This document shows positions 1 to 64,000 of a DNA stretch of 64,000 nucleotides, piece by piece. How positions within the stretch are numbered: the stretch's first letter is position 1; each line of letters begins with the position of its first letter. Source of the stretch: an uncultured Candidatus Saccharibacteria bacterium (GTDB taxonomy: Bacteria; Patescibacteriota; Minisyncoccia; UBA6257; GWB1-50-10); contig CAYISA010000001.1 of NCBI GenBank assembly GCA_964365955.1, positions 18,607 to 82,606 of the forward strand, given 5' to 3'. Under the pieces are notes generated by a model. That model saw only the letters and a program-made list of their open reading frames with translations. It was not told the DNA's origin and did not search any database. A program made the position numbers and the translations under genes.

Positions 1-1533
1 TGAATCTAAATCGGAAATCGCGGAAAATTCCACAAGCGTCCCTTCCGCAAATCGCGCGCCGCATACCGCACCGCACTCAATGCCCGTAGGACCCGAGATA
101 ATTTTCCCGGAACCCGTTCCAGTTTTAGAAACGGAAACAGAAAACATTTTTCCCGTTGTCGAGGCGACAACGGTCGAAGTTGCAACAAAAGAATTCTCTC
201 TTCTCGGCGTCCCCATGATCCCACTCGTGCCACTCCCTACATGCGTGTGCCAACTAAAATCCGTGCCCCGCTCCATCGTGCGGTAATCGGGAGATGCATT
301 TCCGGCGGGCCACGTTTTCCCACTCCCCCCATCCGCACTTACCACGTCTACCAACCGACACGTGGAATCAAAAAGTCTTAAAATTTCGTCACTATTTTTC
401 AATCCTCCCATGTAAATAAAATCGGCTGGGATGGTCGGAACCGTTTCATCGTCCGTTCGTTCCAATAGATAGAATCCGTTTGCGGAAAGAACGGAACCCT
501 CCGGAAACACCGTGCGTAAATTTCCGCTTTTGTTCACTGCCTGCCAACCGGCTAATGCTACGGCAGTCCCGCCGGGATTTTTAAGCTCAAACCATTCGTG
601 CGATGTTTTGTCGTTTGCAGTTCCCGCCCACGCCACTTCATTGATCAAAACAGAACGCGTGGGAATCCCTGTGGCATCAGCAGGGCAAAAAGCGACGTTT
701 TCAATAAGGGCAACCGCAGGCGCGAGAGAAGAAGATGTCGATATCGCCATTCTATTCGTGCTCGTGCGCGGGGTGGCATCTGCCACAACCGTATTTTCTC
801 TTCGCGGCGTTCCTCCTTCCACACGCGACGTATGCCACATAAGCATCGTGAGATTTCTTTCCATGGTCTGCTTGGTATCGTTTTCTCCCGCCGACCATGA
901 CGGATCCGCCGCAATTGCATCTTCCACCCCACAGTCTGCGTTCAAAAGGCGGAGTGTTTGATCACTATTTCTGATCGCGCCTGAAAATTCAGCGTCCACG
1001 GACATTCCCGGAAACATTGTTCCTTTTCGCGCAAGAAGAAAAAACGCGCCGGGGAGAATGCGTGTGCCACGCGGAATTGTTAAATTCAATTTTCCGTCCT
1101 CGTCCAAAACACTCCAGCCGGAAATATCGACCGGAACACCGGAACGATTCGCAAGTTCAATCCACTCGTGCCGCGCAGACGTGCGCGTACCCATCCAAGC
1201 AATTTCGCTAAAAATAACGGAATGGTTTTTCACAATATCTCCGGCTTCTGTGTCACACGAACGGTTCTGCGGTTGCGCAGAAAATGTCGGCGCGCTATTT
1301 GTTTGCCCGACAGGTTCGGTTTCTCTAAGTGCAATTTCTTCCTGCGTGCTTTTCGGGTAAAATGTTTCCTTTGCAACACGCCCAAGTGTTGCAAACGGTT
1401 CTGCAATAGACGCAAGCAATGAGGAATCAGGATTACTTCGCGCCAAACTCCCCATGCCCATACCCGCAACAAACACTAGTCCTATCCCAAGCGCAATTAC
1501 AGCCACTTTGTATTTTACAAAAAAACCGCCCAT
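1..1533 (-). CDS. Exported/membrane-anchored protein with two lamin-tail-domain (LTD)-like modules; partial, 3' end lies beyond the left edge
   Basis: Absent from the ORF track because it has no stop in the window. My translation of the minus strand from ATG 1533-1531 reads MGGFFVKYKVAVIALGIGLVFVAG (TM helix) and stays open to position 1. Two LTD-like motifs are present: VIFSEIAWMGT..HEWIELANRSG..DISGWSV and VLINEVAWAGT..HEWFELKNPGG..LAGWQAV. The listed ORFs at 6-1472 are other-frame shadows of this gene. Confidence 0.65.
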   Translation of the reverse strand, partial: MGGFFVKYKVAVIALGIGLVFVAGMGMGSLARSNPDSSLLASIAEPFATLGRVAKETFYPKSTQEEIALRETEPVGQTNSAPTFSAQPQNRSCDTEAGDIVKNHSVIFSEIAWMGTRTSARHEWIELANRSGVPVDISGWSVLDEDGKLNLTIPRGTRILPGAFFLLARKGTMFPGMSVDAEFSGAIRNSDQTLRLLNADCGVEDAIAADPSWSAGENDTKQTMERNLTMLMWHTSRVEGGTPRRENTVVADATPRTSTNRMAISTSSSLAPAVALIENVAFCPADATGIPTRSVLINEVAWAGTANDKTSHEWFELKNPGGTAVALAGWQAVNKSGNLRTVFPEGSVLSANGFYLLERTDDETVPTIPADFIYMGGLKNSDEILRLFDSTCRLVDVVSADGGSGKTWPAGNASPDYRTMERGTDFSWHTHVGSGTSGIMGTPRRENSFVATSTVVASTTGKMFSVSVSKTGTGSGKIISGPTGIECGAVCGARFAEGTLVEFSAISDLDS

Positions 1534-1604
1534 TGTTTTAGGAATAGTGTAGCAACTAAAATATATTCGTCAAATAAAAAACTTCCTGGCAAAACAATAT
1601 CCTC

Positions 1605-3188
1605 TTACCTGCAAAGAACGTAAACAGTCGGAGCGTAACAAAAATAACGGATTGAGGTTAAAGTCTGTGCTGTGCAATCGAACAAGGGGGCGGTAGTCGC
1701 AAACCAACCTTCCGAATATCCAGTGTGCGACGCGAGAGTTTGATTAAAGACAGTCGCAAGACCCTGCTTCAAAAGTGACGGCTTCTCGGTAACCCATCCC
1801 GTGCAAGTCGATAAACCAACCGTATGCGACGTGCCGCAGGTCGCGAACGTGTCCGTATCGGCAGTAATAATATGACAACCACCTCCCACCGGGATAGTCG
1901 GATTCCAAGCTATAATAGTCGGCTTAATCGTGGCCGGGTTAAACATGCTCGAACTGTTGTATACTTTTGTTTCTAGACCGCTACAATCATAATCAAACGA
2001 TCCGTCACCGCGCTGGGTATAAAAATAACTTGTTTGTCCTGGTTTTGCGTTATAGTTTGAGTCATAACAATCCATAACGGGCTGGCGCGTATCAAGGGTA
2101 GCCCCGACAGGCGCGGCCGACATACGAACATGCCCTACCCATATTGGAGAAGAACTAGTATATCGCGCCAATAATGTGGAAGCGGGAGGATACCTATCAT
2201 TATCTATGTCGTCATAATAAACATACTTTTTCACGATGTTCCCCCCGCCGGAACTTTTAAGGATCGTGATAGCACTTCCTGCCTGTTTAGCCCCCGTTCC
2301 TCCCGCAAGGAGTGTGATGTTATTTCCCGGGGCATAAGCAAAAGTGGCGCCCCCCGATATGGTAATGGACTTGGCATTTAAATCCAGATCAAATCCATCA
2401 ATGCCATCAACATCAGAAACACTAGAAAGAAAACACGGTCCTGTTAGACTTCGTGGTGTTGTTGTTGTTGCGATCGTACAAACCGGGTCTGACCATGCAA
2501 GTTCCAAGTGATTCTTCCGCGCAAGCGCGTCTATCGCAAAAAATGTCGTGCGGTAGGTGGTTTTATGCGTATCATGCGCGACCCAGGATCCCTCATACAC
2601 ATACTGGCGCAAGGACTGCGCTTTTGCGGTTTCAAAAAGCGACGTCCGCTCCTCACTCGTATGTTTTGCCATCCATTCTTCTTTCGCCACCAACACGCCT
2701 TTTTCGTCAAAAAAGACGGGTTGGTCAAACTGATCCGTAACACTAACCGCTCCGGCAGATGCTAATACAAGCGGAACTTTATCTTTTCCTTTGTCGTGCC
2801 CCACTTCTGCATAGACTTCCGTAAGCGCGGCGGTGTCATTTATCACGATTCGCATCCTCTGCGTGTCGCCCGGATGAACATCTAAAGGATCTAACACGCC
2901 CGACACAAACTGCGGGTACACGTCCGCGCTGGTGATGGAGTCAAACTCCGCCTTTCCCTTCGGAATCCGCCAGCGTTCCCCTTTTATATTTACAAATTCA
3001 GCCAAAGCCACCGATGCGATGGGAGAAGATACTTCGCTCGTAGCAACGGGGGGGAGTACGGACATGGCAACTTCCCCGACGTTAAACTGGGCCTTAATAA
3101 GAAATAGAATCCCCAAAAATAGGCCGAGTAACAGACCTAAAAAAACGAGGTTCTTTTTGTTATCCATCATGGATTCATTATACACCAC
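1605..3188 (-). CDS. Hypothetical exported protein with N-terminal membrane anchor and Cys-rich C-terminal half
   Basis: 527-aa ORF. The N-terminus NKKNLVFLGLLLGLFLGILFLI looks like a signal anchor. No family recognised. Confidence 0.6.
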   Translation of the reverse strand: MVYNESMMDNKKNLVFLGLLLGLFLGILFLIKAQFNVGEVAMSVLPPVATSEVSSPIASVALAEFVNIKGERWRIPKGKAEFDSITSADVYPQFVSGVLDPLDVHPGDTQRMRIVINDTAALTEVYAEVGHDKGKDKVPLVLASAGAVSVTDQFDQPVFFDEKGVLVAKEEWMAKHTSEERTSLFETAKAQSLRQYVYEGSWVAHDTHKTTYRTTFFAIDALARKNHLELAWSDPVCTIATTTTPRSLTGPCFLSSVSDVDGIDGFDLDLNAKSITISGGATFAYAPGNNITLLAGGTGAKQAGSAITILKSSGGGNIVKKYVYYDDIDNDRYPPASTLLARYTSSSPIWVGHVRMSAAPVGATLDTRQPVMDCYDSNYNAKPGQTSYFYTQRGDGSFDYDCSGLETKVYNSSSMFNPATIKPTIIAWNPTIPVGGGCHIITADTDTFATCGTSHTVGLSTCTGWVTEKPSLLKQGLATVFNQTLASHTGYSEGWFATTAPLFDCTAQTLTSIRYFCYAPTVYVLCR

Positions 3189-3213
3189 GCGGATTTACGC
3201 GGTATGGAGAAAC

Positions 3214-3242
3214 TTGCATTTTAAGAATAGGCGTGATATAAT
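3214..3242 (+). promoter_or_regulatory. Sigma70-like promoter (TTGCAT-17 nt-TATAAT)
   Basis: TTGCAT at 3214-3219, a 17-nt spacer, and TATAAT at 3237-3242, about 35 nt upstream of the 3276 start. Confidence 0.4.
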
Positions 3243-3275
3243 ACAAACAGTAAACTAAACAACTGAATAATTGGA

Positions 3276-4724
3276 ATGAAAGGACTTGTTATGAAAAATC
3301 TATTGGTGGTATTGCTTATACTCTTCATCGCTGTCTCTATCGGCTTTTCCCAGTCCGTTACAAAAATCTGGGAGAAAAAACTGGAAGGGGACCCTAGTTC
3401 ACAGCCACGTGCAATTGTGGCGGACACAAATAACTGTGTCTATCTCGCGGATGAGTACTACAAAGATCAAAAATATTTGCGTATTCGCAAATTTTCACCC
3501 GCGGGTGCGAAACTCTGGGAATGGATTGACACAGCATCACCGGGCGCTAGAATCTACCCAAAATCCATTGCTTACTCCGTCAAAGATAACTCTATTATTG
3601 CCCCCACGACTACCGCGCTCAATAAATTAAGCGCGGATGGAGTACTGTTGTGGAAAATGCCTTATGCGGGAGGGGTTGCTTCCGTCTTCGGGGACACCAT
3701 CGTTACGCTTACACCAGGGAATATAAGCGGAACGGTTTCGTTTTTTGATCTGAATGGAAACTTTGTCCGAAGCTTTCAAACAGGAATGCTCACACTTGGA
3801 TTTATTGGAATTTCCTTCAGAGACAATTTCATTTGGGTCTCTGCAAATAGTCCGGACGGGATTATCTCAAACACAGCGGCGTATCTTGCTAAATTCACAA
3901 CCAGTGGAATATTGCTCTGGAGGTGGAACGCACCGGACGTAAGCATGTCATTCTCTGATGTAGATCAAGATGGGAACGCATACTTCGCACTTACACAATT
4001 TCGCATACTTCCGGAGCCCTTATGGGTGGAACTGGCGTACCGCCTTGTCGCATTGAATGCGGTAGGAGATGTTGTATGGGATCGCGAGTGGATTGAACAT
4101 CCGCGAGGGTTTGCGAATCAGTATAATTATACGCAAAGTATTGCCGTATCCAGCCATGATATTATCAACCGCCAAGTAGTTCTTTTAGGAATTACGGAGC
4201 GGAGTGATAGTTTGGCCGATGGTAACGCGCAATACTACGCGCGATGTTTCAAAGCAACAAACGGAGATTCGCTCTGGAAGTTACGCGGAGATTATGATCC
4301 TGCGTATAAAGTGTCCCAGTATGAAGCTGGCACATTCACTCCCGACGGAGATCTGGTAATCGCAGGCGATGGATTTCCTCCATCACTTGCAGTCACGTCT
4401 TACCTCCAGAAGTTCCATTCAACGACAACAGAGGTTCGTGAATTTCCAAATCTTCTTCCTATTGGGTTTTCCATTTCCCAAAACTATCCGAATCCCTTTA
4501 ACCCGACGACACACATAAGATTCGCGGTTCCGCGCGCAACACACGTGAAACTCGCGGTCTATGATATCTTGGGTCGAGAGGTAGAAATTTTGTGGGATGG
4601 AGAAAAATCTCCCGCAGTCTACGAGGCGGATTGGGACGCGACAAATTCTTCGAGCGGAATCTATTTTGCGCGGTTTACTACCCCTTCGGGAATAGAAACG
4701 CGCAAAATGATGCTACTGAAATAA
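3276..4724 (+). CDS. Secreted beta-propeller-like protein with T9SS-type C-terminal sorting domain
   Basis: Signal peptide MKNLLVVLLILFIAVSIGFS. The C-terminus NYPNPFNPTTHIRFAVP..VKLAVYDILGREV..SGIYFARF..RKMMLLK matches the Por/T9SS CTD pattern. Confidence 0.8.
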   Translation: MKGLVMKNLLVVLLILFIAVSIGFSQSVTKIWEKKLEGDPSSQPRAIVADTNNCVYLADEYYKDQKYLRIRKFSPAGAKLWEWIDTASPGARIYPKSIAYSVKDNSIIAPTTTALNKLSADGVLLWKMPYAGGVASVFGDTIVTLTPGNISGTVSFFDLNGNFVRSFQTGMLTLGFIGISFRDNFIWVSANSPDGIISNTAAYLAKFTTSGILLWRWNAPDVSMSFSDVDQDGNAYFALTQFRILPEPLWVELAYRLVALNAVGDVVWDREWIEHPRGFANQYNYTQSIAVSSHDIINRQVVLLGITERSDSLADGNAQYYARCFKATNGDSLWKLRGDYDPAYKVSQYEAGTFTPDGDLVIAGDGFPPSLAVTSYLQKFHSTTTEVREFPNLLPIGFSISQNYPNPFNPTTHIRFAVPRATHVKLAVYDILGREVEILWDGEKSPAVYEADWDATNSSSGIYFARFTTPSGIETRKMMLLK

Positions 4725-4735
4725 AGTGGAAACAC

Positions 4736-4766
4736 AAACCCCTGCGGTATGCGGGGGTTTTTATTT
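4736..4766. terminator. Bidirectional rho-independent terminator
   Basis: 10-bp stem (AAACCCCTGC / GCGGGGGTTT) with a 5-nt loop and flanking A/T runs, placed between convergent genes. Confidence 0.6.
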
Positions 4767-7700
4767 ATCGTATAAGTTTATCGAGATTAAACCCTTCCAC
4801 GTCGTCGTTGCGCCGATTCCCGAGCGTTTCCGAATCAAACCGCGGAGCGGTCAGGCGATAACTTACTTCCCCTTCGGAAGAACCGTAGATTATGACGCGC
4901 ATCGTTACCGCATCTTTTTCGTACCATACGTTGCCGTCAAACGCGGGCGTTAAAAGGACCGTCATGCCATCAAAATGATTCGCCAAGTTTGTAACTTTCG
5001 AAAAGAGCCATAAATCCGACGCCTCTTCCGCATTTTTAAAATCCACGCTCGCGCTATAACGCCCGTCTTGTTTGGCCAAGCGCGCAACGCCCGACGTTTC
5101 TTCTTTCTGGCCCGTCATTGCGGCGCCATAGGTGGCGTAACGCTTTCCGCCGATCGTGTAAACCGGGTCCCATGTTCCGACGCTGATTTTGCCGGTACCG
5201 CCACCAAATACCGCTACCAACCCGGTGGTGGTTGTGCCAACACTAAGCAGAGCGGAAGGAGTAGTGGTTCCTATGCCAACCTTCCCGGCAAAATAAGACG
5301 CTGCGGTTGCAAGAGAATAGATTGCATAATTTCCGGCACCTGCACTAGGAGATCCTATTCGAATTCCTTGGTTAGATGTGTTGCCAAACGCGGAAAAAAT
5401 ACCTCCCACATTCGTTCCGCCAGCCCCCGTCCATGTGGATTCCCCCGAAAGACCCACCGCAAGACGCCCAGCGGCTGCTCCTCCACTATGAACCGCGCGA
5501 ACAGCGTACGTTTCCGCCGTGGACGCTTGGGTTCCTTCACTAAAATATGCCATAGCGAATCCTTGTGTTGAGTTTGTGCTCCCTACGGTAAACCGATAGC
5601 TGGAGGGTGATACTCCAATGCCGACATTCGCCCCGCGCACAAAAATAGCATCGGATGCCAGGTTTTGAATCACCAATGTTCCATCCAACCCCACACGGAA
5701 TTTTGTGGAGGTGGCGGTAGCCGTTCGGGAAAGACGCAGAACTTCATCGGTCGGAGAGGTACTCAAAACTTCCAACTTGGAACTGGGAGCTGCCACACCG
5801 ATACCCATATTACCGCTCGTATCAAAAATGGCGCGCAGGGTGGAGCTTGTATAAAACGCGATAGGAACGGTGATGCCGCCGCCTCGGATCTGCAGTTGCC
5901 CGGCCTGTCCATCCATACTTCCGCTACCCCCCATGGTTAGATGAGTTTGCCCCGAGCTATCCGATCCAATTGAAACTATGCCGCCGGTTACATTGTCGTC
6001 TACCGTAAAAATCCCCGTTCCGGGATTCCCCACAACCGCCAACTTCGCGGTTCCAGGAGTTGTTGCGCCCACAGCAACATTGTAAGAAGCAGATGTCGGA
6101 TTAAGATTATTCCCTGAAAGTGACCAAAAATTGGTCCCCCCAGTAGGAGCCGTCCATGTTGCAAGACCATTTGCGTCGGATGTTAATACCTTCCCCGACC
6201 CTTGCGTACCATCTACAATTTGAATCGCGTCGCCAAAAAATGCGGAACGCACCAAACCGCCGATCGGTACGGTGGTTGTGACATAAATCCCGTAGGATGT
6301 TGCCCCCGCGTTTGTTGCACGTCCTGGAGTTATAAAAAGCCCGTAAGAAACGGGAGTGCCGCTTCCCGAAAAAATTGCTTCTCCGCCCGCTACTTTCAGC
6401 CCATAGGAGTTTAGTCCTGTCGCACTATTTGAATTTGTTACGCCCAGTACTCCAGAGGTTCCGGTAATGTTGGAACTGATGGATGATGCGCCGCTTAAAA
6501 TTGTAATAGCGCCTGAAGAAATTGTTCCGATGTTTGAAAGATTGCGGCTGGTATCCATAAACTGCGTGCCGCTCATCTGAAGCGGTCCCGTAGCATTTAC
6601 GTTTCCTCCGTTTATTTGAAGTAAAGCGGTGCCCGTTACATTAGTTGCGTTTTGCCAAAAAGTAAAATAATTCGCTATTCCGGAACCTCCGATTCCGCTC
6701 GGCCACGAGTTCCGACATACTTCCCCGATACAGACGTTTGCCGCAAACGTGGAAGTGGCGCTCACGGTTAAATCTCCGGTCACATCAAGCGCCGTTGCGG
6801 GAGCGACCGCCGAGCCAATACGAACATCAGATGCAAAACGAACATCGGCGGGATAGAAAAGCACCGTGGGACCGCTTGCGGTTCCATTCGGATAAAACTG
6901 GATTGAACCGCTCTGTGTGGCGCCTCCGCTGAAACCCATGTAGAAGCGATCGCCTGCCACATCATGTTTCTGCACCCATTGTCCCAATGTCGGACTTGAG
7001 GTCGCAATCCAAAACGCACCGGTCACCCGCGCGTTTCCCGCTACATCAAGCGGATAAGCGGGATTTGTGTTCCCGTTGCCTGCCCCTATAAAACCATTTT
7101 TTAGCGTGAGGAGATCCGCACCCGCTACATTTACAACAAACGCGCTATCCGTTCCCTCTTTAAAAACCACAGGATTTGCCGCTGTGGAACGAAAAAGTCC
7201 GAACAGTGGATCAGCCCCACCCGCAACGGAAAACGGATAGAGCGGTGTTGTGGTTCCGAGTCCAATATTACTTCCACTGACTGCAAGCGGGGACGTTCCA
7301 GAAAGCGCTGTTGCACTTGTCCAGTATGGAATATAATTTGCGGTTCCGGCACCTGTCACCGTGCCATTGCCTTTATTGTTAAACGTTGTCCAATCCGTGA
7401 AAGAAAGATAACCATTCGTCGTTCCATTTGCTTGGCTGATGGAAATATTCGGAGTGGCGCCTCCGCTACTGGTGAGCGGGAGCGAAGCGGTCACACTTGT
7501 GACGCCTACTGTATCAATATCATTCGAACACACAATCGTTCCGGTAGAACTAAGAGAAGAAATTTTTTGTGTTCCGCCGCAGGTGCCGCCCAACATATTC
7601 AGCATAAGCGTACCCGAGGTCGTAATCGGTCCTCCACTCAAACCCGAACCGCTTCCAACACTTGTCACTGACCCGGCAGGCCACGAGTTCCGACATACTT

Positions 7701-8553
7701 CCCCGATACAGACGTTTGCCGCAAACGTGGAAGTGGCGCTCACGGTTAAATCTCCGGTCACATCAAGCGCCGTTGCGGGAGCGACCGCCGAGCCAATACG
7801 AACATCAGATGCAAAACGAACATCGGCGGGATAGAAAAGCACCGTGGGACCGCTTGCGGTTCCATTCGGATAAAACTGGATTGAACCGCTCTGTGTGGCG
7901 CCTCCGCTGAAACCCATGTAGAAGCGATCGCCTGCCACATCATGTTTCTGCACCCATTGTCCCAATGTCGGACTTGAGGTCGCAATCCAAAACGCACCGG
8001 TCACCCGCGCGTTTCCCGCTACATCAAGCGGATAAGCGGGAGCAACTGTGCCAATGCCGACATTATCCCGCACATAAGCACTTCCATAAACTGAAAATGG
8101 CTGTGGCAAACCCGTTTTAGAAGACGTCGCGACACCAAGCGACGCGGGAAATGCAAAATTGCCTCCACCTTGCAAAGATCCGAATACACCGGAGCTGACA
8201 TTATCGGCAGAAAGCGCGCCGGAGAACGCACCTAAAAATGAGTTTGCTTGTACGTTCCCGTTCACTTGTAATGCCTGCGCGGGAGCCACGGTACCAATGC
8301 CAACATTTCCATTCGGGAAGAAAAGAATATGCTGGTTGGATCCTCCGGAAGTTTGGAACAGGAGCTGGGATTGAGAAGAATACACCGTGCTCGTCCCAAT
8401 CTGTAACGCGCGCGTAGACGATGCAAAAAGAATTCCGCAGTTGCCAGTAGGCGGATTCCCACATGGGCCTTGGAACGTTTGTGCGTCTGCAACACCCACA
8501 AATAGTGCGATGGCGGCGATAGAAAAAAGAATGAGGGTTGGAAATTTATTCAT
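4765..8553 (-). CDS. Large secreted surface protein (1262 aa) with tail-fibre-like NVGIGT..P..L.V.G repeats
   Basis: Signal peptide MNKFPTLILFSIAAIALFVGVADA. Gly/Ser/Thr-rich, with the motif GIGT(V/T)xPxxxLxVxG recurring at least 7 times. Contains an exact 121-aa internal duplication. Confidence 0.85.
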   Translation of the reverse strand: MNKFPTLILFSIAAIALFVGVADAQTFQGPCGNPPTGNCGILFASSTRALQIGTSTVYSSQSQLLFQTSGGSNQHILFFPNGNVGIGTVAPAQALQVNGNVQANSFLGAFSGALSADNVSSGVFGSLQGGGNFAFPASLGVATSSKTGLPQPFSVYGSAYVRDNVGIGTVAPAYPLDVAGNARVTGAFWIATSSPTLGQWVQKHDVAGDRFYMGFSGGATQSGSIQFYPNGTASGPTVLFYPADVRFASDVRIGSAVAPATALDVTGDLTVSATSTFAANVCIGEVCRNSWPAGSVTSVGSGSGLSGGPITTSGTLMLNMLGGTCGGTQKISSLSSTGTIVCSNDIDTVGVTSVTASLPLTSSGGATPNISISQANGTTNGYLSFTDWTTFNNKGNGTVTGAGTANYIPYWTSATALSGTSPLAVSGSNIGLGTTTPLYPFSVAGGADPLFGLFRSTAANPVVFKEGTDSAFVVNVAGADLLTLKNGFIGAGNGNTNPAYPLDVAGNARVTGAFWIATSSPTLGQWVQKHDVAGDRFYMGFSGGATQSGSIQFYPNGTASGPTVLFYPADVRFASDVRIGSAVAPATALDVTGDLTVSATSTFAANVCIGEVCRNSWPSGIGGSGIANYFTFWQNATNVTGTALLQINGGNVNATGPLQMSGTQFMDTSRNLSNIGTISSGAITILSGASSISSNITGTSGVLGVTNSNSATGLNSYGLKVAGGEAIFSGSGTPVSYGLFITPGRATNAGATSYGIYVTTTVPIGGLVRSAFFGDAIQIVDGTQGSGKVLTSDANGLATWTAPTGGTNFWSLSGNNLNPTSASYNVAVGATTPGTAKLAVVGNPGTGIFTVDDNVTGGIVSIGSDSSGQTHLTMGGSGSMDGQAGQLQIRGGGITVPIAFYTSSTLRAIFDTSGNMGIGVAAPSSKLEVLSTSPTDEVLRLSRTATATSTKFRVGLDGTLVIQNLASDAIFVRGANVGIGVSPSSYRFTVGSTNSTQGFAMAYFSEGTQASTAETYAVRAVHSGGAAAGRLAVGLSGESTWTGAGGTNVGGIFSAFGNTSNQGIRIGSPSAGAGNYAIYSLATAASYFAGKVGIGTTTPSALLSVGTTTTGLVAVFGGGTGKISVGTWDPVYTIGGKRYATYGAAMTGQKEETSGVARLAKQDGRYSASVDFKNAEEASDLWLFSKVTNLANHFDGMTVLLTPAFDGNVWYEKDAVTMRVIIYGSSEGEVSYRLTAPRFDSETLGNRRNDDVEGFNLDKLIR
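6701..7063. repeat. Intragenic direct repeat, copy 1 (363 bp)
   Basis: Identical by my reading to 7679-8041 (offset 978 bp). Shadow ORFs 6780-7019 and 7758-7997 translate identically. Confidence 0.9.
7679..8041. repeat. Intragenic direct repeat, copy 2 (363 bp)
   Basis: See copy 1. Identity breaks at 6700/7678 and at 7064/8042. Confidence 0.9.
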
Positions 8554-8556
8554 GAT

Positions 8557-9066
8557 TTATGGCAACGCAACAAAAACTCCTTTTAATTGTTTCCCTGTGG
8601 GACAAAAATCGCGACACATAAAATCCGCTGTCCCCGTAAAATCAACCGTAAAACCGATAGGCTTTGTTTCGCCGGCACGCGCCGATTGATAGAGGCCAAG
8701 ATACGGCGCCGTGAAATCAAAGTCGCCACCCACCGCCGTCATGCGAATTTGCACTAAATCCCCTTTTTTTGCGGTAAGTGTTGCGGGCGCATATCCTGCG
8801 GCACTCACCGTTAAATCAAACATCTTGAGTTTTCGATCCGAATTCAGAGTAGCCGGAACTTCTACAGCCGCTTTTGAGGGTGATGCACCGAATGGAATTT
8901 CTGGTTTGAAATATTTTGGAGGCACTATGGAAACGGGCACGGGGTTAACATCGGGCACGGAAGGTACCGGCGACCTAACCATAGATTTTTGCGCGGTTAA
9001 AAACCAAATTCCCGCGACCACAATAATAACGGCGACTATTATAAGAACGATTTCTTTTTTTGACAT
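8557..9066 (-). CDS. Membrane-anchored cupredoxin-like domain protein (putative)
   Basis: TM anchor IVLIIVAVIIVVAGIWFL, then the pattern F.LTVSA.GY.P..LTAKKGDLV.I.MTA..GDFDF....G....F.C..FC, typical of single cupredoxin-fold proteins. Start moved to the internal ATG at 9066. Confidence 0.45.
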   Translation of the reverse strand: MSKKEIVLIIVAVIIVVAGIWFLTAQKSMVRSPVPSVPDVNPVPVSIVPPKYFKPEIPFGASPSKAAVEVPATLNSDRKLKMFDLTVSAAGYAPATLTAKKGDLVQIRMTAVGGDFDFTAPYLGLYQSARAGETKPIGFTVDFTGTADFMCRDFCPTGKQLKGVFVALP

Positions 9067-9115
9067 GCGGCGATTTTTATCATTATAGCACAGGCGGAGC
9101 ATCTTAATTCCGCGG

Positions 9116-10117
9116 GTGGTATATAATAAATGTATGAAGTGGTTTCGCGTCCTATTTTGGATTTTTGTTGCCGTTGCGGTGCTACTGGCTCTTTTCCTTG
9201 CGTTTTATAAACCATCCGAAACCGCCCGTGCCGCCGGCACGAATATCAGCGCTTTTGATAGCGAACGTTTTGCATGGAACGACATGATTGGCTGGATCGA
9301 TTTTTACGGAACCAATGCCGTGATGGTGGGGACAAGTTCCATTACGGGTTACGCGAGTTCCGCGGCGGGAATTGTCGCGCTCGACTGTTCAACCGCGCCA
9401 GGCGGCTGTGGTGCGTGGAATTATGGCGTCTGCAACGGACGCGACTTAGCCCACCAAACCAATGGAACATGCACTACGGGAAGCGACGCGGGGAGCGGGT
9501 GGCTCTCCGGATACGCCTGGAACGATCTTGCGGGCTGGATTAGTTTTAGTTGCGCGAACCGTGGTGGATATCCTTGCACGGGTGAACAAGTGCGGATTCT
9601 CCCCGATGGGACCTTTGATGGATGGGCGTGGAGCGATTCGGTTGGCTGGATCAGTTTTAACTGCGCGAACACGGCGCAAGGATGCACCTCTCCCGGGCAC
9701 GACTATAAAGTAAAAAGCACATGGACCGCCTCGAATGCAGTCGGATATTTGGAATCTTCTGTATTTGACACGCAGATCCAAGGCGGCGCCATACTGAATA
9801 GTATCCTCTGGAAAGAAGGGGCACCGTCCGTGGGCACGTGCGTAAGTTTCCAAACCGCGGGATCGAATAACCCCGCAGGACCGTGGAACTTTTCGGGTCC
9901 CAGCGGAGACAGCAACGCGTACTATGGCGCCTCGTGCGATGCGGCAAGTGGAATTGCCGGAGGAACCGGGTGCGCCCCCAAAAACACATCCATCTGTGTG
10001 AATCCCCTCTATACGCAGAACTACAGATATGTAAAATATAAGGTAAGGCTCCAAAGCGATACCGCGCAGACAACTACGCCCGTCATTACCGATATCATTT
10101 TGAACTGGAGCCGCTAA
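9116..10117 (+). CDS. Secreted protein with three W-x-D-x-x-G-W-I-x-F repeats and a C-terminal domain shared with the 1855-aa protein
   Basis: N-terminal TM/signal FRVLFWIFVAVAVLLALFLAF. Repeats are WNDMIGWIDFYG, WNDLAGWISFSC and WSDSVGWISFNC. The C-terminus reads RYVKYKVRLQSDTAQTTTPVITDIILNWSR. Confidence 0.75.
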   Translation: MVYNKCMKWFRVLFWIFVAVAVLLALFLAFYKPSETARAAGTNISAFDSERFAWNDMIGWIDFYGTNAVMVGTSSITGYASSAAGIVALDCSTAPGGCGAWNYGVCNGRDLAHQTNGTCTTGSDAGSGWLSGYAWNDLAGWISFSCANRGGYPCTGEQVRILPDGTFDGWAWSDSVGWISFNCANTAQGCTSPGHDYKVKSTWTASNAVGYLESSVFDTQIQGGAILNSILWKEGAPSVGTCVSFQTAGSNNPAGPWNFSGPSGDSNAYYGASCDAASGIAGGTGCAPKNTSICVNPLYTQNYRYVKYKVRLQSDTAQTTTPVITDIILNWSR

Positions 10118-10121
10118 CACC

Positions 10122-11033
10122 ATGGCAATCCGCGAAACACAGATCGACAACAAACTGACGTGGGTGCATCTTACGTACCCGTCCCAAGAAGATTTTTCGA
10201 AACTGAAGTCTTATATCAACGCGCACCCGATCGTCTTGGACGAACTCCTCTCCGCGTCCGATCGCACACGGGTGGACACATACCCCGAGTATATTTTCAT
10301 GGTGTATCATTTCCCGATCTACGACACAAAAGAACTTTCATCGCGCCGTGCGGAAATAGACATCATCGCCTCTAAAGAAACGCTGATCACGGTTTCTTAT
10401 GAAGAGCTGGAGCCAATCCAACAATTTGAGCGGGACCTCGAAACGCGCCTCAAAAAGAAAGAGATCTCCTCTGCGGCTCATCTTCTGTACCATCTGTTAA
10501 GCGGCGTAAACGATTATTCCGTCCGCCAGCTAAAACACGTCGAAAAAAAGGTGAATTATGTAGGGGAAAAATTATTTAAACGCCAAGATCGCAAACTGCT
10601 CGAGGAAATTTCTTACATCAAGCGCGATCTACTGGAATTCTCGATTGTCGCGGTGCCACAACGGTCTACGCTTGAATCCTTGCTCCAAGTAGCGAGTGAT
10701 TTTTGGGGGCCGAGATTCCGTCCGTATTTTTTGGATCTGGTCGGAGATTTTTCCAAGATCCACTACCTTCTTGAAAATCTGAAGACGACCATTGAGTCCT
10801 ACAGCGAGACGGTATCCCAGATTTTCGGATTTAAAACGTCCGAAATTATCCGCCGCTTTTCCATTTTGGGATTCCTTACGTTCCCCCTAATCCTCTATGC
10901 CACCATCGCCCTCCAGCCGAAAGTTGAGGCGGGGATCATCAACACCGCGAACGATTTTTGGATTCAATTCGGCGTTATCGCGGTTATCATCGTGACCGCC
11001 GCTTTCTTCTTTCGAAAAAAGGGGTGGCTCTAA
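10122..11033 (+). CDS. CorA-family divalent cation transporter-like protein with a degenerate GMN motif
   Basis: CorA-like N-terminus (WVHLTYPSQEDF..HPIVLDELL..DRTRVDTYPEYIFMVYHFP), two C-terminal TM helices and an FRKKGWL tail. The position of YGMNF reads ATIALQPK. Confidence 0.6.
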   Translation: MAIRETQIDNKLTWVHLTYPSQEDFSKLKSYINAHPIVLDELLSASDRTRVDTYPEYIFMVYHFPIYDTKELSSRRAEIDIIASKETLITVSYEELEPIQQFERDLETRLKKKEISSAAHLLYHLLSGVNDYSVRQLKHVEKKVNYVGEKLFKRQDRKLLEEISYIKRDLLEFSIVAVPQRSTLESLLQVASDFWGPRFRPYFLDLVGDFSKIHYLLENLKTTIESYSETVSQIFGFKTSEIIRRFSILGFLTFPLILYATIALQPKVEAGIINTANDFWIQFGVIAVIIVTAAFFFRKKGWL

Positions 11034-11036
11034 TCT

Positions 11037-12431
11037 ATGCGGATCTATAACACGCTTTCGGGAGAAAAGGACGAACTTGAGCGGCCGAAAGGTGCGCTCA
11101 AGCTTTTTGTCTGCGGTCCTACCGTCTATGACTATATCCACCTAGGGAACGCGCTCACCTATGTTTCCTTTGATCTTTTTGCTCGCTATCTGAAATCCCA
11201 GGGATTCAGGGTTTTTTTTCTCGAAAACATAACCGATATCGATGATAAAATAATCCAAAAAGCCGAAGAAGAAAAGAAAACTCCAAGTGCAATCGCCGAT
11301 TTTTACCGTAGAGAATTTCTAAAAGACGTGAAAGCGTTGGGCATCGACACCGTGACTCGTTATGCGTCTGCAACGGATTTTATTCCGGAAATCGTAAAAC
11401 AAGTAAACGTTCTTTTAAAAAAGGGTTTTTCCTATAAAATCGAAGGCGACGGATACTATTTCGATATCTCGAAATTCTCTGACTACGGAAAACTTTCCAA
11501 GCGAACGGTTGCCCAAGCGGAGGATGGAGTTTCGCGCATTGACGAGAGTGTTCGAAAAAAAAATAAGGGTGATTTTTGCGTCTGGAAATTTTATTCTGAA
11601 GATCCCGCGGAACCGTATTGGGAAACAGAGATCGGGCGTGGCCGGCCGGGCTGGCACATTGAAGACACTGCAATCACCGAGAAATTCTTCGGCCCCCAAT
11701 ATGACATCCACGGCGGCGGAATTGATCTAAAGTTTCCGCATCATGAGGCGGAAATCGCCCAGCAGGAAGCTGCTTCGGGGAAAATTCCTTTTGTAAAGAT
11801 CTGGATGCATGGGGGGCTTCTAAACGTGGAGGGGAAAAAAATGTCAAAAAGTCTAGGCAATTTTATAACCGCTCGGGATTTTCTGAAAAAATATCCTCCG
11901 CAGCTTTTCCGCTGGATGGTTTTGAACCACCACTACCGGTCGCCACTGAACTACACGCTGGAGCTGGTTGAACAGGCAAAACAAAACATTGAAACCATAA
12001 AAACATTTTTGGAAAAACTGGTCTTTGTAGAAAAAAAATCCCGCGCTTCTAAAATCTCGGAAGTCGCGAAACTCACAAAAAAAGCGCAGACGGAAATAGA
12101 CGGCGCGCTGGACGACGACTTCAATACTCCGGTAGCGATTGCGGCATTTTTTGAATTTATGGGAGAAATCGAGAAGCGCATTTGGAATCTTTCCTCTTCC
12201 GACGCCAAACTAGCGGTTTCTTTTTCCTTACAAAACTTCGAGAATCTTGGATTTTCTTTCTCCGGCTCAAAAATTCCCCTCAAAATACGTCTTCTTACAC
12301 AGAAACGCGAGTTATCAAGAGCCCGTAAACAGTTTGTTCAATCTGATGACTTGAGAAAAGAAATCCATCGTTTAGGATACATTCTAGAAGACACGCCCTA
12401 CGGACCTTTCGTGCGGAAAGAAATAAAATAA
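11037..12431 (+). CDS. cysS: Cysteinyl-tRNA synthetase
   Basis: Class I HIGH-type motif (HLGNALTY), KMSKSLGNF, and overall CysRS-like sequence. Confidence 0.92.
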
Positions 12432-12454
12432 ACGGCGCGCGCTTCCTGGAATCT

Positions 12455-13813
12455 ATGCCGAAATTATCACTTAAAGTCCCTCCTCATGATTTGGAGGCAG
12501 AGCGTTCCGTGTTGGGCGCTTTGATGCTCGACAAAAACGCCGTCGTCCGCGTGGCGGATATTCTGCATCCCACGGATTTTTATCATCCCCAGCATCAGAT
12601 TATCTACGAAGCAATTTTGGATCTTTTCGAGCGCAGTGAACCCATCGATGTACTAACGGTCACACAAAAACTGAAGGGGGGTAAGAAACTAAAAGAGATC
12701 GGCGGCGGAGATTATTTGGCAGAAATTATTTCCAGCGTTCCGACGTCTGCACACGTGGAACATTATGCGACGATTGTGAAAGAAAAGCGCGTACGCCGAG
12801 AATTATTGCACGCAGCGTCCGAAATTAACGAAGACGCTTTTGACGCGGACGACTTCGAAGAATTGTTGGACGGAGTAGAACATAAAATTTTCACTATTTC
12901 CCAACGCTCGCGCCCGCAACGGTTCACCGCCATCAAACAAGAACTCGGCGCCGCCTATGAGCGCTTCGAAAAACTCCACCACGGAGAAAAAAATGTCTTG
13001 CGCGGCGTTCCCACCTATTTTACAAAACTCGACCAGATGCTCTCGGGTCTGCAACACTCCGATATGATCATCGTGGGCGCGCGCCCCTCGGTAGGAAAAA
13101 CTTCGCTGGTTCTTGATATCGCCCGCGAAGTGGGACTCCACGGAAAAACAGTCGGGTTTTTTTCGCTCGAAATGTCCAAAGATCAGGTGGTGGATCGTTT
13201 GATCGCCGGACAAGCCCAAGTGTCCCTGTGGCGCATGCGTTCCGGACAGCTCCGTGATGAGTTGGAATTCCAGCTAGTACAGCAAGCACTGGACCAGCTT
13301 TCGAAGGCCTCAATTTTCATCGACGATACGCCCTCTATGAACATCCTTCAGATCCGTTCCATGGCGCGGCGCCTTCAAATGGAACACGGACTTGATCTCT
13401 TGATTATCGACTATCTGCAGCTCATCCAACCGCGAACCTCAAGCGACAACGTGGTTCAGCAAATCACGGAAATATCGCGCGGCATCAAAACGATTGCCCG
13501 TGAGCTTGCCGTGCCGGTTTTGATTGTGTCCCAGCTCTCGCGCGAAATGGAACGCCGCGAAGTAAAAATACCAAAGCTTTCCGACCTGCGGGATAGCGGA
13601 TCGTTGGAACAAGATGCGGATGTAGTAATCTTCATCGCGCGCAAAGATAACCCGGAAGGGCTCCCTGAAAACAATATTATGAACATTATCATCGCGAAAC
13701 ACCGCAACGGTCCCGTGGGATCCATTGAACTCCGTTTTGACAGCGATAAAACCAGTTTCAAAAATATCGACACCCTGCACTCGGCTCCCGAAGCAGAAAT
13801 CGGAATGTCATGA
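12455..13813 (+). CDS. dnaB: Replicative DNA helicase DnaB
   Basis: N-terminus PHDLEAERSVLGALMLD and Walker A GARPSVGKTSLVLDIA. 452 aa, no intein. Confidence 0.92.
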   Translation: MPKLSLKVPPHDLEAERSVLGALMLDKNAVVRVADILHPTDFYHPQHQIIYEAILDLFERSEPIDVLTVTQKLKGGKKLKEIGGGDYLAEIISSVPTSAHVEHYATIVKEKRVRRELLHAASEINEDAFDADDFEELLDGVEHKIFTISQRSRPQRFTAIKQELGAAYERFEKLHHGEKNVLRGVPTYFTKLDQMLSGLQHSDMIIVGARPSVGKTSLVLDIAREVGLHGKTVGFFSLEMSKDQVVDRLIAGQAQVSLWRMRSGQLRDELEFQLVQQALDQLSKASIFIDDTPSMNILQIRSMARRLQMEHGLDLLIIDYLQLIQPRTSSDNVVQQITEISRGIKTIARELAVPVLIVSQLSREMERREVKIPKLSDLRDSGSLEQDADVVIFIARKDNPEGLPENNIMNIIIAKHRNGPVGSIELRFDSDKTSFKNIDTLHSAPEAEIGMS

Positions 13814-14409
13814 CACCGGACCCCATCAAAAAATTTATTGAAGTATTTTCCCGCCTGCCCGCGATCGGACCCCGGCTTGCAACCCGCCTTGCGTTCCATC
13901 TGACAACACTTGATCGCCAGGAACTCCACGCACTCGCGGTTGCTGTGAATAATCTGAAGGGTCTCACGCGGTGTGAGCGCTGTTTTTTTCTGAAAAGCGG
14001 AACGCAGAAACCATGTTCGTTTTGCGCCGACACGACGCGCGACGCAATGCTTATCGCCATCGTGGAAAAAGATACGGATATACTCGCACTTGAAACTACC
14101 GGCCGCTTTAAGGGTCAGTATTTGGTACTCGGAGAGCTTCCGGAACGAGGCGTGCTTGAGAGTTCCCATAAACTCCGTTTGCGGGCGCTGAAAGATCGAA
14201 TTCAAAAAGAATTAAAGGGGAAGGCAAAAGAAATCATTGTGGCGGTAAATCCGACAACCTTTGGTGATTTTGTCGTAGACACCGTCGGCCAGGAATTTAA
14301 AACTCTTGCGGAGCGTGTAACCAGACTCGGACGTGGTATCCCCACGGGTGGAGAAATCGAATTTGCAGACGAAGAAACTCTGCGATCCGCATTAGAACGA
14401 AGAAACTAA
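13810..14409 (+). CDS. recR: Recombination protein RecR
   Basis: Helix-hairpin-helix N-terminus, C4 zinc finger CERCFF..CSFC, and a Toprim segment. 4-nt overlap with dnaB. Confidence 0.9.
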   Translation: MTPDPIKKFIEVFSRLPAIGPRLATRLAFHLTTLDRQELHALAVAVNNLKGLTRCERCFFLKSGTQKPCSFCADTTRDAMLIAIVEKDTDILALETTGRFKGQYLVLGELPERGVLESSHKLRLRALKDRIQKELKGKAKEIIVAVNPTTFGDFVVDTVGQEFKTLAERVTRLGRGIPTGGEIEFADEETLRSALERRN

Positions 14410-14430
14410 GTGATTGACACTAGAAAATAA

Positions 14431-14459
14431 AATAAGCGACTCCTTGGGGGTCGCTTATT
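14431..14459. terminator. Bidirectional terminator hairpin
   Basis: AATAAGCGAC / GTCGCTTATT stem between convergent recR and rplU. Confidence 0.55.
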
Positions 14460-14781
14460 AAATTTTTGTAATCTCAACTTCGGAAAAATCCTGGCGGTGG
14501 GTATTGAATTTGCGATAGCGGGTTTTGGGGTGATAGCGAAACACGATTTTTTTGGGCGTGCGTGCATTTTTCAAAATCTTTGCTTCAACTTTTGCACCTG
14601 CAACATATGGCGTTCCCACGGTCACTTTTTCCCCGTCCGCAACCAACAGCACCTTATCGAAAACAACGGAAGAGCCCTCCGCTACCGGGAGTCTCTCTGC
14701 TAAAATCCGTTCCACCGGAAGTTTGGTTCCTTTTGAAACCTTATATTGTTTTCCGCCCGTCTCAATAACTGCAAATTGCAT
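14458..14781 (-). CDS. rplU: 50S ribosomal protein L21
   Basis: MQFAVIETGGKQYKV..VTVGTPYV..HRQDFSEVEITKI. Start moved to the internal ATG at 14781; the listed 142-aa ORF carries a non-homologous N-terminal extension. Confidence 0.9.
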   Translation of the reverse strand: MQFAVIETGGKQYKVSKGTKLPVERILAERLPVAEGSSVVFDKVLLVADGEKVTVGTPYVAGAKVEAKILKNARTPKKIVFRYHPKTRYRKFNTHRQDFSEVEITKI

Positions 14782-14896
14782 AACAAAATAGAGTGTATCA
14801 GGGAAAATCTTTTTTGCAAGCCAAACAAAAACCGCCCCTTTGCCCTTCGCCAACCGGCGAAAAAGAGGAGCGGTTTTTTGCTTCAAATCTAAAAGT

Positions 14897-15580
14897 TTAG
14901 TGTTGTTCCATTCTGTCTTTCATGCGACCGATAAGCGTGCCGGCGTAATCCTTGCCGCCCAAACCAAACGCAATACCGCCCGCAATCGCGAACATCGCGA
15001 CAAACCCCGTCACTAAGGACTGGATAATCGCCACCGCAACGCCGAGCTGCGTAAGCATCGCAAGGAAACCAAAGACCACCACTGACCACCACGTGACCGA
15101 TCCCAAGAAATGCGCTCCGTGAAACTTTGTGCTTTTAACCGACGCCTGAACCAGGCGCTTCAAAAAGTTCGCGAATACGAATGCCGCGAGCATAATGAGC
15201 ACCGCTACAATCACATTCGGGATATAGATAAGCACTTCTTTAAGGAATGTTGAAAGCGAGTAGAACCCTAAAATGTCCGTCGCCGCAAGAAGGAAGACTA
15301 CCACCAGAAACCAATAAACAATTCTTCCAAAAAACTTGCCGCTGTTCAGATTCAGGCCCGCGCGATCAAAATATTCCTTTAGCCCTAAACTCATAAGCCC
15401 CTTGTCGAGTTTGATCAACGTGATCACTTTCTCTACAAGCGTCGCAAGCCCGCTCGCTACGATAAGACCCACAATAAGGACAATGAGCGCCCCAATAATG
15501 TTCCCGAGCGTCATAAAAAACCCTGTCCAGAGATTCTGGAGTGATGAAACCACTACCTGTGTCCAATCTTGAATAAGCAT
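14897..15580 (-). CDS. Multi-pass membrane protein with conserved-TM-helix repeats (MscS-associated type)
   Basis: Repeated hydrophobic segments such as GNIIGALIVLIVGLIVASG, resembling the conserved TM helix repeat found at MscS-like N-termini. Confidence 0.45.
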   Translation of the reverse strand: MLIQDWTQVVVSSLQNLWTGFFMTLGNIIGALIVLIVGLIVASGLATLVEKVITLIKLDKGLMSLGLKEYFDRAGLNLNSGKFFGRIVYWFLVVVFLLAATDILGFYSLSTFLKEVLIYIPNVIVAVLIMLAAFVFANFLKRLVQASVKSTKFHGAHFLGSVTWWSVVVFGFLAMLTQLGVAVAIIQSLVTGFVAMFAIAGGIAFGLGGKDYAGTLIGRMKDRMEQH

Positions 15581-15619
15581 GTTGAAATGATAAGCTGATT
15601 GAATTCTCGACCTTTTTAG

Positions 15620-16084
15620 GTGATTCCATTATACCACACGCTTTTCATGAAACCAAAAAACAACCTCCCTCTGTACACCAGCACCTTTGTTTTGCTGTTT
15701 TTGCACTTTGGTGGAGTCATTTTTCACTGGTATAACACTTTTTATTCCTTTGATAAAATTGTCCACGTGGCCGGTGGATTCTGGATAGCTCAAATTATCC
15801 TTTTATTGTCCACAAAACACCAAACCGTTGCCTTCCCGAAAGATAAATTTATGAGGGCGTGTATCCTACTTATCAGTATGGCGGTGCTGGTGGGAGTTTT
15901 TTGGGAATTTTTTGAAGTCTTCGTTGGTAAAATAAGCATACTCCGGTACGGTACGGGCATAGAAAATCACCTCGCGCCCACCGATACCGCTTTTGATCTT
16001 TTTTTTGATTTTCTAGGGGCCACGCTTGCCGCCATCATCTTTCTTCCAAAAAAGAACGGCTCAACTAGTTCGTCTGGAGAATAA
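15620..16084 (+). CDS. Hypothetical integral membrane protein
   Basis: 154-aa ORF with about 4 predicted TM helices. No family recognised. Confidence 0.45.
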   Translation: MIPLYHTLFMKPKNNLPLYTSTFVLLFLHFGGVIFHWYNTFYSFDKIVHVAGGFWIAQIILLLSTKHQTVAFPKDKFMRACILLISMAVLVGVFWEFFEVFVGKISILRYGTGIENHLAPTDTAFDLFFDFLGATLAAIIFLPKKNGSTSSSGE

Positions 16085-16694
16085 TCGCGCCTGTGGACGA
16101 GGTGTAATCAATACTCGAGGAGGTAGCGAATGTGCTGGTCGTACCCGTTACCACCTGTTCCCCCACTGGACCGGTGGACCAATCCGTCTGTGTATACACA
16201 TTGTTCAGAAAACGGGAAAGATAGATCGTCTGCGAAGACGAGTCCGAGGTCCCTTCAAGATCCGTCCAACTCACCGTGATAATTGCTTTAAGTGTTGAGG
16301 GATCATAATATCCGCCGCTTGTCACAATATCTCCCGTTGAAGTTGAGCGATAAATGGGGCTAAGAGAAAACGAATGGGTGTAGGTGATGTTATTTAAAGG
16401 TGTTGTCGCGGTTCCCGCCGAACCATACACAATCCACTTCCCCGCGCTCGTTGTCGTAAAATACGCCGTGCTTGTCGCAAGGCCGCTAATATTATGCCAA
16501 TCCTCGCGCGCGATAGCGCGGAGCGCTTCAAGTTCTTCTTTCGCCAAAAATGCTCCCGCCCCTGCAGCACGCGTCTGGGGTACCGCCCGCAAAGATATCG
16601 AGGAAATGGAAGCTACGGATAGGCTGACGAGCACTAAAATAAGTGATGCGATAAGGATTTCCACAAGCACTTGACCGTTTTTTTTGTTTCCCAT
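16065..16694 (-). CDS. Type IV minor pilin-like protein
   Basis: Prepilin-type N-terminus KKNGQVLVEILIASLILVLVSLSV (G then Q, with E at +5). Confidence 0.6.
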   Translation of the reverse strand: MGNKKNGQVLVEILIASLILVLVSLSVASISSISLRAVPQTRAAGAGAFLAKEELEALRAIAREDWHNISGLATSTAYFTTTSAGKWIVYGSAGTATTPLNNITYTHSFSLSPIYRSTSTGDIVTSGGYYDPSTLKAIITVSWTDLEGTSDSSSQTIYLSRFLNNVYTQTDWSTGPVGEQVVTGTTSTFATSSSIDYTSSTGAIILQTN

Positions 16695-16815
16695 ACCCTT
16701 TTCAATCTATACTACCACACATAGAATTATCCACACATTCCTTTTCTATTCTCAAAGAATGGAGCTATACTAAATGCATCATTACAAGGTCGATTTAACT
16801 TTTCCTTTATTGATC

Positions 16816-17439
16816 ATGTTAAAAACACAAGAAAAGAGGGGGTTTACGCTTATTGAGCTGATTATTTCCATCGCGATTTTGGCAATTTTAGTCGCGGTTC
16901 TGGTAGTCGCAATCAACCCCGCTGAACAGCTGGCACGCTCCCGAGACGCAAAACGCGTTGCAGACCTTGATGCATTGAAATCTGCTTTAAACTTGTATCT
17001 TGCGACCGCCACGACAACCGTAAACTTGGATGGACAGGGAACCGCGAATACGCTCTGTTCCGGTGGAGGCGGGGCCGACACTATTTTCTTTAATAGCACA
17101 GCCGGAGCGACAACCAGCGGTGCATATGACGTGGGTCATACGTGGGTTGCGAAATCAGCAAGCTCGGGCCAGGCTATCGGAGCGTCGGGCTGGTTACCGG
17201 CACGTTTTGATTGGACGCCCGGAGGTTCTCCGATCTCCAACCTTCCGCTTGATCCAACAACTCCGGGAGGAGATTCCACCTATTTCTATTCCTATGCGTG
17301 TGAATCAACCAACAAACAATTTAAGTTGACCGCAAGACTCGAAAGCACTTATTTTGCGAGCGATCTGAACCTTGATGGAAATGACGGCGGAGCAACCTCC
17401 TCACTTTACGAAGTGGGAAGCAATCTTACGACGCTCTAA
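16816..17439 (+). CDS. Type IV pilin
   Basis: MLKTQEKRGFTLIELIISIAILAILVAVLV, a class III signal with FTLIEL. Start moved to the internal ATG at 16816. Confidence 0.8.
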   Translation: MLKTQEKRGFTLIELIISIAILAILVAVLVVAINPAEQLARSRDAKRVADLDALKSALNLYLATATTTVNLDGQGTANTLCSGGGGADTIFFNSTAGATTSGAYDVGHTWVAKSASSGQAIGASGWLPARFDWTPGGSPISNLPLDPTTPGGDSTYFYSYACESTNKQFKLTARLESTYFASDLNLDGNDGGATSSLYEVGSNLTTL

Positions 17440-17519
17440 CCATTTGGACGGCGTGTTTGTTCTGAAAAACCCCCACCTGTGGGGGTTTTTGTTTTCGTAA
17501 AATGCTAAAATAAACACAT

Positions 17520-19229
17520 ATGGCAATCACGCTCGGAAAGATAACAGATCTACTTGTAAAAGAGGGGGTGGTAAAAAAGGAAGAGGTTGCGACATTAGAA
17601 GAAGAAGCGAAACAGTTGGGCGCGACATTTTCGCGGTACTTAATCTCGCAGGGACGGCTTACCGAAAAACGGCTGAATGAAATCATCAGTACGTTTTTGA
17701 ATGTCCCTATTTTTGACATTAAGGAGCGAGCACTGAAGCCGGAATTTGTGGAACTGCTTCCGGAAGCGATCGCGCGCCAGCGTCAACTGCTTATTGTAGA
17801 CGCCGATCAGAAGAAAAAAACGTACTCGGTCGCGATGACGGACCCCACGGACATCGACACTCTTACCTTTCTTGCAGAATACCTGAACGGAACGATTGAC
17901 CCTTACCTCATTTCGTCCGAGGATCTGCGATTCGGGTTTCGTATTTACAAAAAAAAGTCCTCCGCCGAATTCCAAAAAATCATCAATGAGCGCATCAAAG
18001 AGCTCCGCACAACACTGAAGCGCGGTGCGGAAGGGAACATCCTCGAAAATGTTCCGCTGGTTCAACTTTTTGACGCGGTCATGGATTATGCGGCTATTTT
18101 GGATGCCTCGGATATTTATTTTCAGCCCGAAGAAGAACTCTTAAGAATCCGCTTCCGTGTGGATGGACTCTTGCGGGATATTTTTATAACGGATAAGGCG
18201 ATTAACGACGGAATTATTGCGCGCGCCAAGACACTTTCGGCACTGCGTATTGACGAACACGTGAAACCCCAGGACGGACGCTTCCGGTTCCGAACGAGCG
18301 ATACCGATCTGGATATCCGCGTTGCCATCATGCCGACATTTTTTGGCGAGAAACTGACACTCCGCCTTTTGGCGGGATCGCAATCGTTCCTCACCTTTGA
18401 AGAATTGGGTGTGAGCGATGTGATGGCTCAAAAACTCTATCAGACCGTCAAGCGCCCCTACGGAATGCTCTTGAGCGCCGGTCCTACCGGCTCCGGAAAG
18501 ACGACAACTATTTACAGTATTCTGACTCTTCTGAACCGACCCGAGGTTCATATCGCAACCATCGAAGATCCTATTGAATACATGATTCCGAACGTAAGCC
18601 AAACACAGGTGAATGTACAGGCAAATATTACGTTTGCGTCCGGGCTCCGCGCGCTCCTACGCCACAGTCCCGACGTTATTTTGATCGGTGAAACGCGCGA
18701 CGCGGAAACGGCCTCTATTTCAATTAATGCGGCGCTGACCGGCCATCTTTTGATTTCGAGCATCCACACCAATAATGCCCCGAGCGCGGTGGTGCGACTC
18801 CTGGACCTTGGCATTCCGTCTTTCCTTATAGCATCTACTTTGAACGCGGTGGTGGCACAACGCCTGGGAAGAAAAATCTGCCAGAACTGCATTGAGTCGT
18901 ATCCCACGCCTCCCAGCATCGCGAAACAGATACAAGAAGAGTTTGCGCGAGCGGGTAAAAAGAATCCGCCTCCCAAAAAACTCTACCGCGGAAAAGGATG
19001 CACAATCTGCGATAACACGGGGTACAAGGGTCGCACTGGTATTTTCGAAATTTTGGTCGTGAGCGAGAAAATTCGCGACATCATCGCAGGAACCCATTTC
19101 ACGCTCGACTCGCTTTCGGAAATGGCACGCGCGGAAGGAATGACCACGATGTTTGAAGACGGACTCGAAAAAGTGGAGCGCGGCGTTACCACTATTGAAG
19201 AACTATTCCGCATCATGAGCGCGGAATAA
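17520..19229 (+). CDS. pilB: Type IV pilus assembly ATPase PilB/GspE family
   Basis: Walker A GPTGSGKTT, Asp box, His box, and a C-terminal CxxC..CxxC tetracysteine motif. Confidence 0.9.
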   Translation: MAITLGKITDLLVKEGVVKKEEVATLEEEAKQLGATFSRYLISQGRLTEKRLNEIISTFLNVPIFDIKERALKPEFVELLPEAIARQRQLLIVDADQKKKTYSVAMTDPTDIDTLTFLAEYLNGTIDPYLISSEDLRFGFRIYKKKSSAEFQKIINERIKELRTTLKRGAEGNILENVPLVQLFDAVMDYAAILDASDIYFQPEEELLRIRFRVDGLLRDIFITDKAINDGIIARAKTLSALRIDEHVKPQDGRFRFRTSDTDLDIRVAIMPTFFGEKLTLRLLAGSQSFLTFEELGVSDVMAQKLYQTVKRPYGMLLSAGPTGSGKTTTIYSILTLLNRPEVHIATIEDPIEYMIPNVSQTQVNVQANITFASGLRALLRHSPDVILIGETRDAETASISINAALTGHLLISSIHTNNAPSAVVRLLDLGIPSFLIASTLNAVVAQRLGRKICQNCIESYPTPPSIAKQIQEEFARAGKKNPPPKKLYRGKGCTICDNTGYKGRTGIFEILVVSEKIRDIIAGTHFTLDSLSEMARAEGMTTMFEDGLEKVERGVTTIEELFRIMSAE

Positions 19230-19235
19230 TAACTC

Positions 19236-20459
19236 ATGGCACGCTTTTCTTACGTCGCTCAAAATTCTGAAAATGAAATTAGCAAGGGAGTGATTGAGGC
19301 TCCCACGCACAGTGAAGCTGTACGTGTTTTGGTACGCAAGGGCCTTTCCCCTATTAAACTGGAGGTGTTTAAGGACGCGGGTGAAAAAAATAAAACGCTC
19401 CCCATTACTATTTCATTCCGGAAAAATCTGACGCTCTTTGACCAAATCAATATCCTGCGCCACCTAGGAACAATCCTGAACACCGGCACTGATCTTCTCT
19501 CGGGTCTCGATATCATCGCGAAAGACGCTATCAACCCATTGGTACAGAAAATACTTTACGATGTAAAAGAGCGCGTGGGACGCGGTGAGCGTTTTTCTGA
19601 CGCGATCGAAAAATGGAAGAGCCAGTTCAGCCCCATTTTTGTAAGTCTTGTACGCGCCGGAGAATCATCTGGAACGCTTCCAAAAACGCTGATTAGCTAC
19701 GCGCAAGAACTCCGAAAAGACTATTCGTTTTTCAGAAAACTTCGGAGCGCGGTAACTTATCCGGTTATTCTGGTGGTCGCGGTTGTTGCAATGATTCTTA
19801 TTCTTATCTCTATTGTTGTGCCGCGTTTAAAACAGCTTTTTTCCACTACGCGCGCCGCACCTCCCTTTTATACGAAATTTTTTATCGCTGTATCGGATTT
19901 TTGGCTCGCTCATCTATGGACGATCCTGGGAATTTTGGCAATTTGCGCGGTCGCGTTGATGATTGCGTTTCGTAAAAAAACGCTTCGTGAGAAATTAATG
20001 GAAATTCTTTGGTATTTCCCGGTCCTAAAAAAAATAAACAGGAATCTTATTCTTTCCCGATTCACTAAAACGATTGCGAACCTGATTGATGCGGGATTTT
20101 CTCTAAAAGAAGCTCTCCACACAACCGAAGAAGTAGTGGGACCGAAACACAGAAAAGCGCTCAAAGAAATTGCGGAAGCAAAACTAGCAAAAGGTGTGGA
20201 ATTTTCTGAGGCACTAAAATCCTACGAAGATCTTTTTCCGCGTATTTTAGTGAGCGTGATAGCAACCGGCGAAAAAAGTGGACAGCTTTCTTCCGTGCTT
20301 CTCCAGATGGGCGAGTTCTATGAGGAAGAAGTTTTGTATTCATTAGAACTCTTCTTGACGCTCATTGAACCATTGCTTCTTGTCTTTGTGGGTCTGGTTG
20401 TGGGGCTAATGGCTGCATCTATTATTTCTCCGATTTACAGCTTAATCGGCCACTTCTAA
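19236..20459 (+). CDS. pilC: Type IV pilus platform protein PilC/GspF family
   Basis: 407 aa with duplicated GspF-type domains and 3 TM helices. Confidence 0.88.
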   Translation: MARFSYVAQNSENEISKGVIEAPTHSEAVRVLVRKGLSPIKLEVFKDAGEKNKTLPITISFRKNLTLFDQINILRHLGTILNTGTDLLSGLDIIAKDAINPLVQKILYDVKERVGRGERFSDAIEKWKSQFSPIFVSLVRAGESSGTLPKTLISYAQELRKDYSFFRKLRSAVTYPVILVVAVVAMILILISIVVPRLKQLFSTTRAAPPFYTKFFIAVSDFWLAHLWTILGILAICAVALMIAFRKKTLREKLMEILWYFPVLKKINRNLILSRFTKTIANLIDAGFSLKEALHTTEEVVGPKHRKALKEIAEAKLAKGVEFSEALKSYEDLFPRILVSVIATGEKSGQLSSVLLQMGEFYEEEVLYSLELFLTLIEPLLLVFVGLVVGLMAASIISPIYSLIGHF

Positions 20460-20461
20460 CG

Positions 20462-20932
20462 TTACTCCACTGAAACTTTCCCTTCTGCCGAGACGGAAAC
20501 GGTTTTTGTTTTAGAGGCATCCGTGGCAAGTTTAAACTGCACCGATGTGCCGGTTGCAATCGTTCCGCTCAATTTTGTAAATAGGATCTCCGTGCTGCTC
20601 CCCTGCGAGAGCGTCGCGTAACGCACCAACGTTCCAAGATTAAAAACGGTGCTTGATGCACTTACATAAGTGGATCCTGGGAAAATCGCATAAAAAGGTG
20701 TTGTAGTGGCATTCTCAAAATGAACACCCCAAGCCAAACCGTCGACGCCAGCAAAGGCGCGACCGCGTGCTTCTCGCACTCTGGTTGCCACTCCCTGCGC
20801 TTCCGACTCAAGAGAACCGATTTCCTGATTTTTGAACATCAGAAGAGCAGCACTCCCCGCAATGCCGAGAAACAGCACAACAATAATAAGCTCGATGAGC
20901 GAAAAACCCGCTTTCTGATTGCGCGTGTGCAT
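20462..20932 (-). CDS. Type IV pilin-like protein
   Basis: MHTRNQKAGFSLIELIIVVLFLGIAGSAALLMF. Start moved to the internal ATG at 20932, 2 nt after the upstream stop. Confidence 0.75.
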   Translation of the reverse strand: MHTRNQKAGFSLIELIIVVLFLGIAGSAALLMFKNQEIGSLESEAQGVATRVREARGRAFAGVDGLAWGVHFENATTTPFYAIFPGSTYVSASSTVFNLGTLVRYATLSQGSSTEILFTKLSGTIATGTSVQFKLATDASKTKTVSVSAEGKVSVE

Positions 20933-20933
20933 A

Positions 20934-21137
20934 TTAATCCTGAACTTTTTCAATTTGGAAGGCGGGGAGCTGATGTGCGGGCGCTTTCGGCACCCGAAAC
21001 GCCATGAGTCCCTCCCGCACGACAAACTGCACAAGGAACGCCGCACATACCACAAGAATAATCACGTACACAAGTGCCGCGGCTCCTAAATAAGATTCGA
21101 AATTTTTTGATTTATAAAAACGTTGCAACATAACCAT
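20934..21137 (-). CDS. Small single-pass membrane protein in the pilus operon
   Basis: ATG at 21137 overlaps the upstream TAA (TAATG). TM helix GAAALVYVIILVVCAAFLVQFVV. Tightly packed between pilO-like and pilin genes. Confidence 0.45.
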   Translation of the reverse strand: MVMLQRFYKSKNFESYLGAAALVYVIILVVCAAFLVQFVVREGLMAFRVPKAPAHQLPAFQIEKVQD

Positions 21138-21724
21138 TATTCTCCCCGCGTAAAGATAGTACCTGAAAATGCCATCCGAAAATTTCCTCCCGATGGGGCA
21201 AACGACCATTGCCGAATCTGGATCGTGGTCTCCAATCCTTCCACCGCAATAAGAAAATTACTAAGCGCAGTGATGTTTCCTTCCGCTTTGGCGGAAAATT
21301 CGAATCCCCCACCTCCGGGGACAACCCCCGGGAGTTCAACACCCAGAGAAATTTCAAGCGGAAACCCGTACTGGAGCGCCAACGCCCGCACTAAAGGAAA
21401 AATCTTCGTGGGCACGTCAATGGAAAGAGGGAGGGATTTTTCGAGCTCGCCGCGCAGAGCGTTCGCAATCGGACGTTTTTTATTCAACTCCGCAATCTCG
21501 TCGAATTGTTCTAAAACGCGGGCGAATTCACCTTTCGCATTATCCGCCTGTGCCACTTCTTTTTTGATCAGCAAAGAAAGCACAACAAGCGCGACCGCAG
21601 AGAGCGTCAGAATCATTCCGAAGATCACCAGCGTAAATCCAACGCCTTGTCCGAATTTTTGTGTTCCTGGCTGTTCCGGCTTCGGTATGGTTTCTGTTTT
21701 TTTTATATTTTTTTCGTTTTCCAT
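21137..21724 (-). CDS. PilO-like pilus assembly protein
   Basis: Short cytoplasmic N-terminus, one TM (GFTLVIFGMILTLSAVALVVLSLLI), a coiled-coil and a C-terminal domain. Position follows the pilM/N fusion. Confidence 0.55.
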   Translation of the reverse strand: MENEKNIKKTETIPKPEQPGTQKFGQGVGFTLVIFGMILTLSAVALVVLSLLIKKEVAQADNAKGEFARVLEQFDEIAELNKKRPIANALRGELEKSLPLSIDVPTKIFPLVRALALQYGFPLEISLGVELPGVVPGGGGFEFSAKAEGNITALSNFLIAVEGLETTIQIRQWSFAPSGGNFRMAFSGTIFTRGE

Positions 21725-21730
21725 AGGCGA

Positions 21731-23206
21731 TTAAAGGCGTAATAATGCATTAAGAGTAAGGTTTTTTTCGGGTGCCAAGTCTGTGAGCGGGATAGAGACC
21801 TCCGTGACAATCTTTTGTGATTCCATGCGCCGCTTGAACTCCAAGATAGAATCGCGCGAAGCGGCGGTAAACACGCCTGCGATACCCTCATTCGCGGAAG
21901 AAAGACTGGTTATTCCCACTCCCGTTTCGGCGGCAATCTTAGCAATCGCTCCGATCCGCTTCCCCGCGACGGTCTGAAGATTTTTTGCTGCTCGAAACGC
22001 ATCCACTAGCGCGTTAAATTTTTGCGCCTCATCGATCACTGGTTGGGACTGTGGAACCAATCGTTCAAAAATAGCACTTTGATTTCGAATATCGCGATTT
22101 AATGTGGCATTTTGATATTTTAAAAACGCAAACATGCCCGCAAATGCCAGCAAAAAGGAAAATGTATAGACAAAGAGAATTTTTATCCAGAGATTCAGCG
22201 TACGCAGAGAAAGGTTTTCCTGATATCGCCCTCCGAACTCCGACGGAATGAGATTAATCGAAATGTCCGCCGCCGCATAAGGCCGGAATGCGGCGCCATG
22301 GGCGATTAAAAGACGAGGATCGGAATACGCGGGCCGCGAATCCGGAAGAAACGGTTGTGTCGGAATACCGGTAATGGTACGAATAGAAGAGATAACACCC
22401 TCGCGGTTCACGCGGTCAAAAACAAAAATGCGCTCGATAGAAAATTTCAGGTTCGACTCAACAAAACTGGTGAGCTGGCGAATTTTTCCTTCCAACACTT
22501 TAGTGGCTTCTTCTTCGCCCGCGACCGGATGCAAAAAATGTGCCACAACCACACCCTTAAAAAACACAGCGAACTCGATTCCGTCTTCGTCAATTAAGGC
22601 GAAAATAAACGATGGCACACTTGCCTGATCCACAAACTTCGCAAGACTCAAAATGTGGAACTCTATTGCCCCCACTCTCCATCGCTCACCGGAAGTAATC
22701 TGTAGGTAATTCCGGATGGTTTTCTTGTTCACCGCTACGATAAAAACAATATGTTCCTCTTTCTCCGGAATATAAGTTGATGTCCAATCGATATGGGCGT
22801 CTTCGATCGGCCACGGAAGAGAAGCTTCGGCTTTTAGCATGACGGCATTTTTAAGTTCTTCCGCATCCATTTCCGGGAACACTACCGTTTCGGTGTACAT
22901 CTTGTGGGAAGGAATCGAAAGAACGAATACCGGCTCCACGGTAAATTTAAAATGTCGGGCGGGAACGGTTCCTAAGAGCGCTTTAATACCCGTCCGTACC
23001 GGAACAGGGTCCGAAATTTCTCCGTGCTCGATGGATGCCTCCGGGACGTCGTAGATACCCGAAGAGAGGACGGAAATTTTATCGCCGTGCCGAAGCGTTG
23101 CAACACCCGCAATGTGCTTGTCCTGAATATCCAACCCCACCAACACAAATTTGGGAAACACCAACCGTGAAATTTTTCTTAGTATTTTTTCAAGCGCTTC
23201 TTTCAT
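21731..23206 (-). CDS. pilM: PilM-PilN fusion-type pilus assembly protein
   Basis: N-terminal actin-like ATPase fold (LVGLDIQDKHIAG..), then a TM (ILFVYTFSFLLAFAGMFAFL) plus a PilN-like periplasmic part. Confidence 0.7.
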   Translation of the reverse strand: MKEALEKILRKISRLVFPKFVLVGLDIQDKHIAGVATLRHGDKISVLSSGIYDVPEASIEHGEISDPVPVRTGIKALLGTVPARHFKFTVEPVFVLSIPSHKMYTETVVFPEMDAEELKNAVMLKAEASLPWPIEDAHIDWTSTYIPEKEEHIVFIVAVNKKTIRNYLQITSGERWRVGAIEFHILSLAKFVDQASVPSFIFALIDEDGIEFAVFFKGVVVAHFLHPVAGEEEATKVLEGKIRQLTSFVESNLKFSIERIFVFDRVNREGVISSIRTITGIPTQPFLPDSRPAYSDPRLLIAHGAAFRPYAAADISINLIPSEFGGRYQENLSLRTLNLWIKILFVYTFSFLLAFAGMFAFLKYQNATLNRDIRNQSAIFERLVPQSQPVIDEAQKFNALVDAFRAAKNLQTVAGKRIGAIAKIAAETGVGITSLSSANEGIAGVFTAASRDSILEFKRRMESQKIVTEVSIPLTDLAPEKNLTLNALLRL

Positions 23207-23208
23207 GT

Positions 23209-23601
23209 CTACTGGTTGTTTTTTGAAATAGTTGTGATGACCCCATTGCTATCGATTGTTATGGACGCACGCAACGAACGTTTAATCGTCCCCAAGGGTT
23301 TCGCTACGGTAGAGGTTGCCACCACAACAACCGGGTTTCCCTGCGTTACCGAGATATCGGTCGTGGAACCGTCCGACTCTGTAAGCGTATAACTTCCAGC
23401 GTAATCTTTATTACGCGCGAGCTTCAGTGTTGCGTCTTGTATACCCGTTTCCGCAAGCGCCTGTGCTACTTCTGCCGTTCGTTCTGAAAATCCTGTAAAT
23501 ACCGAGGTGCCGCTTTGGATGCCCATTAAGATGCTTACGCTCAAAAGAAAAAGCGTGATAACAAGAACGGTGGCAAGCGATACGATGCCGCGATTCTTCA
23601 T
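23209..23601 (-). CDS. Putative minor pilin / PilX-like protein
   Basis: 130 aa with hydrophobic N-terminus MKNRGIVSLATVLVITLFLLSV. 4-nt overlap with the upstream pseudopilin gene. Confidence 0.5.
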   Translation of the reverse strand: MKNRGIVSLATVLVITLFLLSVSILMGIQSGTSVFTGFSERTAEVAQALAETGIQDATLKLARNKDYAGSYTLTESDGSTTDISVTQGNPVVVVATSTVAKPLGTIKRSLRASITIDSNGVITTISKNNQ

Positions 23602-24095
23602 AGGGAAAGCGCTGCTGTCTCCAATGTGTAGAGCGATTTTGTATCAGCGGCGCTCCCTTCATTATACCCTCCCGTGATGCGGATTTGAACGGATGAGGTC
23701 GCAGTTCCTTGGGAACTGGTGTTGTTAAGTTTTGTAAAAGAAAGTGCGGTTACATAAATTGTGGAAGGAGTGACGGCGACAGCTGTACCGGTCCCTTCCT
23801 GCATCATCAGAGCTCCGCTTGCAAGCGAAAACACCGTGGGATTTTTGGTACTGTCGGACATCTTAAGATTCAGCGTCGTCGAGGCACCGTTGATATCCGT
23901 CGCCGTATAAACCTTATCAACCATCTGTTGTAATGCCTGCTGCACTCCGCTTTGCGCTTCCGTTAACCGATTGGTGGTGTCTTTGGTGCGAAGCGCAAAA
24001 TCGAACACGGTGGCGCCGAGGGTCGCGACAATCGCAAAGATGACGATATAAATCATCATTTCAATCAGCGTAAATCCCGATCGCTTATTTTGCAT
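23598..24095 (-). CDS. Prepilin-type N-terminal cleavage/methylation domain protein (minor pilin)
   Basis: MQNKRSGFTLIEMMIYIVIFAIVATLGATVF. Confidence 0.75.
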   Translation of the reverse strand: MQNKRSGFTLIEMMIYIVIFAIVATLGATVFDFALRTKDTTNRLTEAQSGVQQALQQMVDKVYTATDINGASTTLNLKMSDSTKNPTVFSLASGALMMQEGTGTAVAVTPSTIYVTALSFTKLNNTSSQGTATSSVQIRITGGYNEGSAADTKSLYTLETAALSL

Positions 24096-27000
24096 AATTT
24101 AAAATAATATCCGTGACCGTGGGTGTTGTGGAACTGCTTGTGGTCTCTAAAAACACCTTGTACCGAATATACCGCTTGTTCTGCTGACACACTGCTTTTA
24201 GTTCCACCGCGGTGTTGGGTTCGCTGGTGCCGGTCGGCGGATAATAGGAATTCGAATCGCAGGCGACGGATGGGTTATTCGAACCTGATCCATTCCATGC
24301 GGTATAGGTCCACGGACTCGATGTGGTATCCGACCCCGCAAACTGGAATTTTACCGTTGTGTTGGTTGGGCGCGTCCCCTGCCAGGTAATGGAGTTCGGC
24401 GCCGTGCCGCTTGCCACCGCCGTATCGTAAATAACGGAGGTGAGTGATGAAGAAGTGGCGTACCCCTGCGAAACCGTTAATGTCGTCACGCTTGCCGCGG
24501 TGCTGGTGGGACCATTTCCGTAACTATTCACTCCCATCACTTTATACCAGTAGGTTGTGCTTTGGGTAAGCCCCGTATCGGTGGAAGATGTAATCGTGGT
24601 CGAGGCCACTAGAACATAGATTCCTCCGGAGCTTGTTGAACGGAAAAGATTGTACGAAGTCGTGCTGGATGCCGCGGTCCAGTTTACCACCACGGAAACG
24701 CCCGTTACATACGGAAATGTTGGCGTTCCCGGAGTTCCCGGAAGCGGCCAGATCCAACAACTATTCCCTCCGCTATCCAAAGAATCATCTGTCACGGAGA
24801 TACTTCCGCTTCCGCACGCGTCTGAATCTTTAACGTCCGTCGACGAAACAATTTTGGCGCCCGCAACCGTTAACAACCACGGTGATCCCGCAGAAGAACT
24901 CCTTACCCCAACCCGCGATGTGGTCGCCTGTCCGTTCCAATTTAAGCTATTAAAAGTGTACGTACTACCCGCGTTGAAACGCACGGTGGTAGATGCGGTC
25001 ACAATCGTGGATGTCGCAACGGTCGTTGCGTCAGCCGTCAAGCGGATTGCCGGAGCCGCAAGTGTTCCGGAATTGTTCGAAAATGCAAGATGATTGAACG
25101 CGGAAGTTCCTACCTCCATCGGTCCCATGCTCCCTGTAAGCGTTTGTGCGGACGTTCCGTTGAATGTCACCTGCCCGCTATTGTGCGTAAAGGTGCCATT
25201 ATTCGTGTAATTACCTCCTATTGAAATAGTCCTGACAGCGTTCGCCTTGAATGTGGAACTTGTGGCGATAAGCATCGCGCCCGTCACACTGATCGTTGTA
25301 TTATTCGGACTTGCGTCTACTACTCCCGTATGCGTTCCGTCTCCTGCCGTAAGTTGCCCCCCGACAATAAAAGTACCAGCCGCAAATTGATGCGCGGAAG
25401 TACTGCTCGGCATAACATCTAGATTGTAATAGGTAGCGACGGTAATCGTTGTGACAGCAGCGCCGTTATATTTTACCTTTCCTGTACCTGCGGAAAACGC
25501 CAAACTCACGGGCGATTCGTTGATCACAAAAGGTGTGCCGCTTGAAGCAAAGGTAATAGTGTAGCTCGATCCAGCAAGCGTATTAGTGCCGTTTGAAGAA
25601 TCATTGATAGTGAGAATGTTGTTGACCGTCGTGTCGCCGGAAAATGTATATGTGGTCGTGGCGGTCGACGTTCCGACCTGTAAATTGTAGTAGGGGTTTG
25701 CTGTAACCATCGTGCTTGTCGTTTGGCCTGCATATACAACCGTGCTCGTGCCCGCTTGGAACGTGATTGTGTCCGATACAACCATCGGCGTCCCCGTACC
25801 AGAAAATTGTATTGTGCGGCCGCGTGCGTAAATATCGGCGCTCGGATTCATCGTCCATACTTTTTTCACGACAAGATTTCCAGTCCCGCCGCTTCCAAGA
25901 TATAACCTACTCCCTGCTTCATGATTGCCTCCGCAACTGGCACACGTGGTAGTTAAATTATTGAACGTCCAATCATTCGAGCCGCTTGTGGTGCCGAGTG
26001 TTCCACCCGTGGTATAAAACGTTACCGTGTGATCTACATTGGTTAAATTCACCGTACCACAGGTAGCTCCACAGGTGATAGAACTGGTTGTGGCATTCCC
26101 TATTAATTGAATATTCGCGCTTCCGTTTGAATTATCCAGCGTCCCATTCGCGACCAGAAGCGAATCAATCACTGCGGTCGAAGTTGCAAAGCTCCATCCG
26201 CCCCCCGACCCGTTGAACACCACGGTTGGAAGACTTACTTGAAAGCCCGCCGCAAGCGCTCCCGCGTTGATCATGTGCCCTGTTGAGGTGGCACCAAACG
26301 TCACGGTGCCGGTGCTCGCGCCTCCCTGTCCGTTGTTCAAATAATCGCTATTGAACGCAAAGGTTCCTCCTCCCGCAAAGGTAGCGGTTCCGGTTGCCAC
26401 TGTAAAAAGATTATTGACGGTGGAAGGACTTTGAAGCGCGAATACTTCGCTTGCATTATTCAGCGTCAGTTTATAATAGGTGGTTGAAGCCACTAATGTA
26501 TTCCCCACAGTATAATTTCCGGTAAATTGTACGGTGGAGGTCACAGCATTAAAAGTTCCGGAGAGTAAAAATGGCGTGGCTACATTCCCGACATTCGAGA
26601 GCGTCCATGTCTTTCCGCCCGCCGAAAACGTATGCCCCGCAGAAACAGTAAGCACACCGCTCACTGTCATCGCGCCCGCGCCTGTTGATGTGGTCGTCTG
26701 CGAGGAACCGTTTACGGTAAGGCTGGAAAAAGTCCAGTTGGTTGCACCACCTAAACTTCCGGCGCCGCTGATCGTTGCTGTCCCCCCCGTAAGTGTGACA
26801 GTTCCTGCACCGGTGATATCGCCTCCATTCACGGTAAAATTTGAGGTCCCCGCAAGCGTTCCGGCCGTCACGGTAACATCATTTGAAACCGTTGCGGCAC
26901 CTCCCAGCGTGTACGTTGCGGTACCGTTGGTGTCCAAATTCCAATAGGTTGCGGCAGTGATCGTTGTTGCGGAAGATCCACGATAACTGAACGTAGAACT

Positions 27001-29652
27001 TCCGGGAGTTGACGTCGCTCCGGTCGGGGCAATCACAAACGGCGTTCCTGACCCCAATAAATAAATTGATCCCGTTCCGCCATTTAACGTATTGGTGCCG
27101 GTCGTGGAGCTTGCAACGGTTATCGTGTTTTGGATGGTAGAATATCCGCCGGTTCCAACTCGCAACGTATAGGTAGTACTTCCGGTAGATGTTCCTACAA
27201 AAAGATCCCAATAGGTTGCGGCACCGATATTCGTACTGGTAGTGATTCCGATGTAGCGGACGGTGCTGCTTGCCGCATTAAAGACTCCGGGGTTTGGAAT
27301 CTCTCCACCCGGATATCCCTGGACCACGAAGGGAGACCCCGTGCCGGTTACGGTAATCGTCTTCGTAGAAGTCGCACTTAACGTTGCGCTTCCGCCGCCT
27401 CCGCTTGTCATGGTGATACTCGTCGCTACGATATCGCTATTCAATTGAACCGTATAGGGAGTGGATCCGTTTGTATTAATACTGATAATCCCTAAATCTT
27501 GGAGCGCCGGATTGCTGTCTTGTAATGTTTTGGTACCGCCTGGACTTAAGGTGATCGTCCCGGTTCCTTTTGTGTAGGTGAGTTGGTTGGTTCCACAAAC
27601 ACTCGTACAATCTCCGACGATAAAATTCCCCTTCACCGTGATGCTCGGATTATACGATGATGCGTCTACAGTTGCCGCGGCATCACGAAATAATCTAAAA
27701 TCACCGTTCACTGTAATTGTCTGGCCCGTTGTTGTAGCTAAATAATAAATATTTGTACTCTGGGGTTTTAAAGACAAATTAAAATAACTTGTCGCGGGGA
27801 TATCCGTAGAACCATTTCCGCTAAAAGCAACGGTGCCTGTTGTTGATGGAAGAGCCCCATAGCTTGTGATCTGAAGGGGCGTACTAATAATTCTTCCAAT
27901 CCCCGAAATCGTAAGTGTATAAGGCCCGGGTGAAAATGTATCAGTCGCACTTGAACCGGAGTTCCCAATTGTGACTCGATTTGTAACCGTTGTATCGCCT
28001 CCCAAGGTATATGTAACCGCTGAAGCATCTGCGCTTACACCAACTTGGAGGCCGTAATAAGCATCCGAAACAGCGATTGTGGTGGCGGTTGTCGCTGTAT
28101 AACTGACAGTCCCTGTTCCTCCACTTAGTGTTCCCTTGCTTGTAATTACAAAAGGCGTCCCCGAACTCGAAAGTGTAAGCGTGGCAATACTTAAGGCAAG
28201 CGTATCGGAGTTTCCCGAACCGGCATTCCCAACCGTCACGACACCTGCGGCAGTTGCGTTCCCGCCTAACGTAAAAGTGACCGCCGACGAGTCAGCTGTC
28301 GTCCCAACTCCAAAATTATAGTACGCGACCGCGGCAAGCGTGACAGAAGACGTGGCGGTGTAGTTAATCGTACTGGTACCGATTGTGAACGTGCCCGAAA
28401 CACAAAATGGTATCACGGTGTTCAATGCGCCCGTGCACGTGGCGGATGTCCCCGGGCGATTGAGTGTTATAGTATTCCCGTCGGGGGTAAACGTTCCAAT
28501 GACATACAGGGCACCCACGTTCACCGCTCCGCCGGGTTGGAATGTTTTCCCAGAAGCCACAATCACTTTCGCGGATGTTGCATTCAACACCCCTCCTGAA
28601 ACCGTAAAGGGAATATCCGTATCACTCACACTGTCATACGTTCCGACATTCGCATTAGTGATAGGTCCGGAGTCCTCATGCCGCAAAATCACGCGCCCCC
28701 TATAGACATCAATTCCGCTTAAATTCGTTCCTGAATAACGCGTTACGGTCGCGCCCACCCGCGTGGCACTTCCGTTGTCCATATAGACAGTGATCACGGT
28801 GCTTGTCGAGGGCTGTGTCATAGTAACGGTGTAGGTTCCTGGTGCTCCCGCGCTTGTAGAAGACGCCACACTCCCCCCTACTACCACTTTAACCGTGGAA
28901 GATGTCGCTGTAACCCCTTCGTCTTGATAAATCGTACCCGCAATTGTGATCGAAATCGCCGGTGGCGTGTAGGTAATTGTTGCATACACTTTAGAGAGTT
29001 GGACGTAAATTGAGTTCGAGTAAGAGCCACCGTCTCCATCATCGCAGGTTCCGTCGTCCGGGATCGTAAGCCCCACCTCAAGCGTTGAGGTGGTTCCTTT
29101 TACATAACTAATGGAGTGCGACTGGGTACTTGATGTAAATGTATCCGTCATCGTGATCGCGCTTCCGAAATCTGTCGAGGCGCCGTCCAAAACCCGGACG
29201 GATTTTGCAGTCGGATAAACGCTAATGGTCGGAGCGCTTCCCCCCGCACAAACGGAGTACTCATCAATTGCCGCATTTGCCGAAAACGTAATATCGATCG
29301 CGGTAATTGTGGAACCGACCGGAATATTGGTCCAGTCCGTTGTTGATGTAGAGAGTTTAAATGTCTGCCGCGTATTAATGATCTTACTAAAAACCGTAGT
29401 CGTATCATTGTTGTCGTTCACTTTTATATAGCAAACATTCGCGCTGCAATCCTTCAGTGGGAGTATCTGGTATGCCCACGATGCCGAGTCGTTGGTACCA
29501 TCCGCTACAGGATGGATCGCACCCGTTGTTGTTCCGTGCGCAATATACGGAATACCGCCCAAAAAAAGAAAAATGGCGGCGACAAAAAAAAATGTTCTCC
29601 GCGTTGAAGTTGCAAGCATTTTAAAGATTATAGCACACTTTTTATCCTTCAT
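24085..29652 (-). CDS. Giant secreted Thr/Ser/Gly-rich repeat protein (1855 aa) with FN3-like domain; putative pilus-associated adhesin
   Basis: Signal peptide ..RRTFFFVAAIFLFLGGIPYIAHG. At least 8 repeat units of roughly 90-120 aa, each carrying Y(Y/W)NL and TYTLGG motifs. FN3-like segment PGTPTFPYVTGVSVVVNWTAASSTTSYNLFRS..YWYKVMGVNSYG. First gene of the minor-pilin operon, overlapping the next gene by 11 nt. Confidence 0.85.
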   Translation of the reverse strand: MKDKKCAIIFKMLATSTRRTFFFVAAIFLFLGGIPYIAHGTTTGAIHPVADGTNDSASWAYQILPLKDCSANVCYIKVNDNNDTTTVFSKIINTRQTFKLSTSTTDWTNIPVGSTITAIDITFSANAAIDEYSVCAGGSAPTISVYPTAKSVRVLDGASTDFGSAITMTDTFTSSTQSHSISYVKGTTSTLEVGLTIPDDGTCDDGDGGSYSNSIYVQLSKVYATITYTPPAISITIAGTIYQDEGVTATSSTVKVVVGGSVASSTSAGAPGTYTVTMTQPSTSTVITVYMDNGSATRVGATVTRYSGTNLSGIDVYRGRVILRHEDSGPITNANVGTYDSVSDTDIPFTVSGGVLNATSAKVIVASGKTFQPGGAVNVGALYVIGTFTPDGNTITLNRPGTSATCTGALNTVIPFCVSGTFTIGTSTINYTATSSVTLAAVAYYNFGVGTTADSSAVTFTLGGNATAAGVVTVGNAGSGNSDTLALSIATLTLSSSGTPFVITSKGTLSGGTGTVSYTATTATTIAVSDAYYGLQVGVSADASAVTYTLGGDTTVTNRVTIGNSGSSATDTFSPGPYTLTISGIGRIISTPLQITSYGALPSTTGTVAFSGNGSTDIPATSYFNLSLKPQSTNIYYLATTTGQTITVNGDFRLFRDAAATVDASSYNPSITVKGNFIVGDCTSVCGTNQLTYTKGTGTITLSPGGTKTLQDSNPALQDLGIISINTNGSTPYTVQLNSDIVATSITMTSGGGGSATLSATSTKTITVTGTGSPFVVQGYPGGEIPNPGVFNAASSTVRYIGITTSTNIGAATYWDLFVGTSTGSTTYTLRVGTGGYSTIQNTITVASSTTGTNTLNGGTGSIYLLGSGTPFVIAPTGATSTPGSSTFSYRGSSATTITAATYWNLDTNGTATYTLGGAATVSNDVTVTAGTLAGTSNFTVNGGDITGAGTVTLTGGTATISGAGSLGGATNWTFSSLTVNGSSQTTTSTGAGAMTVSGVLTVSAGHTFSAGGKTWTLSNVGNVATPFLLSGTFNAVTSTVQFTGNYTVGNTLVASTTYYKLTLNNASEVFALQSPSTVNNLFTVATGTATFAGGGTFAFNSDYLNNGQGGASTGTVTFGATSTGHMINAGALAAGFQVSLPTVVFNGSGGGWSFATSTAVIDSLLVANGTLDNSNGSANIQLIGNATTSSITCGATCGTVNLTNVDHTVTFYTTGGTLGTTSGSNDWTFNNLTTTCASCGGNHEAGSRLYLGSGGTGNLVVKKVWTMNPSADIYARGRTIQFSGTGTPMVVSDTITFQAGTSTVVYAGQTTSTMVTANPYYNLQVGTSTATTTYTFSGDTTVNNILTINDSSNGTNTLAGSSYTITFASSGTPFVINESPVSLAFSAGTGKVKYNGAAVTTITVATYYNLDVMPSSTSAHQFAAGTFIVGGQLTAGDGTHTGVVDASPNNTTISVTGAMLIATSSTFKANAVRTISIGGNYTNNGTFTHNSGQVTFNGTSAQTLTGSMGPMEVGTSAFNHLAFSNNSGTLAAPAIRLTADATTVATSTIVTASTTVRFNAGSTYTFNSLNWNGQATTSRVGVRSSSAGSPWLLTVAGAKIVSSTDVKDSDACGSGSISVTDDSLDSGGNSCWIWPLPGTPGTPTFPYVTGVSVVVNWTAASSTTSYNLFRSTSSGGIYVLVASTTITSSTDTGLTQSTTYWYKVMGVNSYGNGPTSTAASVTTLTVSQGYATSSSLTSVIYDTAVASGTAPNSITWQGTRPTNTTVKFQFAGSDTTSSPWTYTAWNGSGSNNPSVACDSNSYYPPTGTSEPNTAVELKAVCQQNKRYIRYKVFLETTSSSTTPTVTDIILNYAK

Positions 29653-29664
29653 TTTTAATGATTT

Positions 29665-29693
29665 TTGACATTTTGCCAGTGATAGTGGATAAT
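29665..29693 (+). promoter_or_regulatory. Sigma70-like promoter (TTGACA-17 nt-GATAAT)
   Basis: TTGACA at 29665-29670, a 17-nt spacer, and GATAAT at 29688-29693, about 64 nt upstream of the 29757 start. Confidence 0.4.
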
Positions 29694-29756
29694 CTCATCA
29701 GCTAATTTCAAACTAAATAACTGATGTACCACTAATTAAAGAAAGGGGCGTTTAAT

Positions 29757-32516
29757 ATGAAACGCTTTGTTGTTTTTCTTGCTGGTTTGTTTTTCCTTAC
29801 ATCCCTTGTCGCAACCGGCCAATCGTTTGTTCCGACGCAAGGACCGTACGGAAAAGATGTGTTTTCGATTGCTCGCGGAACTGGCGGCCGCATATTTGCA
29901 GGAGCGGAAGATAATCTGTACCGTTTCCGCGATACCGCATGGGCCAATGTTCTTGTTTACAATGACCTCCCGGTTATCTCCAACACCAAACCGATGGCAA
30001 GTTTGAACGGAGAAGTTATTGTTTATGCAAGTTCTCGGTTCATGTCGTATCGAACTTTATATGTGTCAAAAGATGGCGGTGCCACATGGAATACAGAATT
30101 CGCGAGCGGATTCCCGGACGGTCCCCCCCCTTTGACGTGCCTTGCGTTTAACATAGAAGGGCAACTATTTACAGGGACACTAAGACGAGCATTTGCCGAT
30201 ACTGCCGTTGGTGGCGGCATCTGGCGATCACTTGATACTGCGAAGACATGGGAACGAGTCCGTGATACTACAAGCGGTCTAGGGCTTGATACTATTTCCG
30301 TCTATTCACTTACGGTTCGTGGAAACACGATCTTTGTGGGTGCGCAAAGCGGGATCTTTCTCTCAACCGATGCCGGCGCTACCTGGACGCATCATTTTTC
30401 TGATGTGTTTCCGGGGCATATTTATTCCGTTGCGATTGATAGTTCCGGGGACCTCTTCTTGAGCACGGATTATAATTACGGCAACGGAGAAGATATCTAC
30501 CGTTCCACCGACAACGGGACAACCTGGACGGGAATGGGACTAGGCGCTCACACGACCGTGCTTGCCGTGCATCCAAATGGCACTGTTTTTGGCGGTTCGC
30601 GTGAAAACCTCGGCGTTCTTCGATCCACAAACAATGGCATCACATGGGACGCCTCAAATCCGGCTATCGGGAACACCGCCGCAGGTGTACCAAAAATTGC
30701 ATCCATCGAATTCGGCGAGGACGGCAGTGTCTATGTAGGCGCTTTGCTCGATGGAGTATTCCGCTCAACGGATAATGGAACGACATGGAAACAGATAGGA
30801 ATTCCGGCGCAAACCTCTATGGTGGCGATTCCGGACACAGTTGCTCCGCCTCCTCTGATAAGCAAGCTTTTTACGGAATCGGTCTATCTTGATTCCGTTC
30901 CAAGCGCACTTCTTGCAGTCGCAAAAGGGTATCCCTATCAATCTGTCGATGGTGTTCGCTGGGAACGGTTTGAACTTCCTGGTTTCTCTGGATTTGTACA
31001 AACCGCAATCGTTTCACCAGGAAATTCATTTATGGCAACTCTTGGTGGAGGCATTTTCCGGTCACTGGATGGCGGATACACATGGGAACGATTAATATCT
31101 TTCCCAGCGCCAACTCAAAGAATTTATGCCATGGCAATGAGTCATGGGAATAAATTATTTGCAAGCGGTGATTTTGCTGAAGGATTGTATCGTTCTAGTG
31201 ATTTTGGAAATACGTGGGAACAGGTTTATCCATTAGTTGGATTAATTACTTCACTTGCTACGTCCCCACTCAATGATTCTTTAATCTTCGCTGGGGCGGA
31301 TGGAGTTCATCGAAGTACCGATGGTGGAACTTCGTGGGAACTGACTGGCCTTTCGGGCATCGGAATCACATCGCTCTCGGTTGACGCGGGTGGCATGGTC
31401 TACGCCGGAAATCAGGATGGCATCTATCGCTCAACCAACAACGGTACTACCTGGGAACCCCCAAGTGCGGAGTCGAGAGCACTGCGCGGAGTTCAAGGTG
31501 TAGGACCGACGAACGTGCTCTCGATTGCAAGCAAACACGTAAGTGTCTTTGCGGGAACCGAAACGTCGGGACTATATCTTTCCACGGATCAGGGAACTGG
31601 ATGGGAACCGATTAATGCGGGGCTCACCAGTTCCAAAATCCCTTCCGTTACGATCACGCGACGCGGTTATGTTTTTGCCGCAACTGACAAAGGCGTTTTC
31701 CGTTCTCTGTCACCGATTGCGGTAGCAGAGTACACATACGCGCTAACGGACGGATGGAATATGGTTTCACTTCCCGTGCGTCCAGACGATTCCCGGAAGA
31801 CATCGGTCTTCCCGTCGGCACAGTCCAAAGCGTTTGCCTATGACGGCGGTTATAACACCGAAGACGTTATGCAACGTGGCTCCGGCTATTGGGTAAAACA
31901 TCCAAGCGCAGGCATTGCTATATTAGGCACTCCGGTGGAACGTGAAACGGTGAGCGTAAGACAGGGCTGGAACATGATCGGCTCAATTACATCGCCTGTT
32001 CCCGTTGCAACCATCGGAAGCATCCCCGGTGGACTCGTCGTCTCGAATTTCTATGGGTGGAAGGGTGTCTCTCAAGTCTACGACACAGCAGACACCATCG
32101 GCCCCGGAAAAGCGTACTGGGTTAGAGCGTCGGCAAACGGCAAGTTGATACTTGCAAAAACGCCAGCAGCACAACCCTTCGCAATCGTGATTGTGCCCAC
32201 AGACGAAGCTCCGCCGCCACCTCCGGGATATAACGGAAAAGATATTCCAAAGAGCTTCATGCTTTATGGAAACTATCCAAATCCTTGGAACCCAACAACG
32301 GTGATCAAATTTGATCTCCCAGAAAATGCATCCGTGACTTTAAAAGTCTGGAATGTGTTGGGACAGGAAGTTCTGAAGGTGATGGACCATGTTCCGTATG
32401 AAGCGGGTCGCTATGAAATCACACTTCATTCCGACGAGCTGCCGAGTGGCATCTATTTCTACACGCTTCAGGCGGGAAATCATCTTGCAACCAAAAAGAT
32501 GATCCTTCTGAAGTAA
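29757..32516 (+). CDS. BNR/Asp-box repeat beta-propeller protein with T9SS-type C-terminal sorting domain
   Basis: Signal peptide MKRFVVFLAGLFFLTSLVATG. At least 10 S-x-D-x-G-x-T-W boxes (SKDGGATW, STDAGATW, STDNGTTW, STDGGTSW, STNNGTTW, STDQGTGW and others). C-terminus NYPNPWNPTTVIKFDLP..VTLKVWNVLGQEV..SGIYFYTLQAG..KKMILLK. Confidence 0.85.
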   Translation: MKRFVVFLAGLFFLTSLVATGQSFVPTQGPYGKDVFSIARGTGGRIFAGAEDNLYRFRDTAWANVLVYNDLPVISNTKPMASLNGEVIVYASSRFMSYRTLYVSKDGGATWNTEFASGFPDGPPPLTCLAFNIEGQLFTGTLRRAFADTAVGGGIWRSLDTAKTWERVRDTTSGLGLDTISVYSLTVRGNTIFVGAQSGIFLSTDAGATWTHHFSDVFPGHIYSVAIDSSGDLFLSTDYNYGNGEDIYRSTDNGTTWTGMGLGAHTTVLAVHPNGTVFGGSRENLGVLRSTNNGITWDASNPAIGNTAAGVPKIASIEFGEDGSVYVGALLDGVFRSTDNGTTWKQIGIPAQTSMVAIPDTVAPPPLISKLFTESVYLDSVPSALLAVAKGYPYQSVDGVRWERFELPGFSGFVQTAIVSPGNSFMATLGGGIFRSLDGGYTWERLISFPAPTQRIYAMAMSHGNKLFASGDFAEGLYRSSDFGNTWEQVYPLVGLITSLATSPLNDSLIFAGADGVHRSTDGGTSWELTGLSGIGITSLSVDAGGMVYAGNQDGIYRSTNNGTTWEPPSAESRALRGVQGVGPTNVLSIASKHVSVFAGTETSGLYLSTDQGTGWEPINAGLTSSKIPSVTITRRGYVFAATDKGVFRSLSPIAVAEYTYALTDGWNMVSLPVRPDDSRKTSVFPSAQSKAFAYDGGYNTEDVMQRGSGYWVKHPSAGIAILGTPVERETVSVRQGWNMIGSITSPVPVATIGSIPGGLVVSNFYGWKGVSQVYDTADTIGPGKAYWVRASANGKLILAKTPAAQPFAIVIVPTDEAPPPPPGYNGKDIPKSFMLYGNYPNPWNPTTVIKFDLPENASVTLKVWNVLGQEVLKVMDHVPYEAGRYEITLHSDELPSGIYFYTLQAGNHLATKKMILLK

Positions 32517-32528
32517 GTGTTCGGATTC

Positions 32529-32562
32529 AAAACCCCCGCGCTTTTTGCGGGGGTTTTTATTT
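32529..32562. terminator. Bidirectional rho-independent terminator
   Basis: AAAACCCCCGC / GCGGGGGTTTT stem with flanking A and T runs. It closes both the + strand gene and the minus-strand tRNA cluster. Confidence 0.6.
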
Positions 32563-32563
32563 T

Positions 32564-32591
32564 TGGTGGACCCATGGAGAATCGAGCTCCA
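32564..32591 (-). other. Orphan tRNA 3' half (T-arm, acceptor 3' strand, ACCA) resembling the 3' end of the upstream tRNA-Ala
   Basis: The minus strand reads TGGAG-CTCGATT-CTCCA-TGGGTCC-A-CCA. tRNA-Ala ends GCGAG-TTCGATT-CTCGC-TAGGTCC-A. No matching 5' half was found. Confidence 0.5.
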
Positions 32592-32622
32592 GCCTCGGCA
32601 ACTTGCCCGCCCACCATTCTTG

Positions 32623-32693
32623 TGGACCTAGCGAGAATCGAACTCGCGTCTCCACAATGCGAATGTGGCGTCTTGCCACTGGACCATAGGCCC
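32623..32693 (-). tRNA. tRNA-Ala (anticodon CGC)
   Basis: Manual cloverleaf: acceptor GGGCCTA/TAGGTCC with G3:U70, anticodon loop TTCGCAT, T-arm GCGAG-TTCGATT-CTCGC, discriminator A. No encoded CCA. Confidence 0.8.
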
Positions 32694-32781
32694 GATAAAC
32701 AAGCTTATGGTGGGCGGGTAAAAATGCCGCGTAATACCACTTTACTATGGGCCCCAAAATCAATTTTCAAAATGTCTGAAT

Positions 32782-32901
32782 TGGTCGGGCTGCTGGGAAT
32801 CTTTCTCCCCCGTCACTATCGCTCCTCTTCCGAAACCCGCCACACCCGCTTTCTTCGTGCCCCGCACGCGCGGCCGTCGGCTTCGATTTCCATCTCCCAA
32901 A
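32782..32901 (-). ncRNA. tRNA-linked conserved structured element, copy E3 (unassigned family)
   Basis: Collinear conserved blocks shared with 42300-42411 and 43964-44071: TGG(G)AAWTYGAAG, a GC hairpin, GGTTTCGRAG(A)GGAG and GACGGGGGAGAAA. Ends in GATTCCCAGCAGCCCGACCA, a 1-mismatch copy of the tRNA-Pro 3' strand plus CCA. Confidence 0.5.
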
Positions 32902-32955
32902 CAAAAGTATACCTTCTAATGGAATTTATTTGCAAACAACAAGCGCTTAAACCGG

Positions 32956-33026
32956 TCGGGCTGCCGGGAATCGAACCCGGTCTACACGCACCCGAAGCGT
33001 GCGTACTACCGGCATACTCCAGCCCG
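32956..33026 (-). tRNA. tRNA-Pro (anticodon CGG)
   Basis: Acceptor CGGGCTG/CAGCCCG, D-stem GTAT/GTAC, anticodon stem CACGC/GCGTG with loop TTCGGGT (G37), T-arm CCGGG-TTCGATT-CCCGG. Position 8 is G. No encoded CCA. Confidence 0.75.
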
Positions 33027-33072
33027 AAACGTTCTTCACTATACCCGAAGTCATTCTACTCGTAAAGAGAAT

Positions 33073-34563
33073 TTACTGCACGTGGTGCTTTGCCTTCATT
33101 TTTTCTTCAATACCGGTTTCAAATTCTTCTTTCGTCCCGCGCGCTTTTTTTGATAAGTCGTGAAGCCTGCTTTCGGTCATCTCCCCCAGTTCCTTCGATC
33201 GCGTACTCAAATATGCCTCCGCATTCCGTTCGGGATCTTCCAAAACCTCTTCGAGTAAAATCGAGAGGATCTGACCGATTTTCGGTCCCGCGGGAATTTT
33301 CAAAAGTTCCATCAATCCATCCCCCTTCAGTCTTAACATCTTCGGATGAATCGGATCGCGACGCACCTTATCGATCATGAACTGCAGGTGGCGCAGTTTA
33401 TATGGAAATGCCTTAGGAACACCCGAACCGATCCGGTCCGCTTCGCGCACCTTCAGCAAATCATCCACATTTTCCATTCCCACGCGGCTTAAAAATCGTC
33501 GCACGCCGGTTTCCGTAACTTCACCCACGTTGTAATAAAAAAGATGACAGCGTACCAAATGTGCAACGCGTTCAATAATGTCCTTCGAAAATCGTAGACG
33601 ATCTAGAATTTTCAGAGTCATTTTTGCCCCCACAACTTCATGATTATAAAATGTGGAATCATGGCCATCCCCTGCCTTTGTGCGCGGTTTTCCCACGTCA
33701 TGTAAAAGCGAAGCGAGACGCACTTCCAGCGAATACCCCTTTTCAACCGCGTAATTCAGCGCCCGCACATTGTGATCAAAAACGGTAAAGATGTGATGTT
33801 TGTTTTGCCCGCACCCAATTCCTTCGCGAAGTTCGGGAATGATGAATTTCAGAAGCCCTGTATCTTCTAGCATCACAATTCCGTCCGCCGCGCGATCCGT
33901 CATCAATAGTTTTGTTAATTCATCGCGGATACGTTCTTGCGAAATAAGTCCCAGCGCGCCGGAACGCTCCCGGATCGCTTTATAAGTTTCCGGCTCAACC
34001 ACAAACCCCAGATCTGACGAAAATCGCACTGCCCGCAAAAGACGCAGAGCGTCTTCCTCAAAGCGCCGGTGCGGTTCACCCACCGCGCGGATAATTTTAT
34101 TTCCGATATCCGCGACCCCTCCATACGGATCGATGAGTGCAGAGGCGTCTTTTTGAAACGAGAGCGCCAGCGCGTTCACGGTAAAATCGCGGCGCGCCAG
34201 ATCGTCTTCTACGGTTGCGGCAAATTTTACTTCGTCGGGGTGTCGCTTGTCCGAATAGGTTCCTTCAATCCGATACGTCGTGACTTCTACTACTTTCAGT
34301 CGCGGATCCTCGGATTCGGTTTTTACACCCACCGTTCCGAAGATATTTTCATAGACGCTCTCCGGAAAGAGTTTTTGAATCTCATCGGGCTTTGCGTTCG
34401 TCGTGATATCCCAGTCCTTCGGTTCCCGTTTCAGAATAAGATCACGAACACACCCGCCAACCAAAAACGCCTCAAACCCCGCCTGGATAAGCGTCTCGGC
34501 AACATGAACAACCCCTTTGGGAATGGATCCATACGTCATAGGTTGTTTTAATTGTAATTTCAT
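33073..34563 (-). CDS. cca: CCA-adding tRNA nucleotidyltransferase (PolyA-pol family with HD domain)
   Basis: N-terminus LVGGCVRDLIL..KDWDITT, a head domain, and an HD motif LLHDVGK. Confidence 0.85.
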   Translation of the reverse strand: MKLQLKQPMTYGSIPKGVVHVAETLIQAGFEAFLVGGCVRDLILKREPKDWDITTNAKPDEIQKLFPESVYENIFGTVGVKTESEDPRLKVVEVTTYRIEGTYSDKRHPDEVKFAATVEDDLARRDFTVNALALSFQKDASALIDPYGGVADIGNKIIRAVGEPHRRFEEDALRLLRAVRFSSDLGFVVEPETYKAIRERSGALGLISQERIRDELTKLLMTDRAADGIVMLEDTGLLKFIIPELREGIGCGQNKHHIFTVFDHNVRALNYAVEKGYSLEVRLASLLHDVGKPRTKAGDGHDSTFYNHEVVGAKMTLKILDRLRFSKDIIERVAHLVRCHLFYYNVGEVTETGVRRFLSRVGMENVDDLLKVREADRIGSGVPKAFPYKLRHLQFMIDKVRRDPIHPKMLRLKGDGLMELLKIPAGPKIGQILSILLEEVLEDPERNAEAYLSTRSKELGEMTESRLHDLSKKARGTKEEFETGIEEKMKAKHHVQ

Positions 34564-34633
34564 TTGACACGATTTTCAACGCGATGTAGACTTTTTCTAG
34601 TACTTTAATCAACTAGAAAAGGGGTATTTTACT

Positions 34634-35017
34634 ATGGCATTTCCCTCTAAAGAGACGGGCGCGTTGCTCACGAAAATCATCGAGTTCCAAGAAACGACCC
34701 TGCCCCAAAGCGAAAAACTTGCGGAAGACCTGGGGTCTTTGCTCCAAGAAATTTTGAAAAGCGCTGATGAATCTAACAAACAGATGGAAAATCTGGAAAA
34801 AGTAAACGGGGACTTAGAGAAAAAAGTCCAAGAATTACAAAATACATTGGTGGATCCGAAAGAGATCCAGAACGAAGCGATTCAGATCATTCTGCGGCGC
34901 ATTCTCGATAGCGAACCTGACGCAACACTGCGCCCGAAACTTGAGCGACTGATTGAAATCACACTGCACGAACGTATCTACCTCACTCCCGACCAGATCG
35001 CGCTCAAGATTTCTTAA
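34634..35017 (+). CDS. Hypothetical coiled-coil protein
   Basis: 127-aa ORF rich in E/K/L heptads, followed by a terminator. Confidence 0.45.
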   Translation: MAFPSKETGALLTKIIEFQETTLPQSEKLAEDLGSLLQEILKSADESNKQMENLEKVNGDLEKKVQELQNTLVDPKEIQNEAIQIILRRILDSEPDATLRPKLERLIEITLHERIYLTPDQIALKIS

Positions 35018-35025
35018 GCTCATAT

Positions 35026-35056
35026 GCCGTCTTTATAAAAGGCGGCTTTTTATTTT
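35026..35056 (+). terminator. Rho-independent terminator
   Basis: GCCGTC / GGCGGC stem followed by TTTTTATTTT. Confidence 0.5.
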
Positions 35057-35083
35057 GAAATGTCTGCGGTACACTAAAATTAT

Positions 35084-35158
35084 GCCCCTGTGGTGAAAAG
35101 GATATCACGACTGGCTTCGAACCAGTTGTTGGGGGTTCGAATCCCTCCGGGGGCACCA
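35084..35158 (+). tRNA. tRNA-Arg (anticodon TCG), CCA encoded
   Basis: Acceptor GCCCCTG/CGGGGGC, D-arm GTGA-AAAGGATA-TCAC, anticodon arm ACTGG-CTTCGAA-CCAGT, T-arm GGGGG-TTCGAAT-CCCTC, then ACCA. Confidence 0.8.
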
Positions 35159-35165
35159 CGACATT

Positions 35166-35489
35166 ATGCAGTGGATTTTACCTCTTTTAATTCTTATCAT
35201 CTTTGAAGCCATCGCGGATGTACTGGCGAAAGAATGGTCGCTACACGGTCTTTGGATCCGCGCAACGGGCGCCCTTCTTGCTTATCTTTTAGCAAACACT
35301 TTCTGGCTCTTTGCGCTCAAGAACGGATCCGGGCTCGGACGAGGCGTGATCATTTTTTCCGTAGTTTCTGCGATTCTTGCGGTCTTCATCGGTTTCGTAT
35401 TTTATAAGGAAAATCTTACCACGCTTCAGATTGTCGGCGTTCTCGTCGGCATCATCTCTATTGTGCTTATTTTTTGGGACTCATCGTAG
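35166..35489 (+). CDS. Small four-helix membrane transporter (SMR/EamA-like)
   Basis: 107 aa with four TM helices and a membrane-embedded Glu in helix 1 (LILIIFEAIADVLAK). Confidence 0.5.
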   Translation: MQWILPLLILIIFEAIADVLAKEWSLHGLWIRATGALLAYLLANTFWLFALKNGSGLGRGVIIFSVVSAILAVFIGFVFYKENLTTLQIVGVLVGIISIVLIFWDSS

Positions 35490-35538
35490 GTTCTTCCCAA
35501 AAATTCGGAAGTGCGGTATATATGTATAGATCAACGTA

Positions 35539-35611
35539 CCGCCTGTAGCTCAATTGGCAGAGCAGCTCCCTCTTAAGGAGACGGTTGAAGGTTCAAGTCC
35601 TTCCAGGCGGA
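35539..35611 (+). tRNA. tRNA-Lys (anticodon CTT)
   Basis: Acceptor CCGCCTG/CAGGCGG, TAGCTCAATTGGCAGAGC D-arm, anticodon loop CTCTTAA, T-arm GAAGG-TTCAAGT-CCTTC. No encoded CCA. Confidence 0.8.
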
Positions 35612-35640
35612 CAAAAAAATAGCGCCGTGACGGGCGCTAT
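35612..35640 (-). terminator. Rho-independent terminator for the minus-strand small ORF
   Basis: ATAGCGCC / GGCGCTAT stem followed on the minus strand by T7. Confidence 0.5.
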
Positions 35641-35825
35641 AAGCGTAGATTCGGAAAGAAATGAAGCTACCCACCAAACTAAGATTTTTTTGACTTCAAC
35701 AGTTTCTGTTCCATCTTTTGAAGCTCGGCAAGCTGACGTTTTTTCTTGGGCGTAAGAATCACTCCTTTGATGGGGCTGATAAGAATCCCGTCAAAAAATT
35801 CAGTCAGTTTTTGAAGCACTTCGCC

Positions 35826-36041
35826 CTAGAAATCGAGTCTTTTTTTCTGCGATTGAATTCTTTTTTCGATTTTTGATGCCTTTAATTTATTTCCCCGAAC
35901 TCCCACGATATGACATGACTTCCCGCACTTAGCACAAGAAAAGTTAAAAGTGCAGATCTCTTTGCTACCAGGAAAATCAGGTATGCCATGCGTTTTTACC
36001 TTAGCATGACAACATTTCGATCTGTAATTCTGCTCGAACAT
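35826..36041 (-). CDS. Small C4 zinc-ribbon protein (71 aa), followed by an in-frame TAG and 48 further sense codons
   Basis: CC..C..C pattern (SKCCHAK...FSCAKCGKSCH). After TAG 35828-35826 the frame stays open (GEVLQKLTEFFDGIL..KKKRQLAELQKMEQKLLKSKKS) to TAG 35681-35679, just before the terminator. Confidence 0.4.
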   Translation of the reverse strand: MFEQNYRSKCCHAKVKTHGIPDFPGSKEICTFNFSCAKCGKSCHIVGVRGNKLKASKIEKRIQSQKKRLDF

Positions 36042-36146
36042 TTCATCTTCTCCATTTTTTTGAAAAGGCTAACTCCAGTATCACTCTTTTGCGGGTCATG
36101 TCAAACGGTCGAAAAATACCGAAAAATCTGGTATACTGGTGCGCGC

Positions 36147-38336
36147 ATGAAGGGAAATCACGAACTCTTGACGCCTCTTTCGGAAATCCATGGAATCGGC
36201 GCGCGGTTTCTTGAGAAACTCGCACGCTTGCATATCTATACCGTGAAAGATCTTCTGTGGCACTTCCCCACCCGCTACGAAGATTTCAGAACAATTTATA
36301 AAATTGCGGATCTTATTCCAAATCAGGAGGCAACCATTCAAGGAGTTGTGGAAAAGATAAAAAGCCGGCATACCTGGCGCCGGAATCTATTCCTAATGGA
36401 AGCGGACATTTCGGATGATACTGGCACCATCCGCGCCCTATGGTTTAACCAACCCTATATCCAAAATGTTCTTCAGCCGGGAAAACAGGCTAATTTTTCC
36501 GGGAAAGTGGTTCTTTCGCGAAAAGAGAGTGATCTGTATCTTTCAAACCCAACCTATGAAGTGTTGCGCTCCGGACATTCCTCTTTCGACGAAACAGGAG
36601 CACCCATTGAGACACCCACGGAAACACGTCACACCGCGCGCATTGTGCCAATCTACCCCGAAACACGCGGGTTCACTTCCAAAGGACTACGGTACCTTAT
36701 CAAACCGATTTTAGATAATCTTCCTGAGATTCCCGAAACCATTCCGGAAGAAGTACTTAAAGGAGAAAACTTTCCAACTGTCTCGAACGCTCTCCAAAAT
36801 GTCCATTTCCCCGAAACTCTCGAGGATGCGATTGCCGCAAAACGCCGCTTTGCGTTTGAAGATCTTTTTCTTTTGCAGCTGTGGAGTGTCCGCGAGCGGC
36901 TAAAATTCGCTAAAGAACGTGCGCCGCAAATTCATGTCGATATTGCCGTTATTAAAAACTATATCGCCGCGCTTCCGTTTGCACTGACCAAGTCCCAAAA
37001 AAAAACGTTGTGGGAAATTATGCAGGATTTAGGGCGCCCCCACCCCATGAACCGGCTTCTCCAGGGCGATGTGGGATCCGGAAAAACCATCGTAGCGGCG
37101 ATCGCGGCGCTTGAAACTGCCCACACGGAGTACCAGACGGCGTTTATGGCGCCTACCGAACTCTTGGCTCGCCAGCACTATAAAACGTTTCAGAAATTTT
37201 TCCGCGATTTTGACGGCGGCATCGCACTCCTGACCTCCAGCGAAGCTAAGATGCAGTACGGTCATCAACTGGAGAGCGAGATGCGGAAAGCGGCGCTACT
37301 TGACCATATCGAACAGAATAAAATTAAAATTGTGATTGGAACTCACGCGTTGATTCAAAAAACAGTCACATTTCCGAAACTTGGGTTGGTAGTGGTAGAC
37401 GAACAGCACCGCTTCGGAGTCCGCCAACGGGATGTGCTTTTAAAGCATAACCTCGGGAACAAAAAAGAACATCCTCCCATCCCGCATTTTCTTAGTATGA
37501 GCGCGACGCCGATCCCCCGAACACTCAACCTTACGCTTTTCGGCGATCTGGATCTTTCGCTGATTACGGAACTTCCAAAAGACCGGAAGCCGATTCTTAC
37601 CAAAGTGGTTCCTCCCAAAGACCGAACCAAAGCATATGCGTTTATCCGCAGTGAGATCAAAAAGAGCCGGCAGGTATTCGTCATCTGTCCCAGAATTGAA
37701 GTAGCCGCAGAGAATCCGTCCGCTTTCGGGAACGTAAATCCATTGCAAGAAATAAGAGCCGTGAAAGAAGAGTATAAGAAATTATCAGAAAAGATATTCC
37801 CCGATCTCCGCGTCGCCATGCTCCACGGTAGAATGAGACCGAAAGAAAAAGAGAAAACAATGCGGGAATTTTCCGAAGGGAAAAAAGATATCTTGGTTGC
37901 GACGTCAGTCATTGAAGTCGGCATCGATATTCCAAATGCCACCATCATGATAATCGAGGGCTCCGAACGATTCGGCCTAGCACAACTGTATCAGTTCCGC
38001 GGGCGCGTGGGACGGGGAGAACATCAGTCCTACTGCCTGCTTTTTACCGATGCATCGGGCACCCAAATAAAAGCGCGCCTCAAGGCGATCGTGGAGGCAA
38101 AAAACGGATTCGAGCTTGCGGAATATGACCTGAAAATGCGCGGACCCGGCGAGTTTTTGGGAGAGTCGCAAACCGGGATGCCGGACTTGGCAATGAAAGC
38201 CATACAGAATCCCGATCTGGTACAACATGCCCGCGAAGCCGCTACCAAACTTCTTGCAAAAGACCCGAACTTGAAAATATATCCGCTGCTTGCCGAACGC
38301 CTTGCAGAGTTTCAAAAAAATATGCACGGGGAATGA
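36147..38336 (+). CDS. recG: ATP-dependent DNA helicase RecG
   Basis: Wedge domain, then helicase motifs: GDVGSGKT, DEQHRFG, SATPIPRT and the TRG motif QLYQFRGRVGRG. Start moved to ATG 36147 (MKGNHELLTPL), preceded by TATACT. Confidence 0.9.
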   Translation: MKGNHELLTPLSEIHGIGARFLEKLARLHIYTVKDLLWHFPTRYEDFRTIYKIADLIPNQEATIQGVVEKIKSRHTWRRNLFLMEADISDDTGTIRALWFNQPYIQNVLQPGKQANFSGKVVLSRKESDLYLSNPTYEVLRSGHSSFDETGAPIETPTETRHTARIVPIYPETRGFTSKGLRYLIKPILDNLPEIPETIPEEVLKGENFPTVSNALQNVHFPETLEDAIAAKRRFAFEDLFLLQLWSVRERLKFAKERAPQIHVDIAVIKNYIAALPFALTKSQKKTLWEIMQDLGRPHPMNRLLQGDVGSGKTIVAAIAALETAHTEYQTAFMAPTELLARQHYKTFQKFFRDFDGGIALLTSSEAKMQYGHQLESEMRKAALLDHIEQNKIKIVIGTHALIQKTVTFPKLGLVVVDEQHRFGVRQRDVLLKHNLGNKKEHPPIPHFLSMSATPIPRTLNLTLFGDLDLSLITELPKDRKPILTKVVPPKDRTKAYAFIRSEIKKSRQVFVICPRIEVAAENPSAFGNVNPLQEIRAVKEEYKKLSEKIFPDLRVAMLHGRMRPKEKEKTMREFSEGKKDILVATSVIEVGIDIPNATIMIIEGSERFGLAQLYQFRGRVGRGEHQSYCLLFTDASGTQIKARLKAIVEAKNGFELAEYDLKMRGPGEFLGESQTGMPDLAMKAIQNPDLVQHAREAATKLLAKDPNLKIYPLLAERLAEFQKNMHGE

Positions 38337-38408
38337 AGCGGTTTGCGTGCGAAAAACATATTGATATATAATCCGATTAGCACATTCCAAGAACTATAAG
38401 GAGTTTTT

Positions 38409-39089
38409 GTGAAATATCTTGTTTGGATGTCGATATTTTTTGTATTTTCCCCTTCGGTTGCTTCTGCACAGTCACCTACAATCATCGCAAAAAGCTTCTA
38501 CGCAATCGAGATTAATTATTCCGATCCCGTCTCATGGTTCGGGGGATCGGTTCTGGGATTTGCACCTAAACAAGCGCTCTATCATGAAACATGGAAACCG
38601 GGTAAAGCGCCGGGTTATGCCTTTCGAGTGGAGTTGATTGCGGACGGAAAAGAACGATGGTTCCTGGTAGATCAGGATTCCTCCGTTCAATCTTTTGTCC
38701 ACCTGCCACGCGCCGACCTGAAAAATCTTGGAAAAGACGCGATATTGCTGGTGGGGCAAATCCTTCACTTTCTGAACTGTACAGACGCCTGCTCTACAAC
38801 ACTTCAGGGGATCCTCCATATCGATACATCGGAAATTGTTTCAAAATTCCGCGATCGTAAACCATTCGAAATTCCCGATTCCGAAAAAATTCAACTCCGC
38901 GGGACGCACTCACGATTTGTGACTGTAACCACGCGAAACGTAAACACTAGAGATCCCTATATCGCGGGAGATATCTTGATTGAGCGCGTGAATGGTTACA
39001 CTATCTACCCATATGTTTCGGTTTATCTTTTTGACCAAAAAATATGGATAACACTCTACCTAAGAAAATTTTTGGTAGAATATCAGTAA
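38409..39089 (+). CDS. Hypothetical secreted protein
   Basis: GTG start and signal peptide MKYLVWMSIFFVFSPSVASA. No family recognised. Confidence 0.5.
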   Translation: MKYLVWMSIFFVFSPSVASAQSPTIIAKSFYAIEINYSDPVSWFGGSVLGFAPKQALYHETWKPGKAPGYAFRVELIADGKERWFLVDQDSSVQSFVHLPRADLKNLGKDAILLVGQILHFLNCTDACSTTLQGILHIDTSEIVSKFRDRKPFEIPDSEKIQLRGTHSRFVTVTTRNVNTRDPYIAGDILIERVNGYTIYPYVSVYLFDQKIWITLYLRKFLVEYQ

Positions 39090-39120
39090 AACCCCCCGAA
39101 TAATCCGAGGGGTTTTTATT
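39088..39120. terminator. Bidirectional terminator hairpin
   Basis: AAAACCCCCCG...CGAGGGGTTTTT between convergent genes. Confidence 0.5.
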
Positions 39121-39131
39121 TCTTTTTCGAT

Positions 39132-41138
39132 TTATCGGAACTCTACCTTGAACTCCGTTTTTAATAGTTTCTTTATTTTTTCTATTTGTTTATCCACTTC
39201 TTCTGCAGTCAACGTCCGATTGTCTTGTTGGAACACGATTCGGAACGTAAGACTTTCTTTATCCGTCCATTTGGGATCGCTGTACTCATCCACAAGATCC
39301 ACGTCGCGGATCATGCGCATATTGGCAAGCTGGATCGCCTGCATCACGTCTCCTACCGAATACATAGTGTTTAGAAGGATAGAAATATCGCGCATCACCG
39401 CCGGATAACGGGAAGGCGGCAGATACTCCATTTCCTCGGCTACCGCTTCTTTCAATACATCGAGTTGGATTTCCACGATCGCCGTATGCCAGCCTTTCGC
39501 CGTTGTCAAAGCAGTCCCCATAACACCGATTTCTTTTGCACCCAAACGAAGTGTGACAACAGAAGATTTGTCCATCCAGTATTTTCCGACATGGGCCGGC
39601 TTTCCTTTCTTGTCGAAAAGAACGGAGTCGGTAATGCCCGTACTTTTCAAAAAACTTTGAAGAACGCCTTTTAAGTTGAAAAATGATTCCTTGCCTTTGG
39701 TTGCAAACACCATGCCCAGCATCCATTGCTCCACAATACCTTTTGTATTTCGCAAAAAGGTCTTCCCAACCTCGAAAATAGTCACCGTATCCCCAAACTT
39801 TGCATTCGATTCGGCACTTGCAAGCAGATTTGGCGCGAGTGCAGGGCGAAGATAATAAAATTCTTTACTGATCGGATTTTCCAAAGACACTAAAATCGCT
39901 TTTTCCACCATTATCTCGGCCTCTTTCGCAATAAAGGAATTGCCGTATATCTCGTTCAAACCCAATTCCGAAAGAATTTTTCGCGTTTTTTCTTTAAGAA
40001 CAATAGTTTCATCTTGTGCTGCCGCGCCCAAATGAATACGGGGCGGAACGGATTTTAAATTCCCCAATCCGTAAAGCCGCACCACTTCTTCTGCTATGTC
40101 TTCGTGGGTTTCAATGTCAGTTCGATAAAGTGGAACTTTCCACACATCCTTCCCTTTGTTTATAAATCCAAGACGCCGTAGATATCCTGCCGCCACCTCA
40201 TTAGAAAGAGAGGTCCCGATAAATGCGTTGAATTTAAGAATATCGAACCTAAGCTCGTGCTTGGGGGCCGGTTTCTTTTGCGAATCATATACTTCAAGAA
40301 TCTTTGCGCCTGTGATTTCTTGGATCACGTAAGCGGCACGCGAAAGTCCTAATTCTGCAAGGTTTTCGCTTAACCGATGTGAAAACCTCTGTGACGCATC
40401 AGTTACCAACTTCAACATTTTTGACGTTCTATAAATACTCACGGGATCAAATGTGGCGGACTCAATAACAATGCGCTTTGTGGCTGCAGTCACCTCCGGG
40501 CCATGTCCCCCTTTGATTCCAGCAATTGCGATCGAATGCTTGGCATCCGCAATCACCACCGTCTCGGGCGCAAGATCATATTTCACCCCATCAATCGTAA
40601 TTATGGATTCTCCCTTCTTCTTCGCGCGCCGCACAATAATTTTTGCGCCCTCTAATTTATCCGCATCAAACGCATGAAGCGGCTGGCCCATCTCGAGCAT
40701 TACATAATTCATTGCATCAACGATGTTATTAATGGGACGAAGCCCGCACTCTTTGAGTGTTTCCTGCATCCACCGCGGAGATGATTTTACAGTGACCTCA
40801 TCCATCACACACGCGGTGTATCGAGTACAAAGTTGTGGCTCATCTATATTTATGTTCAATTGTGGTTTACAATTTCTAGAGGGTTTTGCAAAATCCACAA
40901 CCGGCAATTTCTTCATTCCGCCCCAGTCGACAATCCAGTCAAAAATCACCGCGACTTCTTTGGCAATGCCCCAATGTGATGAGGCATCGGCATATCGATT
41001 CGGGGGAAGATTCACCTCGAATGTGTTCCCGGAAGCATCTTCCGCTTCAAACGCGTGTAAGGACAGCGCCTCGACGACCTGCGCTTTGGATTTCAGCTTG
41101 GGAACGAATTGTTTCACAAGGGAGTACGAAAATTTCAT
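39132..41138 (-). CDS. pheT: Phenylalanyl-tRNA synthetase beta subunit (short form, 668 aa)
   Basis: B3/4, B5 and FDX-ACB-like regions are recognisable. Lies immediately downstream of pheS. Confidence 0.88.
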   Translation of the reverse strand: MKFSYSLVKQFVPKLKSKAQVVEALSLHAFEAEDASGNTFEVNLPPNRYADASSHWGIAKEVAVIFDWIVDWGGMKKLPVVDFAKPSRNCKPQLNINIDEPQLCTRYTACVMDEVTVKSSPRWMQETLKECGLRPINNIVDAMNYVMLEMGQPLHAFDADKLEGAKIIVRRAKKKGESIITIDGVKYDLAPETVVIADAKHSIAIAGIKGGHGPEVTAATKRIVIESATFDPVSIYRTSKMLKLVTDASQRFSHRLSENLAELGLSRAAYVIQEITGAKILEVYDSQKKPAPKHELRFDILKFNAFIGTSLSNEVAAGYLRRLGFINKGKDVWKVPLYRTDIETHEDIAEEVVRLYGLGNLKSVPPRIHLGAAAQDETIVLKEKTRKILSELGLNEIYGNSFIAKEAEIMVEKAILVSLENPISKEFYYLRPALAPNLLASAESNAKFGDTVTIFEVGKTFLRNTKGIVEQWMLGMVFATKGKESFFNLKGVLQSFLKSTGITDSVLFDKKGKPAHVGKYWMDKSSVVTLRLGAKEIGVMGTALTTAKGWHTAIVEIQLDVLKEAVAEEMEYLPPSRYPAVMRDISILLNTMYSVGDVMQAIQLANMRMIRDVDLVDEYSDPKWTDKESLTFRIVFQQDNRTLTAEEVDKQIEKIKKLLKTEFKVEFR

Positions 41139-41141
41139 AAA

Positions 41142-42140
41142 TCAGAATTGTTCGATAAACCTTATGTCACCCGAATAAAACAGCCGAATGTCGGGGATGT
41201 TATATTTGATCATCGCGAGTCGATCGAGCCCCATACCGAACGCGAACCCTTGCACTCCACCGGCTGACGAATCGGGGTTATAACGCACCGCATCAAAAAC
41301 ATTTCGATGTACCATCCCCGCGCCCATGACTTCCAGCCATTTTCCACCTTTCAACCGAATATCAACTTCCAATCCCGGCTCGACGAAGGGAAAATAACTT
41401 GGTCGGAAACGAAAATCGATTTGAGTACGGAAAAACTTTTTGAAAAATTCCTCGATAATGAATTTAAAATTGGCGAGCGTCACATCCGGTCCCACCATCA
41501 GCCCTTCGACCTGATAAAAATTGAACGCGTGGGAAGCATCGGTTGCTTCATAACGGAATACCCGTCCCGGAACAATAATCTGAAACGGGGGGTTGTGCGC
41601 CTGCATATAACGAATCTGCATGGGCGACGTGTGCGTGCGTAACAACAAACTTTCCTCGCCGCGTTTTTCCTTTTTTATCCAGAACGTATCCCACAGGTCC
41701 CGCGCGGGATGATCGCCCGGAATATTCAGCGCATCAAAATTATAGAATTCCGATTCGATTTCCGGTCCTTCCACAACGGAAAAGTTCATCGAGGAAAAAA
41801 TGCGACGCACTTCGGCGTCCACCAGCGTAAGAGGATGGAGATGCCCCCGGGAAATTCGCTTCCCCGGTTTTGTGACGTCGATTCTTTTTTTACTTTTTAT
41901 CTCCGAAAGATGCGTAAGCGCAACAGCGATTTTCTTTTCCAGTTCTTGACGCAGGGCATTTGCGCGCGGACCCAATTTCCGCCGCCCTTCCACCGGAAGG
42001 CCCTTGAGAGATTTGAGTATTTCCGTAAGTTCTCCTTTGCGGCCGATGTATTTTATGCGCGCAAGTTCGAGCGCCACCGCGTCCCGTGCTTTTTCTATAT
42101 CGCCCCAGGCACGTTTTTTAATATCCTCAAGCGGTTCCAT
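41142..42140 (-). CDS. pheS: Phenylalanyl-tRNA synthetase alpha subunit
   Basis: Class II motifs: HPARDLWDTFW, FRPSYFPFVEPG and GFAFGMGLDRLAM. Confidence 0.92.
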   Translation of the reverse strand: MEPLEDIKKRAWGDIEKARDAVALELARIKYIGRKGELTEILKSLKGLPVEGRRKLGPRANALRQELEKKIAVALTHLSEIKSKKRIDVTKPGKRISRGHLHPLTLVDAEVRRIFSSMNFSVVEGPEIESEFYNFDALNIPGDHPARDLWDTFWIKKEKRGEESLLLRTHTSPMQIRYMQAHNPPFQIIVPGRVFRYEATDASHAFNFYQVEGLMVGPDVTLANFKFIIEEFFKKFFRTQIDFRFRPSYFPFVEPGLEVDIRLKGGKWLEVMGAGMVHRNVFDAVRYNPDSSAGGVQGFAFGMGLDRLAMIKYNIPDIRLFYSGDIRFIEQF

Positions 42141-42188
42141 GGTTTATATATCTATTATATCCGAATTTTCTCCGAGAGAAAAACGGAT

Positions 42189-42216
42189 TTGAATTTCAAG
42201 GTATTCTTAGTATATG
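42189..42216 (+). promoter_or_regulatory. Possible promoter for the tRNA pair (TTGAAT-16 nt-TATATG)
   Basis: The -10 element ends 8 nt before the first tRNA nucleotide. Confidence 0.3.
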
Positions 42217-42223
42217 ATGGTTC

Positions 42224-42295
42224 TGCGGGGAAGAGTAACGGTTGCTCGTCAGGCTCATAACCTGAAGGTAGTGGGTTCAATTCCCACCCCCGCAA
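42224..42295 (+). tRNA. tRNA-Met (anticodon CAT), initiator-like
   Basis: Closely parallels E. coli tRNA-fMet as I recall it (xGCGGGG...GCTCGTCxGGCTCATAACCxGAAGGT...CCCCCGCAA). A11:U24 is present. It has U1:A72 and A8, and only two G:C pairs at 29-31/39-41. Confidence 0.7.
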
Positions 42296-42299
42296 CACA

Positions 42300-42411
42300 G
42301 GTGGGAATTGAAGTCGACCCGAGCGCTTGCGGGGCAAGAAAAAGTGAGGGCGACGGGTTTCGAAGGAGTCCCGCCGAAGCGGACGGGGGAGAAAAATTCC
42401 CACCCCCGCGA
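42300..42411 (+). ncRNA. tRNA-linked conserved structured element, copy E1 (unassigned family)
   Basis: The 5' arm GGTGGGAATT pairs with the 3' arm AATTCCCACC (10 bp). The core carries the conserved blocks shared with E2 and E3. It ends in CCCAC-CCCCGCG-A, a 1-mismatch copy of the upstream tRNA 3' strand. A 34-nt repeat at 42279-42312 and 42395-42428 flanks the core. Confidence 0.5.
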
Positions 42412-42433
42412 CACAGGTGGGAATTGAAATATT

Positions 42434-42506
42434 GCCGGCGTAGCTCAGTGGTTAGAGCGAGCGCTTCATAAGCGTTAGGTCGGAGGTTCGATCCCTCCCG
42501 TCGGCA
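42434..42506 (+). tRNA. tRNA with anticodon CAT (elongator Met or Ile2; not distinguishable by eye)
   Basis: Acceptor GCCGGCG/CGTCGGC, TAGCTCAGTGGTTAGAGC, anticodon loop TTCATAA, T-arm GGAGG-TTCGATC-CCTCC. No CCA. Confidence 0.8.
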
Positions 42507-42510
42507 CTAA

Positions 42511-42540
42511 AAGCCCCGCCAATTGGCGGGGTTTGGGTTT
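42511..42540. terminator. Rho-independent terminator
   Basis: GCCCCGCC-AATT-GGCGGGGT followed by a T-rich tail. Confidence 0.55.
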
Positions 42541-42740
42541 CACATATAGATAACATCACCGCAGGAAATAACGCGTCCTTTTTTTGATCCCGATACAACA
42601 CGCCAAATCGGACACCGTGACGGGCAGTTATCGCGTCCAATCATTTCTACTTCATACTTACCTTCATTTCGGACAAAAATCTTTATGGCCTCTCCTATGA
42701 CAAATTTGGAAGTGTCCACCCTACATTGCCTCTGTCCCAT
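42540..42740 (-). CDS. Hypothetical small protein (66 aa)
   Basis: ORF only. No recognisable family. Ends at the shared terminator. Confidence 0.3.
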   Translation of the reverse strand: MGQRQCRVDTSKFVIGEAIKIFVRNEGKYEVEMIGRDNCPSRCPIWRVVSGSKKGRVISCGDVIYM

Positions 42741-42838
42741 GAATCTCTCCTTTCTTAATAATGAATTGATGCTGTAGCTAAGTATCCTCTATTCGTGTTT
42801 TTCGGTCAAGAACCTGTCGCGTTTACCGCGCTTTTGAT

Positions 42839-43297
42839 ATGCTTATTCCCATGACTACGGAACAAAAGAAAAAAATCGTATCCGTTGCTCGCGCGCTTGT
42901 CGGTAAGTCATACGTGTACGGCGCCGCGCCGGAAAATGTTCCAAACGCATTCGATTGCTCATCGTTTACGCAATATGTTTTCGGGCAGATAGGAATCCAA
43001 CTTCCACGCAGTGCTATCCTGCAAGCCGCCGACCCTAACGGAAAAGAAGTCGAAATTTTTCCGGACTTCCAGAATCTTGAAATCGGCGATCTACTTTTCA
43101 TGCGTAGCGACCGCGGACATTACCACGACCAGTTATTCAACGGAAAAACAATGGATATCGGACATGTCGTTCTTTATCTGGGGGGCGGAGCAATCATCCA
43201 TTCACAAAGCAAAAAAGGTGGGGTCGTCGAAGAACCCTTGAAAGAGTTCGCGCTGCAGCCGCACTATTCGGTTGTTTATATCAAGCGTTTTGAATGA
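42839..43297 (+). CDS. NlpC/P60 (C40) family cysteine peptidase, no signal peptide
   Basis: Catalytic Cys context AFDCSSFTQYVF and His context GHVVLYLGGGAIIHS. Confidence 0.85.
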   Translation: MLIPMTTEQKKKIVSVARALVGKSYVYGAAPENVPNAFDCSSFTQYVFGQIGIQLPRSAILQAADPNGKEVEIFPDFQNLEIGDLLFMRSDRGHYHDQLFNGKTMDIGHVVLYLGGGAIIHSQSKKGGVVEEPLKEFALQPHYSVVYIKRFE

Positions 43298-43815
43298 CCT
43301 ACTCGATTCCCGCTTACTCCCAACACCTGGATATTAAAGACAAAAAGTGGCGCCGCCGCTCCTGCGGAGTTGTCGCTTTCAAAATGGTACTGGATTTCTG
43401 GGAAAAACAAACATCCCCAACATTCCCAGAACTCTTGAAAAACGGACAGAAGATGAAAGCATACATTCGGGGCGTCGGGTGGAGCCATGCTGGTATTGCC
43501 AAACTTGCAAAAAAATACGGTTTTGCAGGAAAAAATTTTGATTGGTTCCTGAAAAAATCCGAATGGGCGTTCAAAAAAACCCGAATTTTTCTAAAAACCG
43601 GCCCCGTGATTGTATCGATCCATAAAGATCTGAATCCAAAGAAATCGGGGCATCTGGTGGTGGTTACTCGTATCACCGCGAGCCGCGTTTACTACCTGGA
43701 TCCCGACGCTTACGCGCGCGACAACATACGGCGCGTGGCTTCAAAAAAACGTTTTCTCGCGGGATGGAAGCGGCGCATGATCATTGTCCGCCCCCGCGGG
43801 TTGCATAGAAAATAA
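43294..43815 (+). CDS. Peptidase C39-like (papain-fold) protein, no signal peptide
   Basis: RSCGVVAFKMVLDFW (Cys) and GHLVVVTRI..YYLDP (His/Asp). ATGA overlap with the upstream gene. Confidence 0.65.
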   Translation: MTYSIPAYSQHLDIKDKKWRRRSCGVVAFKMVLDFWEKQTSPTFPELLKNGQKMKAYIRGVGWSHAGIAKLAKKYGFAGKNFDWFLKKSEWAFKKTRIFLKTGPVIVSIHKDLNPKKSGHLVVVTRITASRVYYLDPDAYARDNIRRVASKKRFLAGWKRRMIIVRPRGLHRK

Positions 43816-43841
43816 GGAATTGTTAAAGTGTAGTTGCTGTT

Positions 43842-43917
43842 GCGGGCGTGGTGTAGCCTGGTTTAACACGCCTCCCTGTCACGGAGGAGACCGTGGGTTC
43901 AAATCCCATCGCCCGCG
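43842..43917 (+). tRNA. tRNA-Asp (anticodon GTC)
   Basis: Acceptor GCGGGCG/CGCCCGC, discriminator G, anticodon arm CCTCC-CTGTCAC-GGAGG, T-arm GTGGG-TTCAAAT-CCCAT. No CCA. Confidence 0.85.
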
Positions 43918-43930
43918 CACGTGAAAAGAA
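43911..43930 (+). repeat. Direct repeat, left copy (tRNA-Asp acceptor 3' end plus trailer): GCCCGCGCACGTGAAAAGAA
   Basis: 19 of 20 nt identical to 47967-47986. Confidence 0.85.
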
Positions 43931-43959
43931 GTTACCCCTTGTGGGTAATTTCTTTTTAT
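43924..43959 (+). terminator. Terminator-like hairpin after tRNA-Asp
   Basis: 14-bp stem (AAAAGAAGTTACCC / GGGTAATTTCTTTT) with a 5-nt loop and a T-rich 3' side. Confidence 0.5.
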
Positions 43960-43963
43960 CCAC

Positions 43964-44071
43964 AATGGGATTTGAAGGGAACTCGCGCGCTCGCGAGCGA
44001 GATAAAACGCGAGTCCCTGGTTTCGGAGGAGGCGCAAATGCGGCGGGGGAGAAAAAATCCCATCGCCTGCG
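43964..44071 (+). ncRNA. tRNA-linked conserved structured element, copy E2 (unassigned family)
   Basis: The 5' arm ATGGGATTT pairs with the 3' arm AAATCCCAT. Contains hairpin CTCGCG-CGCT-CGCGAG and the blocks GGTTTCGGAGGAG and CGGGGGAGAAAAAA. Ends in CCCAT-CGCCTGC-G, a 1-mismatch copy of the tRNA-Asp 3' strand. Ends 9 nt before the RT stop codon. Confidence 0.5.
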
Positions 44072-44079
44072 CTGACAAA

Positions 44080-45144
44080 TTAGAAAATTACTTCTTTAAG
44101 TTTGTGCGTATCCCCGTGCTGCAATAACCCACGATAGGAGTTGATCGTCTCACGGCGCGGATATCCTTTCAGATTTCGCACTATCCTCCGTTTCGTGATG
44201 GTGCGAATCTGCCGATGATGCGGGAAATGAATCCATCCGAGAAAATCGACCCCGGAGGCATAAGACTCAATGGAAACTTTCTTCTCGTGTAACGAGAGGC
44301 GAAGGTGATCATGGAGGAATGCCCGAATCTTGAGTAATAACACCACGAGATAATCCTTGTTATCCGATAGGATCAGAAAATCATCGGCATAGCGAATATA
44401 ATATTTCCCCTTCAATTCCTGTTTTATAAACATATCAAATTCATGCATATAAATGTTTGCGAGGAGCTGGGATGTGAGATTCCCCAAGGGAAGTCCAAGG
44501 CCAGACCGCACCATATGAAAGCTTGAAATGACTTGTCCTAAGAGCCAAAGAATATCTCGATCTCCTATATTTCGTTCAATGATACGGGTCAAAATTTTTT
44601 GATCCACGCTTGCAAAGAATCTCTTAATATCACACTTTAGGACGTAGCAGGTGCGCGTATTATTCTTTGATACTTTGCGGGCAAATGAGTCGAAGCGTTC
44701 CAGAGCCTTATGAATCCCCTTGTCTTCTCGGCAGGCACAGGAATCGTAGATGAATCGCTCTTCAAAATAAGGATAGAGAGCCCGATAAAGTACGTGATGG
44801 AGAAAGCGGTCCCGCACAGAAGCCTTATGAATAGTCCGTCGTTTCGGGTCCGAGACGTGGAATTCGGAATAGGGTCCATGAACATATGTTTTGTAAAGAA
44901 GGTCTCGGTGAAGCGACACAAGATTGTCTGAGAGGCATGCCTCGAATCCCGCCACATCCTTTTTGTGTCGTTTACCGCAGAGAAACCGTTCCCACGTTGC
45001 AAGGAGATTTTCTATGGTTATGATATCTTGGTAAGTATGAATAATCGTAGTAATAGTGCTGTACCCCCCCGCACAAGGGAAACTCCGCTTGTACTTTTGA
45101 AGGTAAAAGAAACATACCGAACGTGGCATACCCACCTCGCGCAT
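44080..45144 (-). CDS. Diversity-generating retroelement reverse transcriptase
   Basis: RT motifs are present, including the DGR-typical LPLGNLTSQLLANIYM (xGxxxSQ) and YIRYADDFLIL. The N-terminus IENLLATWERFLCGKRHKKDV parallels Bordetella Brt WENLLDAYRK. Alternative start at ATG 45129. Confidence 0.9.
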   Translation of the reverse strand: MREVGMPRSVCFFYLQKYKRSFPCAGGYSTITTIIHTYQDIITIENLLATWERFLCGKRHKKDVAGFEACLSDNLVSLHRDLLYKTYVHGPYSEFHVSDPKRRTIHKASVRDRFLHHVLYRALYPYFEERFIYDSCACREDKGIHKALERFDSFARKVSKNNTRTCYVLKCDIKRFFASVDQKILTRIIERNIGDRDILWLLGQVISSFHMVRSGLGLPLGNLTSQLLANIYMHEFDMFIKQELKGKYYIRYADDFLILSDNKDYLVVLLLKIRAFLHDHLRLSLHEKKVSIESYASGVDFLGWIHFPHHRQIRTITKRRIVRNLKGYPRRETINSYRGLLQHGDTHKLKEVIF

Positions 45145-45435
45145 ATTTCTCGCATTGATCGGAATACGATAGGAATTCGTATTGACGAGACGTTCCTTTC
45201 TCTCTTGGAGCTTACGTTCCGAGCGTGTTTTGCGGCGGATAAATTTGAGAAGCTATCCATGGTGTCAAATGCTATTGCGAAATCTGACATCCTCAAATTC
45301 TTCCTGCAACTTGCATGGGAGGGAAAGACACTGGATCACGCGCTCTACGGAAAACTGCTTCTCGATTTAGATGAAATCGGCCGGATGCTCGGAGGGTGGA
45401 AACGAACCTTGTCTAGCAAAACTCCCGCGAAATAG
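45037..45435 (+). CDS. avd: Avd-like four-helix-bundle accessory protein
   Basis: ETYRTWHTHLAHISRIDRNTIGIRIDETFLSLLELTFRA...LDEIGRMLGGWKRTL matches the four-helix-bundle / S23-IVS family used as the DGR accessory variability determinant. Start uncertain (ATG 45037 or TTG 45097; the listed ORF starts at 44965). Confidence 0.75.
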   Translation: MNNRSNSAVPPRTRETPLVLLKVKETYRTWHTHLAHISRIDRNTIGIRIDETFLSLLELTFRACFAADKFEKLSMVSNAIAKSDILKFFLQLAWEGKTLDHALYGKLLLDLDEIGRMLGGWKRTLSSKTPAK

Positions 45436-45455
45436 CGGGAGAAATCATATGCGTA

Positions 45456-45574
45456 GCAGAAACAGAGCACGCAGTTGTCAGAATTCCAGTCATTCTCGAA
45501 GTTGCCGAGGTTGAACTTGTAGTCACCGTCCGAGTTGCGGTTCACGTTCGGCACCCTGTGGTTACCGTCGGCGT
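45456..45574 (-). repeat. DGR template repeat (TR)
   Basis: 119 bp homologous to both VRs. In coding sense it encodes DGNHRVPNVNRNSDGDYKFNLGNFENDWNSDNCVLCFC, with nine Asn (AAC/AAT) codons. Every internal difference from the VRs is at a TR adenine (T on the + strand). Confidence 0.9.
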
Positions 45575-45904
45575 GTCGTCATGGTATATACGACGCATCA
45601 TCCAGTCCACCGGAGAGAACGCCTGTCCTCCCCTGCATTTCATTCGGAGTCTTTGAATACTCCCGAATGCATCGTACCGACGGATATGATTTTTTCATGA
45701 GGGATGGCGCGCGCGCATAAGGCGTACCCGATGCGTTCCTGGCCTATTTTCGCTCACGGGAATTCGATGACATGAAGCCGTAACCGCATGTTCGAATCCA
45801 ATTCCGTCGTTAGTATATATAAAAACCCCCTCGTTTGCACGAGAGGGTCGAATCTAAGGAACTAATCGGACAAGAACTTATCCAATCGTCCGAGTGTCTG
45901 AGTA

Positions 45905-46573
45905 CTACTCACCGTCGCAGAAACAGAGCACGCAGTAGTCAGAACCCCAGTCACGCTCGAAGTCGCCGAGGCTGAACTCGCAGTCACCGACCGAGTAGCG
46001 GAACACGCGCGGCACCCTGTGGTCACCGCCGGCGTCAACCCAGAGAGCGTTCTTCTCGTCGAAGGAGACGTAGAATTTTCCTTTCGGAAGTTCATCTTTC
46101 TTCTCCTGATAGACGAGGGAGGCACCCTGAGCACCGACGAGAATCGCGTTCTGAGACCGCAAAAGGTTCATGTGATCTTCGGAGGTCACGCTACCCTTCT
46201 TGATTCCGAAGACTTTGACCTTGTAGGTCTTCCCGGGAACCAGTTGGGTGGTCGCCTTGGCGAAGTGTGAGTCCGTGATGTCGGTGTTGTAATAGTAGAA
46301 GCCCTTGCGGTACTTCTGTTCGAAGGTCGCAAGCTGGGTTCCATGGACATAGTCCTTGGGAACCGTAAGCGCGAACTCTTTGAGGTGCTCGTAGCGCGGA
46401 TCGATGAGGTTGGCCCCGTCAAACTTTCCCTCAATCGCATTTTGAAGATGCAGTTTGAGGAGATGCGGATTGAAGGGGTACCCACTCGGTTGGCGGAGTT
46501 GACGGGCGATTTTAAAAATCTGCCCGGTAATCGACTCGTATAAGTCGCCTGCGACAATCGGTTTCGTTGCCAT
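45905..46573 (-). CDS. DGR variable protein 1 (target gene, VR at the C-terminus)
   Basis: Start set to ATG 46573, preceded by AAGGA. The C-terminus ..GGDHRVPRVFRYSVGDCEFSLGDFERDWGSDYCVLCFCDGE carries VR1. Paralog of 46832-47683. Confidence 0.85.
   Translation of the reverse strand: MATKPIVAGDLYESITGQIFKIARQLRQPSGYPFNPHLLKLHLQNAIEGKFDGANLIDPRYEHLKEFALTVPKDYVHGTQLATFEQKYRKGFYYYNTDITDSHFAKATTQLVPGKTYKVKVFGIKKGSVTSEDHMNLLRSQNAILVGAQGASLVYQEKKDELPKGKFYVSFDEKNALWVDAGGDHRVPRVFRYSVGDCEFSLGDFERDWGSDYCVLCFCDGE
45917..46035 (-). repeat. DGR variable repeat VR1
   Basis: Offset of +461 from the TR. 17 mismatches, all at TR + strand T (coding-strand A). Confidence 0.9.
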
Positions 46574-46831
46574 GACGATATTCCTTTCTGTTAATGAACG
46601 CTTGGAGACTGCCAAGTCAGGTGTAAGGGTATCTTACGGTCTAAAGAGTAGTATAGTAATTATATATTGTCAAGCATAAAGATTCGAATCAACGGGCCTA
46701 TCCCCTACCAAAACCCCTACAAATGGAGGGTAAATCGATGTATAAAAAATGCCTCTCGTTTGCACGAGAGGCATGAATCTAAGGGTCGAAAAACCCTAAG
46801 GGCATACATAATGGACGTAAGCGCCAAAGAA

Positions 46832-47683
46832 TTATTCGCCGTCGCAGAAACAGAGCACGCAGTCGGCAGAATTCCAGCCACCCTCGAAGTAGCCGAGGTT
46901 GAACTCGTAGTCACCGACCGAGAGGCGGTACACGTGCGGCACCCTGTGGTCACCGTCGGGGTCTTTCCAGAGCGCTTCCTTCTTATCAAAGGAGAGGGTC
47001 CACTTGCCGACCGGAAACTCGTCTTTCTTGAGTTGCCAGGCAAGCGAGAGACCATGGGCTCCGACAAAGATCGCTTTCTCGCGGGCATACACTCCCATCA
47101 ATTCCTCCGAGGTGGATCGAGAACCGATGTTCACGATCTTGACCTTGTAAGTTTTGCCGGGGACAAGCTTCTGCGTCGCGTTCCGGAAATTCTTGTCGGT
47201 CACGTCATCGTTGAAGGAGTAGAAATCTCTGAGCTTCAACGAGTCGAGCTGTCTCTCGTGCCGATAGTTCTTCGGAACCGTGAGAGAGAAGGTCTTCAAG
47301 ACCATGAATCTCTGGAGGAGAAGCTGCTTTCGCGCTTTCTCCTGCCAGTCCTTCGGACCGTTCTTCACAATATACTCGAGATCATCCGTCTGAAATGCGC
47401 CGGAGGCAAACATCTTGCCCCAATGCGCGTCGAAATTCTGAAGCTTCTTTGCGATCTCTTCGGGAACCTTGTGGAGATTCCAGAAATCCCGGACTTCGTG
47501 CTCGCGGCCTTTGCCGTCCAGTTCGAAGAATAGATCGATGGCACCATGACCCAAGACATCGTTATCACGACACTCCGTGAATTTCTTTTTCCCCTCTTCG
47601 GAGAAAACCTCTTTGTCGGTGAGATAGAAAAGCACGGAGGTACCATTCTTCTCTACCTTTTTCCATGATATGAAATCGCACAT
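46832..47683 (-). CDS. DGR variable protein 2 (target gene, VR at the C-terminus)
   Basis: Start set to ATG 47683, preceded by AGGAAGGAG. The C-terminus ..DGDHRVPHVYRLSVGDYEFNLGYFEGGWNSADCVLCFCDGE carries VR2. Confidence 0.85.
   Translation of the reverse strand: MCDFISWKKVEKNGTSVLFYLTDKEVFSEEGKKKFTECRDNDVLGHGAIDLFFELDGKGREHEVRDFWNLHKVPEEIAKKLQNFDAHWGKMFASGAFQTDDLEYIVKNGPKDWQEKARKQLLLQRFMVLKTFSLTVPKNYRHERQLDSLKLRDFYSFNDDVTDKNFRNATQKLVPGKTYKVKIVNIGSRSTSEELMGVYAREKAIFVGAHGLSLAWQLKKDEFPVGKWTLSFDKKEALWKDPDGDHRVPHVYRLSVGDYEFNLGYFEGGWNSADCVLCFCDGE
46844..46962 (-). repeat. DGR variable repeat VR2
   Basis: Offset of +1388 from the TR. 13 mismatches at TR + strand T, plus one C/G difference at the distal edge (45572 vs 46960). 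Confidence 0.9.
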
Positions 47684-47966
47684 ATGTGACTCCTTCCTAG
47701 GAATTGTGAGGGAAACAGTGTATTTAGTTCGTAAGGTTTCTGACACCAGGTTAGCATATTGTTTCTATTTTGTCAAATCTATGTAGCAAAAGCATATAGA
47801 ACAGAGGTATTTAGCTGCTCTAGTATTCCTTACTATCTCTGTAAAATCTTTGGAAATAACGGAAAATGTGGTAGGAATAATCAAGTTAATACAATCGCTC
47901 GTAGGTCTGGAATATAAATTGATGTATCATTTCTCCTCTCAAATGCGGTTTTAACATCGTCCACTA

Positions 47967-47986
47967 GCCCGCGCAAGTGAAAAGAA
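47967..47986 (+). repeat. Direct repeat, right copy: GCCCGCGCAAGTGAAAAGAA
   Basis: 19 of 20 nt identical to 43911-43930. Preceded by TCCACTA, a degenerate match to the tRNA-Asp T-stem 3' strand TCCCATC. Confidence 0.85.
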
Positions 47987-47989
47987 ATA

Positions 47990-48016
47990 AAAATCCCCGC
48001 GTAAAACGCGGAGATT
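47990..48016 (-). terminator. Rho-independent terminator of the gatCA operon
   Basis: AATCCCCGCG-TAAAA-CGCGGAGATT hairpin, followed on the minus strand by a T-rich run. Confidence 0.55.
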
Positions 48017-48185
48017 ATTTCCGTTTGGGACAGTTTTTCTTATGGATTTTTTCGAATTCAAAACGGATATGTTTATTGCAGTAAACACAGTAGGAACAGG
48101 GACAGCTATGCTTGGCGCCTCCTAAATGACACCGGCATCTGCATTCTTCAGAGGAATGCGGAGGTATCACCTTCATTCTTTTCAT
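48015..48185 (-). CDS. Small Cys/His-rich putative zinc-binding protein (56 aa)
   Basis: Below the ORF-track size cutoff. My translation is MKRMKVIPPHSSEECRCRCHLGGAKHSCPCSYCVYCNKHIRFEFEKIHKKNCPKRK. AGGA lies 9 nt upstream of the ATG. Sits between gatA and the terminator. Confidence 0.4.
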   Translation of the reverse strand: MKRMKVIPPHSSEECRCRCHLGGAKHSCPCSYCVYCNKHIRFEFEKIHKKNCPKRK

Positions 48186-48248
48186 GCGGTTTTTCCTGTC
48201 TGAAATTTTGAATAACGCTATCTAGATAATAGCACGTCAGAGAAAAAT

Positions 48249-49670
48249 TTACCGATTCTTTTCGTAATACATTCCCAAGCTTAAAATATCCGCCTCGTGA
48301 AAATGCTTTCCGATCAGTTGAAATCCTACGGGCAATTTCTTGTCTTCTATTTTGTAGTCGCGTACGGGAATCGAAATCGCGGGAACGCCTGCAAGGTTAG
48401 CGGGGATCGTAAAAACATCGGAAAGATACATTGCCATAGGATCATCTATTTTTTCGCCGATTTTAAATGCGGTCGTGGGGGTTGTGGGAGCAAATAAAAT
48501 GTCCACCTCCTTAAACGCTCTATCAAAATCTTCCTTAATCAGGTGGCGCACTTTTTGTGCCTTAGCATAATACGCATCATAATACCCCGATGAAAGAACA
48601 AACGTCCCCAGTAAAATCCTGCGCCGAGCCTCCGTGCCGAATCCAAGCCCTCGATTTTTGAAATAAAGATCGCGGAGCGATGGAGAAGATTCCGGCGTCT
48701 CTTTGATGCGCGCGTAACGAATTCCATCAAATCGCGCTAGATTGGCGCTCACCTCCGCCGGCATAATAATGTAATAGACCGAAAGCGCGTATTTGGTGTT
48801 CGGCAAACTTATTTCTTTCATTTTGAATCCCTTGCGCTCAAATACCTTGCGAGCTACTTCAATCTCTTTTTCCACGCGGCTTTCCAAACCGCCTGTAAAA
48901 TATTCTTTCGGAATTCCGATCGTGAGTTGTTTGGGATCTTTTTTCTCTATGTCAGAAAGTGAAAAATCGAAATCCACGCTGGTGGAATCGTACTCATCTT
49001 TCCCGCGTATTGCGTCAAAAAGAATCGCGGCGTCTTCCACGGTTTTGGTGAAAGGACCGATCTGGTCAAGACTGGACGCCATTGCGATAAGCCCAAAACG
49101 TGAAACGGCACCATAGGTAGGTTTGAGTCCTACTACGCCGCAAAAGGCGGCCGGCTGGCGAATGGACCCGCCCGTATCGGAGCCGAAAGCCCCGAGTGCC
49201 ATACCAGCCGCGACAGCTACCGCCGAACCTCCGGAAGAACCACCGGGCGTGCGTTTCAAATCGTACGGATTTTTTGTTACCTGAAATGCCGAGTTTTCGG
49301 TAGAGGACCCCATTGCGAATTCATCCAAATTGGTTTTCCCCAAAATCACCGCGCCCGCATGATTCAATTTCTGTACCACAGTTGCGTCATAACTCGCTTC
49401 ATAAGACTCTAAAATCTTGGAGGCCGCTGTTGTGCGCATTCCCAAAAAAAGCATGTTGTCTTTGATCGCGAGCGGCACTCCTGCGAGCGTGCCCGATGGA
49501 GCTTCCGCCTTCTTCGGCGTCTCACTTTCAAAAACAGTTAGATACGCTTGTAAATCCACATCTTTTGTCCGGATGGCATTCAAAAACTCTTCGGTAATTT
49601 CTTGTGCCGAGAATGTTTTTGCTTTCAATCCTTCCAGGAAACTTTTGATCGTGAGGGTAGAAATATCCAT
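48249..49670 (-). CDS. gatA: Glutamyl-tRNA(Gln)/aspartyl-tRNA(Asn) amidotransferase subunit A
   Basis: Amidase signature GGSSGGSAVAVAAGM. Lies downstream of gatC. Confidence 0.92.
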   Translation of the reverse strand: MDISTLTIKSFLEGLKAKTFSAQEITEEFLNAIRTKDVDLQAYLTVFESETPKKAEAPSGTLAGVPLAIKDNMLFLGMRTTAASKILESYEASYDATVVQKLNHAGAVILGKTNLDEFAMGSSTENSAFQVTKNPYDLKRTPGGSSGGSAVAVAAGMALGAFGSDTGGSIRQPAAFCGVVGLKPTYGAVSRFGLIAMASSLDQIGPFTKTVEDAAILFDAIRGKDEYDSTSVDFDFSLSDIEKKDPKQLTIGIPKEYFTGGLESRVEKEIEVARKVFERKGFKMKEISLPNTKYALSVYYIIMPAEVSANLARFDGIRYARIKETPESSPSLRDLYFKNRGLGFGTEARRRILLGTFVLSSGYYDAYYAKAQKVRHLIKEDFDRAFKEVDILFAPTTPTTAFKIGEKIDDPMAMYLSDVFTIPANLAGVPAISIPVRDYKIEDKKLPVGFQLIGKHFHEADILSLGMYYEKNR

Positions 49671-49675
49671 ACGCG

Positions 49676-49957
49676 CTATTCGAAAACCGGAGGCGTTTTT
49701 AGGAAACCTTCCGCCCGCTCGGAAAAATCTTCAGTTGCCTTTTCGCCTTCGATTTGTTCGCCATTATCGGCACGAAATACATTCTCATTCAATGTGCCGC
49801 CCACCATTGGCTCAATGCCGGCTGTATCGACTTCCTTCAATTCTTCAAAATGCTCCAAAATTTTCTCGAGGTCGCCGCGCAAGCGCCCTTCTTCCTCTTT
49901 AGAAAGTTCGATGCGCGCCAACTCTGCCAAATTATGGATCTCTTTTTCTGAAATCAT
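49676..49957 (-). CDS. gatC: Amidotransferase subunit C
   Basis: 93 aa; ISEKEIHNLAELARIELSKEE..FEELKEVDT pattern. Confidence 0.85.
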   Translation of the reverse strand: MISEKEIHNLAELARIELSKEEEGRLRGDLEKILEHFEELKEVDTAGIEPMVGGTLNENVFRADNGEQIEGEKATEDFSERAEGFLKTPPVFE

Positions 49958-50583
49958 GGCTTTGCATCAAGTAGCGGACCGCTGACACTCGGAGGTAATA
50001 AATCTATCTTCTTAAGAAAATTACTTTGGATTTCTTCGGGAGTTAGACCGGGAGGGAAATCCAGTTCTTGTAACGCCTCTTCGGGTTTTCTGCCTTGATA
50101 ATCAATAAGTTCGCGATACTTTCTCAACCGCGAAAACGCGTATTCCATTGCCGCAACATCAATGCGATTCAAGAGTTTTCTTGTGACATTCCCCCTTTTC
50201 AGCTCTTCCTTGGTAAACTGCGGAGCCTCAATGTCCAAGCGCGCGTTTAAATTGCCCCCCAACATAAGATTTAGTGTAGAAAAAACATTCGCTAACTGAT
50301 GTTGATCGGATATTTGAGGAGCGTGATCGGTATCTTCTTCTTTTTTAATTTCCAACTTCTCCTTTTTCTCTAATAAATAATCGAGCGTTGTGCTCGCATA
50401 GTTCAAGGAGTAGGTTTTTGCCCTAAGGAGCTGCTCTCCGAATATTTGTCGCTTCTCTGGGTCAGAAATCTCATCCCGCAATAGAGAAAGGTTATCAAAA
50501 AGACTTCCATCCATTGGAATAATCCTCGGCTCATCTTTTTTCGCTTCCGGTGAAAATCCCGCGTCCTGCATTTCTTTCGACAT
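49954..50583 (-). CDS. Hypothetical protein
   Basis: 209-aa ORF with a 4-nt overlap with gatC. No family recognised. Confidence 0.5.
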   Translation of the reverse strand: MSKEMQDAGFSPEAKKDEPRIIPMDGSLFDNLSLLRDEISDPEKRQIFGEQLLRAKTYSLNYASTTLDYLLEKKEKLEIKKEEDTDHAPQISDQHQLANVFSTLNLMLGGNLNARLDIEAPQFTKEELKRGNVTRKLLNRIDVAAMEYAFSRLRKYRELIDYQGRKPEEALQELDFPPGLTPEEIQSNFLKKIDLLPPSVSGPLLDAKP

Positions 50584-50604
50584 CCCTAATACAATAGAGC
50601 CGTG

Positions 50605-52653
50605 CTATTCTTTCGTCAACCTGAGCAGCGCCAGAAAATCTTTTTCGCTAAGGATGCGCACGCCGAGCGTTTTTGCCTTCTCGTATTTTGAACCCGGATC
50701 GGTGCCCGCAATCACAAAATCCGTTTTGCGGGAAACGCTTTCCGACAGTCTTCCTCCCTCTGCTTGGATTTTTTCTTTTGCCAGCTCCCGTGACATGGAC
50801 GCAAGCGATCCCGTAAGAACGAAGGTTCTTTCCGACCACTTCCCCTCCGACGCGAGTCGCGCATCTTCCTTGAACACAACGCCAACTTTTTCCAACCGCT
50901 CAAGAAACTTCTGATTTTTCTTATCCAAAAACCACGCCTGAATACTTTCCGCTACTTTCGGTCCAATATCTTTTACGTTCTCCAGCCGGCCTAGAGAAAG
51001 CGCGGAATACGTTTTTTGCAATTCTTTGATTGACTGCGCGGAAAATTCTTTTGCAAGCAAACGCGCGGTTTCTTCTCCAACATGAAGAATCCCTAAACTG
51101 AAAAGGAAACGTGAGAGCGTAATTTTTTTATGCTTTGTAATCTCTTCAACGATATTTTTTGCGGATTTTTCTCCAAAACGCTCCAACATCATAATGTCTC
51201 CTTCTTTGAGAACGAAAATGTCCGCGGCATCGACAATCAAGCCCTCGTCCAGAAACCGATCCACGATATTCGGACCCAAGCCATCTATATTAAAGACAGA
51301 ACGCCCCACAAAATGATAGAGGTGTTCGCGAAATCGCGCCCCGCAATGCGAATTCGAACAATGATACAGCACGCCCTCGCGTACCACAGGCGAGCCGTCA
51401 ACCGGGCATTTGTCCGGCATCCGGAACTTCTTTTCTTTTCCCGTCCGCAGTTCCGGGAGCACCCGCATCACTTGGGGAATGACGTCTCCCGCCCGGCTCA
51501 CAATCACCGTGTCTCCCACTCGTACATCCAATCTCTCAATCTCATCGGCGTTATGCAAAGTCGCGTGCGTAATCGTGACGCCCCCCACTTCCACGGGCTG
51601 GAGTACTGCCACCGGAGTCAACACACCCGTTCGCCCCACCTGCACTTTAATTTCTTCTACCATGGTCGTCGCTTCTTTCGGCGAAAATTTATACGCGGCC
51701 GCGGCGCGTGGCGCTTTCCCGATAACTCCTCCGCGCCTGAAAATTTCGTTGTCGTTTATAATCACGACCGTACCGTCAATCTCGTATGGCAATGAATCCC
51801 TCTTTTTTCCCCATAGATTGCGAAAAGAAAACACATCTTTCAATGTTCCAACTTTCCTATTATGGGGATTTATCGCGAACCCCCACGAAGCAAGAACTTT
51901 GTGATACTCTTCGTGCGTTTTCACGGAAAAGGAAAGGGGGCTCACAATGTCATATTGGAAAGAACTCATCCGACGCGACGCGGCTACGCCTGGATCCAGC
52001 TGTCGAATAGACCCCGCAACAAGATTTCTGGGGTTCGCATACGGCTTTAGATCTTTTTTGAGTTGTTCGCGGTTAATCCACTCGAATTCTTTTGTCGTGA
52101 TATAAATTTCCCCACGCACAACAAGATGTTCGGGAATAGGATAGTTCCCCAGCGCCTCCAATTGGTGGGGTAATGTGCTGACTGTATGTACATTTTGTGT
52201 TACATCTTCTCCGATCCGTCCATCGCCGCGCGTGGACGCTTGCACCAACATGCCTTTTTCGTAAATACATTCAATGGCGAGTCCATCAATTTTAAGTTCG
52301 CAATAATAGCCGTTTTTCTCTATTGCACCCGCGGAAACGTCAAGGTAATTTAGAAGCCGCTCGCGCCATTTCTGCATTTCAGTTTCCGAAAATGCATCAT
52401 TTAACGACAACATCGGCGCTTCATGAGAAACTTTTTTGAACGCGTCGAGCGGTTTGCCGCCCACGGTCTGGGTGGGGGATCCAAATTCCGCGAACTCCGG
52501 ATAATTTCGCTCCAGTTCAAGAAGCTCATTTTTTAGGGCATCAAGCGCAGAATCCGAAATCTCCGGCGCGTCAAACACATGATAGAGCGTCCGATGATAT
52601 TCAATCAATTTCCGCAGTTTTTGAATGCGTTCTTTGGCTGTTTTCTTATCCAT
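50605..52653 (-). CDS. ligA: NAD-dependent DNA ligase
   Basis: Adenylation motif ELKIDGLAIE, OB fold, Zn finger CPVDGSPVV..CSNSHC, HhH repeats and a BRCT domain. Confidence 0.93.
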   Translation of the reverse strand: MDKKTAKERIQKLRKLIEYHRTLYHVFDAPEISDSALDALKNELLELERNYPEFAEFGSPTQTVGGKPLDAFKKVSHEAPMLSLNDAFSETEMQKWRERLLNYLDVSAGAIEKNGYYCELKIDGLAIECIYEKGMLVQASTRGDGRIGEDVTQNVHTVSTLPHQLEALGNYPIPEHLVVRGEIYITTKEFEWINREQLKKDLKPYANPRNLVAGSIRQLDPGVAASRRMSSFQYDIVSPLSFSVKTHEEYHKVLASWGFAINPHNRKVGTLKDVFSFRNLWGKKRDSLPYEIDGTVVIINDNEIFRRGGVIGKAPRAAAAYKFSPKEATTMVEEIKVQVGRTGVLTPVAVLQPVEVGGVTITHATLHNADEIERLDVRVGDTVIVSRAGDVIPQVMRVLPELRTGKEKKFRMPDKCPVDGSPVVREGVLYHCSNSHCGARFREHLYHFVGRSVFNIDGLGPNIVDRFLDEGLIVDAADIFVLKEGDIMMLERFGEKSAKNIVEEITKHKKITLSRFLFSLGILHVGEETARLLAKEFSAQSIKELQKTYSALSLGRLENVKDIGPKVAESIQAWFLDKKNQKFLERLEKVGVVFKEDARLASEGKWSERTFVLTGSLASMSRELAKEKIQAEGGRLSESVSRKTDFVIAGTDPGSKYEKAKTLGVRILSEKDFLALLRLTKE

Positions 52654-52659
52654 AACGTT

Positions 52660-53079
52660 TTATAGTTGGAGGGGAAGAATGGTTTCCACCGAACGTATGG
52701 CGTTCGTAGAATCCGCTTCCGCGCTGATACGCGCTTCTTTTTTTCCTGTTACAGGATTATCGGAAACCTCTGCCACTTTTACGAACAAGTGTATTCCCGG
52801 ATCATCAAATGTGGTAGACGCATACGAACTACAATTAGGCTGCGAAGTGGGATTACTGACAAGAAAATCTTTTTGCTGAATTACACAGTAGCTTTCTGAC
52901 TCGAGTCCCGCGTCCGCTGCAAAAAGCGCCTTCGCGGAATTTGCCGCGTCGTTTGTCTGGCGAATCTGATACTTCATCAGAAGCCCCGCGATCGCCGTGG
53001 CACTTAACAAAATCCCCCCGAGCATCATAACGCTCATGAGTAAAATCTGTCCGGACTTTTTATTGGTGTTATACGTCAT
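52660..53079 (-). CDS. Putative minor pilin (PilX-like)
   Basis: Hydrophobic N-terminus KKSGQILLMSVMMLGGILLSATAIAGLLM. Last gene of the minor-pilin block. Confidence 0.5.
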   Translation of the reverse strand: MTYNTNKKSGQILLMSVMMLGGILLSATAIAGLLMKYQIRQTNDAANSAKALFAADAGLESESYCVIQQKDFLVSNPTSQPNCSSYASTTFDDPGIHLFVKVAEVSDNPVTGKKEARISAEADSTNAIRSVETILPLQL

Positions 53080-53082
53080 GAA

Positions 53083-53679
53083 TTAGTTCGAACCCGCCTC
53101 TGCCTCGAATGGCAGAAAACGCGCGCTCACGGTCGTCTGAATATTTTCAACCATAGTCGGGGAAGTGATATTTATGGGTGAAACCGTCATGCGAATCGTA
53201 ACTCGCCACGGTAATTCAAATGCAGGCGCTCTTTGGTCTTGCATGGAAAAATCGAAATGTTGCACATTAACATTCGGCGCCGTAATGGCTTTGAACTCCC
53301 CGCCTCCTTCTTTTCTCTCAATGCTTGTACTTGCGATATTGTATCGATACGCCACCGTCACAAGCTCGTTTCCCCGCATGCGTTGGAACTCAATATTATC
53401 GTCACCTATCGCAGGGAAACGAGTGGTACAGGTTGGGTGAGGTAACGCATTAGGATCAACGGTATGGCAAAAATTCCGTCCTGCCCGAATCTCCCGGGCA
53501 ATCTGCTCTAGTACCAAACTCATATTGTTGTTCACGGCAATCATAGCCGCTACCGAACGCTGGGTTCTAATACTCTGCATAAACCCACCCGTCACAAGTC
53601 CCAAAACTGCCACAAAAACAGAAAGTGCCACAAGCAATTCCACGATTGTAAATCCATTTTTTTTGTTACGGTATTTCAT
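53083..53679 (-). CDS. Minor pilin (PilW-like)
   Basis: MKYRNKKNGFTIVELLVALSVFVAVLGLVTGGF. Start moved to ATG 53679. Confidence 0.65.
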   Translation of the reverse strand: MKYRNKKNGFTIVELLVALSVFVAVLGLVTGGFMQSIRTQRSVAAMIAVNNNMSLVLEQIAREIRAGRNFCHTVDPNALPHPTCTTRFPAIGDDNIEFQRMRGNELVTVAYRYNIASTSIERKEGGGEFKAITAPNVNVQHFDFSMQDQRAPAFELPWRVTIRMTVSPINITSPTMVENIQTTVSARFLPFEAEAGSN

Positions 53680-53687
53680 ATTAAAAT

Positions 53688-54281
53688 TTATCTCCAATCA
53701 TAGGCGTAATCTTCCATAGTAATCTCTCGCGGTCCGCTTTGTGAATTCCAAAACACCTTGGAATTAAACTTTATTCTTTTAGTGGGTTCTCCAGAAACAA
53801 AAATGGTGGTAATGACACGTTTAAAAGGAGTTGGCGTGCCTCCCGCCGCATAGCTGTATGTTTTACTAGCGGGGTCAAAAAGAATGGGGGTACTATCCGC
53901 AGGAGTAAGCAAAGTTTTTATTTTTTCGGAGTCAACCGAAGCAACACACGTGCTTCCATCGGAAGCGAAAGAGGTGCCGACACTGCGACACGTAAAATCT
54001 CTTAGCGACGTGTCATACTGCATCTGATAATCATTCCTTCCTTCCGAAAATAAACCATTCCATGGTGTGTGAGGATCAGTCCCATTCGTATAATTTTCAT
54101 CCACCAGACCGCGTACAATCTCAATTCCCTCGCTTGCCAAAAACGTTGCGATAAAACGCTCGCTTACTTCCCTGCTTTTTGCCATCGAGTTGGTTAAAAG
54201 CGCCAGAACGCCAAGAATGCCCACCACTCCAACAACGGAGGCAACCATCGCCTCTACCATAATCTGTCCGTTTCTTTTCAT
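53688..54281 (-). CDS. Minor pilin (PilV-like)
   Basis: MKRNGQIMVEAMVASVVGVVGILGVLAL. Start moved to ATG 54281. Confidence 0.6.
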   Translation of the reverse strand: MKRNGQIMVEAMVASVVGVVGILGVLALLTNSMAKSREVSERFIATFLASEGIEIVRGLVDENYTNGTDPHTPWNGLFSEGRNDYQMQYDTSLRDFTCRSVGTSFASDGSTCVASVDSEKIKTLLTPADSTPILFDPASKTYSYAAGGTPTPFKRVITTIFVSGEPTKRIKFNSKVFWNSQSGPREITMEDYAYDWR

Positions 54282-54285
54282 AAAA

Positions 54286-54888
54286 TTATTCAGTAATTTG
54301 ACCGCTTTCCGTGATACCAATCTTCGAAATAAGCGTTCCCTGCTTCAGCGAAAGCTGGATCTCAAGCGGAAACAGAAACGCCGTGCCAACACTATCGGTT
54401 GACGTAGGAATAGGGTCCGGAGGAATAAACAGAACATCGAATTCATTTGGAGAAGAGGTATCGCCATCTTTTAACGAAAATTGGATTCGCGGGTCCGGGA
54501 CATAACTGCCGTCATCCGGAAACGCGATATCTTCGGCCGAATCGTAATAACGGTTCCCTTGATACACGCCCCGTACCTTACATAGGCCGTTCAAACCCGC
54601 CACATCGCCGAATAAAAGTGCTTGTTGACTTGCCGCATCAAAGTGAACCCCGAACGCGCATACCTCGCGCTCCGAAACCGCATTGGTCGCGGAAAAACGC
54701 TGGAGGGTCATGGATTTTGCGCGGTAGAGAAGCCCGCTTACGATCGCGCTGTCATGAATCATGGCAAGTTGATCGCGTGCTACGCTTTGCGACGTGACTA
54801 AAATTCCGGAAAGAATTATGAGAACCGCAAGCACCACCCCGATTTCCACAAGCGTCATACCGCGTCGTCGCGCGTTCATATCCTCCAT
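54286..54888 (-). CDS. Minor pilin (FimT/GspH-like)
   Basis: ARRRGMTLVEIGVVLAVLIILSGILV. Confidence 0.6.
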   Translation of the reverse strand: MEDMNARRRGMTLVEIGVVLAVLIILSGILVTSQSVARDQLAMIHDSAIVSGLLYRAKSMTLQRFSATNAVSEREVCAFGVHFDAASQQALLFGDVAGLNGLCKVRGVYQGNRYYDSAEDIAFPDDGSYVPDPRIQFSLKDGDTSSPNEFDVLFIPPDPIPTSTDSVGTAFLFPLEIQLSLKQGTLISKIGITESGQITE

Positions 54889-54918
54889 ATACGTTATTAT
54901 ACTAAAAAATCGGGGTGA

Positions 54919-55833
54919 TTACCCTCCAAAGACGGAGAAATAGAATTGGACGATGGGAACGCCCCCAAAAACAGTAAGGGCGCTACCCGCCACAAAAAAC
55001 GGCGCAAATGGTAGCATGTCTTTCATGGTCTTTTTTTTCTGTACCATGCAATAGAGTCCCACTAAGCCCCCCACCATAAACGAAAGGGCGATCACCACCG
55101 TAATATCCGGCCATCCGAAAAGAATTCCTGCCGCGAGTGCCAATTTTACGTCTCCGAACCCCATCGCGCGTCCGCTACTAAAAGCATAAAGCGCGTAAAA
55201 AAGCAGGCCCGCGATGCCTGCGGCAAGCAGACGATTTACCATCACATTCAAAACTTGCGGGAAAAGCATCGCGTAATGCCCTAAGAATGAATGGCTGAAG
55301 GCAAAAAGAAAGTCAGTGTGAGTGCCAACAAGAAAAGCAATGAGCACCCCCAGAATCCCCAAACCCCAGGAAAGCTCGTTCGGGATGATGTAGTGTTTCA
55401 AATCAACCGCCGCCATCACAAGCCAGATTAAAAAAACCAACACCCACGATACAACAAGACCGTAATACCAAAGCGGTGACGCGCCACCCAAAAATACCGC
55501 GTTCGGAATTTTCCAAAACCCGTTCAGAAAAAACGGGACAAACGCAAAAATACATCCCGTGAGGATCTCGACGAGCGGATACTGAAATGAAATCCGCGCT
55601 TTACAGCCACGGCACCGGGCGCCCTGCACAATAAAACTAAAAACAGGGATGAGTTCGAGGGGGCCGAGCGTTCTCCCGCAGGCGGGACAGTGTGACCGAC
55701 CTCTAAGTTTTTGAAAAGAAAAAAGCGATCCGTTTTTAGGATCGTTGGGATCGTATCGTACTATAAGCACATTGATAAAACTTCCAAAAAACAAACCCAG
55801 TCCTAAAAGCAGTATCCACCCCCACTCCGTCAT
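54919..55833 (-). CDS. pilD: Prepilin peptidase (A24 family)
   Basis: N-terminal Cys pairs CPACG..CRGC, multiple TM helices and the active-site context GFGDVKL. Start moved to ATG 55833 to avoid overlap with the pilin gene. Confidence 0.85.
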   Translation of the reverse strand: MTEWGWILLLGLGLFFGSFINVLIVRYDPNDPKNGSLFSFQKLRGRSHCPACGRTLGPLELIPVFSFIVQGARCRGCKARISFQYPLVEILTGCIFAFVPFFLNGFWKIPNAVFLGGASPLWYYGLVVSWVLVFLIWLVMAAVDLKHYIIPNELSWGLGILGVLIAFLVGTHTDFLFAFSHSFLGHYAMLFPQVLNVMVNRLLAAGIAGLLFYALYAFSSGRAMGFGDVKLALAAGILFGWPDITVVIALSFMVGGLVGLYCMVQKKKTMKDMLPFAPFFVAGSALTVFGGVPIVQFYFSVFGG

Positions 55834-55841
55834 AGATTTGA

Positions 55842-56327
55842 TTAACGCCCGAACTGGCTCCCTAACGCGACACAGTAGGCATTCTGATCCGCACACGTAC
55901 ACGAAGGAATGGAATCCCGAACGCCGTCCGGGACATTACGTGGACTTGCGTTATAAGACGCGGCATTTGTAGGCATAAAACTCGGCGTTTCCGTACCGCG
56001 GTTATTTTCAAGGCAGATCCCTACCACGTATCCCTCGGGTGGCGCGGGAATATACGCATACTCGCCGCCCTGCGGATCGGTGGGAAGCCCCGGAATCACA
56101 CGCGCGACACCGGTTCCGTAAAATTGGTTCGCTGTAGGATACCGATTGGATGAGGAGTGATAGGCCTCAAGTCCATTCTGGATCTGCCGGATATCGGCGA
56201 TTCTACGGGCATCCCGTGCTCGGCTACGCGCAGGACCAATTCCCACAAGCACAACCGAAGAAAGGAGGCCGATAATCGCGACCACCACAAGCATCTCAAT
56301 TAATGTAAACCCACTGTTTTTTTTCAT
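55842..56327 (-). CDS. Type IV pilin
   Basis: MKKNSGFTLIEMLVVVAIIGLLSSVVLVGI..ARDARRIADIRQIQNGLEAY. Confidence 0.85.
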   Translation of the reverse strand: MKKNSGFTLIEMLVVVAIIGLLSSVVLVGIGPARSRARDARRIADIRQIQNGLEAYHSSSNRYPTANQFYGTGVARVIPGLPTDPQGGEYAYIPAPPEGYVVGICLENNRGTETPSFMPTNAASYNASPRNVPDGVRDSIPSCTCADQNAYCVALGSQFGR

Positions 56328-56397
56328 AATTATATAACCGTCTTACAAATCCTGACCGGAGAAGAAAAAATCTCCGGTCGGGACTTTTAAAAAACAA

Positions 56398-56802
56398 TTA
56401 CTGACCTGCCGCCGCACAAATTTCCTGCCCAACGGTACACGATAACGCCGTAGGACACAGTCCAGTGCCTGCTGTAAAAGCCGTTGTTTCTCCGCAAGCG
56501 CCGAGTTTGTACCCCGTATTTACCCCATTCGCATCTGTAAGTACTTCATAAACATAAGCATCTCCCGAAGGACCTTGCATGGTAACCCCTGCGATTGCCG
56601 ACGAATCCGTTGGATACCCAGCCGGATTGATATACGCCGCCTCCAAACCGTTTTGGATCTGCTTTATATCGGCAGCTCTTTTTGCGTCTCGAGAACGTTC
56701 ACGCGCGCCGCCAAGCCCCAACACGACAACGGATGCCAAAAGACCGATAATGGCGACCACAATCAACATTTCGATAAGCGTAAACCCTTTATTTTGTTTC
56801 AT
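56398..56802 (-). CDS. Type IV pilin (likely major pilin, paralog of 55842-56327)
   Basis: MKQNKGFTLIEMLIVVAIIGLLASVVVLGL..SRDAKRAADIKQIQNGLEAAY. Confidence 0.85.
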   Translation of the reverse strand: MKQNKGFTLIEMLIVVAIIGLLASVVVLGLGGARERSRDAKRAADIKQIQNGLEAAYINPAGYPTDSSAIAGVTMQGPSGDAYVYEVLTDANGVNTGYKLGACGETTAFTAGTGLCPTALSCTVGQEICAAAGQ

Positions 56803-56907
56803 TTGTTCTTATATAACCTGAAAGCGACCTTTTTGAATAGCGGTTTCATTATACACTATTGCGGCCCCCTGATACACGATATTGTCCACATGCTTTGCAT
56901 CATATCA

Positions 56908-58113
56908 CTAAAATCCTTTTGTCAGGTTGTATAAGGGGAGTAAAATAGAGGCAAAAAGACCCCCTACCATGACGCCGATAACTACAAGCAAAATAGGCTG
57001 AATCAGCTCCACCAAACTTCCGACCAAATCTTCCACCTCCCGCGTATAAAAAGAGCTGATCTTTGAAAGCAACTGTTCCAGACGCCCGGTGGTCTCTCCT
57101 ACGGAGATAAGCTGGGATACAAGCGGGGGAAAATAAGGGGAATCTTTGAGTGCCTGCGAAAGTAAAATACCTTTTCGCACGTTTTCCGCCGCCGTGTGAA
57201 GCACTTCCTGATAGATCGAGCTTCCGATGGTGTGGGACGAAATTTCAACCGCTTGCGGGATGGTAAGACCGCCCTGGATCAGCACTTTTGATGACTCGGC
57301 GAAGCGCGCGATATACAGTTTCTGAAACATTTTTCCGAAAATCGGCAACCGCAGGATAATTTCGTCTTTCACCGCTTTTCCTTCCTCGGTTTGGACGTAA
57401 TTGATTGCGACCATCAGAAAGCCGATAAAAATGATTAAGAGCGCCCACCACCAATTCCCGAAAAATGTCCCCGTCGCAAGCAACACTTTTGTGATAAACG
57501 GCAACTCAACTTTTGATTCCGCGAAAATGGGCATCATCTGCGGCAAGACCATGGTGAGCATGACGATCACCACCGCGACAAAAAGCAAAATCACGAAAAT
57601 CGGATAGATGAGCGCGTTCCGCACTTTTCCGAGCAATCGCGCCTGGCTTTCCAGATAATCTGCCAAAAAATCGAGCACCTCGCCCAAGCGTCCTGTGACC
57701 TCCGCGGACTTTACCATGTTCACATAAAACTCGGAAAATACGCTCGGATGCCGCCCCAGCGCCTGCGAAAGCGAAAAACCGGATTGGATGTCGCGGCTTA
57801 ATTCCGCGATGACCTGTTTTAGCGTGGGACGCGTCGTCTGCTGGTATAGGTTCCGTAATGTATCCCCCAACGGAACCTGGGACGCGAGAAGTGTCGCAAA
57901 TTGCCGCGTAAAAATCATCAAATCCGCCGTGCGGACACGTTCAAAAAAACTGGAAATGTTCTCCCACCAATTCGCGCTCTTGATCGCTTCGACGCTCAAG
58001 ATAAAAAGCCCGTGGCTCAACAAAATGTTCGCCGCCGCATCGCGGCTGGTGGCTTCTACATTACCGATTTGGAGCTCCCCCTCTTTTGTGCGTGCTTTAT
58101 AATTGAACTTCAT
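56908..58113 (-). CDS. pilC: Type IV pilus platform protein PilC/GspF family
   Basis: 401 aa with duplicated GspF domains. Confidence 0.88.
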   Translation of the reverse strand: MKFNYKARTKEGELQIGNVEATSRDAAANILLSHGLFILSVEAIKSANWWENISSFFERVRTADLMIFTRQFATLLASQVPLGDTLRNLYQQTTRPTLKQVIAELSRDIQSGFSLSQALGRHPSVFSEFYVNMVKSAEVTGRLGEVLDFLADYLESQARLLGKVRNALIYPIFVILLFVAVVIVMLTMVLPQMMPIFAESKVELPFITKVLLATGTFFGNWWWALLIIFIGFLMVAINYVQTEEGKAVKDEIILRLPIFGKMFQKLYIARFAESSKVLIQGGLTIPQAVEISSHTIGSSIYQEVLHTAAENVRKGILLSQALKDSPYFPPLVSQLISVGETTGRLEQLLSKISSFYTREVEDLVGSLVELIQPILLVVIGVMVGGLFASILLPLYNLTKGF

Positions 58114-58126
58114 TGGTGATGTGGTT

Positions 58127-59200
58127 TTAACTGCGCTCGAGCAAAATGCGCAGTTCCGCAGGGTTTAGTGAGAATCCTTCAGCCTGTTCCAACGACACTT
58201 CTTTATTGCGCACCAAGTTCACCAGCGAACGGTTCAGCGAGATCATGCCTTCTTGCACGCTGGTCTCGATCACAAGATCGATCTGGTAAATTTTCCGCTC
58301 ACGAATAAGATTCCGCACCGCGGAATTCGAAAGCATGATTTCCATTGCCGGCACGCGTCCGCCGCCCACCCGCGGCACCAGCCGTTCCGACACGATGGCC
58401 ACGAGCGTCGATGCGAGCTGAGACACCACCTGCCCCTGTTGTTCCGGCGGAAAACTGTCGATAATGCGGTCAATCGTCTGGGAAGCCGAATTGGTGTGGA
58501 GCGTGGAGAATACCAAATGTCCGGTCTCCGCCGCCGTCATGGACGTTGCGATCGTTTCGGGATCGCGCATTTCACCGATCATGATCACATCCGGGTCCTG
58601 TCGCAATACCGCGCGAAGCGCCTCGTGAAACGAGATGGCGTCTTGCCCCACTTCGCGTTGGGAGATAATACACCGGTCCTGTGAAAAAATATACTCGATG
58701 GGGTCTTCGACGGTAATGATGTGTTCTGTATATTTATGATTCACCTCGTCCAAAACCGCCGCAAGCGTAGTGGATTTTCCGTGTCCGGCCGGGCCCACCA
58801 CCAGAATGAAACCTTGGTTCAGTTTTGCAAAATCATGCAGGATGGGCGGCAATCCCAACTCTTCGATGGTCCGAATGCGCGCGGGAATAAGCCGCAGTGC
58901 GGCCGCCATGAATCCGCGCTGATAAAATACGTTCACGCGAAATCGCGCTTTGTCTTCGTAGTTATACGAAAAGTCCACCTGCTTCAAAGCCCCAAAGCGG
59001 CTTTTCTGTTCTTCGTTTAAAAGAGCCATCACTAACCCCTCCGCGTCTTCTTTTGTTAGAATTGGTTCTTTCGCAAGCGGGATCAAAACACTGTCCACGC
59101 GAATCGTGGGGCGGCGTCCCACTGCGATATGAAGGTCCGACGCATTCTGGCGCGCTGTAGTAAGGAGAAGTTCATTCAGCTTTTCCTTGAAATTCATCAT
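58127..59200 (-). CDS. pilT: Twitching-motility (retraction) ATPase PilT
   Basis: 357 aa; ASDLHI, Walker A GPAGHGKST, and an AIRNLIRE-like SAVRNLIRERK motif. Confidence 0.88.
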   Translation of the reverse strand: MMNFKEKLNELLLTTARQNASDLHIAVGRRPTIRVDSVLIPLAKEPILTKEDAEGLVMALLNEEQKSRFGALKQVDFSYNYEDKARFRVNVFYQRGFMAAALRLIPARIRTIEELGLPPILHDFAKLNQGFILVVGPAGHGKSTTLAAVLDEVNHKYTEHIITVEDPIEYIFSQDRCIISQREVGQDAISFHEALRAVLRQDPDVIMIGEMRDPETIATSMTAAETGHLVFSTLHTNSASQTIDRIIDSFPPEQQGQVVSQLASTLVAIVSERLVPRVGGGRVPAMEIMLSNSAVRNLIRERKIYQIDLVIETSVQEGMISLNRSLVNLVRNKEVSLEQAEGFSLNPAELRILLERS

Positions 59201-59234
59201 GCGTAGTTAATTGTAGCGAATTTTCCTTAGTCCG

Positions 59235-60980
59235 TCACGCTTCTCCACGAAACGTTTCGGTAGTTTCGGTTATAACCTCTTCAATCAATACTTTTCCTTC
59301 AAGCGCTTTCAATATGCCATCCTGCCGGAGAGATATAAATCCCTGCCGATGAGCCTCATCAAGAATCGTTCCTTCGGTGAACCCTTTCGTAATCGCGTCA
59401 CCTAATTCTCGCGTCATCCGGAACATTTCGAATAGTGCGAGACGCCCCACGCTTCCCTTTCCTTTACAGATTTTGCACGTCGGTTTCGGCTCCGCTTTAT
59501 AGATTGTGTACGGCGATCGATACGACACTATTTTTTGCACATCCGCAGGAAGCGCATGAAGCGCCGCGTCAATGCTTTTAGAAATTTCTTGGGATGCCGG
59601 ACGCGGAACTTTGCATTCGGGACAAAGGTGGAGCACTAGCCGCTGGGAAAGCATGAGATTCAAGGCGGATGAAAGCAAAAAAGGTTCCACCTTCAAGTCC
59701 ACAAGGCGCGGGACAACTCCGATCGCATTATTTGTGTGGATCGTTGAAAGCACGATGTGGCCGGTCAGAGCGGCGTTCACCGCAAGATCCGCCGTTTCCG
59801 AATCGCGGACCTCACCCACCATAATCACATCCGGATCTTGACGCAAAATCTGCCGCAGTCCGGAGGCAAAGGTGTAACCGATTTCCGGCCGCACCTGCGA
59901 CTGATTCACGCCGTCCATAAAATACTCAACCGGATCTTCGAGCGTCACCACATTATATGCGTCGCTGTTGAACCGCTGAAGAATTGCGTAAAGTGTTGTG
60001 GATTTTCCAGAGCCGGTGGGACCGCTGATCAAAACCATCCCATACGGCCGCGTAACGGCTTCTGTGACAATCGCGGAATGCCACGCACTAAGTCCAAGTT
60101 GATCGAGCCCCTTCAAACCCGTCGCGCTGTCCAAAACACGGATCGCGGTTTTTTCTCCCGAAGGAGTGGGAAATGTCGCCACGCGGTAATCAACATCTCT
60201 ACCAAAAATAAACGTGCGGAATCGTCCGTCTTGCGGAATGCGGGATTCGTCGAGTTTCATGCGCGCCAAAACCTTCACGCGCGACAAAACCGGCTGGGAA
60301 AGCGACGGCGGGAGCGAAGATATTTCCTTCAGTTTCCCGTCTACGCGGAATCGTATTCGCAGACGATTTTTCTGCGGCTCGATATGAATGTCCGATGCGT
60401 TCGATTCAACGGCCTCGCGGAGCGTCGATGCCACAATCTTGATGATCGGCGCGTCGTCGCGTGATCCTCCGCTTTCCAATTCCACCTGCTCGTCTTCCTC
60501 CACAACTTTTCCGATCTCCCGCACCGCCGCCTGCAATTCGGATTCAAATGGAGCGTATTTTCGAAGAACGGCATTTAAATCGGAGAAGGTGATCAAATAG
60601 ATCCCCAAGCTCACTCCTTCTTTTTTTGCAATAAACTTAAGCGCCTCCTGCGCGCGCAAATCATCGGGATGAAACATTCCCACCACGAGAAGTTTTTTCT
60701 GTTTTTCAATCGGAACCACACGATAGGTCACGGCCGTTTCCTGCGGAATAATTTTTAAAAGCTCCTCCCCGATGGATTCGGGATTAACTTTTTTGTACGG
60801 AATTCCAAGCAACTCGCTTTTTACACCCGCCACCACGCTTTCCTCCACGGTTTTCCGTTCATAGAGAATTTCTTCCGCCGAACGATTTACAAACGCTCCG
60901 TCTCGGAGCGCTCGATCGGCAACATCCTCCCCCACCAGCTGCCTTTTTACCAATTCTTTGATGAGTTCCTGATCGGTCAT
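59235..60980 (-). CDS. pilB: Type IV pilus assembly ATPase PilB
   Basis: 581 aa with a GSPII N-terminal domain, Walker A GPTGSGKST and a C-terminal tetracysteine CPEC..CKIC. Confidence 0.9.
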   Translation of the reverse strand: MTDQELIKELVKRQLVGEDVADRALRDGAFVNRSAEEILYERKTVEESVVAGVKSELLGIPYKKVNPESIGEELLKIIPQETAVTYRVVPIEKQKKLLVVGMFHPDDLRAQEALKFIAKKEGVSLGIYLITFSDLNAVLRKYAPFESELQAAVREIGKVVEEDEQVELESGGSRDDAPIIKIVASTLREAVESNASDIHIEPQKNRLRIRFRVDGKLKEISSLPPSLSQPVLSRVKVLARMKLDESRIPQDGRFRTFIFGRDVDYRVATFPTPSGEKTAIRVLDSATGLKGLDQLGLSAWHSAIVTEAVTRPYGMVLISGPTGSGKSTTLYAILQRFNSDAYNVVTLEDPVEYFMDGVNQSQVRPEIGYTFASGLRQILRQDPDVIMVGEVRDSETADLAVNAALTGHIVLSTIHTNNAIGVVPRLVDLKVEPFLLSSALNLMLSQRLVLHLCPECKVPRPASQEISKSIDAALHALPADVQKIVSYRSPYTIYKAEPKPTCKICKGKGSVGRLALFEMFRMTRELGDAITKGFTEGTILDEAHRQGFISLRQDGILKALEGKVLIEEVITETTETFRGEA

Positions 60981-60989
60981 GCGAAAAAA

Positions 60990-61304
60990 TTATGGCTTGA
61001 AGGGATTGCTTTTCCCGGTCGCCGGCAACACAAGCGCGGAAGCAAAATTTTGGAGCAGGGCAAACACCTTCGCTTCTCGTTCCTGGGACGTGGGATCAAG
61101 AACCGAGGTGGGATCGAAATTTTTTGTTGAGCTCGAGATGGTCGAAATTTCTTTGAAGGTTCCGGGGAGTACGACTTCGATTTTTTCCGGCTGTTTGAAA
61201 AAGAGATAATATCCGCCGCCAAAAACACCGACGATGACCACGGCAAAGGTCAGGATAGTGATCCAATTTACTGGTTTTTTCTCTTCTTCTACAAGGATTG
61301 CCAT
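60990..61304 (-). CDS. Small single-pass membrane protein in the pilus operon
   Basis: 104 aa with TM helix WITILTFAVVIVGVFGGGYYLFF. Confidence 0.45.
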   Translation of the reverse strand: MAILVEEEKKPVNWITILTFAVVIVGVFGGGYYLFFKQPEKIEVVLPGTFKEISTISSSTKNFDPTSVLDPTSQEREAKVFALLQNFASALVLPATGKSNPFKP

Positions 61305-61313
61305 ATTTTTAAT

Positions 61314-61898
61314 TTATTGCACGGGGTTTTGATAAAACATATCGATGGACAAATCGAGTGCGTCTCCTACGCCTGCTTCCTTGCCTATCCCGGGTGTGAA
61401 CTTGAACGTTCGTACGTTCGCTACACGGATATTCTTTTCCACGAGCTCAAGAAATTTTTTAAGATTTTCATAGACGCCGCGCGCGGACACCGTAACGTTC
61501 ACGGCCCCCATTGGTTTCACAATGGTAATTTTTGCTTTCGAAGCGGAAAGAAAGGGGGGGGTGATTTTAAATCCCAAGGACGTAACGGTGGCATTCGTCG
61601 TTTTGGCAACCGCATTAATCTGTCGTAAGGCTCCGATCGTATCCGAACCTGCGGGCATCGCGAGGGAAACCGAAGCTTGTAGCTGGGGAAGATTACGAAA
61701 CTGCGCGATCAATTTTTGGACTTCGTCCACCGCCTGTTTCTGAACGTTAAAAAGGGATTGCTTCGATGCGATCTCTCCTCGCTCTTTTGAGATATTTTTT
61801 GCCTCGGGAACGATTAAATTAAAATAGATGATCGCCACGCCGATAAAAAGGGCAACCGAGAGCCCGATACTTAAAATTCTTTTTGTGGAAATTCTCAT
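61314..61898 (-). CDS. PilO-like pilus assembly protein
   Basis: N-terminal TM, a coiled-coil and a C-terminal domain. Position follows the pilN-like gene. Confidence 0.55.
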   Translation of the reverse strand: MRISTKRILSIGLSVALFIGVAIIYFNLIVPEAKNISKERGEIASKQSLFNVQKQAVDEVQKLIAQFRNLPQLQASVSLAMPAGSDTIGALRQINAVAKTTNATVTSLGFKITPPFLSASKAKITIVKPMGAVNVTVSARGVYENLKKFLELVEKNIRVANVRTFKFTPGIGKEAGVGDALDLSIDMFYQNPVQ

Positions 61899-61903
61899 GA
61901 AAA

Positions 61904-62479
61904 TTAAAATGCCGGCTTGGTAAGGAAGTCATCCTTGAACGTAATTTTGATGGTGAACACCGTGTTGCCGCTTGCGAGCGATACCTTATCGAGTGCGATC
62001 ACAGCAACCTCGGGCTGACGCTCAAAAACCGTAACTTGTCCGGCGACCGCATCAAACTCGGGAGTCGTTCCATCAAGCGTCAATGTCTGCGAGTCCCCCT
62101 CCATACTCGCGTTTGTATAGGCAACGGAAGGAACGGTATTTTTTTCGAGAAAAGAAAAGATATTATAAGAGAAAAGGTGATCGCCAAGCGCTTTTTTTAA
62201 ATTGACGATCTGCGAATAAAAACTCACAAATTTTTCTTTGTCTTCGCTGGTAACTTGTTTTGCCAACTGATCAATCGAGGCATCCACCCGTTTTCTTTCG
62301 CCCGCCAAATACGACGTGTACCCGAACTTCAGTCCGACAAAAACAAAGATAGAAAATAGAAAAAGAAACGCCGCCGAAATAAGCAACCGCCACGGCCACC
62401 CCACGGGCAGTTTCTCGGTTAAAAATTCCTCCGAAAATTGTGAAGTTCTAGCTACTGGCTGAACTCCCGTTTGATCCAT
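61904..62479 (-). CDS. PilN-like pilus assembly protein
   Basis: Single TM (LLISAAFLFLFSIFVFVGL) followed by a periplasmic domain. Overlaps the pilM 3' end. Confidence 0.55.
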   Translation of the reverse strand: MDQTGVQPVARTSQFSEEFLTEKLPVGWPWRLLISAAFLFLFSIFVFVGLKFGYTSYLAGERKRVDASIDQLAKQVTSEDKEKFVSFYSQIVNLKKALGDHLFSYNIFSFLEKNTVPSVAYTNASMEGDSQTLTLDGTTPEFDAVAGQVTVFERQPEVAVIALDKVSLASGNTVFTIKITFKDDFLTKPAF

Positions 62480-63572
62480 AAAATAGTTTCATCGCAAGAC
62501 CCGTGGAGAGCGCGAACGTATTGCTCAATTCCTTCATGAGTGGCTCCATCCCCTGGGGGTACTGTATCTTTGAAAACGGCCGAAGCCCTCCTACCATAAT
62601 CCCCATCTGTTCTTCGACGTGTTCCCGGATGCCCGGAAGATTTGCCCCCCCGCCCGTAAGCAACACTTTTTCGATCGTGCGTCCCGTCGCTTGCTCAAAA
62701 ATTCCCCGCACGCGGCTTGCTTCCTGTATTATAACATCTAAAAAGGGCGCAAGCGATGTTGATAATTCGGTTTCTCCTCCAAATCCTTCAAGCCCGCGTC
62801 GTTTTTTAAGCTCCTCCGCGCGCCACGGGCTGATCTCCAAACTGCGCGCGAGCGCTTGCGTGAGCGATGCTCCTCCGTAATCCGACTGCCCTACTTGCTT
62901 AACATGGCGTCCTTCAATTACGGCAAACTGGGTGGATTCCGCACCTAGGTCAATAAGTAGCGCCGGCGCGTTTTCGCCCTCATAGAGCGTCCGCACTAAT
63001 GCGTAGCTTTCAATCTCCACGGCGGCCAGATGCACACCCGCGCCTCTAAAAATGGCTTTGTAAGTTTCGATCAAATCATTCGGAACCGCGGTGAGTAGAA
63101 TATGCTGAAAAGGCTGGCCCTGTGCATTCGTAAAATCTTCCATCTTCACCCAATCGAGTGTCGTCGTGTTCAGCGCAACCGGAATATACTGCCGGGCCTG
63201 AAACAATACCGCATTCTGCGTCTCTTTGAGCGGCATAGCAGGCAGTTCGATAGGAACGATAAAAACCCGAAAGAGCGGAACGGAAGCCACGGCACGATCC
63301 GTCTGCACCTTCATTTCCCGCAGGAGTGTTTTTAGAAGAGCGGAAGTCCGTTTTACATCAAGACGTAGCGATGTGGTCTGTACCGCCTCATTCGGCCGAT
63401 CCAAATAATCCTTCTTCTCAAGGATTCCGTAATTCGTGAGCGCGACACCGTCCGCAAGACGCTCCAACTCCACGGCCTTAAGCGCCACCGTGCCGATATC
63501 CACCCCAAGCGCTCGTTTCACTTTAAGAAATTGGGTGACATCCGTAAAAAAATCTTTAATGCCAAAATTCAT
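62448..63572 (-). CDS. pilM: Type IV pilus assembly ATPase-fold protein PilM
   Basis: Actin-like fold: LGVDIGTVALKAVELE, LIDLGAESTQFAV, LLTGGGANLPG. Confidence 0.85.
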   Translation of the reverse strand: MNFGIKDFFTDVTQFLKVKRALGVDIGTVALKAVELERLADGVALTNYGILEKKDYLDRPNEAVQTTSLRLDVKRTSALLKTLLREMKVQTDRAVASVPLFRVFIVPIELPAMPLKETQNAVLFQARQYIPVALNTTTLDWVKMEDFTNAQGQPFQHILLTAVPNDLIETYKAIFRGAGVHLAAVEIESYALVRTLYEGENAPALLIDLGAESTQFAVIEGRHVKQVGQSDYGGASLTQALARSLEISPWRAEELKKRRGLEGFGGETELSTSLAPFLDVIIQEASRVRGIFEQATGRTIEKVLLTGGGANLPGIREHVEEQMGIMVGGLRPFSKIQYPQGMEPLMKELSNTFALSTGLAMKLFYGSNGSSASS

Positions 63573-63610
63573 TTCCTATTCATTGTAACACAGATTTGCG
63601 GGATCCTTTT

Positions 63611-64000
63611 ATGTTTTCTAAAATAGCAGTTATGAAGCTTCGCAATATTATTTTTTCGCTCGGGACACTGCTCTTCCCTATGCGGTGCCCGGGCTGTAAC
63701 ACCGTCATGCCGGGATCCGATCCGTCCACGCGCCTCTGCGAAACCTGCCAAAATTCCATCGCACTTTTAAGCGGAGTGTACTGCTCTGTCTGCGGGAGAC
63801 GCCTATCCGAAACAGTTCGCCACCCGCACTCCAACCATATTCTTTTCCCCGCAACGGATTTTAAAACCACCGCCATACGAAATTGCATCCATGCACTAAA
63901 ATACCGCCGTGAACGCCTGGTAGCACGCATCTGTGCAGAACTTCTTTTTTTGTATCTCAAAAAAATAGAGCGCTCATATGATCTTTCTTTCGGAAAATGG
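63611..64000 (+). CDS. comF: ComF-family phosphoribosyltransferase-like competence protein (partial, runs off the right edge)
   Basis: Not in the ORF track because it has no stop. My translation is MFSKIAVMKLRNIIFSLGTLLFPMRCPGCN..LCETCQNSI..YCSVCGRRL...AIRNCIHALKYRRERLVA, showing the double zinc-ribbon N-terminus typical of ComF. Confidence 0.6.
   Translation, partial: MFSKIAVMKLRNIIFSLGTLLFPMRCPGCNTVMPGSDPSTRLCETCQNSIALLSGVYCSVCGRRLSETVRHPHSNHILFPATDFKTTAIRNCIHALKYRRERLVARICAELLFLYLKKIERSYDLSFGKW

Follow-up and report, generated by a model that had tools for sequence, protein, structure and literature searches.

Behind three different tRNA genes of the stretch of DNA analysed here (the window, 64,000 nt) stands a short unit whose final part duplicates the 3' strand of the tRNA in question, and the question raised by this locus is what kind of element the three units, E1 after an initiator-type tRNA-Met, E2 after tRNA-Asp and E3 after tRNA-Pro (Table 1), represent. 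The original prediction of three copies that share collinear sequence blocks and match no known RNA family was borne out: a covariance model derived from 22 homologues matches the window at these three places (next best match, 10 bits), the blocks GGTTTCGRARGAG ... CGGGGGAGAAA occur three times in the window versus never in 100 shuffles, and a search of E1-E3 against Rfam 15 yielded no family at its gathering score and none at E<=10. Rfam also contains no family that overlaps any of five homologues at E<=1.

Table 1. Coordinates of the three elements, their partner tRNA genes and associated features in the window.
Feature	Coordinates	Strand	Remarks
Promoter-like site TTGAAT-18-TATGAT	42189-42218		before initiator-type tRNA-Met
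Initiator-type tRNA-Met (CAT, C1xA72)	42224-42296	+	partner/target of E1
E1, whole	42300-42411	+	106.6 bits
E1 5' arm GGTGGGAATTGAA	42300-42312	+	exact reverse complement of tRNA T54-C66, 0 mismatches
E1 core	42313-42394	+	GAAG linker, P2, P3, purine internal loop, P4 hairpin; final CGGGGGAGAAA
E1 3' arm AATTCCCACCCCCGCGA	42395-42411	+	copy of tRNA A57-A73, A72>G
Partial second unit (CACA + GGTGGGAATTGAA)	42412-42428	+	repeats spacer + 5' arm
Elongator tRNA-Met	42434-42507	+	3' of E1 partial second unit
tRNA-Asp (GTC)	43842-43918	+	partner of E2
Bidirectional terminator-like hairpin	43932-43948		after tRNA-Asp
E2, whole	43964-44071	+	100.8 bits
E2 5' arm (A)ATGGGATTTGAA	43964-43976	+	
E2 core end CGGGGGAGAAA	44044-44054	+	
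E2 3' arm AAATCCCATCGCCTGCG	44055-44071	+	C70>T, gives G3:U70
DGR cassette	44080-47959	-	between E2 and degenerate third tRNA-Asp 3'-end copy
DGR RT	44080-45144	-	
DGR Avd	44965-45435	+	
DGR TR	45452-45574		
DGR VRs	45913-46035 and 46840-46962		in two target genes
Third tRNA-Asp 3'-end copy + flank TCCACTAGCCCGCGCAAGTGAAAAGAA	47960-47986	+	85% to 43904-43930
tRNA-Pro (CGG)	32954-33026	-	partner of E3
Promoter-like site TTGCAA-18-TATACT	32935-32906	-	ends ~6 nt before E3
E3, whole	32782-32901	-	81.4 bits
E3 5' arm, TTGGGA + 7-nt insertion (GATGGAA) + ATCGAA	32900-32895 (TTGGGA) and 32887-32882 (ATCGAA)	-	
E3 core end CGGGGGAGAAA	32812-32802	-	
E3 3' arm GATTCCCAGCAGCCCGA	32801-32785	-	G64>A in T stem
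E3 CCA	32784-32782	-	tRNA-Pro gene has CCG here

E1, E2 and E3 are members of an uncatalogued, widespread family of structured elements of ~100-150 nt. The approximately 27 homologues that two collection scans brought to light are all from MAGs or metagenomes, and the MAGs span at least seven bacterial phyla (Patescibacteria, Omnitrophota, Firestonebacteria, Planctomycetota, Endomicrobiales, Actinomycetota and Pseudomonadota), between which the conserved blocks are ~92% identical; scans of phage, viral and plasmid collections yielded zero homologues. Nearly all homologues follow a tRNA gene of the same strand at a distance of 4-120 nt (4-20 nt in most copies) and end in its 3' strand, as the original prediction would have it, but three are orphans with no tRNA (L011, L037 and L061). 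The partner tRNAs are of many isotypes, and the element has no isotype specificity. Among the 57 tRNAs of the fetched loci, 26 have their 3' terminus copied on the downstream side, at <=3 mismatches over 16 nt, and none on the upstream side. The element measures ~85-150 nt between the repeats.

The fold of the element on the tRNA-sense strand is a three-way junction closed by P1, the pairing of its two end strands: a 5' arm complementary to T54-N63/66 of the neighbouring tRNA pairs with a 3' arm that copies R57-N73. A GAAG linker leads from the 5' arm into P2, a long helix whose bulged A is conserved and whose tip varies; P3 and P4 make up a hairpin arm, the purine-only internal loop of which is invariant. 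P2 of E1 is GTCG-A-CCC/GGGCGAC, accompanied by an A-rich bulge and the distal hairpin CTTGC-GGG-GCAAG, and its P3 is UUUC/GAAA. The GC-rich hairpins first noticed in the copies do pair, but they are not free-standing, being part of the longer, covarying P2 with its bulged A and distal hairpin. Over all helices 94.6% of cells are paired versus 75.6% in shuffles, and the covariation score of 0.487 (shuffles, 0.145; slid controls, 0.06-0.09) is reached by 0 of 500 shuffles, in agreement with the covariation that had been anticipated. Double changes occur in all four helices, and those of P3 convert UUUC/GAAA to UUCU/AGAA, UUGU/ACAA and CUGU/AUAG. The strand bias of wobble pairs (13 GU+UG versus 4 AC+CA) favours the tRNA-sense strand, and sense-orientation terminators lie 3' of several copies. 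The core of ~75 nt contains no known catalytic motif; only the architecture, in which the joint is part of the continuous strand of the three-way junction and the junction nucleotides are invariant, hints at a possible new class of self-cleaving or self-ligating ribozyme.

The joint between core and tRNA copy is C56|R57 of the T loop in every unit, because the end of P3 is the exact start of the tRNA copy. All family-A copies read GAGAAA|R57, with GGGGGAGAAA in place of tRNA positions 49-56. The 3' arm has no mismatch to the gene in 14 of 23 copies, identity to the tRNA ends sharply at N73 in 14 of 23, and the length of the repeat varies from 17 to ~61 nt. The 5' arm includes the complement of T54-C56 (GAA), which are missing from the element's own 3' arm, and the linker follows positions 54-56 of the target, being GCA where the T loop has TGC (L005, family B). 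That the closing helix covaries with tRNA identity, as had been proposed, is evident from the P1 position opposite N59, which is UA in 16, CG in six, AU in four and GC in two of 31 copies. In L021 a T60>C change is matched by A>G in the 5' arm, and in E3 the altered position 64 faces T; to judge from these changes, P1 itself is under selection. As was also predicted, the 3' arms of E1, E2 and E3 are R57-N73 of the upstream tRNA with one difference each. The 3' part of the tRNA is brought along or duplicated by the unit, so that the upstream tRNA gene remains intact.

The three copies of the window differ in their surroundings. E1 lies inside a promoter-tRNA-E1-tRNA-terminator unit and is followed by a partial second unit, which runs 17 nt past N73 and ends 5 nt before the elongator tRNA-Met; the 34-nt repeat AATTCCCACCCCCGCRACACAGGTGGGAATTGAA is found at 42278-42311 and again at 42395-42428. 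The 5' arm of E3 has two partial registers because the 7-nt insertion splits TTGGGA from ATCGAAG, so that TTGGGA, initially taken for the arm, is present but is not the complete arm. The G64>A change of E3 breaks pair 50:64 of the T stem, whereas E3's own P1 is kept, and the encoded CCA that E3 was said to add is present. The RT that abuts E2 is that of a DGR with Avd, a TR and two VRs, the substitutions of which fall at TR adenines in 17 of 18 and 13 of 15 cases. Repeats of 27 nt enclose E2 together with the DGR. The right-hand one, at 47960-47986 and with a second terminator after it, belongs to a ~4-kb insertion that holds both, and the DGR is missing from the same site in relatives.

None of the copies is accompanied by a linked integrase, transposase or RT, the RT adjacent to E2 being that of the DGR, and the whole 64-kb window encodes none except this RT. 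The DGR cassette and the cargo of another locus (L090) contain no tyrosine integrase, and no DEDD recombinase or TnpB/IscB ORFs flank the copies, the neighbouring ORFs of which are housekeeping genes.

Closely related cores occur after different tRNAs, in each case with arms that fit the tRNA: P4 is 82% identical between L011 (Pro-type arms) and L021 (Gly) of one MAG, versus a family median of 46%, and 95% identical between L064 (Ser) and L067 (Pro). Tandem arrays of units are present, and individual sites turn over among relatives, being filled in some and empty in others. L088 has an 85-nt spacer instead of E1, which is diverged in L085; two different units follow tRNA-Asp in L085, L087 and L088, their order being swapped between L085 and L087, and none follows it in L092. 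The 3' tails of homologous units match the local tRNA (CATCCACCGCGC in L085, CATCGCCCGCGC in L087), the acceptors of which differ. L090 has 2.1 kb of cargo flanked by identical cores, and in L004 foreign 3' halves of tRNA-Asp have accumulated after tRNA-Asp. Persistence of units behind the same tRNAs (Asp and iMet) across genomes with PheS only 70-80% identical could reflect host function instead.

The interpretation that we tentatively favour, with slightly less than even confidence, is a non-autonomous mobile element that encodes no protein, is specific for tRNA ends and has an RNA-like structured core. It would be active as a folded single strand, most probably an RNA transcribed together with the tRNA; the 5' arm of this strand may recognise the T loop and T stem of the target through base pairing, and a trans-acting activity would join it at tRNA position 56/57. 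The units accrete at tRNA ends and can flank or carry cargo, in this case the DGR. Points that weigh against this interpretation are the lack of a linked enzyme, the persistence of units at the same tRNAs, a repeat whose variable length is not that of a transposase footprint, and homologues only in MAGs and metagenomes. Among the first readings of the locus, an integrative element comes closest to the evidence, but not as decayed remnants, the four-helix core being covarying and the blocks ~92% identical. It is rather unlikely that the units are CIME-like scars or mini-derivatives of conventional islands whose tyrosine integrase targets the T loop of tRNA genes. In that case the attP of the island would contain a tRNA 3' end, recombination of this internal copy with attR after integration would delete the cargo and leave a tRNA, short DNA and a partial tRNA, and the conserved core would be an attP-proximal feature (e.g. 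a small RNA gene) shared by a single widespread family of islands. A complete and a partial tRNA copy as direct repeats are the classical footprint of integration (PMC9897764), which is what the units present, and the T loop is used by class II integrases (PMC1762012); the ~4-kb insertion between tRNA-Asp 3' repeats, the L090 cargo between two units, the L004 array and a variable repeat length suited to att identity blocks also fit island scars. However, neither the ~27 copies and their surroundings nor the cargo forms nor the window contain an integrase, and an att block of the Ms6 type, a 26-bp core (AGGGGTTCGAATCCCCTTAGCTCCAC) that spans the 7-nt T loop and the two strands of the T stem (PMC1762012), was rejected for the element, in which identity begins at R57 and GAGAAA stands in place of the TTC and of the 5' strand of the T stem in family-A copies. 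Covarying helices and invariant loops across phyla would not be expected of attP arms, nor does a scar account for 5' arms re-matched to each tRNA, and units of ~117 bp would probably be too small for recombination as double-stranded circles.

A host-beneficial non-coding RNA derived from the tRNA 3' trailer, mimicking the T arm and acceptor 3' half and carrying a T-loop complement, is doubtful; such an RNA could act in tRNA maturation, in quality control or as a decoy, and could spread by duplication and occasional transfer. The context accords with the 3'-trailer RNA originally suggested, in that E1 is part of a tRNA operon, spacers are mostly 4-20 nt and G-U pairs point to the sense strand, and strong structural selection, retention behind tRNA-Asp and iMet in related genomes, 3' tails that follow the local tRNA even where acceptors differ and the sharp stop at N73 argue in the same direction. 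Against this, the distribution is patchy, with empty sites in close relatives (iMet in L088, Asp in L092), subtypes and their order vary at the same tRNA, tandem, partial and orphan copies exist, isotype specificity is lacking and cores are near-identical in unrelated phyla; the units are therefore better described as selfish and horizontally moving. Engineered trans-splicing group I ribozymes consist of a guide-like 5' arm, a core and a 3' 'exon' equal to the downstream part of the target. The same layout, the joint on the continuous strand of the junction and the single base by which E1, E2 and E3 each depart from the gene would suit a T-loop intron or trans-splicing RNA that supplies an alternative tRNA 3' half, A72>G making the initiator elongator-like and G3:U70 giving tRNA-Asp an alanine identity. 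This part of the original prediction found no support and is very improbable: the upstream tRNAs are complete, with normal scores and no bulge-helix-bulge, the E3 change breaks a T-stem pair, terminator hairpins separate tRNA and element at several loci, Rfam gives no intron, HDV, hammerhead or twister signal, the small core lacks a known catalytic motif, and altered tRNA identity is not a family property because 14 of 23 homologue 3' arms equal the gene.

The mobile element favoured here resembles T-loop (class II) integrative elements and CIMEs in its insertion at the 3' end of tRNA genes, in being bounded by an entire tRNA on one side and, in direct orientation, a partial copy of its 3' end on the other (PMC9897764), in the restored tRNA, in arrays by repeated insertion and in possible cargo. 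In contrast to these, it is only ~100 nt long, has no integrase (none being found around the copies, in the DGR or L090 cargo or in the window, an integrase-encoding class II element was rejected), begins its identity at R57 rather than in or before the T loop, and has an inverted T54-N66 copy and a conserved, covarying RNA-like fold. Guide-bearing RNAs (group I/II IGS/EBS, IS110 bridge RNA, IS200/605 omega-RNA) are alike by layout only, a structured scaffold with short target-complementary or target-identical flanks that change with the target; the element has a far smaller scaffold, leaves the target gene uninterrupted and has no Rfam match, intron core, DEDD/TnpB/IscB or RT. Bridge RNA and omega-RNA were rejected on the flanking ORFs and Rfam, and group I/II or BHB tRNA introns on the complete tRNAs, the lack of an intron match and a 5' arm that pairs with 54-66 without bulges. 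A retron ncRNA was also rejected: only E2 has a nearby RT, which is convergent and DGR-type, and none is near other copies.

HDV-like theta ribozymes occur downstream of phage tRNAs (PMC10879173) and are small structured RNAs directly 3' of a tRNA with which they are co-transcribed, as the element would also be. They are nested double pseudoknots of viral contigs, whereas the element is a covariation-supported three-way junction that ends in a tRNA 3' copy, occurs in cellular MAGs and has no HDV-family match, and this identity was rejected. Like the element, MITEs are small structured sequences that occur in multiple copies, encode no protein and have inverted arms at their ends beside a flanking duplication; a MITE or IS-derived element was rejected, since the arms vary with the tRNA and the duplication is not of fixed length, and the element differs from MITEs in being strictly tRNA-end-specific, with arms derived from its target.

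Homologous stretches that align with one another lie directly behind three tRNA genes of the window: E1 behind the initiator-type tRNA (CAT), E2 behind tRNA-Asp and E3 behind tRNA-Pro. The window contains three occurrences of the joint motif GGTTTCGRARGAG-N8-25-CGGGGGAGAAA, against none in 100 shuffles, and a covariance model made from 22 homologues gives E1, E2 and E3 scores of 106.6, 100.8 and 81.4 bits, with at most 10 bits in the rest of the 64 kb. Each copy departs from R57-N73 of its own tRNA by a single change (A72>G in E1, C70>T in E2, G64>A in E3), and the 3' arm of E3 is followed by CCA where the tRNA-Pro gene reads CCG. Together with a search of Rfam 15 that matched nothing at gathering score or at E<=10, these results bear out the original prediction of three copies, each ending in the 3' strand of its cognate tRNA with one difference, that belong to no known RNA family; the finding is real and general. 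Two details are amended: the GC-rich local hairpins are present, but as part of a longer helix, and the complementary 5' arm of E3 exists, but is interrupted by a 7-nt insertion. The complement of T54-C56 is also present in the 5' arm, and behind E1 lies part of a second unit.

Features of the window and of loci in other genomes (L-numbers) that hold homologues or syntenic contigs
Feature	Locus	Positions	Strand	Remarks
E1	window	42300-42411	+	element copy
E2	window	43964-44071	+	element copy
E3	window	32782-32901	minus	element copy
tRNA (CAT), initiator type	window	42224-42296		C1xA72; ARAGORN and Rfam
tRNA-Met	window	42434-42507		ARAGORN and Rfam
tRNA-Asp	window	43842-43918		ARAGORN and Rfam
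tRNA-Pro	window	32954-33026	minus	ARAGORN and Rfam
Outer tRNA-Ala-like gene	window	32564-32754	minus	'tRNA inside a tRNA'
tRNA-Ala(CGC)	window	32622-32693		within the outer gene
Inverted repeat, 12 bp	window	32718-32707 / 32617-32606		CCCGCCCACCAT / ATGGTGGGCGGG
CCA-adding enzyme	window	33073-34563	minus	just upstream of tRNA-Pro
PheRS alpha/beta	window	39132-42140	minus	adjoins initiator tRNA
DGR span	window	44080-47986
Reverse transcriptase (RT)	window	44080-45144	minus	adjoins E2
Avd	window	44965-45435	+
Template repeat (TR)	window	45452-45574
Variable repeats (VRs)	window	45913-46035, 46840-46962		3' ends of two paralogous target genes
Third copy of tRNA-Asp 3' end	window	47960-47986
Family B	L005	2590-2826	minus	P3 GGUC/GACC against A57
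Family C	L088	9520-9640	minus	third core type, after elongator tRNA-Met
Composite-like locus	L090	3028-5570	minus	at tRNA-Asp
Locus with partial tRNA-Asp halves	L004	4700-5195	minus
Shortened 3' arm	L025	4590-4640

Other peculiarities are found among the tRNA genes of the window. An outer tRNA-Ala-like gene, with an acceptor GGGCCCA/TGGGTCC containing G3:U70, a D arm, a T arm TGGAG-CTCGATT-CTCCA and an encoded ACCA followed by a terminator, is interrupted in the anticodon region by an insert of about 130 nt that contains a complete tRNA-Ala(CGC) within a 12-bp inverted repeat; ARAGORN called the outer gene only after in silico removal of the insert. The tRNA-related enzymes that flank the tRNA/element loci are probably a case of coincidental synteny, kept in relatives.

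Of 82 loci obtained from a single pattern scan of GTDB genomes and another of JGI metagenomes, about 27 are true homologues, in Patescibacteria/Parcubacteria, Omnitrophota, Firestonebacteria, Planctomycetales, Endomicrobiales, Actinomycetota and one Pseudomonadota MAG. Nearly all lie 4-120 nt on the 3' side of a tRNA gene of the same strand (Leu, Asp, Met, Gly, Ser, Pro or Thr), against three or four orphan copies (L011, L037, L061). A copy of the last 16 nt of the tRNA (<=3 mismatches) was found downstream of 26 of the 57 tRNAs in the fetched loci and upstream of none. The genes flanking homologues are ordinary housekeeping genes, and Pfam identified no integrase or transposase among 20 such ORFs or among 40 ORFs of the window. 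A phage or plasmid origin was rejected after a viral_contigs pattern scan with no matches to the element and blastn against phages and plasmids, also without a match. A known RNA family was likewise rejected, as five homologues matched nothing in Rfam at E<=1; Rfam 15 does not contain the family, and the searched full-text literature describes no element of this kind.

The consensus reads GGGAnTTGAAG-CCGACCC...GGGCGG-nGG-TTTC-GGAGGAG-(hairpin)-CGGGGGA-GAAA, followed by R57...N73. Four helices are supported by RNAalifold and pair counting on 31 copies, which upholds the predicted covariation of the closing helix: P1, formed by the two arms; P2, with an invariant bulged A and a tip that may be as short as a 9-nt loop or as long as an 80-nt insert; P3, of 4 bp, directly against R57; and P4, a hairpin. 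Paired cells amount to 94.6%, versus 75.6% in shuffles, and the covariation score of 0.487 (0.145 in shuffles; 0.06-0.09 in slid controls) was reached by 0 of 500 shuffles. Divergent CPR copies have compensatory changes in P3 (UUCU/AGAA, UUGU/ACAA, CUGU/AUAG). The tRNA-sense strand is favoured because G-U pairs exceed A-C pairs by 13 to 4, and the transcription context agrees: E1 is inside a tRNA operon, since the order there is promoter-like site, initiator tRNA, E1, elongator tRNA, terminator; a promoter-like site upstream of E3 ends ~6 nt before it; and sense-orientation terminators follow several homologues. The core always meets the tRNA copy between C56 and R57. In this fold the joint is part of the continuous strand, at the point of stacking between P3 and P1 and facing the branch point. 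Two other functions considered for core segments were discarded: GGGGG as a T-stem mimic does not covary with positions 64-65, and the ATG in the P4 loop that would begin a small ORF behind GGAGGAG is not conserved.

The arms are matched to the neighbouring tRNA. In 14 of 23 copies the 3' arm matches R57-N73 of that gene exactly, in another five it has one mismatch, and the 5' arm is complementary to T54-N63, often on to N66. Two core types that the covariance model of family A (the core type of E1-E3) does not detect, family B after the initiator tRNA of L005 and family C in L088, share this arm logic, with a 5' arm complementary to the T loop and T-stem 3' strand and a 3' arm copied from R57. 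Family B has the same layout, with P3 again against R57; the T loop of its initiator tRNA is an unusual TGCAAGT and the linker of the element is GCA rather than GAA, therefore the linker tracks positions 54-56, which are absent from the element's own 3' arm. Close cores with cognate arms occur behind different tRNAs, as in L011 (Pro type) and L021 (Gly) of one Firestonebacteria MAG, or in L064 (Ser) and L067 (Pro), which are 95% identical in P4 compared with a family median of 46%. In L021, T60>C is paired with a matching change in the 5' arm, and G64>A of E3 is opposite a T; the pairing of P1 is thus maintained in its own right. The CCA found behind the 3' arm but not behind the gene in E3, L018 and L026 is not decisive as proof of retro-origin: these genomes also have tRNA genes that encode it (tRNA-Arg of the window, L045, L056), and the distal copy may thus be no more than the original end of the gene.

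Syntenic contigs of relatives with PheS 68-80% identical differ in the units they carry. At the initiator site, L085 has a diverged, still folded E1 orthologue that includes the partial second arm, and L088 has no unit in an iMet-Met spacer of 85 nt; L087, whose iMet-Met interval contains a scaffold gap filled with Ns, is left out of the E1 comparison. At the tRNA-Asp site, two different units are present in L085, L088 and L087 (in reverse order in L087 relative to L085), two identical cores either side of a 2.1 kb cargo in L090, a mini version of 84 nt in L091, and no unit in L092. The direct repeat ends at N73 (+0-2) in 14 of 23 loci and is 5-44 nt longer in eight, totalling about 61 nt in L015; prolonged repeats often take in the spacer and the first part of a further 5' arm (E1, L008, L030, L027), and full tandem units occur in L023, L040 and L085. 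The L090 locus is composite-like: its cargo, which encodes a 301-aa protein of unknown family and a HAD hydrolase and gave nothing relevant in NCBIfam, is followed by a second unit within direct repeats of at least 40 nt (tRNA end, CAAATG and terminator). In L004, two partial tRNA-Asp 3' halves, one with the foreign acceptor CCCGTCGGCTGCGC, follow tRNA-Asp and precede a sequence identical to the local 3' end, an arrangement that looks like a hot spot where integration may have occurred repeatedly. In L025, which is closely related to L013, the 3' arm is cut off after CCCAC, and behind it the entire tRNA-Leu 3' end is repeated in inverted orientation (TGCCTGAGGTGGACTCGAAC), an arrangement suggestive of inversion or recombination between arms.

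The RT next to E2 belongs to a diversity-generating retroelement (DGR), as indicated by Avd, a TR and two VRs whose substitutions fall at TR adenines (17 of 18 and 13 of 15). E2 and the DGR are bounded by the tRNA-Asp 3' end and a third copy of it, 85% identical and with the same 13-nt flank; thus E2 is the tRNA-proximal end of an insertion of ~4 kb between 27-nt repeats of tRNA 3' end plus flank. No integrase was found in the insertion, and the DGR is absent from the tRNA-Asp site of all the syntenic relatives. A role for E2 as the non-coding RNA of the adjoining RT (retron or tRNA-primed RT) was rejected, as this is a DGR RT and no RT is near any other element copy.

Core blocks are nearly identical across phyla, presence is patchy, and there are arrays, retargeting and cargo; taken together, these features point to an element that moves or accretes and not to a gene passed on by vertical descent. 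Because the fold covaries, the junction nucleotides are invariant, the strands are asymmetric and P1 changes are compensated, a functional single-stranded form is also indicated, most simply an RNA co-transcribed with the tRNA. That the units are host RNAs derived from tRNA trailers is improbable. The best, though tentative, reading is a mobile element that is non-autonomous, specific to tRNA ends and built around an RNA-structured core; its 5' arm would pair with the target T loop, with joining at 56/57. Integrase islands could have left the units as scars, since a complete tRNA with a partial 3' copy is the footprint of tRNA-targeting integrative elements (PMC9897764), among which class II elements use a T-loop sublocation (PMC1762012); yet no integrase is present, the identity block begins at R57 instead of extending across the T arm, and the units would be much too small for double-stranded circles, making such scars rather unlikely. 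The suggestion that the element offers an alternative 3' half or is a T-loop intron fares worst and is very doubtful, because the upstream tRNAs are intact and in most homologues the 3' arm does not differ from the gene.

An RNA-based self-targeting mobile element, with a guide arm, a catalytic or recruiting core and copying back into DNA, is an unlikely but not negligible explanation and would mean a new mechanism of insertion. The 5' arm of the transcript would guide it into the T arm of a cognate tRNA, or of the gene for one, where GAA would provide the toehold on T54-C56; the three-way-junction core would catalyse strand exchange between C56 and R57, or recruit a universal host enzyme for it, and the unit would then be copied back to DNA. 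This would amount to a programmable insertion system, protein-less or host-enzyme-dependent, with a scaffold of ~75 nt, in which several unrelated scaffolds (families A, B and C) follow one common logic. If the tentatively preferred tRNA-end-specific mobile element is correct, it would open a new class of site-specific genetic elements of very small size, inhabiting the tRNA T arm, the one part of the genome conserved everywhere, and crossing phylum boundaries with no need for a gene of its own. It would account for stray pieces of tRNA 3' ends, a source of confusion when tRNAs are annotated in CPR and other uncultured lineages, and flag hot spots for the capture of cargo such as DGR cassettes; its compact scaffold, with target-matching arms that vary with the target, leaves RNA-guided or ribozyme-mediated insertion open to direct test. 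No catalytic motif or linked protein was found for the core. The family is best filed as a variant among tRNA-targeting integrative elements, which it resembles in footprint but from which it differs in its lack of an integrase, its start at R57 and its tiny units, whereas its likeness to guide-bearing mobile RNAs and trans-splicing ribozymes is one of layout only: a guide-like 5' arm, a scaffold and a target-identical 3' segment.

What the first reader, a model, noticed from the sequence alone, without database searches (positions are those of the whole stretch)
43901..47990. The DGR lies in a ~4-kb segment bracketed by a direct repeat of the tRNA-Asp 3' end (att-like), with no integrase
GCCCGCGCA(C/A)GTGAAAAGAA occurs at 43911-43930 (the last 7 nt of tRNA-Asp plus its trailer) and again at 47967-47986, with 19 of 20 nt identical. 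The right copy is preceded by TCCACTA, a degenerate version of the tRNA T-stem strand TCCCATC. It is followed directly by the terminator hairpin of the convergent gatCA operon. This is the arrangement expected if tRNA-Asp and gatCA originally shared that terminator and a 4.04-kb cassette inserted at the tRNA 3' end. The cassette carries E2, RT, avd, TR, two targets and an AT-rich 220-bp tail. It also supplies a new 14-bp-stem hairpin immediately after the left repeat. No recombinase is encoded inside, so it would have to be a mobilised or decayed element.
Basis: partly seen in the sequence, partly recalled or inferred. Interest (0 to 1): 0.65.

Follow-up and report, generated by a model that had tools for sequence, protein, structure and literature searches.

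The report
DGR island lodged among tRNA-end copies
A 3.9-kb protein-diversifying retroelement (DGR) cassette with no recombinase of its own was inserted, in this groundwater Patescibacteria lineage only, between two partial copies of the tRNA-Asp 3' end, and those copies belong to an undescribed family of small structured elements that trail several tRNA genes here.

Summary
The repeat is real. Window 43904-43930 matches 47960-47986 at 23/27, with a 19/20 core, and it occurs only twice in 64 kb.

The DGR is canonical: RT, bAvd, a TR and two VRs with adenine-specific mismatches.

The insertion is shown. A sister genome (GatA 91% identical, L094) reads tRNA-Asp, hairpin, a ~120-nt element, a tRNA-end copy, then directly the gatCA terminator, small ORF and gatA, with no DGR. 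Two further relatives with the same synteny on both sides also lack it.

Copy B belongs to a family of structured units: an inverted tRNA-end copy, two or three hairpins, then a direct copy of the neighbouring tRNA's 3' end. Three of the seven tRNAs in the window carry one. Covariation is strong and Rfam has no match.

No integrase lies in the cassette, and none resembling the one Patescibacteria integrase used as probe was found in the window. Related DGRs sit at other loci, away from any tRNA.

Best reading: an integrase-less island that recombined into an array of tRNA-end copies. The mechanism is not resolved. Interest is moderate to high, mainly because of the unit family.

The parts
43842..43918 (+). 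tRNA-Asp (GTC), intact
   Evidence: ARAGORN; Rfam tRNA 65.4 bits. The 3' part is 100% identical in L094 and the whole gene in L221.
43904..43930 (+). Copy A: T-stem 3' strand, acceptor 3' strand and a 12-nt trailer (ACGTGAAAAGAA)
43921..43957 (.). 17-bp hairpin after the tRNA. On the minus strand it is followed by a U-tract, so it is terminator-like behind RT.
   Evidence: Fold; minus-strand terminator-like site 43948-43932. Every related unit has a hairpin at this place.
43965..43976 (+). T': inverted copy of the tRNA T-loop and T-stem 3' strand (ATGGGATTTGAA)
   Evidence: It forms helix P0 with copy B. It can also pair with copy A (-34.8 kcal/mol, z -4.8).
43958..44076 (+). Type-1 tRNA-3'-linked structured unit (T', P1/P1a hairpin, GGTTTC, GGAGGAG, P2 hairpin, GGGGGAGAAAAA, copy B)
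   Evidence: CM R1 110.7 bits, E 6e-26; covariation. Strand not settled.
44055..44072 (+). Copy B: AAATCCCATCGCCTGCGC, 17/18 to the tRNA from T-loop to 3' end. Left boundary of the lineage-specific DNA.
   Evidence: Its counterpart in L094 abuts the terminator directly.
44080..45144 (-). DGR reverse transcriptase
   Evidence: PF00078 2.5e-23; phrog_1423; 60-74% identical to thousands of RTs, most of the named ones from Patescibacteria.
45085..45435 (+). bAvd accessory protein. Start codon uncertain. Opposite strand to RT, overlapping the RT start.
   Evidence: PF22296 (below its cutoff); phrog_3206 'Avd protein of DGR'; 79% identical to the L089 Avd.
45452..45574 (-). Template repeat (TR)
45905..46573 (-). 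Target gene 1, with VR1 at 45913-46035
   Evidence: 17 of 18 TR/VR mismatches are at TR adenines; homologous to the L089 target.
46832..47686 (-). Target gene 2 (paralogue), with VR2 at 46840-46962
   Evidence: 13 of 15 mismatches are at TR adenines; repeat family D2.
47687..47959 (.). AT-rich tail. Its last ~90 nt (47877-47959) continue into copy C and are shared at 79% with sister contig L093, where a different gene lies to the left.
   Evidence: Not a recognisable type-1 unit.
47960..47986 (+). Copy C: degenerate tRNA 3' end plus trailer (TCCACTAGCCCGCGCAAGTGAAAAGAA). Right boundary of the lineage-specific DNA.
   Evidence: Homology with the empty-site contig L094 resumes at 47991.
47992..48016 (-). 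Terminator hairpin of the gatCA / small-ORF transcript. Its U-tract overlaps the trailer of copy C.
   Evidence: conserved in L094.
48015..48185 (-). 56-aa Cys-rich ORF downstream of gatA (flank, not part of the island)
   Evidence: conserved in L094. L221/L222 carry an 82-aa ORF in the same position (homology not tested). No Pfam or PHROG hit.
48249..49670 (-). gatA (flank)
   Evidence: PF01425 3e-144.

Best explanation
In this lineage tRNA-Asp is followed by a hairpin and a ~120-nt structured unit. The unit ends in a second copy of the tRNA's T-loop-to-3'-end sequence, and in the ancestral state that copy abutted the bidirectional terminator shared with the convergent gatCA operon.

A ~3.9-kb passenger segment then became lodged in or next to that second copy. 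It comprises RT, avd, TR, two targets and an AT-rich tail. The second copy is left as a left part (B, 44055-44072) and a right part with the original trailer (C, 47960-47986). The two parts overlap by about 8-12 nt (CATCG..CCYGCGC).

The segment encodes no recombinase. It most likely arrived by recombination at the tRNA-end copy, either site-specific by an enzyme supplied in trans or by short homology. This resembles integrase-less islands that accrete in tandem at tRNA att sites.

The trailer shared by A and C fits the general habit of these units: the unit-borne and the displaced copies of the tRNA end often stay identical for 8-20 nt past the tRNA.

Shown: the repeats, the insertion polymorphism and its boundaries, the DGR, the unit family and its base-pairing. 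Inferred: the direction of the event (gain), and the recombination mechanism.
For: **Empty site.**
- L094 (gatA 86% nt, 91% aa identical) reads tRNA-Asp 3' part (36/36), hairpin, T', X, CCCCATCGACCGCGCA, AAACAAATCCCCGCATAAAATGCGGGG, small ORF, gatA.
- BLAST homology to the window covers 47991-49818 and 43883-43918 only.
- L095/L096 and L221/L222 keep ligA-gatCA on one side and C39-NlpC-pheST on the other. They hold only tRNA-Asp plus two or more tandem units in between.

**Synteny.** The arrangement gatCA -> <- tRNA-Asp is conserved in at least 13 of the related genomes scanned.

**Three copies of the tRNA end.**

**Unit family.**
- There are 12 CM hits with E < 1e-15. Each of those inspected lies directly 3' of a tRNA or of another unit.
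- Three are in the window, behind tRNA-Pro, tRNA-Met and tRNA-Asp. Each carries the 3' end of its own tRNA.
- Of base-pair cells, 93.4% are paired against 73.5% in shuffles (0/500).
- 19 of 29 pairs show compensatory change, and slid controls score about 0.1 against 0.58.
- Identity blocks run past the tRNA end in L010, L011, L015, L023 and the window's Met unit.

**DGR.** It is canonical.

**Cassette history.**
- The closest RTs (up to 74% identical) lie next to uvrB, T2SSE or a PALP gene in other Patescibacteria contigs, with no tRNA nearby.
- DNA homology between cassettes is confined to target..TR..avd..RT. The cassette has therefore changed loci.

**No recombinase.** None is in the cassette, and the window has no tblastn match to the integrase of locus L092.
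Against: - No recombinase, excision product or circular junction has been seen.
- All nine contigs that carry the identical GatA also carry the DGR or are cut short. Four contigs from four samples are 100% identical across 43801-48100. Polymorphism therefore exists only between species-level relatives.
- Copies B and C share only about 8-12 nt, and C needs an 8-nt indel or four mismatches in the T-stem part.
- A and C match better (19/20, including 10 nt of trailer) than B and C. This would also fit a one-step insertion of the whole 4.06-kb A-to-C segment.
- The last ~100 nt left of and including C are shared with sister contig L093, where the neighbouring gene is a core TrmB regulator. The tail may therefore predate the DGR at this site.
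- Only one other cargo-bearing pair of copies was found: a GIY-YIG gene in L018.
Confidence: 0.5

Rival explanations
1. One-step integration. A 4.06-kb composite element integrated at the tRNA-Asp 3' end itself. It consisted of hairpin, structured unit, copy B, DGR and tail. A and C would be attL and attR, and the structured unit would be the element's left arm. The unit in L094 would then be an independent insertion.
For: - A and C are the best-matching pair: 19/20 including 10 nt beyond the tRNA, and 23/27 overall.
- The 3' arm of the left hairpin pairs with the duplicated trailer.
- Unit order differs between L095 and L221. The best-matching units (79%) are second in L095 and first in L221, which shows that units turn over at this site.
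- The window's unit is only 65% identical to L094's, against 85% for the flanks.
Against: - It requires the unit in L094 to be an independent insertion at the same site.
- 65% identity is about what neutral divergence would give at 86% gatA nucleotide identity, so the two units may be orthologous.
- A 10-nt match in a lineage-specific trailer would need the element to have cycled through this same site.
- No integrase was found.
Confidence: 0.2
2. The repeats had nothing to do with the DGR's arrival. A tandem array of units already existed (copy, hairpin, T', X, repeated as in L095, L221, L011 and the window's tRNA-Met). The DGR replaced most of the second unit by illegitimate recombination. 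The A/C similarity is simply unit-to-unit similarity.
For: - Arrays of two or more units occur at the same site in L095, L221 and L219. Tandem duplicates that include the trailer occur in L011 and behind the window's tRNA-Met.
- The tail holds CAAATGCGG..CATCG..CCGCGC in the same order as the 3' part of the window's unit.
- Related DGR cassettes at other loci show no flanking repeats.
Against: - The covariance model finds no unit in 47687-47990, even with filters off and E up to 10.
- The closest empty site (L094) has a single unit, not two.
Confidence: 0.15
3. The DGR is ancestral at this site, and the relatives lost it by deletion between the direct copies.
For: Direct repeats favour precise deletion. 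L093 shows that this region rearranges, with 47977-48241 deleted and TrmB joined on.
Against: - Three independent relatives at 70-91% GatA identity lack it, as do more distant genomes with the same gatA/tRNA-Asp arrangement.
- The nearest RT relatives lie at other loci.
Confidence: 0.07
4. A decayed prophage or integrative element that lost its integrase and other genes, leaving only the DGR.
For: DGRs are common in temperate phages, and tRNA 3' ends are classic phage att sites (established knowledge). Phage RTs do match.
Against: - Phage RTs are at most 39% identical, against 60-74% for RTs on Patescibacteria and other metagenome contigs.
- No phage family hit exists apart from RT and Avd.
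- The RT stop lies 7 nt from copy B, and the flanks are housekeeping genes.
Confidence: 0.03

Closest known systems
Genomic islands and prophages integrated at tRNA 3' ends by tyrosine integrases (Reiter et al. 1989; Williams 2002, sublocation classes; cited from my own knowledge)
   Same: - An intact tRNA at one end.
- Direct repeats that start in the T-loop or T-stem and run to or past the tRNA 3' end.
- An empty site in relatives.
- Cargo unrelated to the flanks.
   Different: - No integrase in or beside the insert.
- Only 3.9 kb.
- Three copies rather than two.
- The junction used is a non-tRNA copy.
- The right copy is degenerate.
CIMEs and tandem accretion of integrase-less elements at att sites (Pavlovic 2004 and Bellanger 2011, Streptococcus thermophilus ICESt1/3; cited from my own knowledge)
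   Same: - Elements flanked by att-like repeats that lack recombination genes.
- A tandem layout of the attL-attI-attR type (A-B-C).
- Presumed mobilisation in trans.
   Different: - No cognate ICE or integrase is known here.
- The inner element is a 120-nt structured non-coding unit, not a decayed island.
- Patescibacteria have no described conjugative elements of this kind.
Chromosomal DGRs of the Candidate Phyla Radiation (Paul et al. 2017, cited from my own knowledge; RT relatives)
   Same: RT, Avd, TR and a C-terminal VR with adenine mutagenesis. RT is 60-74% identical to thousands of RTs, most of the named ones from Patescibacteria.
   Different: This cassette has a defined insertion site with an empty counterpart. 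The three relatives examined have no tRNA or flanking repeats.
Group I introns in tRNA-Asp/Asn genes of Patescibacteria (Nakagawa et al. 2026, PMC13011429)
   Same: Structured RNA elements associated with tRNA-Asp genes in the same phylum.
   Different: Those introns interrupt the anticodon loop at position 35/36 and self-splice. The units here lie behind an intact tRNA, measure about 120-160 nt, and gave no Rfam match, the group I intron family included.
Small non-autonomous structured repeats (MITE or REP/BIME-like)
   Same: Short, non-coding, hairpin-rich, multi-copy and tandem-prone.
   Different: They always lie at a tRNA 3' end, and each copy carries the sequence of its own tRNA. Conserved purine loops and covarying helices point to a specific fold.

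Membership tests
Diversity-generating retroelement | Reverse transcriptase of the DGR clade | tested here: met
   PF00078 2.5e-23; phrog_1423 5.5e-103.
Diversity-generating retroelement | TR/VR pair with mismatches confined to TR adenines, and VR at the 3' end of a target gene | tested here: met
   17/18 and 13/15 mismatches are at TR adenines. The VRs lie at the C-termini of ORFs 45905-46573 and 46832-47686.
Diversity-generating retroelement | Accessory protein Avd | tested here: met
   PF22296 bAvd E 3.7e-8 (34.3 bits, below the 40-bit cutoff); phrog_3206 'Avd protein of DGR' 2.5e-13.
Integrase-mediated tRNA-targeting integrative element | Direct repeats derived from the tRNA 3' end flank the insert, with the tRNA left intact | tested here: met
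   Copies A, B and C; intact tRNA.
Integrase-mediated tRNA-targeting integrative element | Empty site in related genomes | tested here: met
   L094, L095/L096 and L221/L222.
Integrase-mediated tRNA-targeting integrative element | Integrase gene within the element, next to an att site | tested here: not met
   No recombinase domain in any cassette ORF. No tblastn match in the 64-kb window to the tyrosine recombinase of L092 (limited sensitivity).
Integrase-mediated tRNA-targeting integrative element | Excision, circular form or regenerated attB within a population | not testable with these tools
   Reads are not available. All same-species contigs carry the insert.
CIME-like integrase-less element (cis-mobilisable) | Flanked by att-type repeats and lacking recombination genes | tested here: met
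CIME-like integrase-less element (cis-mobilisable) | A cognate autonomous element with the same att site and an integrase exists in the same or related genomes | tested here: inconclusive
   None appeared in the 64-kb window, in about 90 related loci read by eye or Pfam, or in viral contig scans. Whole genomes were not available.
Any curated RNA family (Rfam 15), for the structured unit | Match at or near a family's gathering score | tested here: not met
   Only the tRNA passes. No hit for type-1 or type-2 units at E up to 5-10.
Structured RNA or ssDNA element, for the tRNA-3'-linked unit | Conserved helices supported by compensatory changes beyond controls | tested here: met
   RNAalifold on a MAFFT alignment: 19 of 29 pairs compensatory. 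Count on 12 units: 93.4% paired against 73.5% in shuffles (0/500), score 0.579 against about 0.1 for slid controls. Strand undecided: 12 G.U against 10 A.C.

The most novel reading that the evidence does not exclude
The tRNA-3'-linked structured units may be a new class of small, non-autonomous elements that target tRNA T-loops. Each carries a replacement tRNA 3' end plus a hairpin, and keeps an inverted 'guide' copy (T') that pairs with the displaced tRNA end. They would spread and stack in tandem by a nucleic-acid-guided or trans-supplied recombination step. The displaced tRNA-end copy at their far edge would then serve as a landing pad that can capture cargo. Here the cargo is a whole DGR, which would give Patescibacteria DGRs a route between loci and genomes.
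Probability: 0.22. Interest if true: 0.85.

Novelty: new variant of a known kind. Interest (0 to 1): 0.62.

Why it matters
DGRs are very abundant in Patescibacteria, yet how their cassettes move between chromosomal sites is not known. This locus offers a cassette with base-level insertion boundaries and a matching empty site in a sister genome. That makes the question testable with reads from the same aquifer.

The repeats that bound the cassette are not a one-off scar. They belong to a covarying, uncurated family of ~120-160-nt elements that trail tRNA-Pro, tRNA-Met and tRNA-Asp in this window, and tRNA-Asp or tRNA-Met in related genomes. Each element copies the 3' end of its own tRNA.

If the elements are mobile, they are a new kind of tRNA-targeting element. 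If they serve the host, they are a new tRNA-linked RNA. They also produce partial tRNA 3' ends that could be mistaken for integration scars.

Tried and rejected
- **Chance repeat.** Rejected: 0 of 100 shuffles.
- **Copy B as a pseudo-tRNA or tmRNA.** ARAGORN and Rfam find nothing there. Reading the minus strand as a tRNA-like or tmRNA-like gene did not give proper T or acceptor arms.
- **A known RNA family for the units.** No Rfam hit.
- **Tail plus copy C as a decayed unit.** The covariance model finds nothing there, even with filters off. Only a 9-mer and the order of short motifs are shared.
- **Strand of the unit from wobble pairs.** 12 G.U against 10 A.C, so undecided.
- **Integrase in the window.** tblastn with the L092 tyrosine recombinase gave nothing. 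Only the ORFs flanking the cassette were run through Pfam.
- **Phage origin.** Phage RTs are at most 39% identical, and only RT and Avd hit PHROGs.
- **Viral contig scans** for type-2 and type-1 motifs. Three chance hits fell in regions with no tRNA or hairpin, and the other scan found nothing.
- **The one metagenome scan** used a pattern that proved unspecific. None of 80 loci had a tRNA upstream, so it was wasted.
- **Logan contig breaks inside tRNA-Asp** (window 43869-43898). They are explained by the tRNA being identical in co-occurring relatives, so they are not evidence of excision.
- **L093's TrmB gene as 'alternative cargo'.** Rejected. TrmB is a conserved core gene that lies elsewhere in the L094-type genome, so L093 is a rearrangement or a chimeric contig.
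- **The L221/L222 length difference between the tRNA-Met genes.** It is a 100-N scaffold gap, not a unit polymorphism.
- **The 68-aa ORF 43921-44127 across the unit.** It is not conserved; L050 has a 2-codon ORF there.

Full report
**Observation**

The window holds tRNA-Asp(GTC) at 43842-43918 (Rfam). The 20-mer GCCCGCGCACGTGAAAAGAA at 43911-43930 recurs at 47967-47986 with one mismatch. Without gaps the match is 23/27 over 43904-43930 and 47960-47986. With up to three mismatches it occurs nowhere else in 64 kb. The expected count is 0.02, and 0 of 100 shuffles gave two matches.

The left copy is followed by a 17-bp hairpin. The right copy is followed by a hairpin at 47992-48016 that scores as a minus-strand terminator. 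A 56-aa Cys-rich ORF and gatA lie beyond it.

Between the copies lie RT (PF00078), bAvd, a 123-nt TR and two targets. 17 of 18 and 13 of 15 TR/VR mismatches fall on TR adenines. No ORF in the segment has a recombinase domain.

- A third direct copy, B (44055-44072, 17/18 to the T-loop-to-3'-end of the tRNA), which ends 7 nt from the RT stop.
- An inverted copy, T' (43965-43976).

**Source and relatives**

Identical proteins place the window on a 98-kb contig from Hainich groundwater. It also matches an NCBI Patescibacteria MAG. The best GatA matches among species representatives are 66-69% identical. They are a Jorgensenbacteria genome and an unclassified Hainich Patescibacteria MAG.

The convergent arrangement gatCA -> <- tRNA-Asp is conserved in at least 13 of the related genomes scanned. 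The distance between the two varies from 0.25 to 6.2 kb.

**Insertion polymorphism**

Three independent relatives keep the flanks and lack the DGR.

- **L094.** Its gatA is 86% nt and 91% aa identical. It reads tRNA-Asp 3' part (36/36 identical), hairpin, T'-like segment, ~80 nt of structured sequence, CCCCATCGACCGCGCA. It then runs directly into AAACAAATCCCCGCATAAAATGCGGGG, the small ORF and gatA. BLAST homology to the window covers 47991-49818 and 43883-43918 only.
- **L095/L096** (GatA 73%) and **L221/L222** (70%). They keep ligA-gatCA on one side and C39-NlpC-pheST on the other. The interval holds only tRNA-Asp and two or more tandem units.

The ~3.9 kb from just after copy B to copy C is therefore lineage-specific DNA. 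Gain in the window's lineage is the parsimonious reading.

All nine contigs that carry the identical GatA also carry the insert or are cut short. Four contigs from four samples are 100% identical over 43801-48100, VRs included. The insert is thus fixed in this population, with no consensus-level VR variation.

**What the copies are**

Copy B is not an isolated scar. Behind tRNA-Asp in the window, L010, L011, L016, L050, L094, L095, L219 and L221, the same layout recurs. It also recurs behind tRNA-Met and tRNA-Pro in the window and in other loci. The layout is:
1. tRNA.
2. Hairpin.
3. Inverted copy of the tRNA's T-loop and T-stem (T').
4. A structured stretch of 70-120 nt.
5. A direct copy of that genome's own tRNA from the T-loop to the 3' end, often running 8-20 nt into the trailer.

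A covariance model built from nine 'type-1' units finds 12 hits with E < 1e-15. Each of those inspected lies directly behind a tRNA or behind another unit. Three are in the window, at 32779-32900 (-), 42294-42415 (+) and 43958-44076 (+).

The consensus fold has these parts:
- Helix P0, formed by T' and the direct copy.
- A two-tier hairpin, P1/P1a.
- A short helix P3 with perfect covariation (TTGC/GCAA, TTGT/ACAA, TTCT/AGAA, TTTC/GAAA, CTTC/GAAG).
- A variable hairpin, P2.
- Two conserved purine loops, GRAGGAG and GGGGGAG.

On 12 units, 93.4% of base-pair cells are paired against 73.5% in shuffles (0/500). 19 of 29 pairs show compensatory change. The covariation score is 0.579 against about 0.1 for slid controls.

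That alignment was fitted to the model, but RNAalifold on a plain MAFFT alignment gave the same helices. The strand cannot be settled from wobble pairs.

A second family ('type 2': L011, L013, L015, L016, L023) has a different interior and the same T'-to-copy closure. Rfam has no match for either family.

Units stack in tandem (L011, L095, L221, L219, window tRNA-Met). The best-matching pair of units (79%) is second in L095 and first in L221. In L018 a GIY-YIG gene sits between the tRNA and its downstream copy.

**Reading the A/B/C layout**

Relative to L094, the left flank of the empty junction corresponds to the sequence left of B. The right flank corresponds to the sequence right of C.

The simplest account is that the unit's direct copy originally abutted the terminator. 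The DGR segment was then inserted in or beside it. B is the left part, and C is the right part with the original trailer.

The A/C identity beyond the tRNA (A[C/A]GTGAAAAGAA) is then the usual extension of the identity block between a unit's tRNA-proximal and distal copies. On the minus strand the same 10 nt form the U-tracts of the two terminator-like hairpins, behind RT and behind gatCA. This may help both copies persist.

A/C is the better-matching pair. The window's unit is only 65% identical to L094's, against 85% for the flanks. However, 65% is about what unconstrained sequence would show at this divergence.

**Where the cassette came from**

The RT is 60-74% identical to thousands of RTs, most of the named ones from Patescibacteria. 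It is at most 39% identical to phage RTs.

The three closest cassettes on long contigs lie next to uvrB, T2SSE and a PALP gene. None has a tRNA or flanking repeats. DNA homology to the nearest cassette (L089) spans target 1 through RT (window ~44105-46405, 71%), plus a 55-nt motif upstream of the target.

Cassettes of this clade have therefore changed loci during evolution. The tRNA-end junctions are particular to this case.

**Sister contig L093**

L093 (GatA 91%) shares ~100 nt with the window: the last ~90 nt of the tail plus part of copy C (47877-47976, 79%). It then joins gatA directly, lacking 47977-48241. To the left it carries a TrmB regulator.

TrmB is a conserved core gene that lies elsewhere in the L094-type genome. 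L093 therefore reflects a rearrangement, or a chimeric contig, with a breakpoint in the tail. It is not alternative cargo. It does suggest that the tail-C junction is older than the split between the window's lineage and L093.

**Mechanism and verdict**

Shown:
- The repeats.
- A canonical DGR.
- Lineage-specific insertion with defined boundaries.
- No recombinase in the insert.
- A covarying, tRNA-linked unit family that supplies the copies.

Inferred:
- That recombination at a tRNA-end copy placed the cassette there.
- That some enzyme acting in trans, or short homology, did it.

The closest known analogy is tandem accretion of integrase-less elements at tRNA att sites. Membership in the integrase-borne island family fails on the integrase criterion.

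It was right about the insertion and about the role of tRNA-end copies. It was wrong about the empty-site sequence. It also did not see that such copies are a common, structured motif behind tRNAs in this lineage.

Noticed in passing
window 32779-32900 (-), 42294-42415 (+), 43958-44076 (+): Three copies of an uncurated ~120-nt structured element lie directly behind tRNA-Pro, tRNA-Met and tRNA-Asp. Each ends in a copy of its own tRNA's 3' end (for Pro, 32800-32783 is 17/18). Covariation is strong and there is no Rfam match.
   Followed up: partly
L011:8808-8945, L013:4222-4363, L015:9976-10128, L016:9482-9643, L023:12882-13022 (all minus strand): A second 'type-2' family has the same closure (inverted copy to direct copy of the tRNA 3' end). 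Its interior differs: GGAAGGGGTCGG-hairpin-CCGTGTAGGAA, then a hairpin with loop CCGAGGG. It follows tRNA-Asp and tRNA-Met in other Patescibacteria.
   Followed up: partly
window 42279-42428: Behind tRNA-Met the repeat covers 33 nt (ATTCCCACCCCCGC.ACACAGGTGGGAATTGAA). The tRNA end plus its inverted copy therefore occur twice, flanking the structured part. The tRNA T-arm and T' form a 13-bp hairpin.
   Followed up: partly
window 46583-46674; L089 6219-6306 and 6410-6462: A ~55-nt motif just upstream of DGR target gene 1 is 91% identical to a sequence duplicated upstream of the target in the nearest related DGR. The coding parts are only ~71% identical. It may be a conserved 5' UTR or promoter element of DGR targets in this clade.
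   Followed up: no
window 45824-45849 and 46749-46774: Near-identical 11-bp-stem hairpins with U-tracts follow both target genes (repeat family D4). One gives a sub-threshold Rfam mmgR/suhB match (34.5 bits; gathering score 41). They are probably terminators or the DGR-associated hairpins downstream of VRs.
   Followed up: no
window 45085-45144: avd lies on the strand opposite to RT, TR and the targets, and overlaps the RT start. The same layout occurs in L089 and L092. The TR-RT transcript would therefore be antisense to avd.
   Followed up: no
window 44073-43932 (minus strand): No terminator lies between the RT stop (44080) and the structured unit. The first minus-strand terminator-like site is 43948-43932. 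The RT mRNA would therefore carry the antisense of the whole unit as its 3' UTR.
   Followed up: no
window 48015-48185 (-): A 56-aa Cys-rich ORF (CxC..CPC..CxxC) lies downstream of gatA. It is conserved in L094, and L221/L222 carry an 82-aa ORF in the same position. It is deleted in L093. No Pfam or PHROG match.
   Followed up: no
L018 about 15170-15600 (minus strand): An 86-aa GIY-YIG gene (PF01541, 9e-18) sits between tRNA-Asp and a 16-nt downstream copy of its 3' end. Besides the DGR, it is the only cargo found between such copies.
   Followed up: partly
L093 2737-3754; L223 6020-6868: In a sister contig the tail and copy C are joined to a core TrmB regulator gene that lies elsewhere in another sister genome. 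The terminator and small ORF are deleted. This is a rearrangement, or an assembly chimera, with a breakpoint in the tail.
   Followed up: partly
L002, L003, L006-L008 (window 43869-43898): Logan contigs from three runs all break inside tRNA-Asp. The likely reason is that the 77-nt tRNA is identical in co-occurring relatives (L221). It could still hide alternative junctions.
   Followed up: no
window 32585-32656 (-), behind tRNA-Ala: A 20-nt sequence with 3 mismatches to the tRNA-Ala 3' end starts 37 nt downstream of that tRNA. It may be a further degenerate copy.
   Followed up: no

Follow-up and report, generated by a model that had tools for sequence, protein, structure and literature searches.

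Between positions 44080 and 47683 of the window (the whole 64,000-nt stretch of DNA that was analysed, to which all coordinates refer) lie a reverse transcriptase (RT) gene, an avd accessory gene, one template repeat (TR) and two target genes that end in the cognate repeats VR1 and VR2. The sequence identifies this locus as a complete diversity-generating retroelement (DGR), in which RT and Avd are accompanied by a single TR and by VRs that differ from it in an adenine-specific way. The initial annotation had arrived at the same assignment, which is upheld by the repeats, by the RT and Avd matches and by the codon placement of the TR adenines.

The TR (45456-45574), VR1 (45917-46035) and VR2 (46844-46962) are all read on the minus strand, with VR1 forming the C-terminus of target gene 1 and VR2 that of target gene 2. 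The TR holds no ORF of note, and it contains 30 adenines and, in the VR frame, nine AAY codons. It aligns without gaps to both VRs, and we recounted the mismatches by TR base. VR1 differs from the TR at 17 positions, all 17 of them TR adenines (A>G 10, A>T 5, A>C 2). VR2 differs at 14 positions inside the bounds given above, 13 of them adenines and one a G>C change at the 5' (distal) edge. Pooled over both VRs, 30 of the 31 differences fall on TR adenines, with a spectrum of 16 A>G, 9 A>T and 5 A>C. As the A content of the TR is only 25%, this cannot be chance. Each adenine of the TR occupies codon position 1 or 2 (30/30) and none occupies position 3, and VR1 and VR2 depart from the TR at different positions. 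The recount agrees with the 17 and 13 adenine-specific mismatches reported initially, with the single C/G exception at the distal edge that brings the VR2 total to 14, and with the nine AAC or AAT codons. Of the earlier statement that 20 of 29 TR adenines are altered in at least one VR, the 20 stands, whereas the total is 30.

An adenine-free stretch, CTGCGTGCTCTGTTTCTGC, is identical in TR, VR1 and VR2, as had been noticed, although it measures 19 nt and not 20 nt. It occurs in exactly three copies in the window, against zero expected by chance. On its 3' side the TR continues with TACGCATA and the VRs with GACGG(T/C)GA, just as had been claimed, a pattern that matches the IMH*/IMH definition. 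By analogy, the 19-mer is a plausible candidate for the IMH core. No strong hairpin directly follows this putative IMH; the only strong ones near the VRs are terminator-like and lie 55-70 nt past the VR ends. A GC-rich inverted repeat shortly downstream of the IMH is found in only about one third of DGRs (Wu et al. 2018, PMC5758913).

Target gene 1 (45905..46573, minus strand) encodes 222 aa, and target gene 2 (46832..47683, minus strand) encodes 283 aa from an ATG at 47683 that is preceded by AGGAAGGAG. The two targets are paralogues. Neither protein has a signal peptide, and no Pfam domain was found in target 1. In target 2, a helical N-terminal domain of unknown function precedes a predicted C-type-lectin-like domain at the C-terminus. 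A structure model and C-type-lectin matches place both target C-termini within a predicted C-type-lectin-like domain, and variable positions at the C-terminus are a family-wide pattern among the targets. CPR targets have been described as lacking recognisable domains and as probably containing new C-Lec variants (Roux et al. 2021, PMC8144416), with which the predicted lectin-like fold of targets 1 and 2 agrees. A terminator scan detected an intrinsic-terminator-like hairpin after target 2 (46749..46774, minus strand) and a near-duplicate of it after target 1 (45824..45849, minus strand).

The RT gene (44080..45129, minus strand) encodes 349 aa and starts with an ATG at 45129 after GAGGTG. The DGR-type GxxxSQ and YADD motifs that had been pointed out are present as LGNLTSQ (44467-44487) and YADD (44380-44391). 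Among solved structures, the best relative of the RT is bRT of Bordetella phage BPP-1 (8ub7, E 1.3e-40), whereas group II intron and retron RTs match at E about 1e-15 or weaker. The protein also matches phrog_1423 (E 5.5e-103) and Pfam RVT_1. In NCBIfam it matched no DGR-specific RT model; its top match there is a group II intron RT model (131 bits versus a cut-off of 300, RT domain only), and PADLOC lists many DRT and retron models. These NCBIfam and PADLOC matches to group II, DRT and retron models are far below the curated cut-offs or generic to the RT domain, and the protein contains no maturase or endonuclease domain. The matches to phrog_1423 and bRT place the RT on the DGR side, and we classify it as DGR-type. 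We rejected a group II intron, for which the model match is confined to the RT domain and no intron RNA was detected in 42000-49000, as well as a retron, for which the RT matches reach only E 1e-15 or weaker and no retron RNA family in Rfam matches.

The avd gene (45037..45435, 132 aa) lies on the plus strand, opposite to the RT gene, the TR and the VRs. Its first 93 nt overlap the 5' end of the RT gene (45037-45129), and its TAG stop codon (45433-45435) falls inside the loop of the post-TR hairpin. The protein matches phrog_3206, 'Avd protein of DGR' (E 2.8e-13), NCBIfam DivGenRetAVD (E 2.6e-12; 47 bits, under the cut-off of 80) and Pfam bAvd (E 8e-8; 33 bits, under the cut-off of 40), and the position and orientation of the gene are kept in at least 45 related loci. 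A consensus scan found a promoter-like site, TTGCAA-16-TATGAT (44997..45024, plus strand), just 5' of the avd ATG and within the RT coding region; it is the single promoter-like match in 44900-47900 and by itself not above chance.

The genes follow the order target(s), TR, avd on the reverse strand and RT. Both this layout and the presence of two targets had been considered unusual, but neither is. The order is that of architecture B3 of Wu et al. 2018 (PMC5758913), 'TR-(avd)-RT' with avd on the reverse strand, which is reported for 90% of the DGRs in CPR; here, too, a reverse-strand avd lies between TR and RT, and the host is the Patescibacteria MAG GCA_038061425.1. In our own census of RT relatives, the same order was found in 45 of 76 loci, and the avd stop lies 4-61 nt from the TR in most of the loci. 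A-biased TR/VR pairs recur with the same cassette in 45 loci, and two VRs are also present in five (L009, L037, L039, L067 and L074). The RT relatives, at 41-74% identity, come overwhelmingly from Patescibacteria MAGs. We assign the element, a chromosomal DGR, to the Patescibacteria (CPR) type, with the B3 architecture in the scheme of Wu et al. and a place in clade 2 of Roux et al. (PMC8144416). It has in common with other CPR DGRs its gene order, reverse-strand avd, chromosomal location, targets without signal peptides or recognisable domains, and a C-terminal VR in a lectin-like fold. Nothing essential sets it apart at the gene level, where it is ordinary for the lineage and a known kind of element; its two tandem paralogous targets are matched in the five other loci.

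From the target 1 terminator to the TR, approximately 230 nt of non-coding sequence are conserved and show covariation. Read along the minus strand, the conserved unit consists of a -10 box, two covarying hairpins, one strand of a duplex (P0), a covarying three-way junction (P1-P3), the TR, the other P0 strand, and a hairpin with a T-run. The -10 box, TATACT (45812..45817), is a putative promoter element, from which the TR RNA is predicted to start near 45806-45804. Conservation is what points to it: relatives have TATAAT or TATACT, often with TG before it, and in 28 loci A2, A4 and T6 of the hexamer are invariant and T1 nearly so. The 5' domain (45706..45791, minus strand) consists of hairpin H1 (45791-45770) and a compound hairpin H2 (45744-45706); a conserved A-tract comes next. 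Compensatory changes occur in 18 of its 21 predicted pairs across 28 sequences.

P0 is a covarying long-range duplex of which the TR flank TACGCATA forms one strand. Its 5' strand, AAAUCAUAUCCGUCG (45678..45692, minus strand), ends at an invariant G45678 that abuts P1, and its 3' strand, CUACGCAUAUGAUUU (45442..45456, minus strand), takes in the final base of the TR together with the IMH*-like flank. The core helix pairs in 80% of cells, with compensatory changes at 8 of 11 pairs. In 17 diverse loci, cognate strands form duplexes with a mean of -11.9 kcal/mol, compared with -6.7 kcal/mol for non-cognate strands, and none of 20000 permutations was as good. As the upstream strand covaries with the TR 3' flank, the upstream domain is physically tied to the expected cDNA start site. 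The 5' strand may act as the primer strand of a template:primer duplex, with the 3' strand on its template side.

Directly 5' of the TR lies a three-way-junction RNA motif (45576..45690, minus strand). It is built from P1 (45677-45666 paired with 45599-45588), the P2 hairpin (45663-45646), a conserved single strand GAAUGAAAUGCAG (45645-45634), the P3 hairpin (45633-45612) and a second conserved single strand GGUGGACUGGAU (45611-45600). RNAalifold predicted 25 pairs, 23 of which show compensatory changes. In 28 sequences, paired cells make up 94.8% of the total; this share is 67% after shuffling (0/500) and 37-52% after sliding, and the covariation score is 0.90 versus 0.33. A covariance model of the motif, R1, found it in 52 of 77 sources, once per locus and in every case on the strand of the TR and just 5' of it. 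Its match in the window scores 87.8 bits (E 2e-20), and 700 kb of control DNA contained none.

Immediately 3' of the TR flank, the terminator scan found the hairpin CTCCCGC-TATTTC-GCGGGAG followed by TTTT (45418..45441, minus strand). A stable hairpin with a T-run occupies this place in 42 of 44 loci. Pairing of the stem is kept in 98% of cells, compensatory changes occur at 3 of 7 pairs, and distant loci have very different stem sequences. The hairpin looks like an intrinsic terminator of the TR RNA, and by its position it would also be the counterpart of the Avd-binding stem-loop of the BPP-1 RNA. Folded as a single sequence, the 389-nt RNA is not better than its shuffles (z -1.13). Searches of 45380-45860 against Rfam 15 (4227 families) gave no match even at E up to 10, and we found no description of the conserved RNA 5' of the TR in Rfam 15 or in the literature searched. 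The Rfam families RT-1 to RT-19 (Weinberg et al. 2017, PMC5737381) are likewise structured RNAs beside bacterial RT genes, at least one of them in a DGR; the spacer of BPP-1 is family RT-10. None of them matches 45380-45860 at E up to 10, and the RNA described here has no similarity to RT-10 and none in sequence to the BPP-1 RNA. The RNA features are a property of the whole class of CPR DGRs, not of the window copy alone.

The BPP-1 DGR (mtd-avd-TR-brt; Handa et al., bioRxiv 10.1101/2023.10.23.563531; 8ub7) shares with this locus a homologous RT, Avd, adenine-specific TR/VR differences and a target with a C-type-lectin fold. Its RNA, known from cryo-EM, has the same set and circular order of elements as the RNA predicted here from sequence: a template:primer duplex at the 3' end of the TR; a second duplex next to it, with one strand immediately 5' of the TR; then a short stem-loop, a stretch that is A-rich or single-stranded, and a longer stem-loop; and finally a stem-loop directly after the TR. 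The two systems differ in that avd is on the other strand here and the host is cellular, whereas BPP-1 is a phage. The primer-side elements lie 5' of the TR here and 3' of it in BPP-1, and the RNA would open between the post-TR stem-loop and the primer strand, whereas that of BPP-1 opens after the RT-binding stem-loop. The RNA described here also has an extra 5' domain of about 110 nt (H1, H2), a putative promoter of its own and a terminator-like 3' end. In their order, the elements are a circular permutation of those in the BPP-1 DGR RNA, with a retron-like topology as the result, and they may also correspond to them in function. In topology only, the RNA resembles retron msr-msd RNAs: a 5' strand is paired with the template 3' end, an invariant G lies at the duplex end where retrons place the priming G (a putative role here), stem-loops separate primer strand and template, and the whole forms a compact stand-alone unit. 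Unlike in retrons, the RT is DGR-type, the template is a coding-like repeat with cognate VRs, and Avd is present; the RNA is not known to yield msDNA.

We consider an intact-looking CPR-type DGR, working by the following model of TR RNA, priming and homing, to be the best explanation of the locus, with a probability of about 0.8. A TR RNA unit of about 390 nt would be transcribed on its own, end at the post-TR hairpin and assemble with RT and Avd; we infer these transcript ends and RNP contacts, as well as the priming site. Synthesis of cDNA would begin at the TR 3' end (around G45457), next to P0, and would be primed in cis from the P0 5' strand; by analogy, the invariant G45678, where P0 meets P1, would take the role that Sp A56 has in phage BPP-1. 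The RT would then copy the TR, misincorporate opposite adenines and halt at P1, and the cDNA would replace VR1 or VR2 by mutagenic retrohoming, with the adenine-free 19-mer and GACGG at the VR ends serving as the IMH. The outcome would be up to 30 variable nucleotide positions in about 21 codons, on what is putatively the ligand-binding face of both target proteins. At the TR 3' end, the only non-adenine difference is T45455, which is G in both VRs. As the cDNA is predicted to start right next to T45455 and not to include it, this base would never reach the VRs.

It is possible but rather unlikely that the DGR instead uses a BPP-1-like RNA, with a spacer 3' of the TR that runs antisense through avd. 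The post-TR hairpin would then merely be an Avd-binding stem-loop, and the upstream domain might have a role such as transcript stability, regulation of the TR RNA level or that of a separate small RNA. The priming and RT-binding elements of BPP-1 are all situated 3' of its TR, and Handa et al. (bioRxiv 10.1101/2023.10.23.563531) read post-TR hairpins as Avd-binding elements and sought the rest of the RNA downstream of the TR. For CPR DGRs, from sequence covering 40 nt upstream and 100 nt downstream of the TR, they reported stop duplexes as well as stem-loops that bind Avd. In some of our loci the T-run after the hairpin is just 3-4 nt long. As intrinsic terminators seldom stop all transcription, some read-through towards the RT gene may occur. 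However, the third-codon positions of avd show extra constraint within the hairpin and none in the 100 nt beyond it, where their variability (1.4-1.7 bits) is the same as in the rest of the gene, so that no overlapping conserved RNA is visible there. A BPP-1-type RNA with a structured spacer 3' of the TR does not match what is found: only the hairpin and T-run follow the TR, synonymous constraint antisense to avd is missing beyond them, and the conserved structure lies 5'. It is the upstream 230 nt that are non-coding, conserved and covarying, including the strand that covaries with the TR 3' flank, and RT-10 finds no match.

That the DGR is a fossil, its cassette intact but its diversification ended and VR1 and VR2 fixed alleles of past activity, seems quite improbable. 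Such an end would fit the consensus sequences, in which VR1, VR2 and TR are identical in three assemblies from several runs (including L002, ERR3858133, and L199, ERR3858135). The exact target 1 protein also occurs on 11 contigs, and protein clusters at 90% hold no VR-variant alleles. However, minor variants are hidden in consensus assemblies, and the runs are apparently of one study. The RT and avd ORFs are intact, with catalytic motifs present, all TR adenines have still kept to codon positions 1 or 2, and every RNA helix is intact in the window copy, as its R1 score reflects. Moreover, VR1 and VR2 each depart from the TR at positions of their own, the pattern to be expected of independent homing events.

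The idea that the locus is not a DGR, and represents a gene duplication and a pseudogene fragment beside an unrelated group II intron, retron or defence RT, is effectively refuted: a group II intron RT/maturase is the best NCBIfam match of the RT and PADLOC lists DRT and retron models, but the RT has no maturase/endonuclease domain, no RNA of a group II intron or a retron was matched in Rfam, bRT clearly stands out as the best relative among solved structures, 30 of 31 differences fall on TR adenines, and the A-biased cassette recurs in 45 loci.

The locus is a real and complete DGR of the CPR B3 type, a kind that is already well known. As DGRs of this class have been catalogued by the hundreds in CPR genomes, the DGR itself changes little. 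What our second look adds concerns the template RNA: its 5′ domain is conserved and covarying, and forms a duplex with the 3′ flank of the template repeat (TR).

Realignment of the three repeats showed that the TR (45574..45456, minus strand) aligns without gaps to VR1 (46035..45917) and VR2 (46962..46844), the variable repeats that end target genes 1 and 2. The adenine specificity described in the initial annotation held on recounting. All 17 differences between TR and VR1 fall at TR adenines, as do 13 of the 14 between TR and VR2, the remaining one being a G>C change at the 5′ edge that had been listed as a C/G at the distal edge. Twenty TR adenines are altered in at least one VR, as claimed, out of a total of 30 rather than the 29 given. 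All 30 lie at codon positions 1 or 2 of the VR reading frame, in which we also counted the nine AAC/AAT codons reported for the TR. The adenine-free 19-mer CTGCGTGCTCTGTTTCTGC is the same in TR, VR1 and VR2 and has no other copy in the window; beyond it the copies differ as described, the TR reading TACGCATA and the VRs GACGG(T/C)GA. The realignment, together with the family matches of RT and Avd, bears out the claim of a complete DGR with RT, Avd, one TR and two VRs.

The RT ORF (45129..44080, minus strand, 349 aa) is preceded by GAGGTG and encodes the motifs LGNLTSQ and YADD. Its closest relative of solved structure is bRT of phage BPP-1 (E 1.3e-40), whereas group II intron, retron and defence RTs match at only ~1e-15 or weaker. 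The PHROG search gave the RT family phrog_1423 (E 5.5e-103), and the best NCBIfam match is a group II intron RT model, which covers the RT domain only and scores 131 bits against a cut-off of 300. The avd gene (45037..45435, plus strand) matches NCBIfam DivGenRetAVD (E 2.6e-12), Pfam bAvd and the PHROG 'Avd protein of DGR' (E 2.8e-13); the NCBIfam and Pfam HMM matches are specific, yet under the curated thresholds. As avd lies on the plus strand, it is convergent with the TR and divergent from the RT gene. The 5′ ends of the two genes overlap by 93 nt (45037–45129), so each promoter must sit inside the other gene. A TTGCAA-16-TATGAT site (44997–45024) lies directly ahead of the avd ATG, and avd synonymous sites are also constrained in the RT overlap (H3 0.30 bits in sequences with the majority residue).

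Target 1 (46573..45905, minus strand, 222 aa) and target 2 (47683..46832, minus strand, 283 aa) share 55% identity across their last 167 residues; their N-termini differ. Neither has a Pfam, NCBIfam or PADLOC match, a usable PHROGs match or an N-terminal hydrophobic segment, and PDB sequence and profile searches returned nothing significant. A search of 5.8 billion clustered proteins found only 33 homologues; where a source is named, it is nearly always a member of the Patescibacteria. At the C-terminus, the positions that vary among these homologues are those templated by TR adenines. The AlphaFold2 model of target 2 is confident (pLDDT 89). Foldseek searches of the PDB and BFVD gave only lectin matches that were not significant, so the assignment of a lectin-type fold is moderate, not strong. 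Targets of the Patescibacteria DGR clade typically lack transmembrane or other recognisable domains (Roux et al. 2021, PMC8144416). The terminator hairpins after both targets, with ~20 nt upstream of each, are near-duplicates (45823–45860 and 46746–46810), which suggests tandem duplication of a target plus its terminator. A weak Rfam suhB/mmgR match on the target 2 terminator (46735–46810, 34.5 bits against a gathering score of 41) is probably spurious.

We scored 76 loci encoding RT relatives (35–74% identity), nearly all from Patescibacteria MAGs, for the presence of Avd and of repeat pairs with A-biased differences. The layout had been called unusual and the presence of two targets noteworthy, and neither view survives the comparison. 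The order target with VR, TR, avd on the reverse strand and RT recurs in 45 of the 76 loci, with 4–61 nt between avd stop and TR in most of those 45, and is the 'TR-(avd)-RT' architecture B3 (Wu et al. 2018, PMC5758913). Two VRs are present in 5 related loci and are thus normal for the lineage. Architecture B3 accounts for ~90% of CPR DGRs, and CPR are among the most DGR-rich lineages (Wu et al., PMC5758913).

Two origins for the cassette were considered and rejected. Integration at tRNA-Asp is set aside because no tRNA lies beside the RT gene in related loci and the GC content of the cassette equals that of the window. Phage origin is rejected as well: the peptide-seed method found no close RT relative in IMG/VR, and PHROG matches extend to RT and Avd only. 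The Patescibacteria DGR clade is cellular (Roux et al. 2021, PMC8144416). Within 43842–44075, the last 18 nt of tRNA-Asp (43901–43918) recur with one mismatch at 44055–44072, a few bases from the RT stop (2 matches against 0.23 expected); this repeat may be what is left of an attachment site, or a degenerate copy of the tRNA. Some contigs with a CPR-type RT are filed as Gammaproteobacteria, Thermodesulfovibrionales, Pedobacter or Ignavibacteriaceae (related loci L006, L017, L024, L037, L039, L049–L051, L054, L058, L060, L063 and L070, and target-protein homologue P0005). Most of these loci with enough upstream sequence have avd, TR and the RNA motif described below, and L060 has the RT alone. 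They are probably mis-binned or mislabelled rather than horizontally transferred.

The 230 nt between the target 1 terminator and the TR are non-coding yet conserved in the comparison of loci. This region, on the minus strand like the TR, starts with a −10 box, TATACT (45817..45812), in which A2, A4 and T6 are invariant and T1 nearly so across 28 loci, often with a preceding TG. Two covarying hairpins follow, H1 (45791..45770) and H2 (45744..45706), with compensatory changes in 18 of their 21 predicted pairs. Directly 5′ of the TR lies a three-way junction (45690..45576) made up of P1 (12 bp), P2 (4–5 bp), the conserved single strand GAAUAAAAUACAG, P3 (9 bp) and a further conserved single strand, GGUGGAnnGGAUG. 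RNAalifold predicted 25 junction pairs, 23 of them with compensatory changes. In 28 sequences, 94.8% of junction cells were paired, compared with 67% after shuffling (0/500 as high) and 37–52% when the strands were slid, and the covariation score was 0.90 compared with 0.33.

A covariance model of the junction, R1, matched 52 of 77 sources, with exactly one match in each locus; every match is on the TR strand, just 5′ of the TR, and 24 of these sequences lay outside the seed. The match in the window scored 87.8 bits, and junction pairing was 95.5% in the larger alignment fitted to the model. As a specificity control only, viral contigs were scanned with a degenerate primary-sequence pattern, which yielded 120 stretches; R1 had no match in the 80 of these against which it was run; it finds nothing in 700 kb of unrelated viral DNA preselected for this primary-sequence motif. 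No Rfam 15 family matches the region upstream of the TR. Folding of the predicted 389-nt RNA as a single sequence (z −1.13) gives no evidence either way. A pseudoknot in which the junction strand AAUAAAAU would pair with CCUUUUAUG, a conserved stretch ahead of the A-tract, was dropped because variants such as UUUCAUG lack compensation in the alignments, as judged by eye.

The 5′ domain is linked to the far end of the TR by a long-range duplex, P0. Its 5′ strand (45692..45678, minus strand, AAAUCAUAUCCGUCG) lies directly 5′ of P1, and its 3′ strand (45456..45442, minus strand, CUACGCAUAUGAUUU) consists of the last TR base and the flank that differs from the VRs. P0 changes in sequence between clades while keeping its complementarity. 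In an alignment of 28 loci its core helix is 80% paired, with compensatory changes at 8 of 11 pairs. Across 17 diverse loci, cognate partners paired at a mean of −11.9 kcal/mol and non-cognate partners at −6.7 kcal/mol; the cognate partner ranked top in 9 loci and within the top two in 13, and none of 20000 permutations did as well. Directly after the TR flank comes a hairpin with a T-run (45441..45418, minus strand), whose loop contains the avd stop codon. Of 44 loci, 42 have a stable hairpin with a T-run here, and its stem sequence differs considerably in distant loci. In avd, third-codon positions are constrained only in the last 8 codons, where the gene overlaps the hairpin. Over the 100 nt past the hairpin they vary as much as elsewhere (1.4–1.7 bits), and no conserved RNA antisense to avd is apparent. 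Both the conserved, covarying 5′ domain and its pairing with the TR 3′ flank characterise the class as a whole. In the searchable literature, which does not reach most subscription journals, we found no account of a structured domain upstream of the TR in CPR DGRs.

To our knowledge, the sole mechanistic model of DGR reverse transcription concerns a phage element with a different gene order. The RNA result could matter more than the DGR itself. We propose, with a probability of roughly 0.45 and thus somewhat short of even odds, that the template RNA of CPR B3 DGRs is a stand-alone gene of ~390 nt with its own promoter and terminator, a circularly permuted version of the BPP-1 DGR RNA that is primed from G45678 in a retron-like manner. 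Here, we infer the transcript ends, priming site and protein contacts of the CPR DGR RNA. The primer strand, stop duplex (P1), short stem-loop (P2), A-rich single strand and RT-binding stem-loop (P3) would lie 5′ of the template, not 3′, and cDNA synthesis would be primed from the invariant G45678 at the P0/P1 junction. The transcript would begin near 45806–45804 and finish near 45418. The predicted first templated base is G45457, and the cDNA would stop short of 45588. The sole non-adenine difference between TR and VRs at the 3′ end, T45455 in the TR and G in the VRs, lies just beyond this base and would never be copied, which is consistent with the permuted model.

From 5′ to 3′, the CPR RNA consists of the P0 5′ strand, the P1 5′ strand, hairpin P2, an A-rich single strand of 13 nt, hairpin P3, the second single strand, the P1 3′ strand just 5′ of the TR, the TR, the P0 3′ strand and the post-TR hairpin. 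In BPP-1, the TR 3′ end (TR 117–129) pairs with spacer 47–56, ending at the priming A56, and two nucleotides on, spacer 59–70 pairs with 11 nt just upstream of the TR as the 'cPRT stop' (Handa et al., bioRxiv 10.1101/2023.10.23.563531). The spacer continues with a short stem-loop, A-minor adenosines, a 12-nt single-stranded 'thumb ring' and a long RT-binding stem-loop, and an Avd-binding stem-loop directly follows the TR (Handa et al.). The circular order of elements would thus be the same in both RNAs. The CPR chain would be opened between the post-TR hairpin and the primer strand, and that of BPP-1 after the RT-binding stem-loop. The CPR topology also resembles retron msr-msd RNA, with a 5′ primer strand that pairs with the template 3′ end and the invariant G45678 at the junction. 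In their search of CPR DGRs for these elements, Handa et al. considered no more than 40 nt ahead of the TR and 100 nt after it.

The conserved 5′ domain, with its covarying pairing to the TR 3′ flank, offers a concrete model for the priming and stopping of cDNA synthesis in CPR DGRs. It also suggests that DGR RNAs tolerate permutation and hints at a structural relation to retron RNAs; if the permuted model is true, it would be of interest to specialists of both elements. The TR RNA is a compact, self-contained unit and a candidate for reconstitution or engineering. For annotation, the covariance model gives the position and strand of the TR in this class, and no detectable VR is needed.

Over VR1, VR2 and TR, the window has the same sequence as two contigs from other sequencing runs; the exact target 1 protein occurs on 11 contigs, and the 90% protein clusters hold no VR variants. 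The Logan and NCBI contigs do not differ from the window and so are uninformative about VR turnover, and since consensus assemblies hide minority alleles, this identity is weak evidence against activity. Against inactivity stand ORFs, catalytic motifs and RNA helices that are all intact, as well as the preserved TR adenines; by these features the DGR appears intact, which does not in itself show present activity.

Two related loci depart from the common arrangement. In the Pacearchaeota contig JAPLXX010000032.1 (locus L067), a weak R1 match (1083–1184, 23.6 bits, E 0.007) lies directly 5′ of a TR (1190–1281) that is followed directly by the RT, with no avd between them and with two VRs. On this one weak match, DPANN archaeal DGRs with an avd-less TR-RT architecture may also carry the upstream RNA motif. 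In L030 (1935–2847), a VR, a TR and a reverse-strand avd lie downstream of the matched RT, with no R1 match at E below 0.01; either rearrangement or the presence of a second cassette of greater divergence may explain this. In the window, a small Cys-rich ORF of 56 aa (…CRCRCH…CPCSYCVYC…; 48015–48185, minus strand) lies between gatA and target 2 and is followed by a terminator-like sequence. Two tRNA-Met (CAT) genes (42224–42296 and 42434–42507), 140 nt apart, lie upstream of the NlpC/P60-like and peptidase C39-like ORFs that flank the DGR on the RT side.
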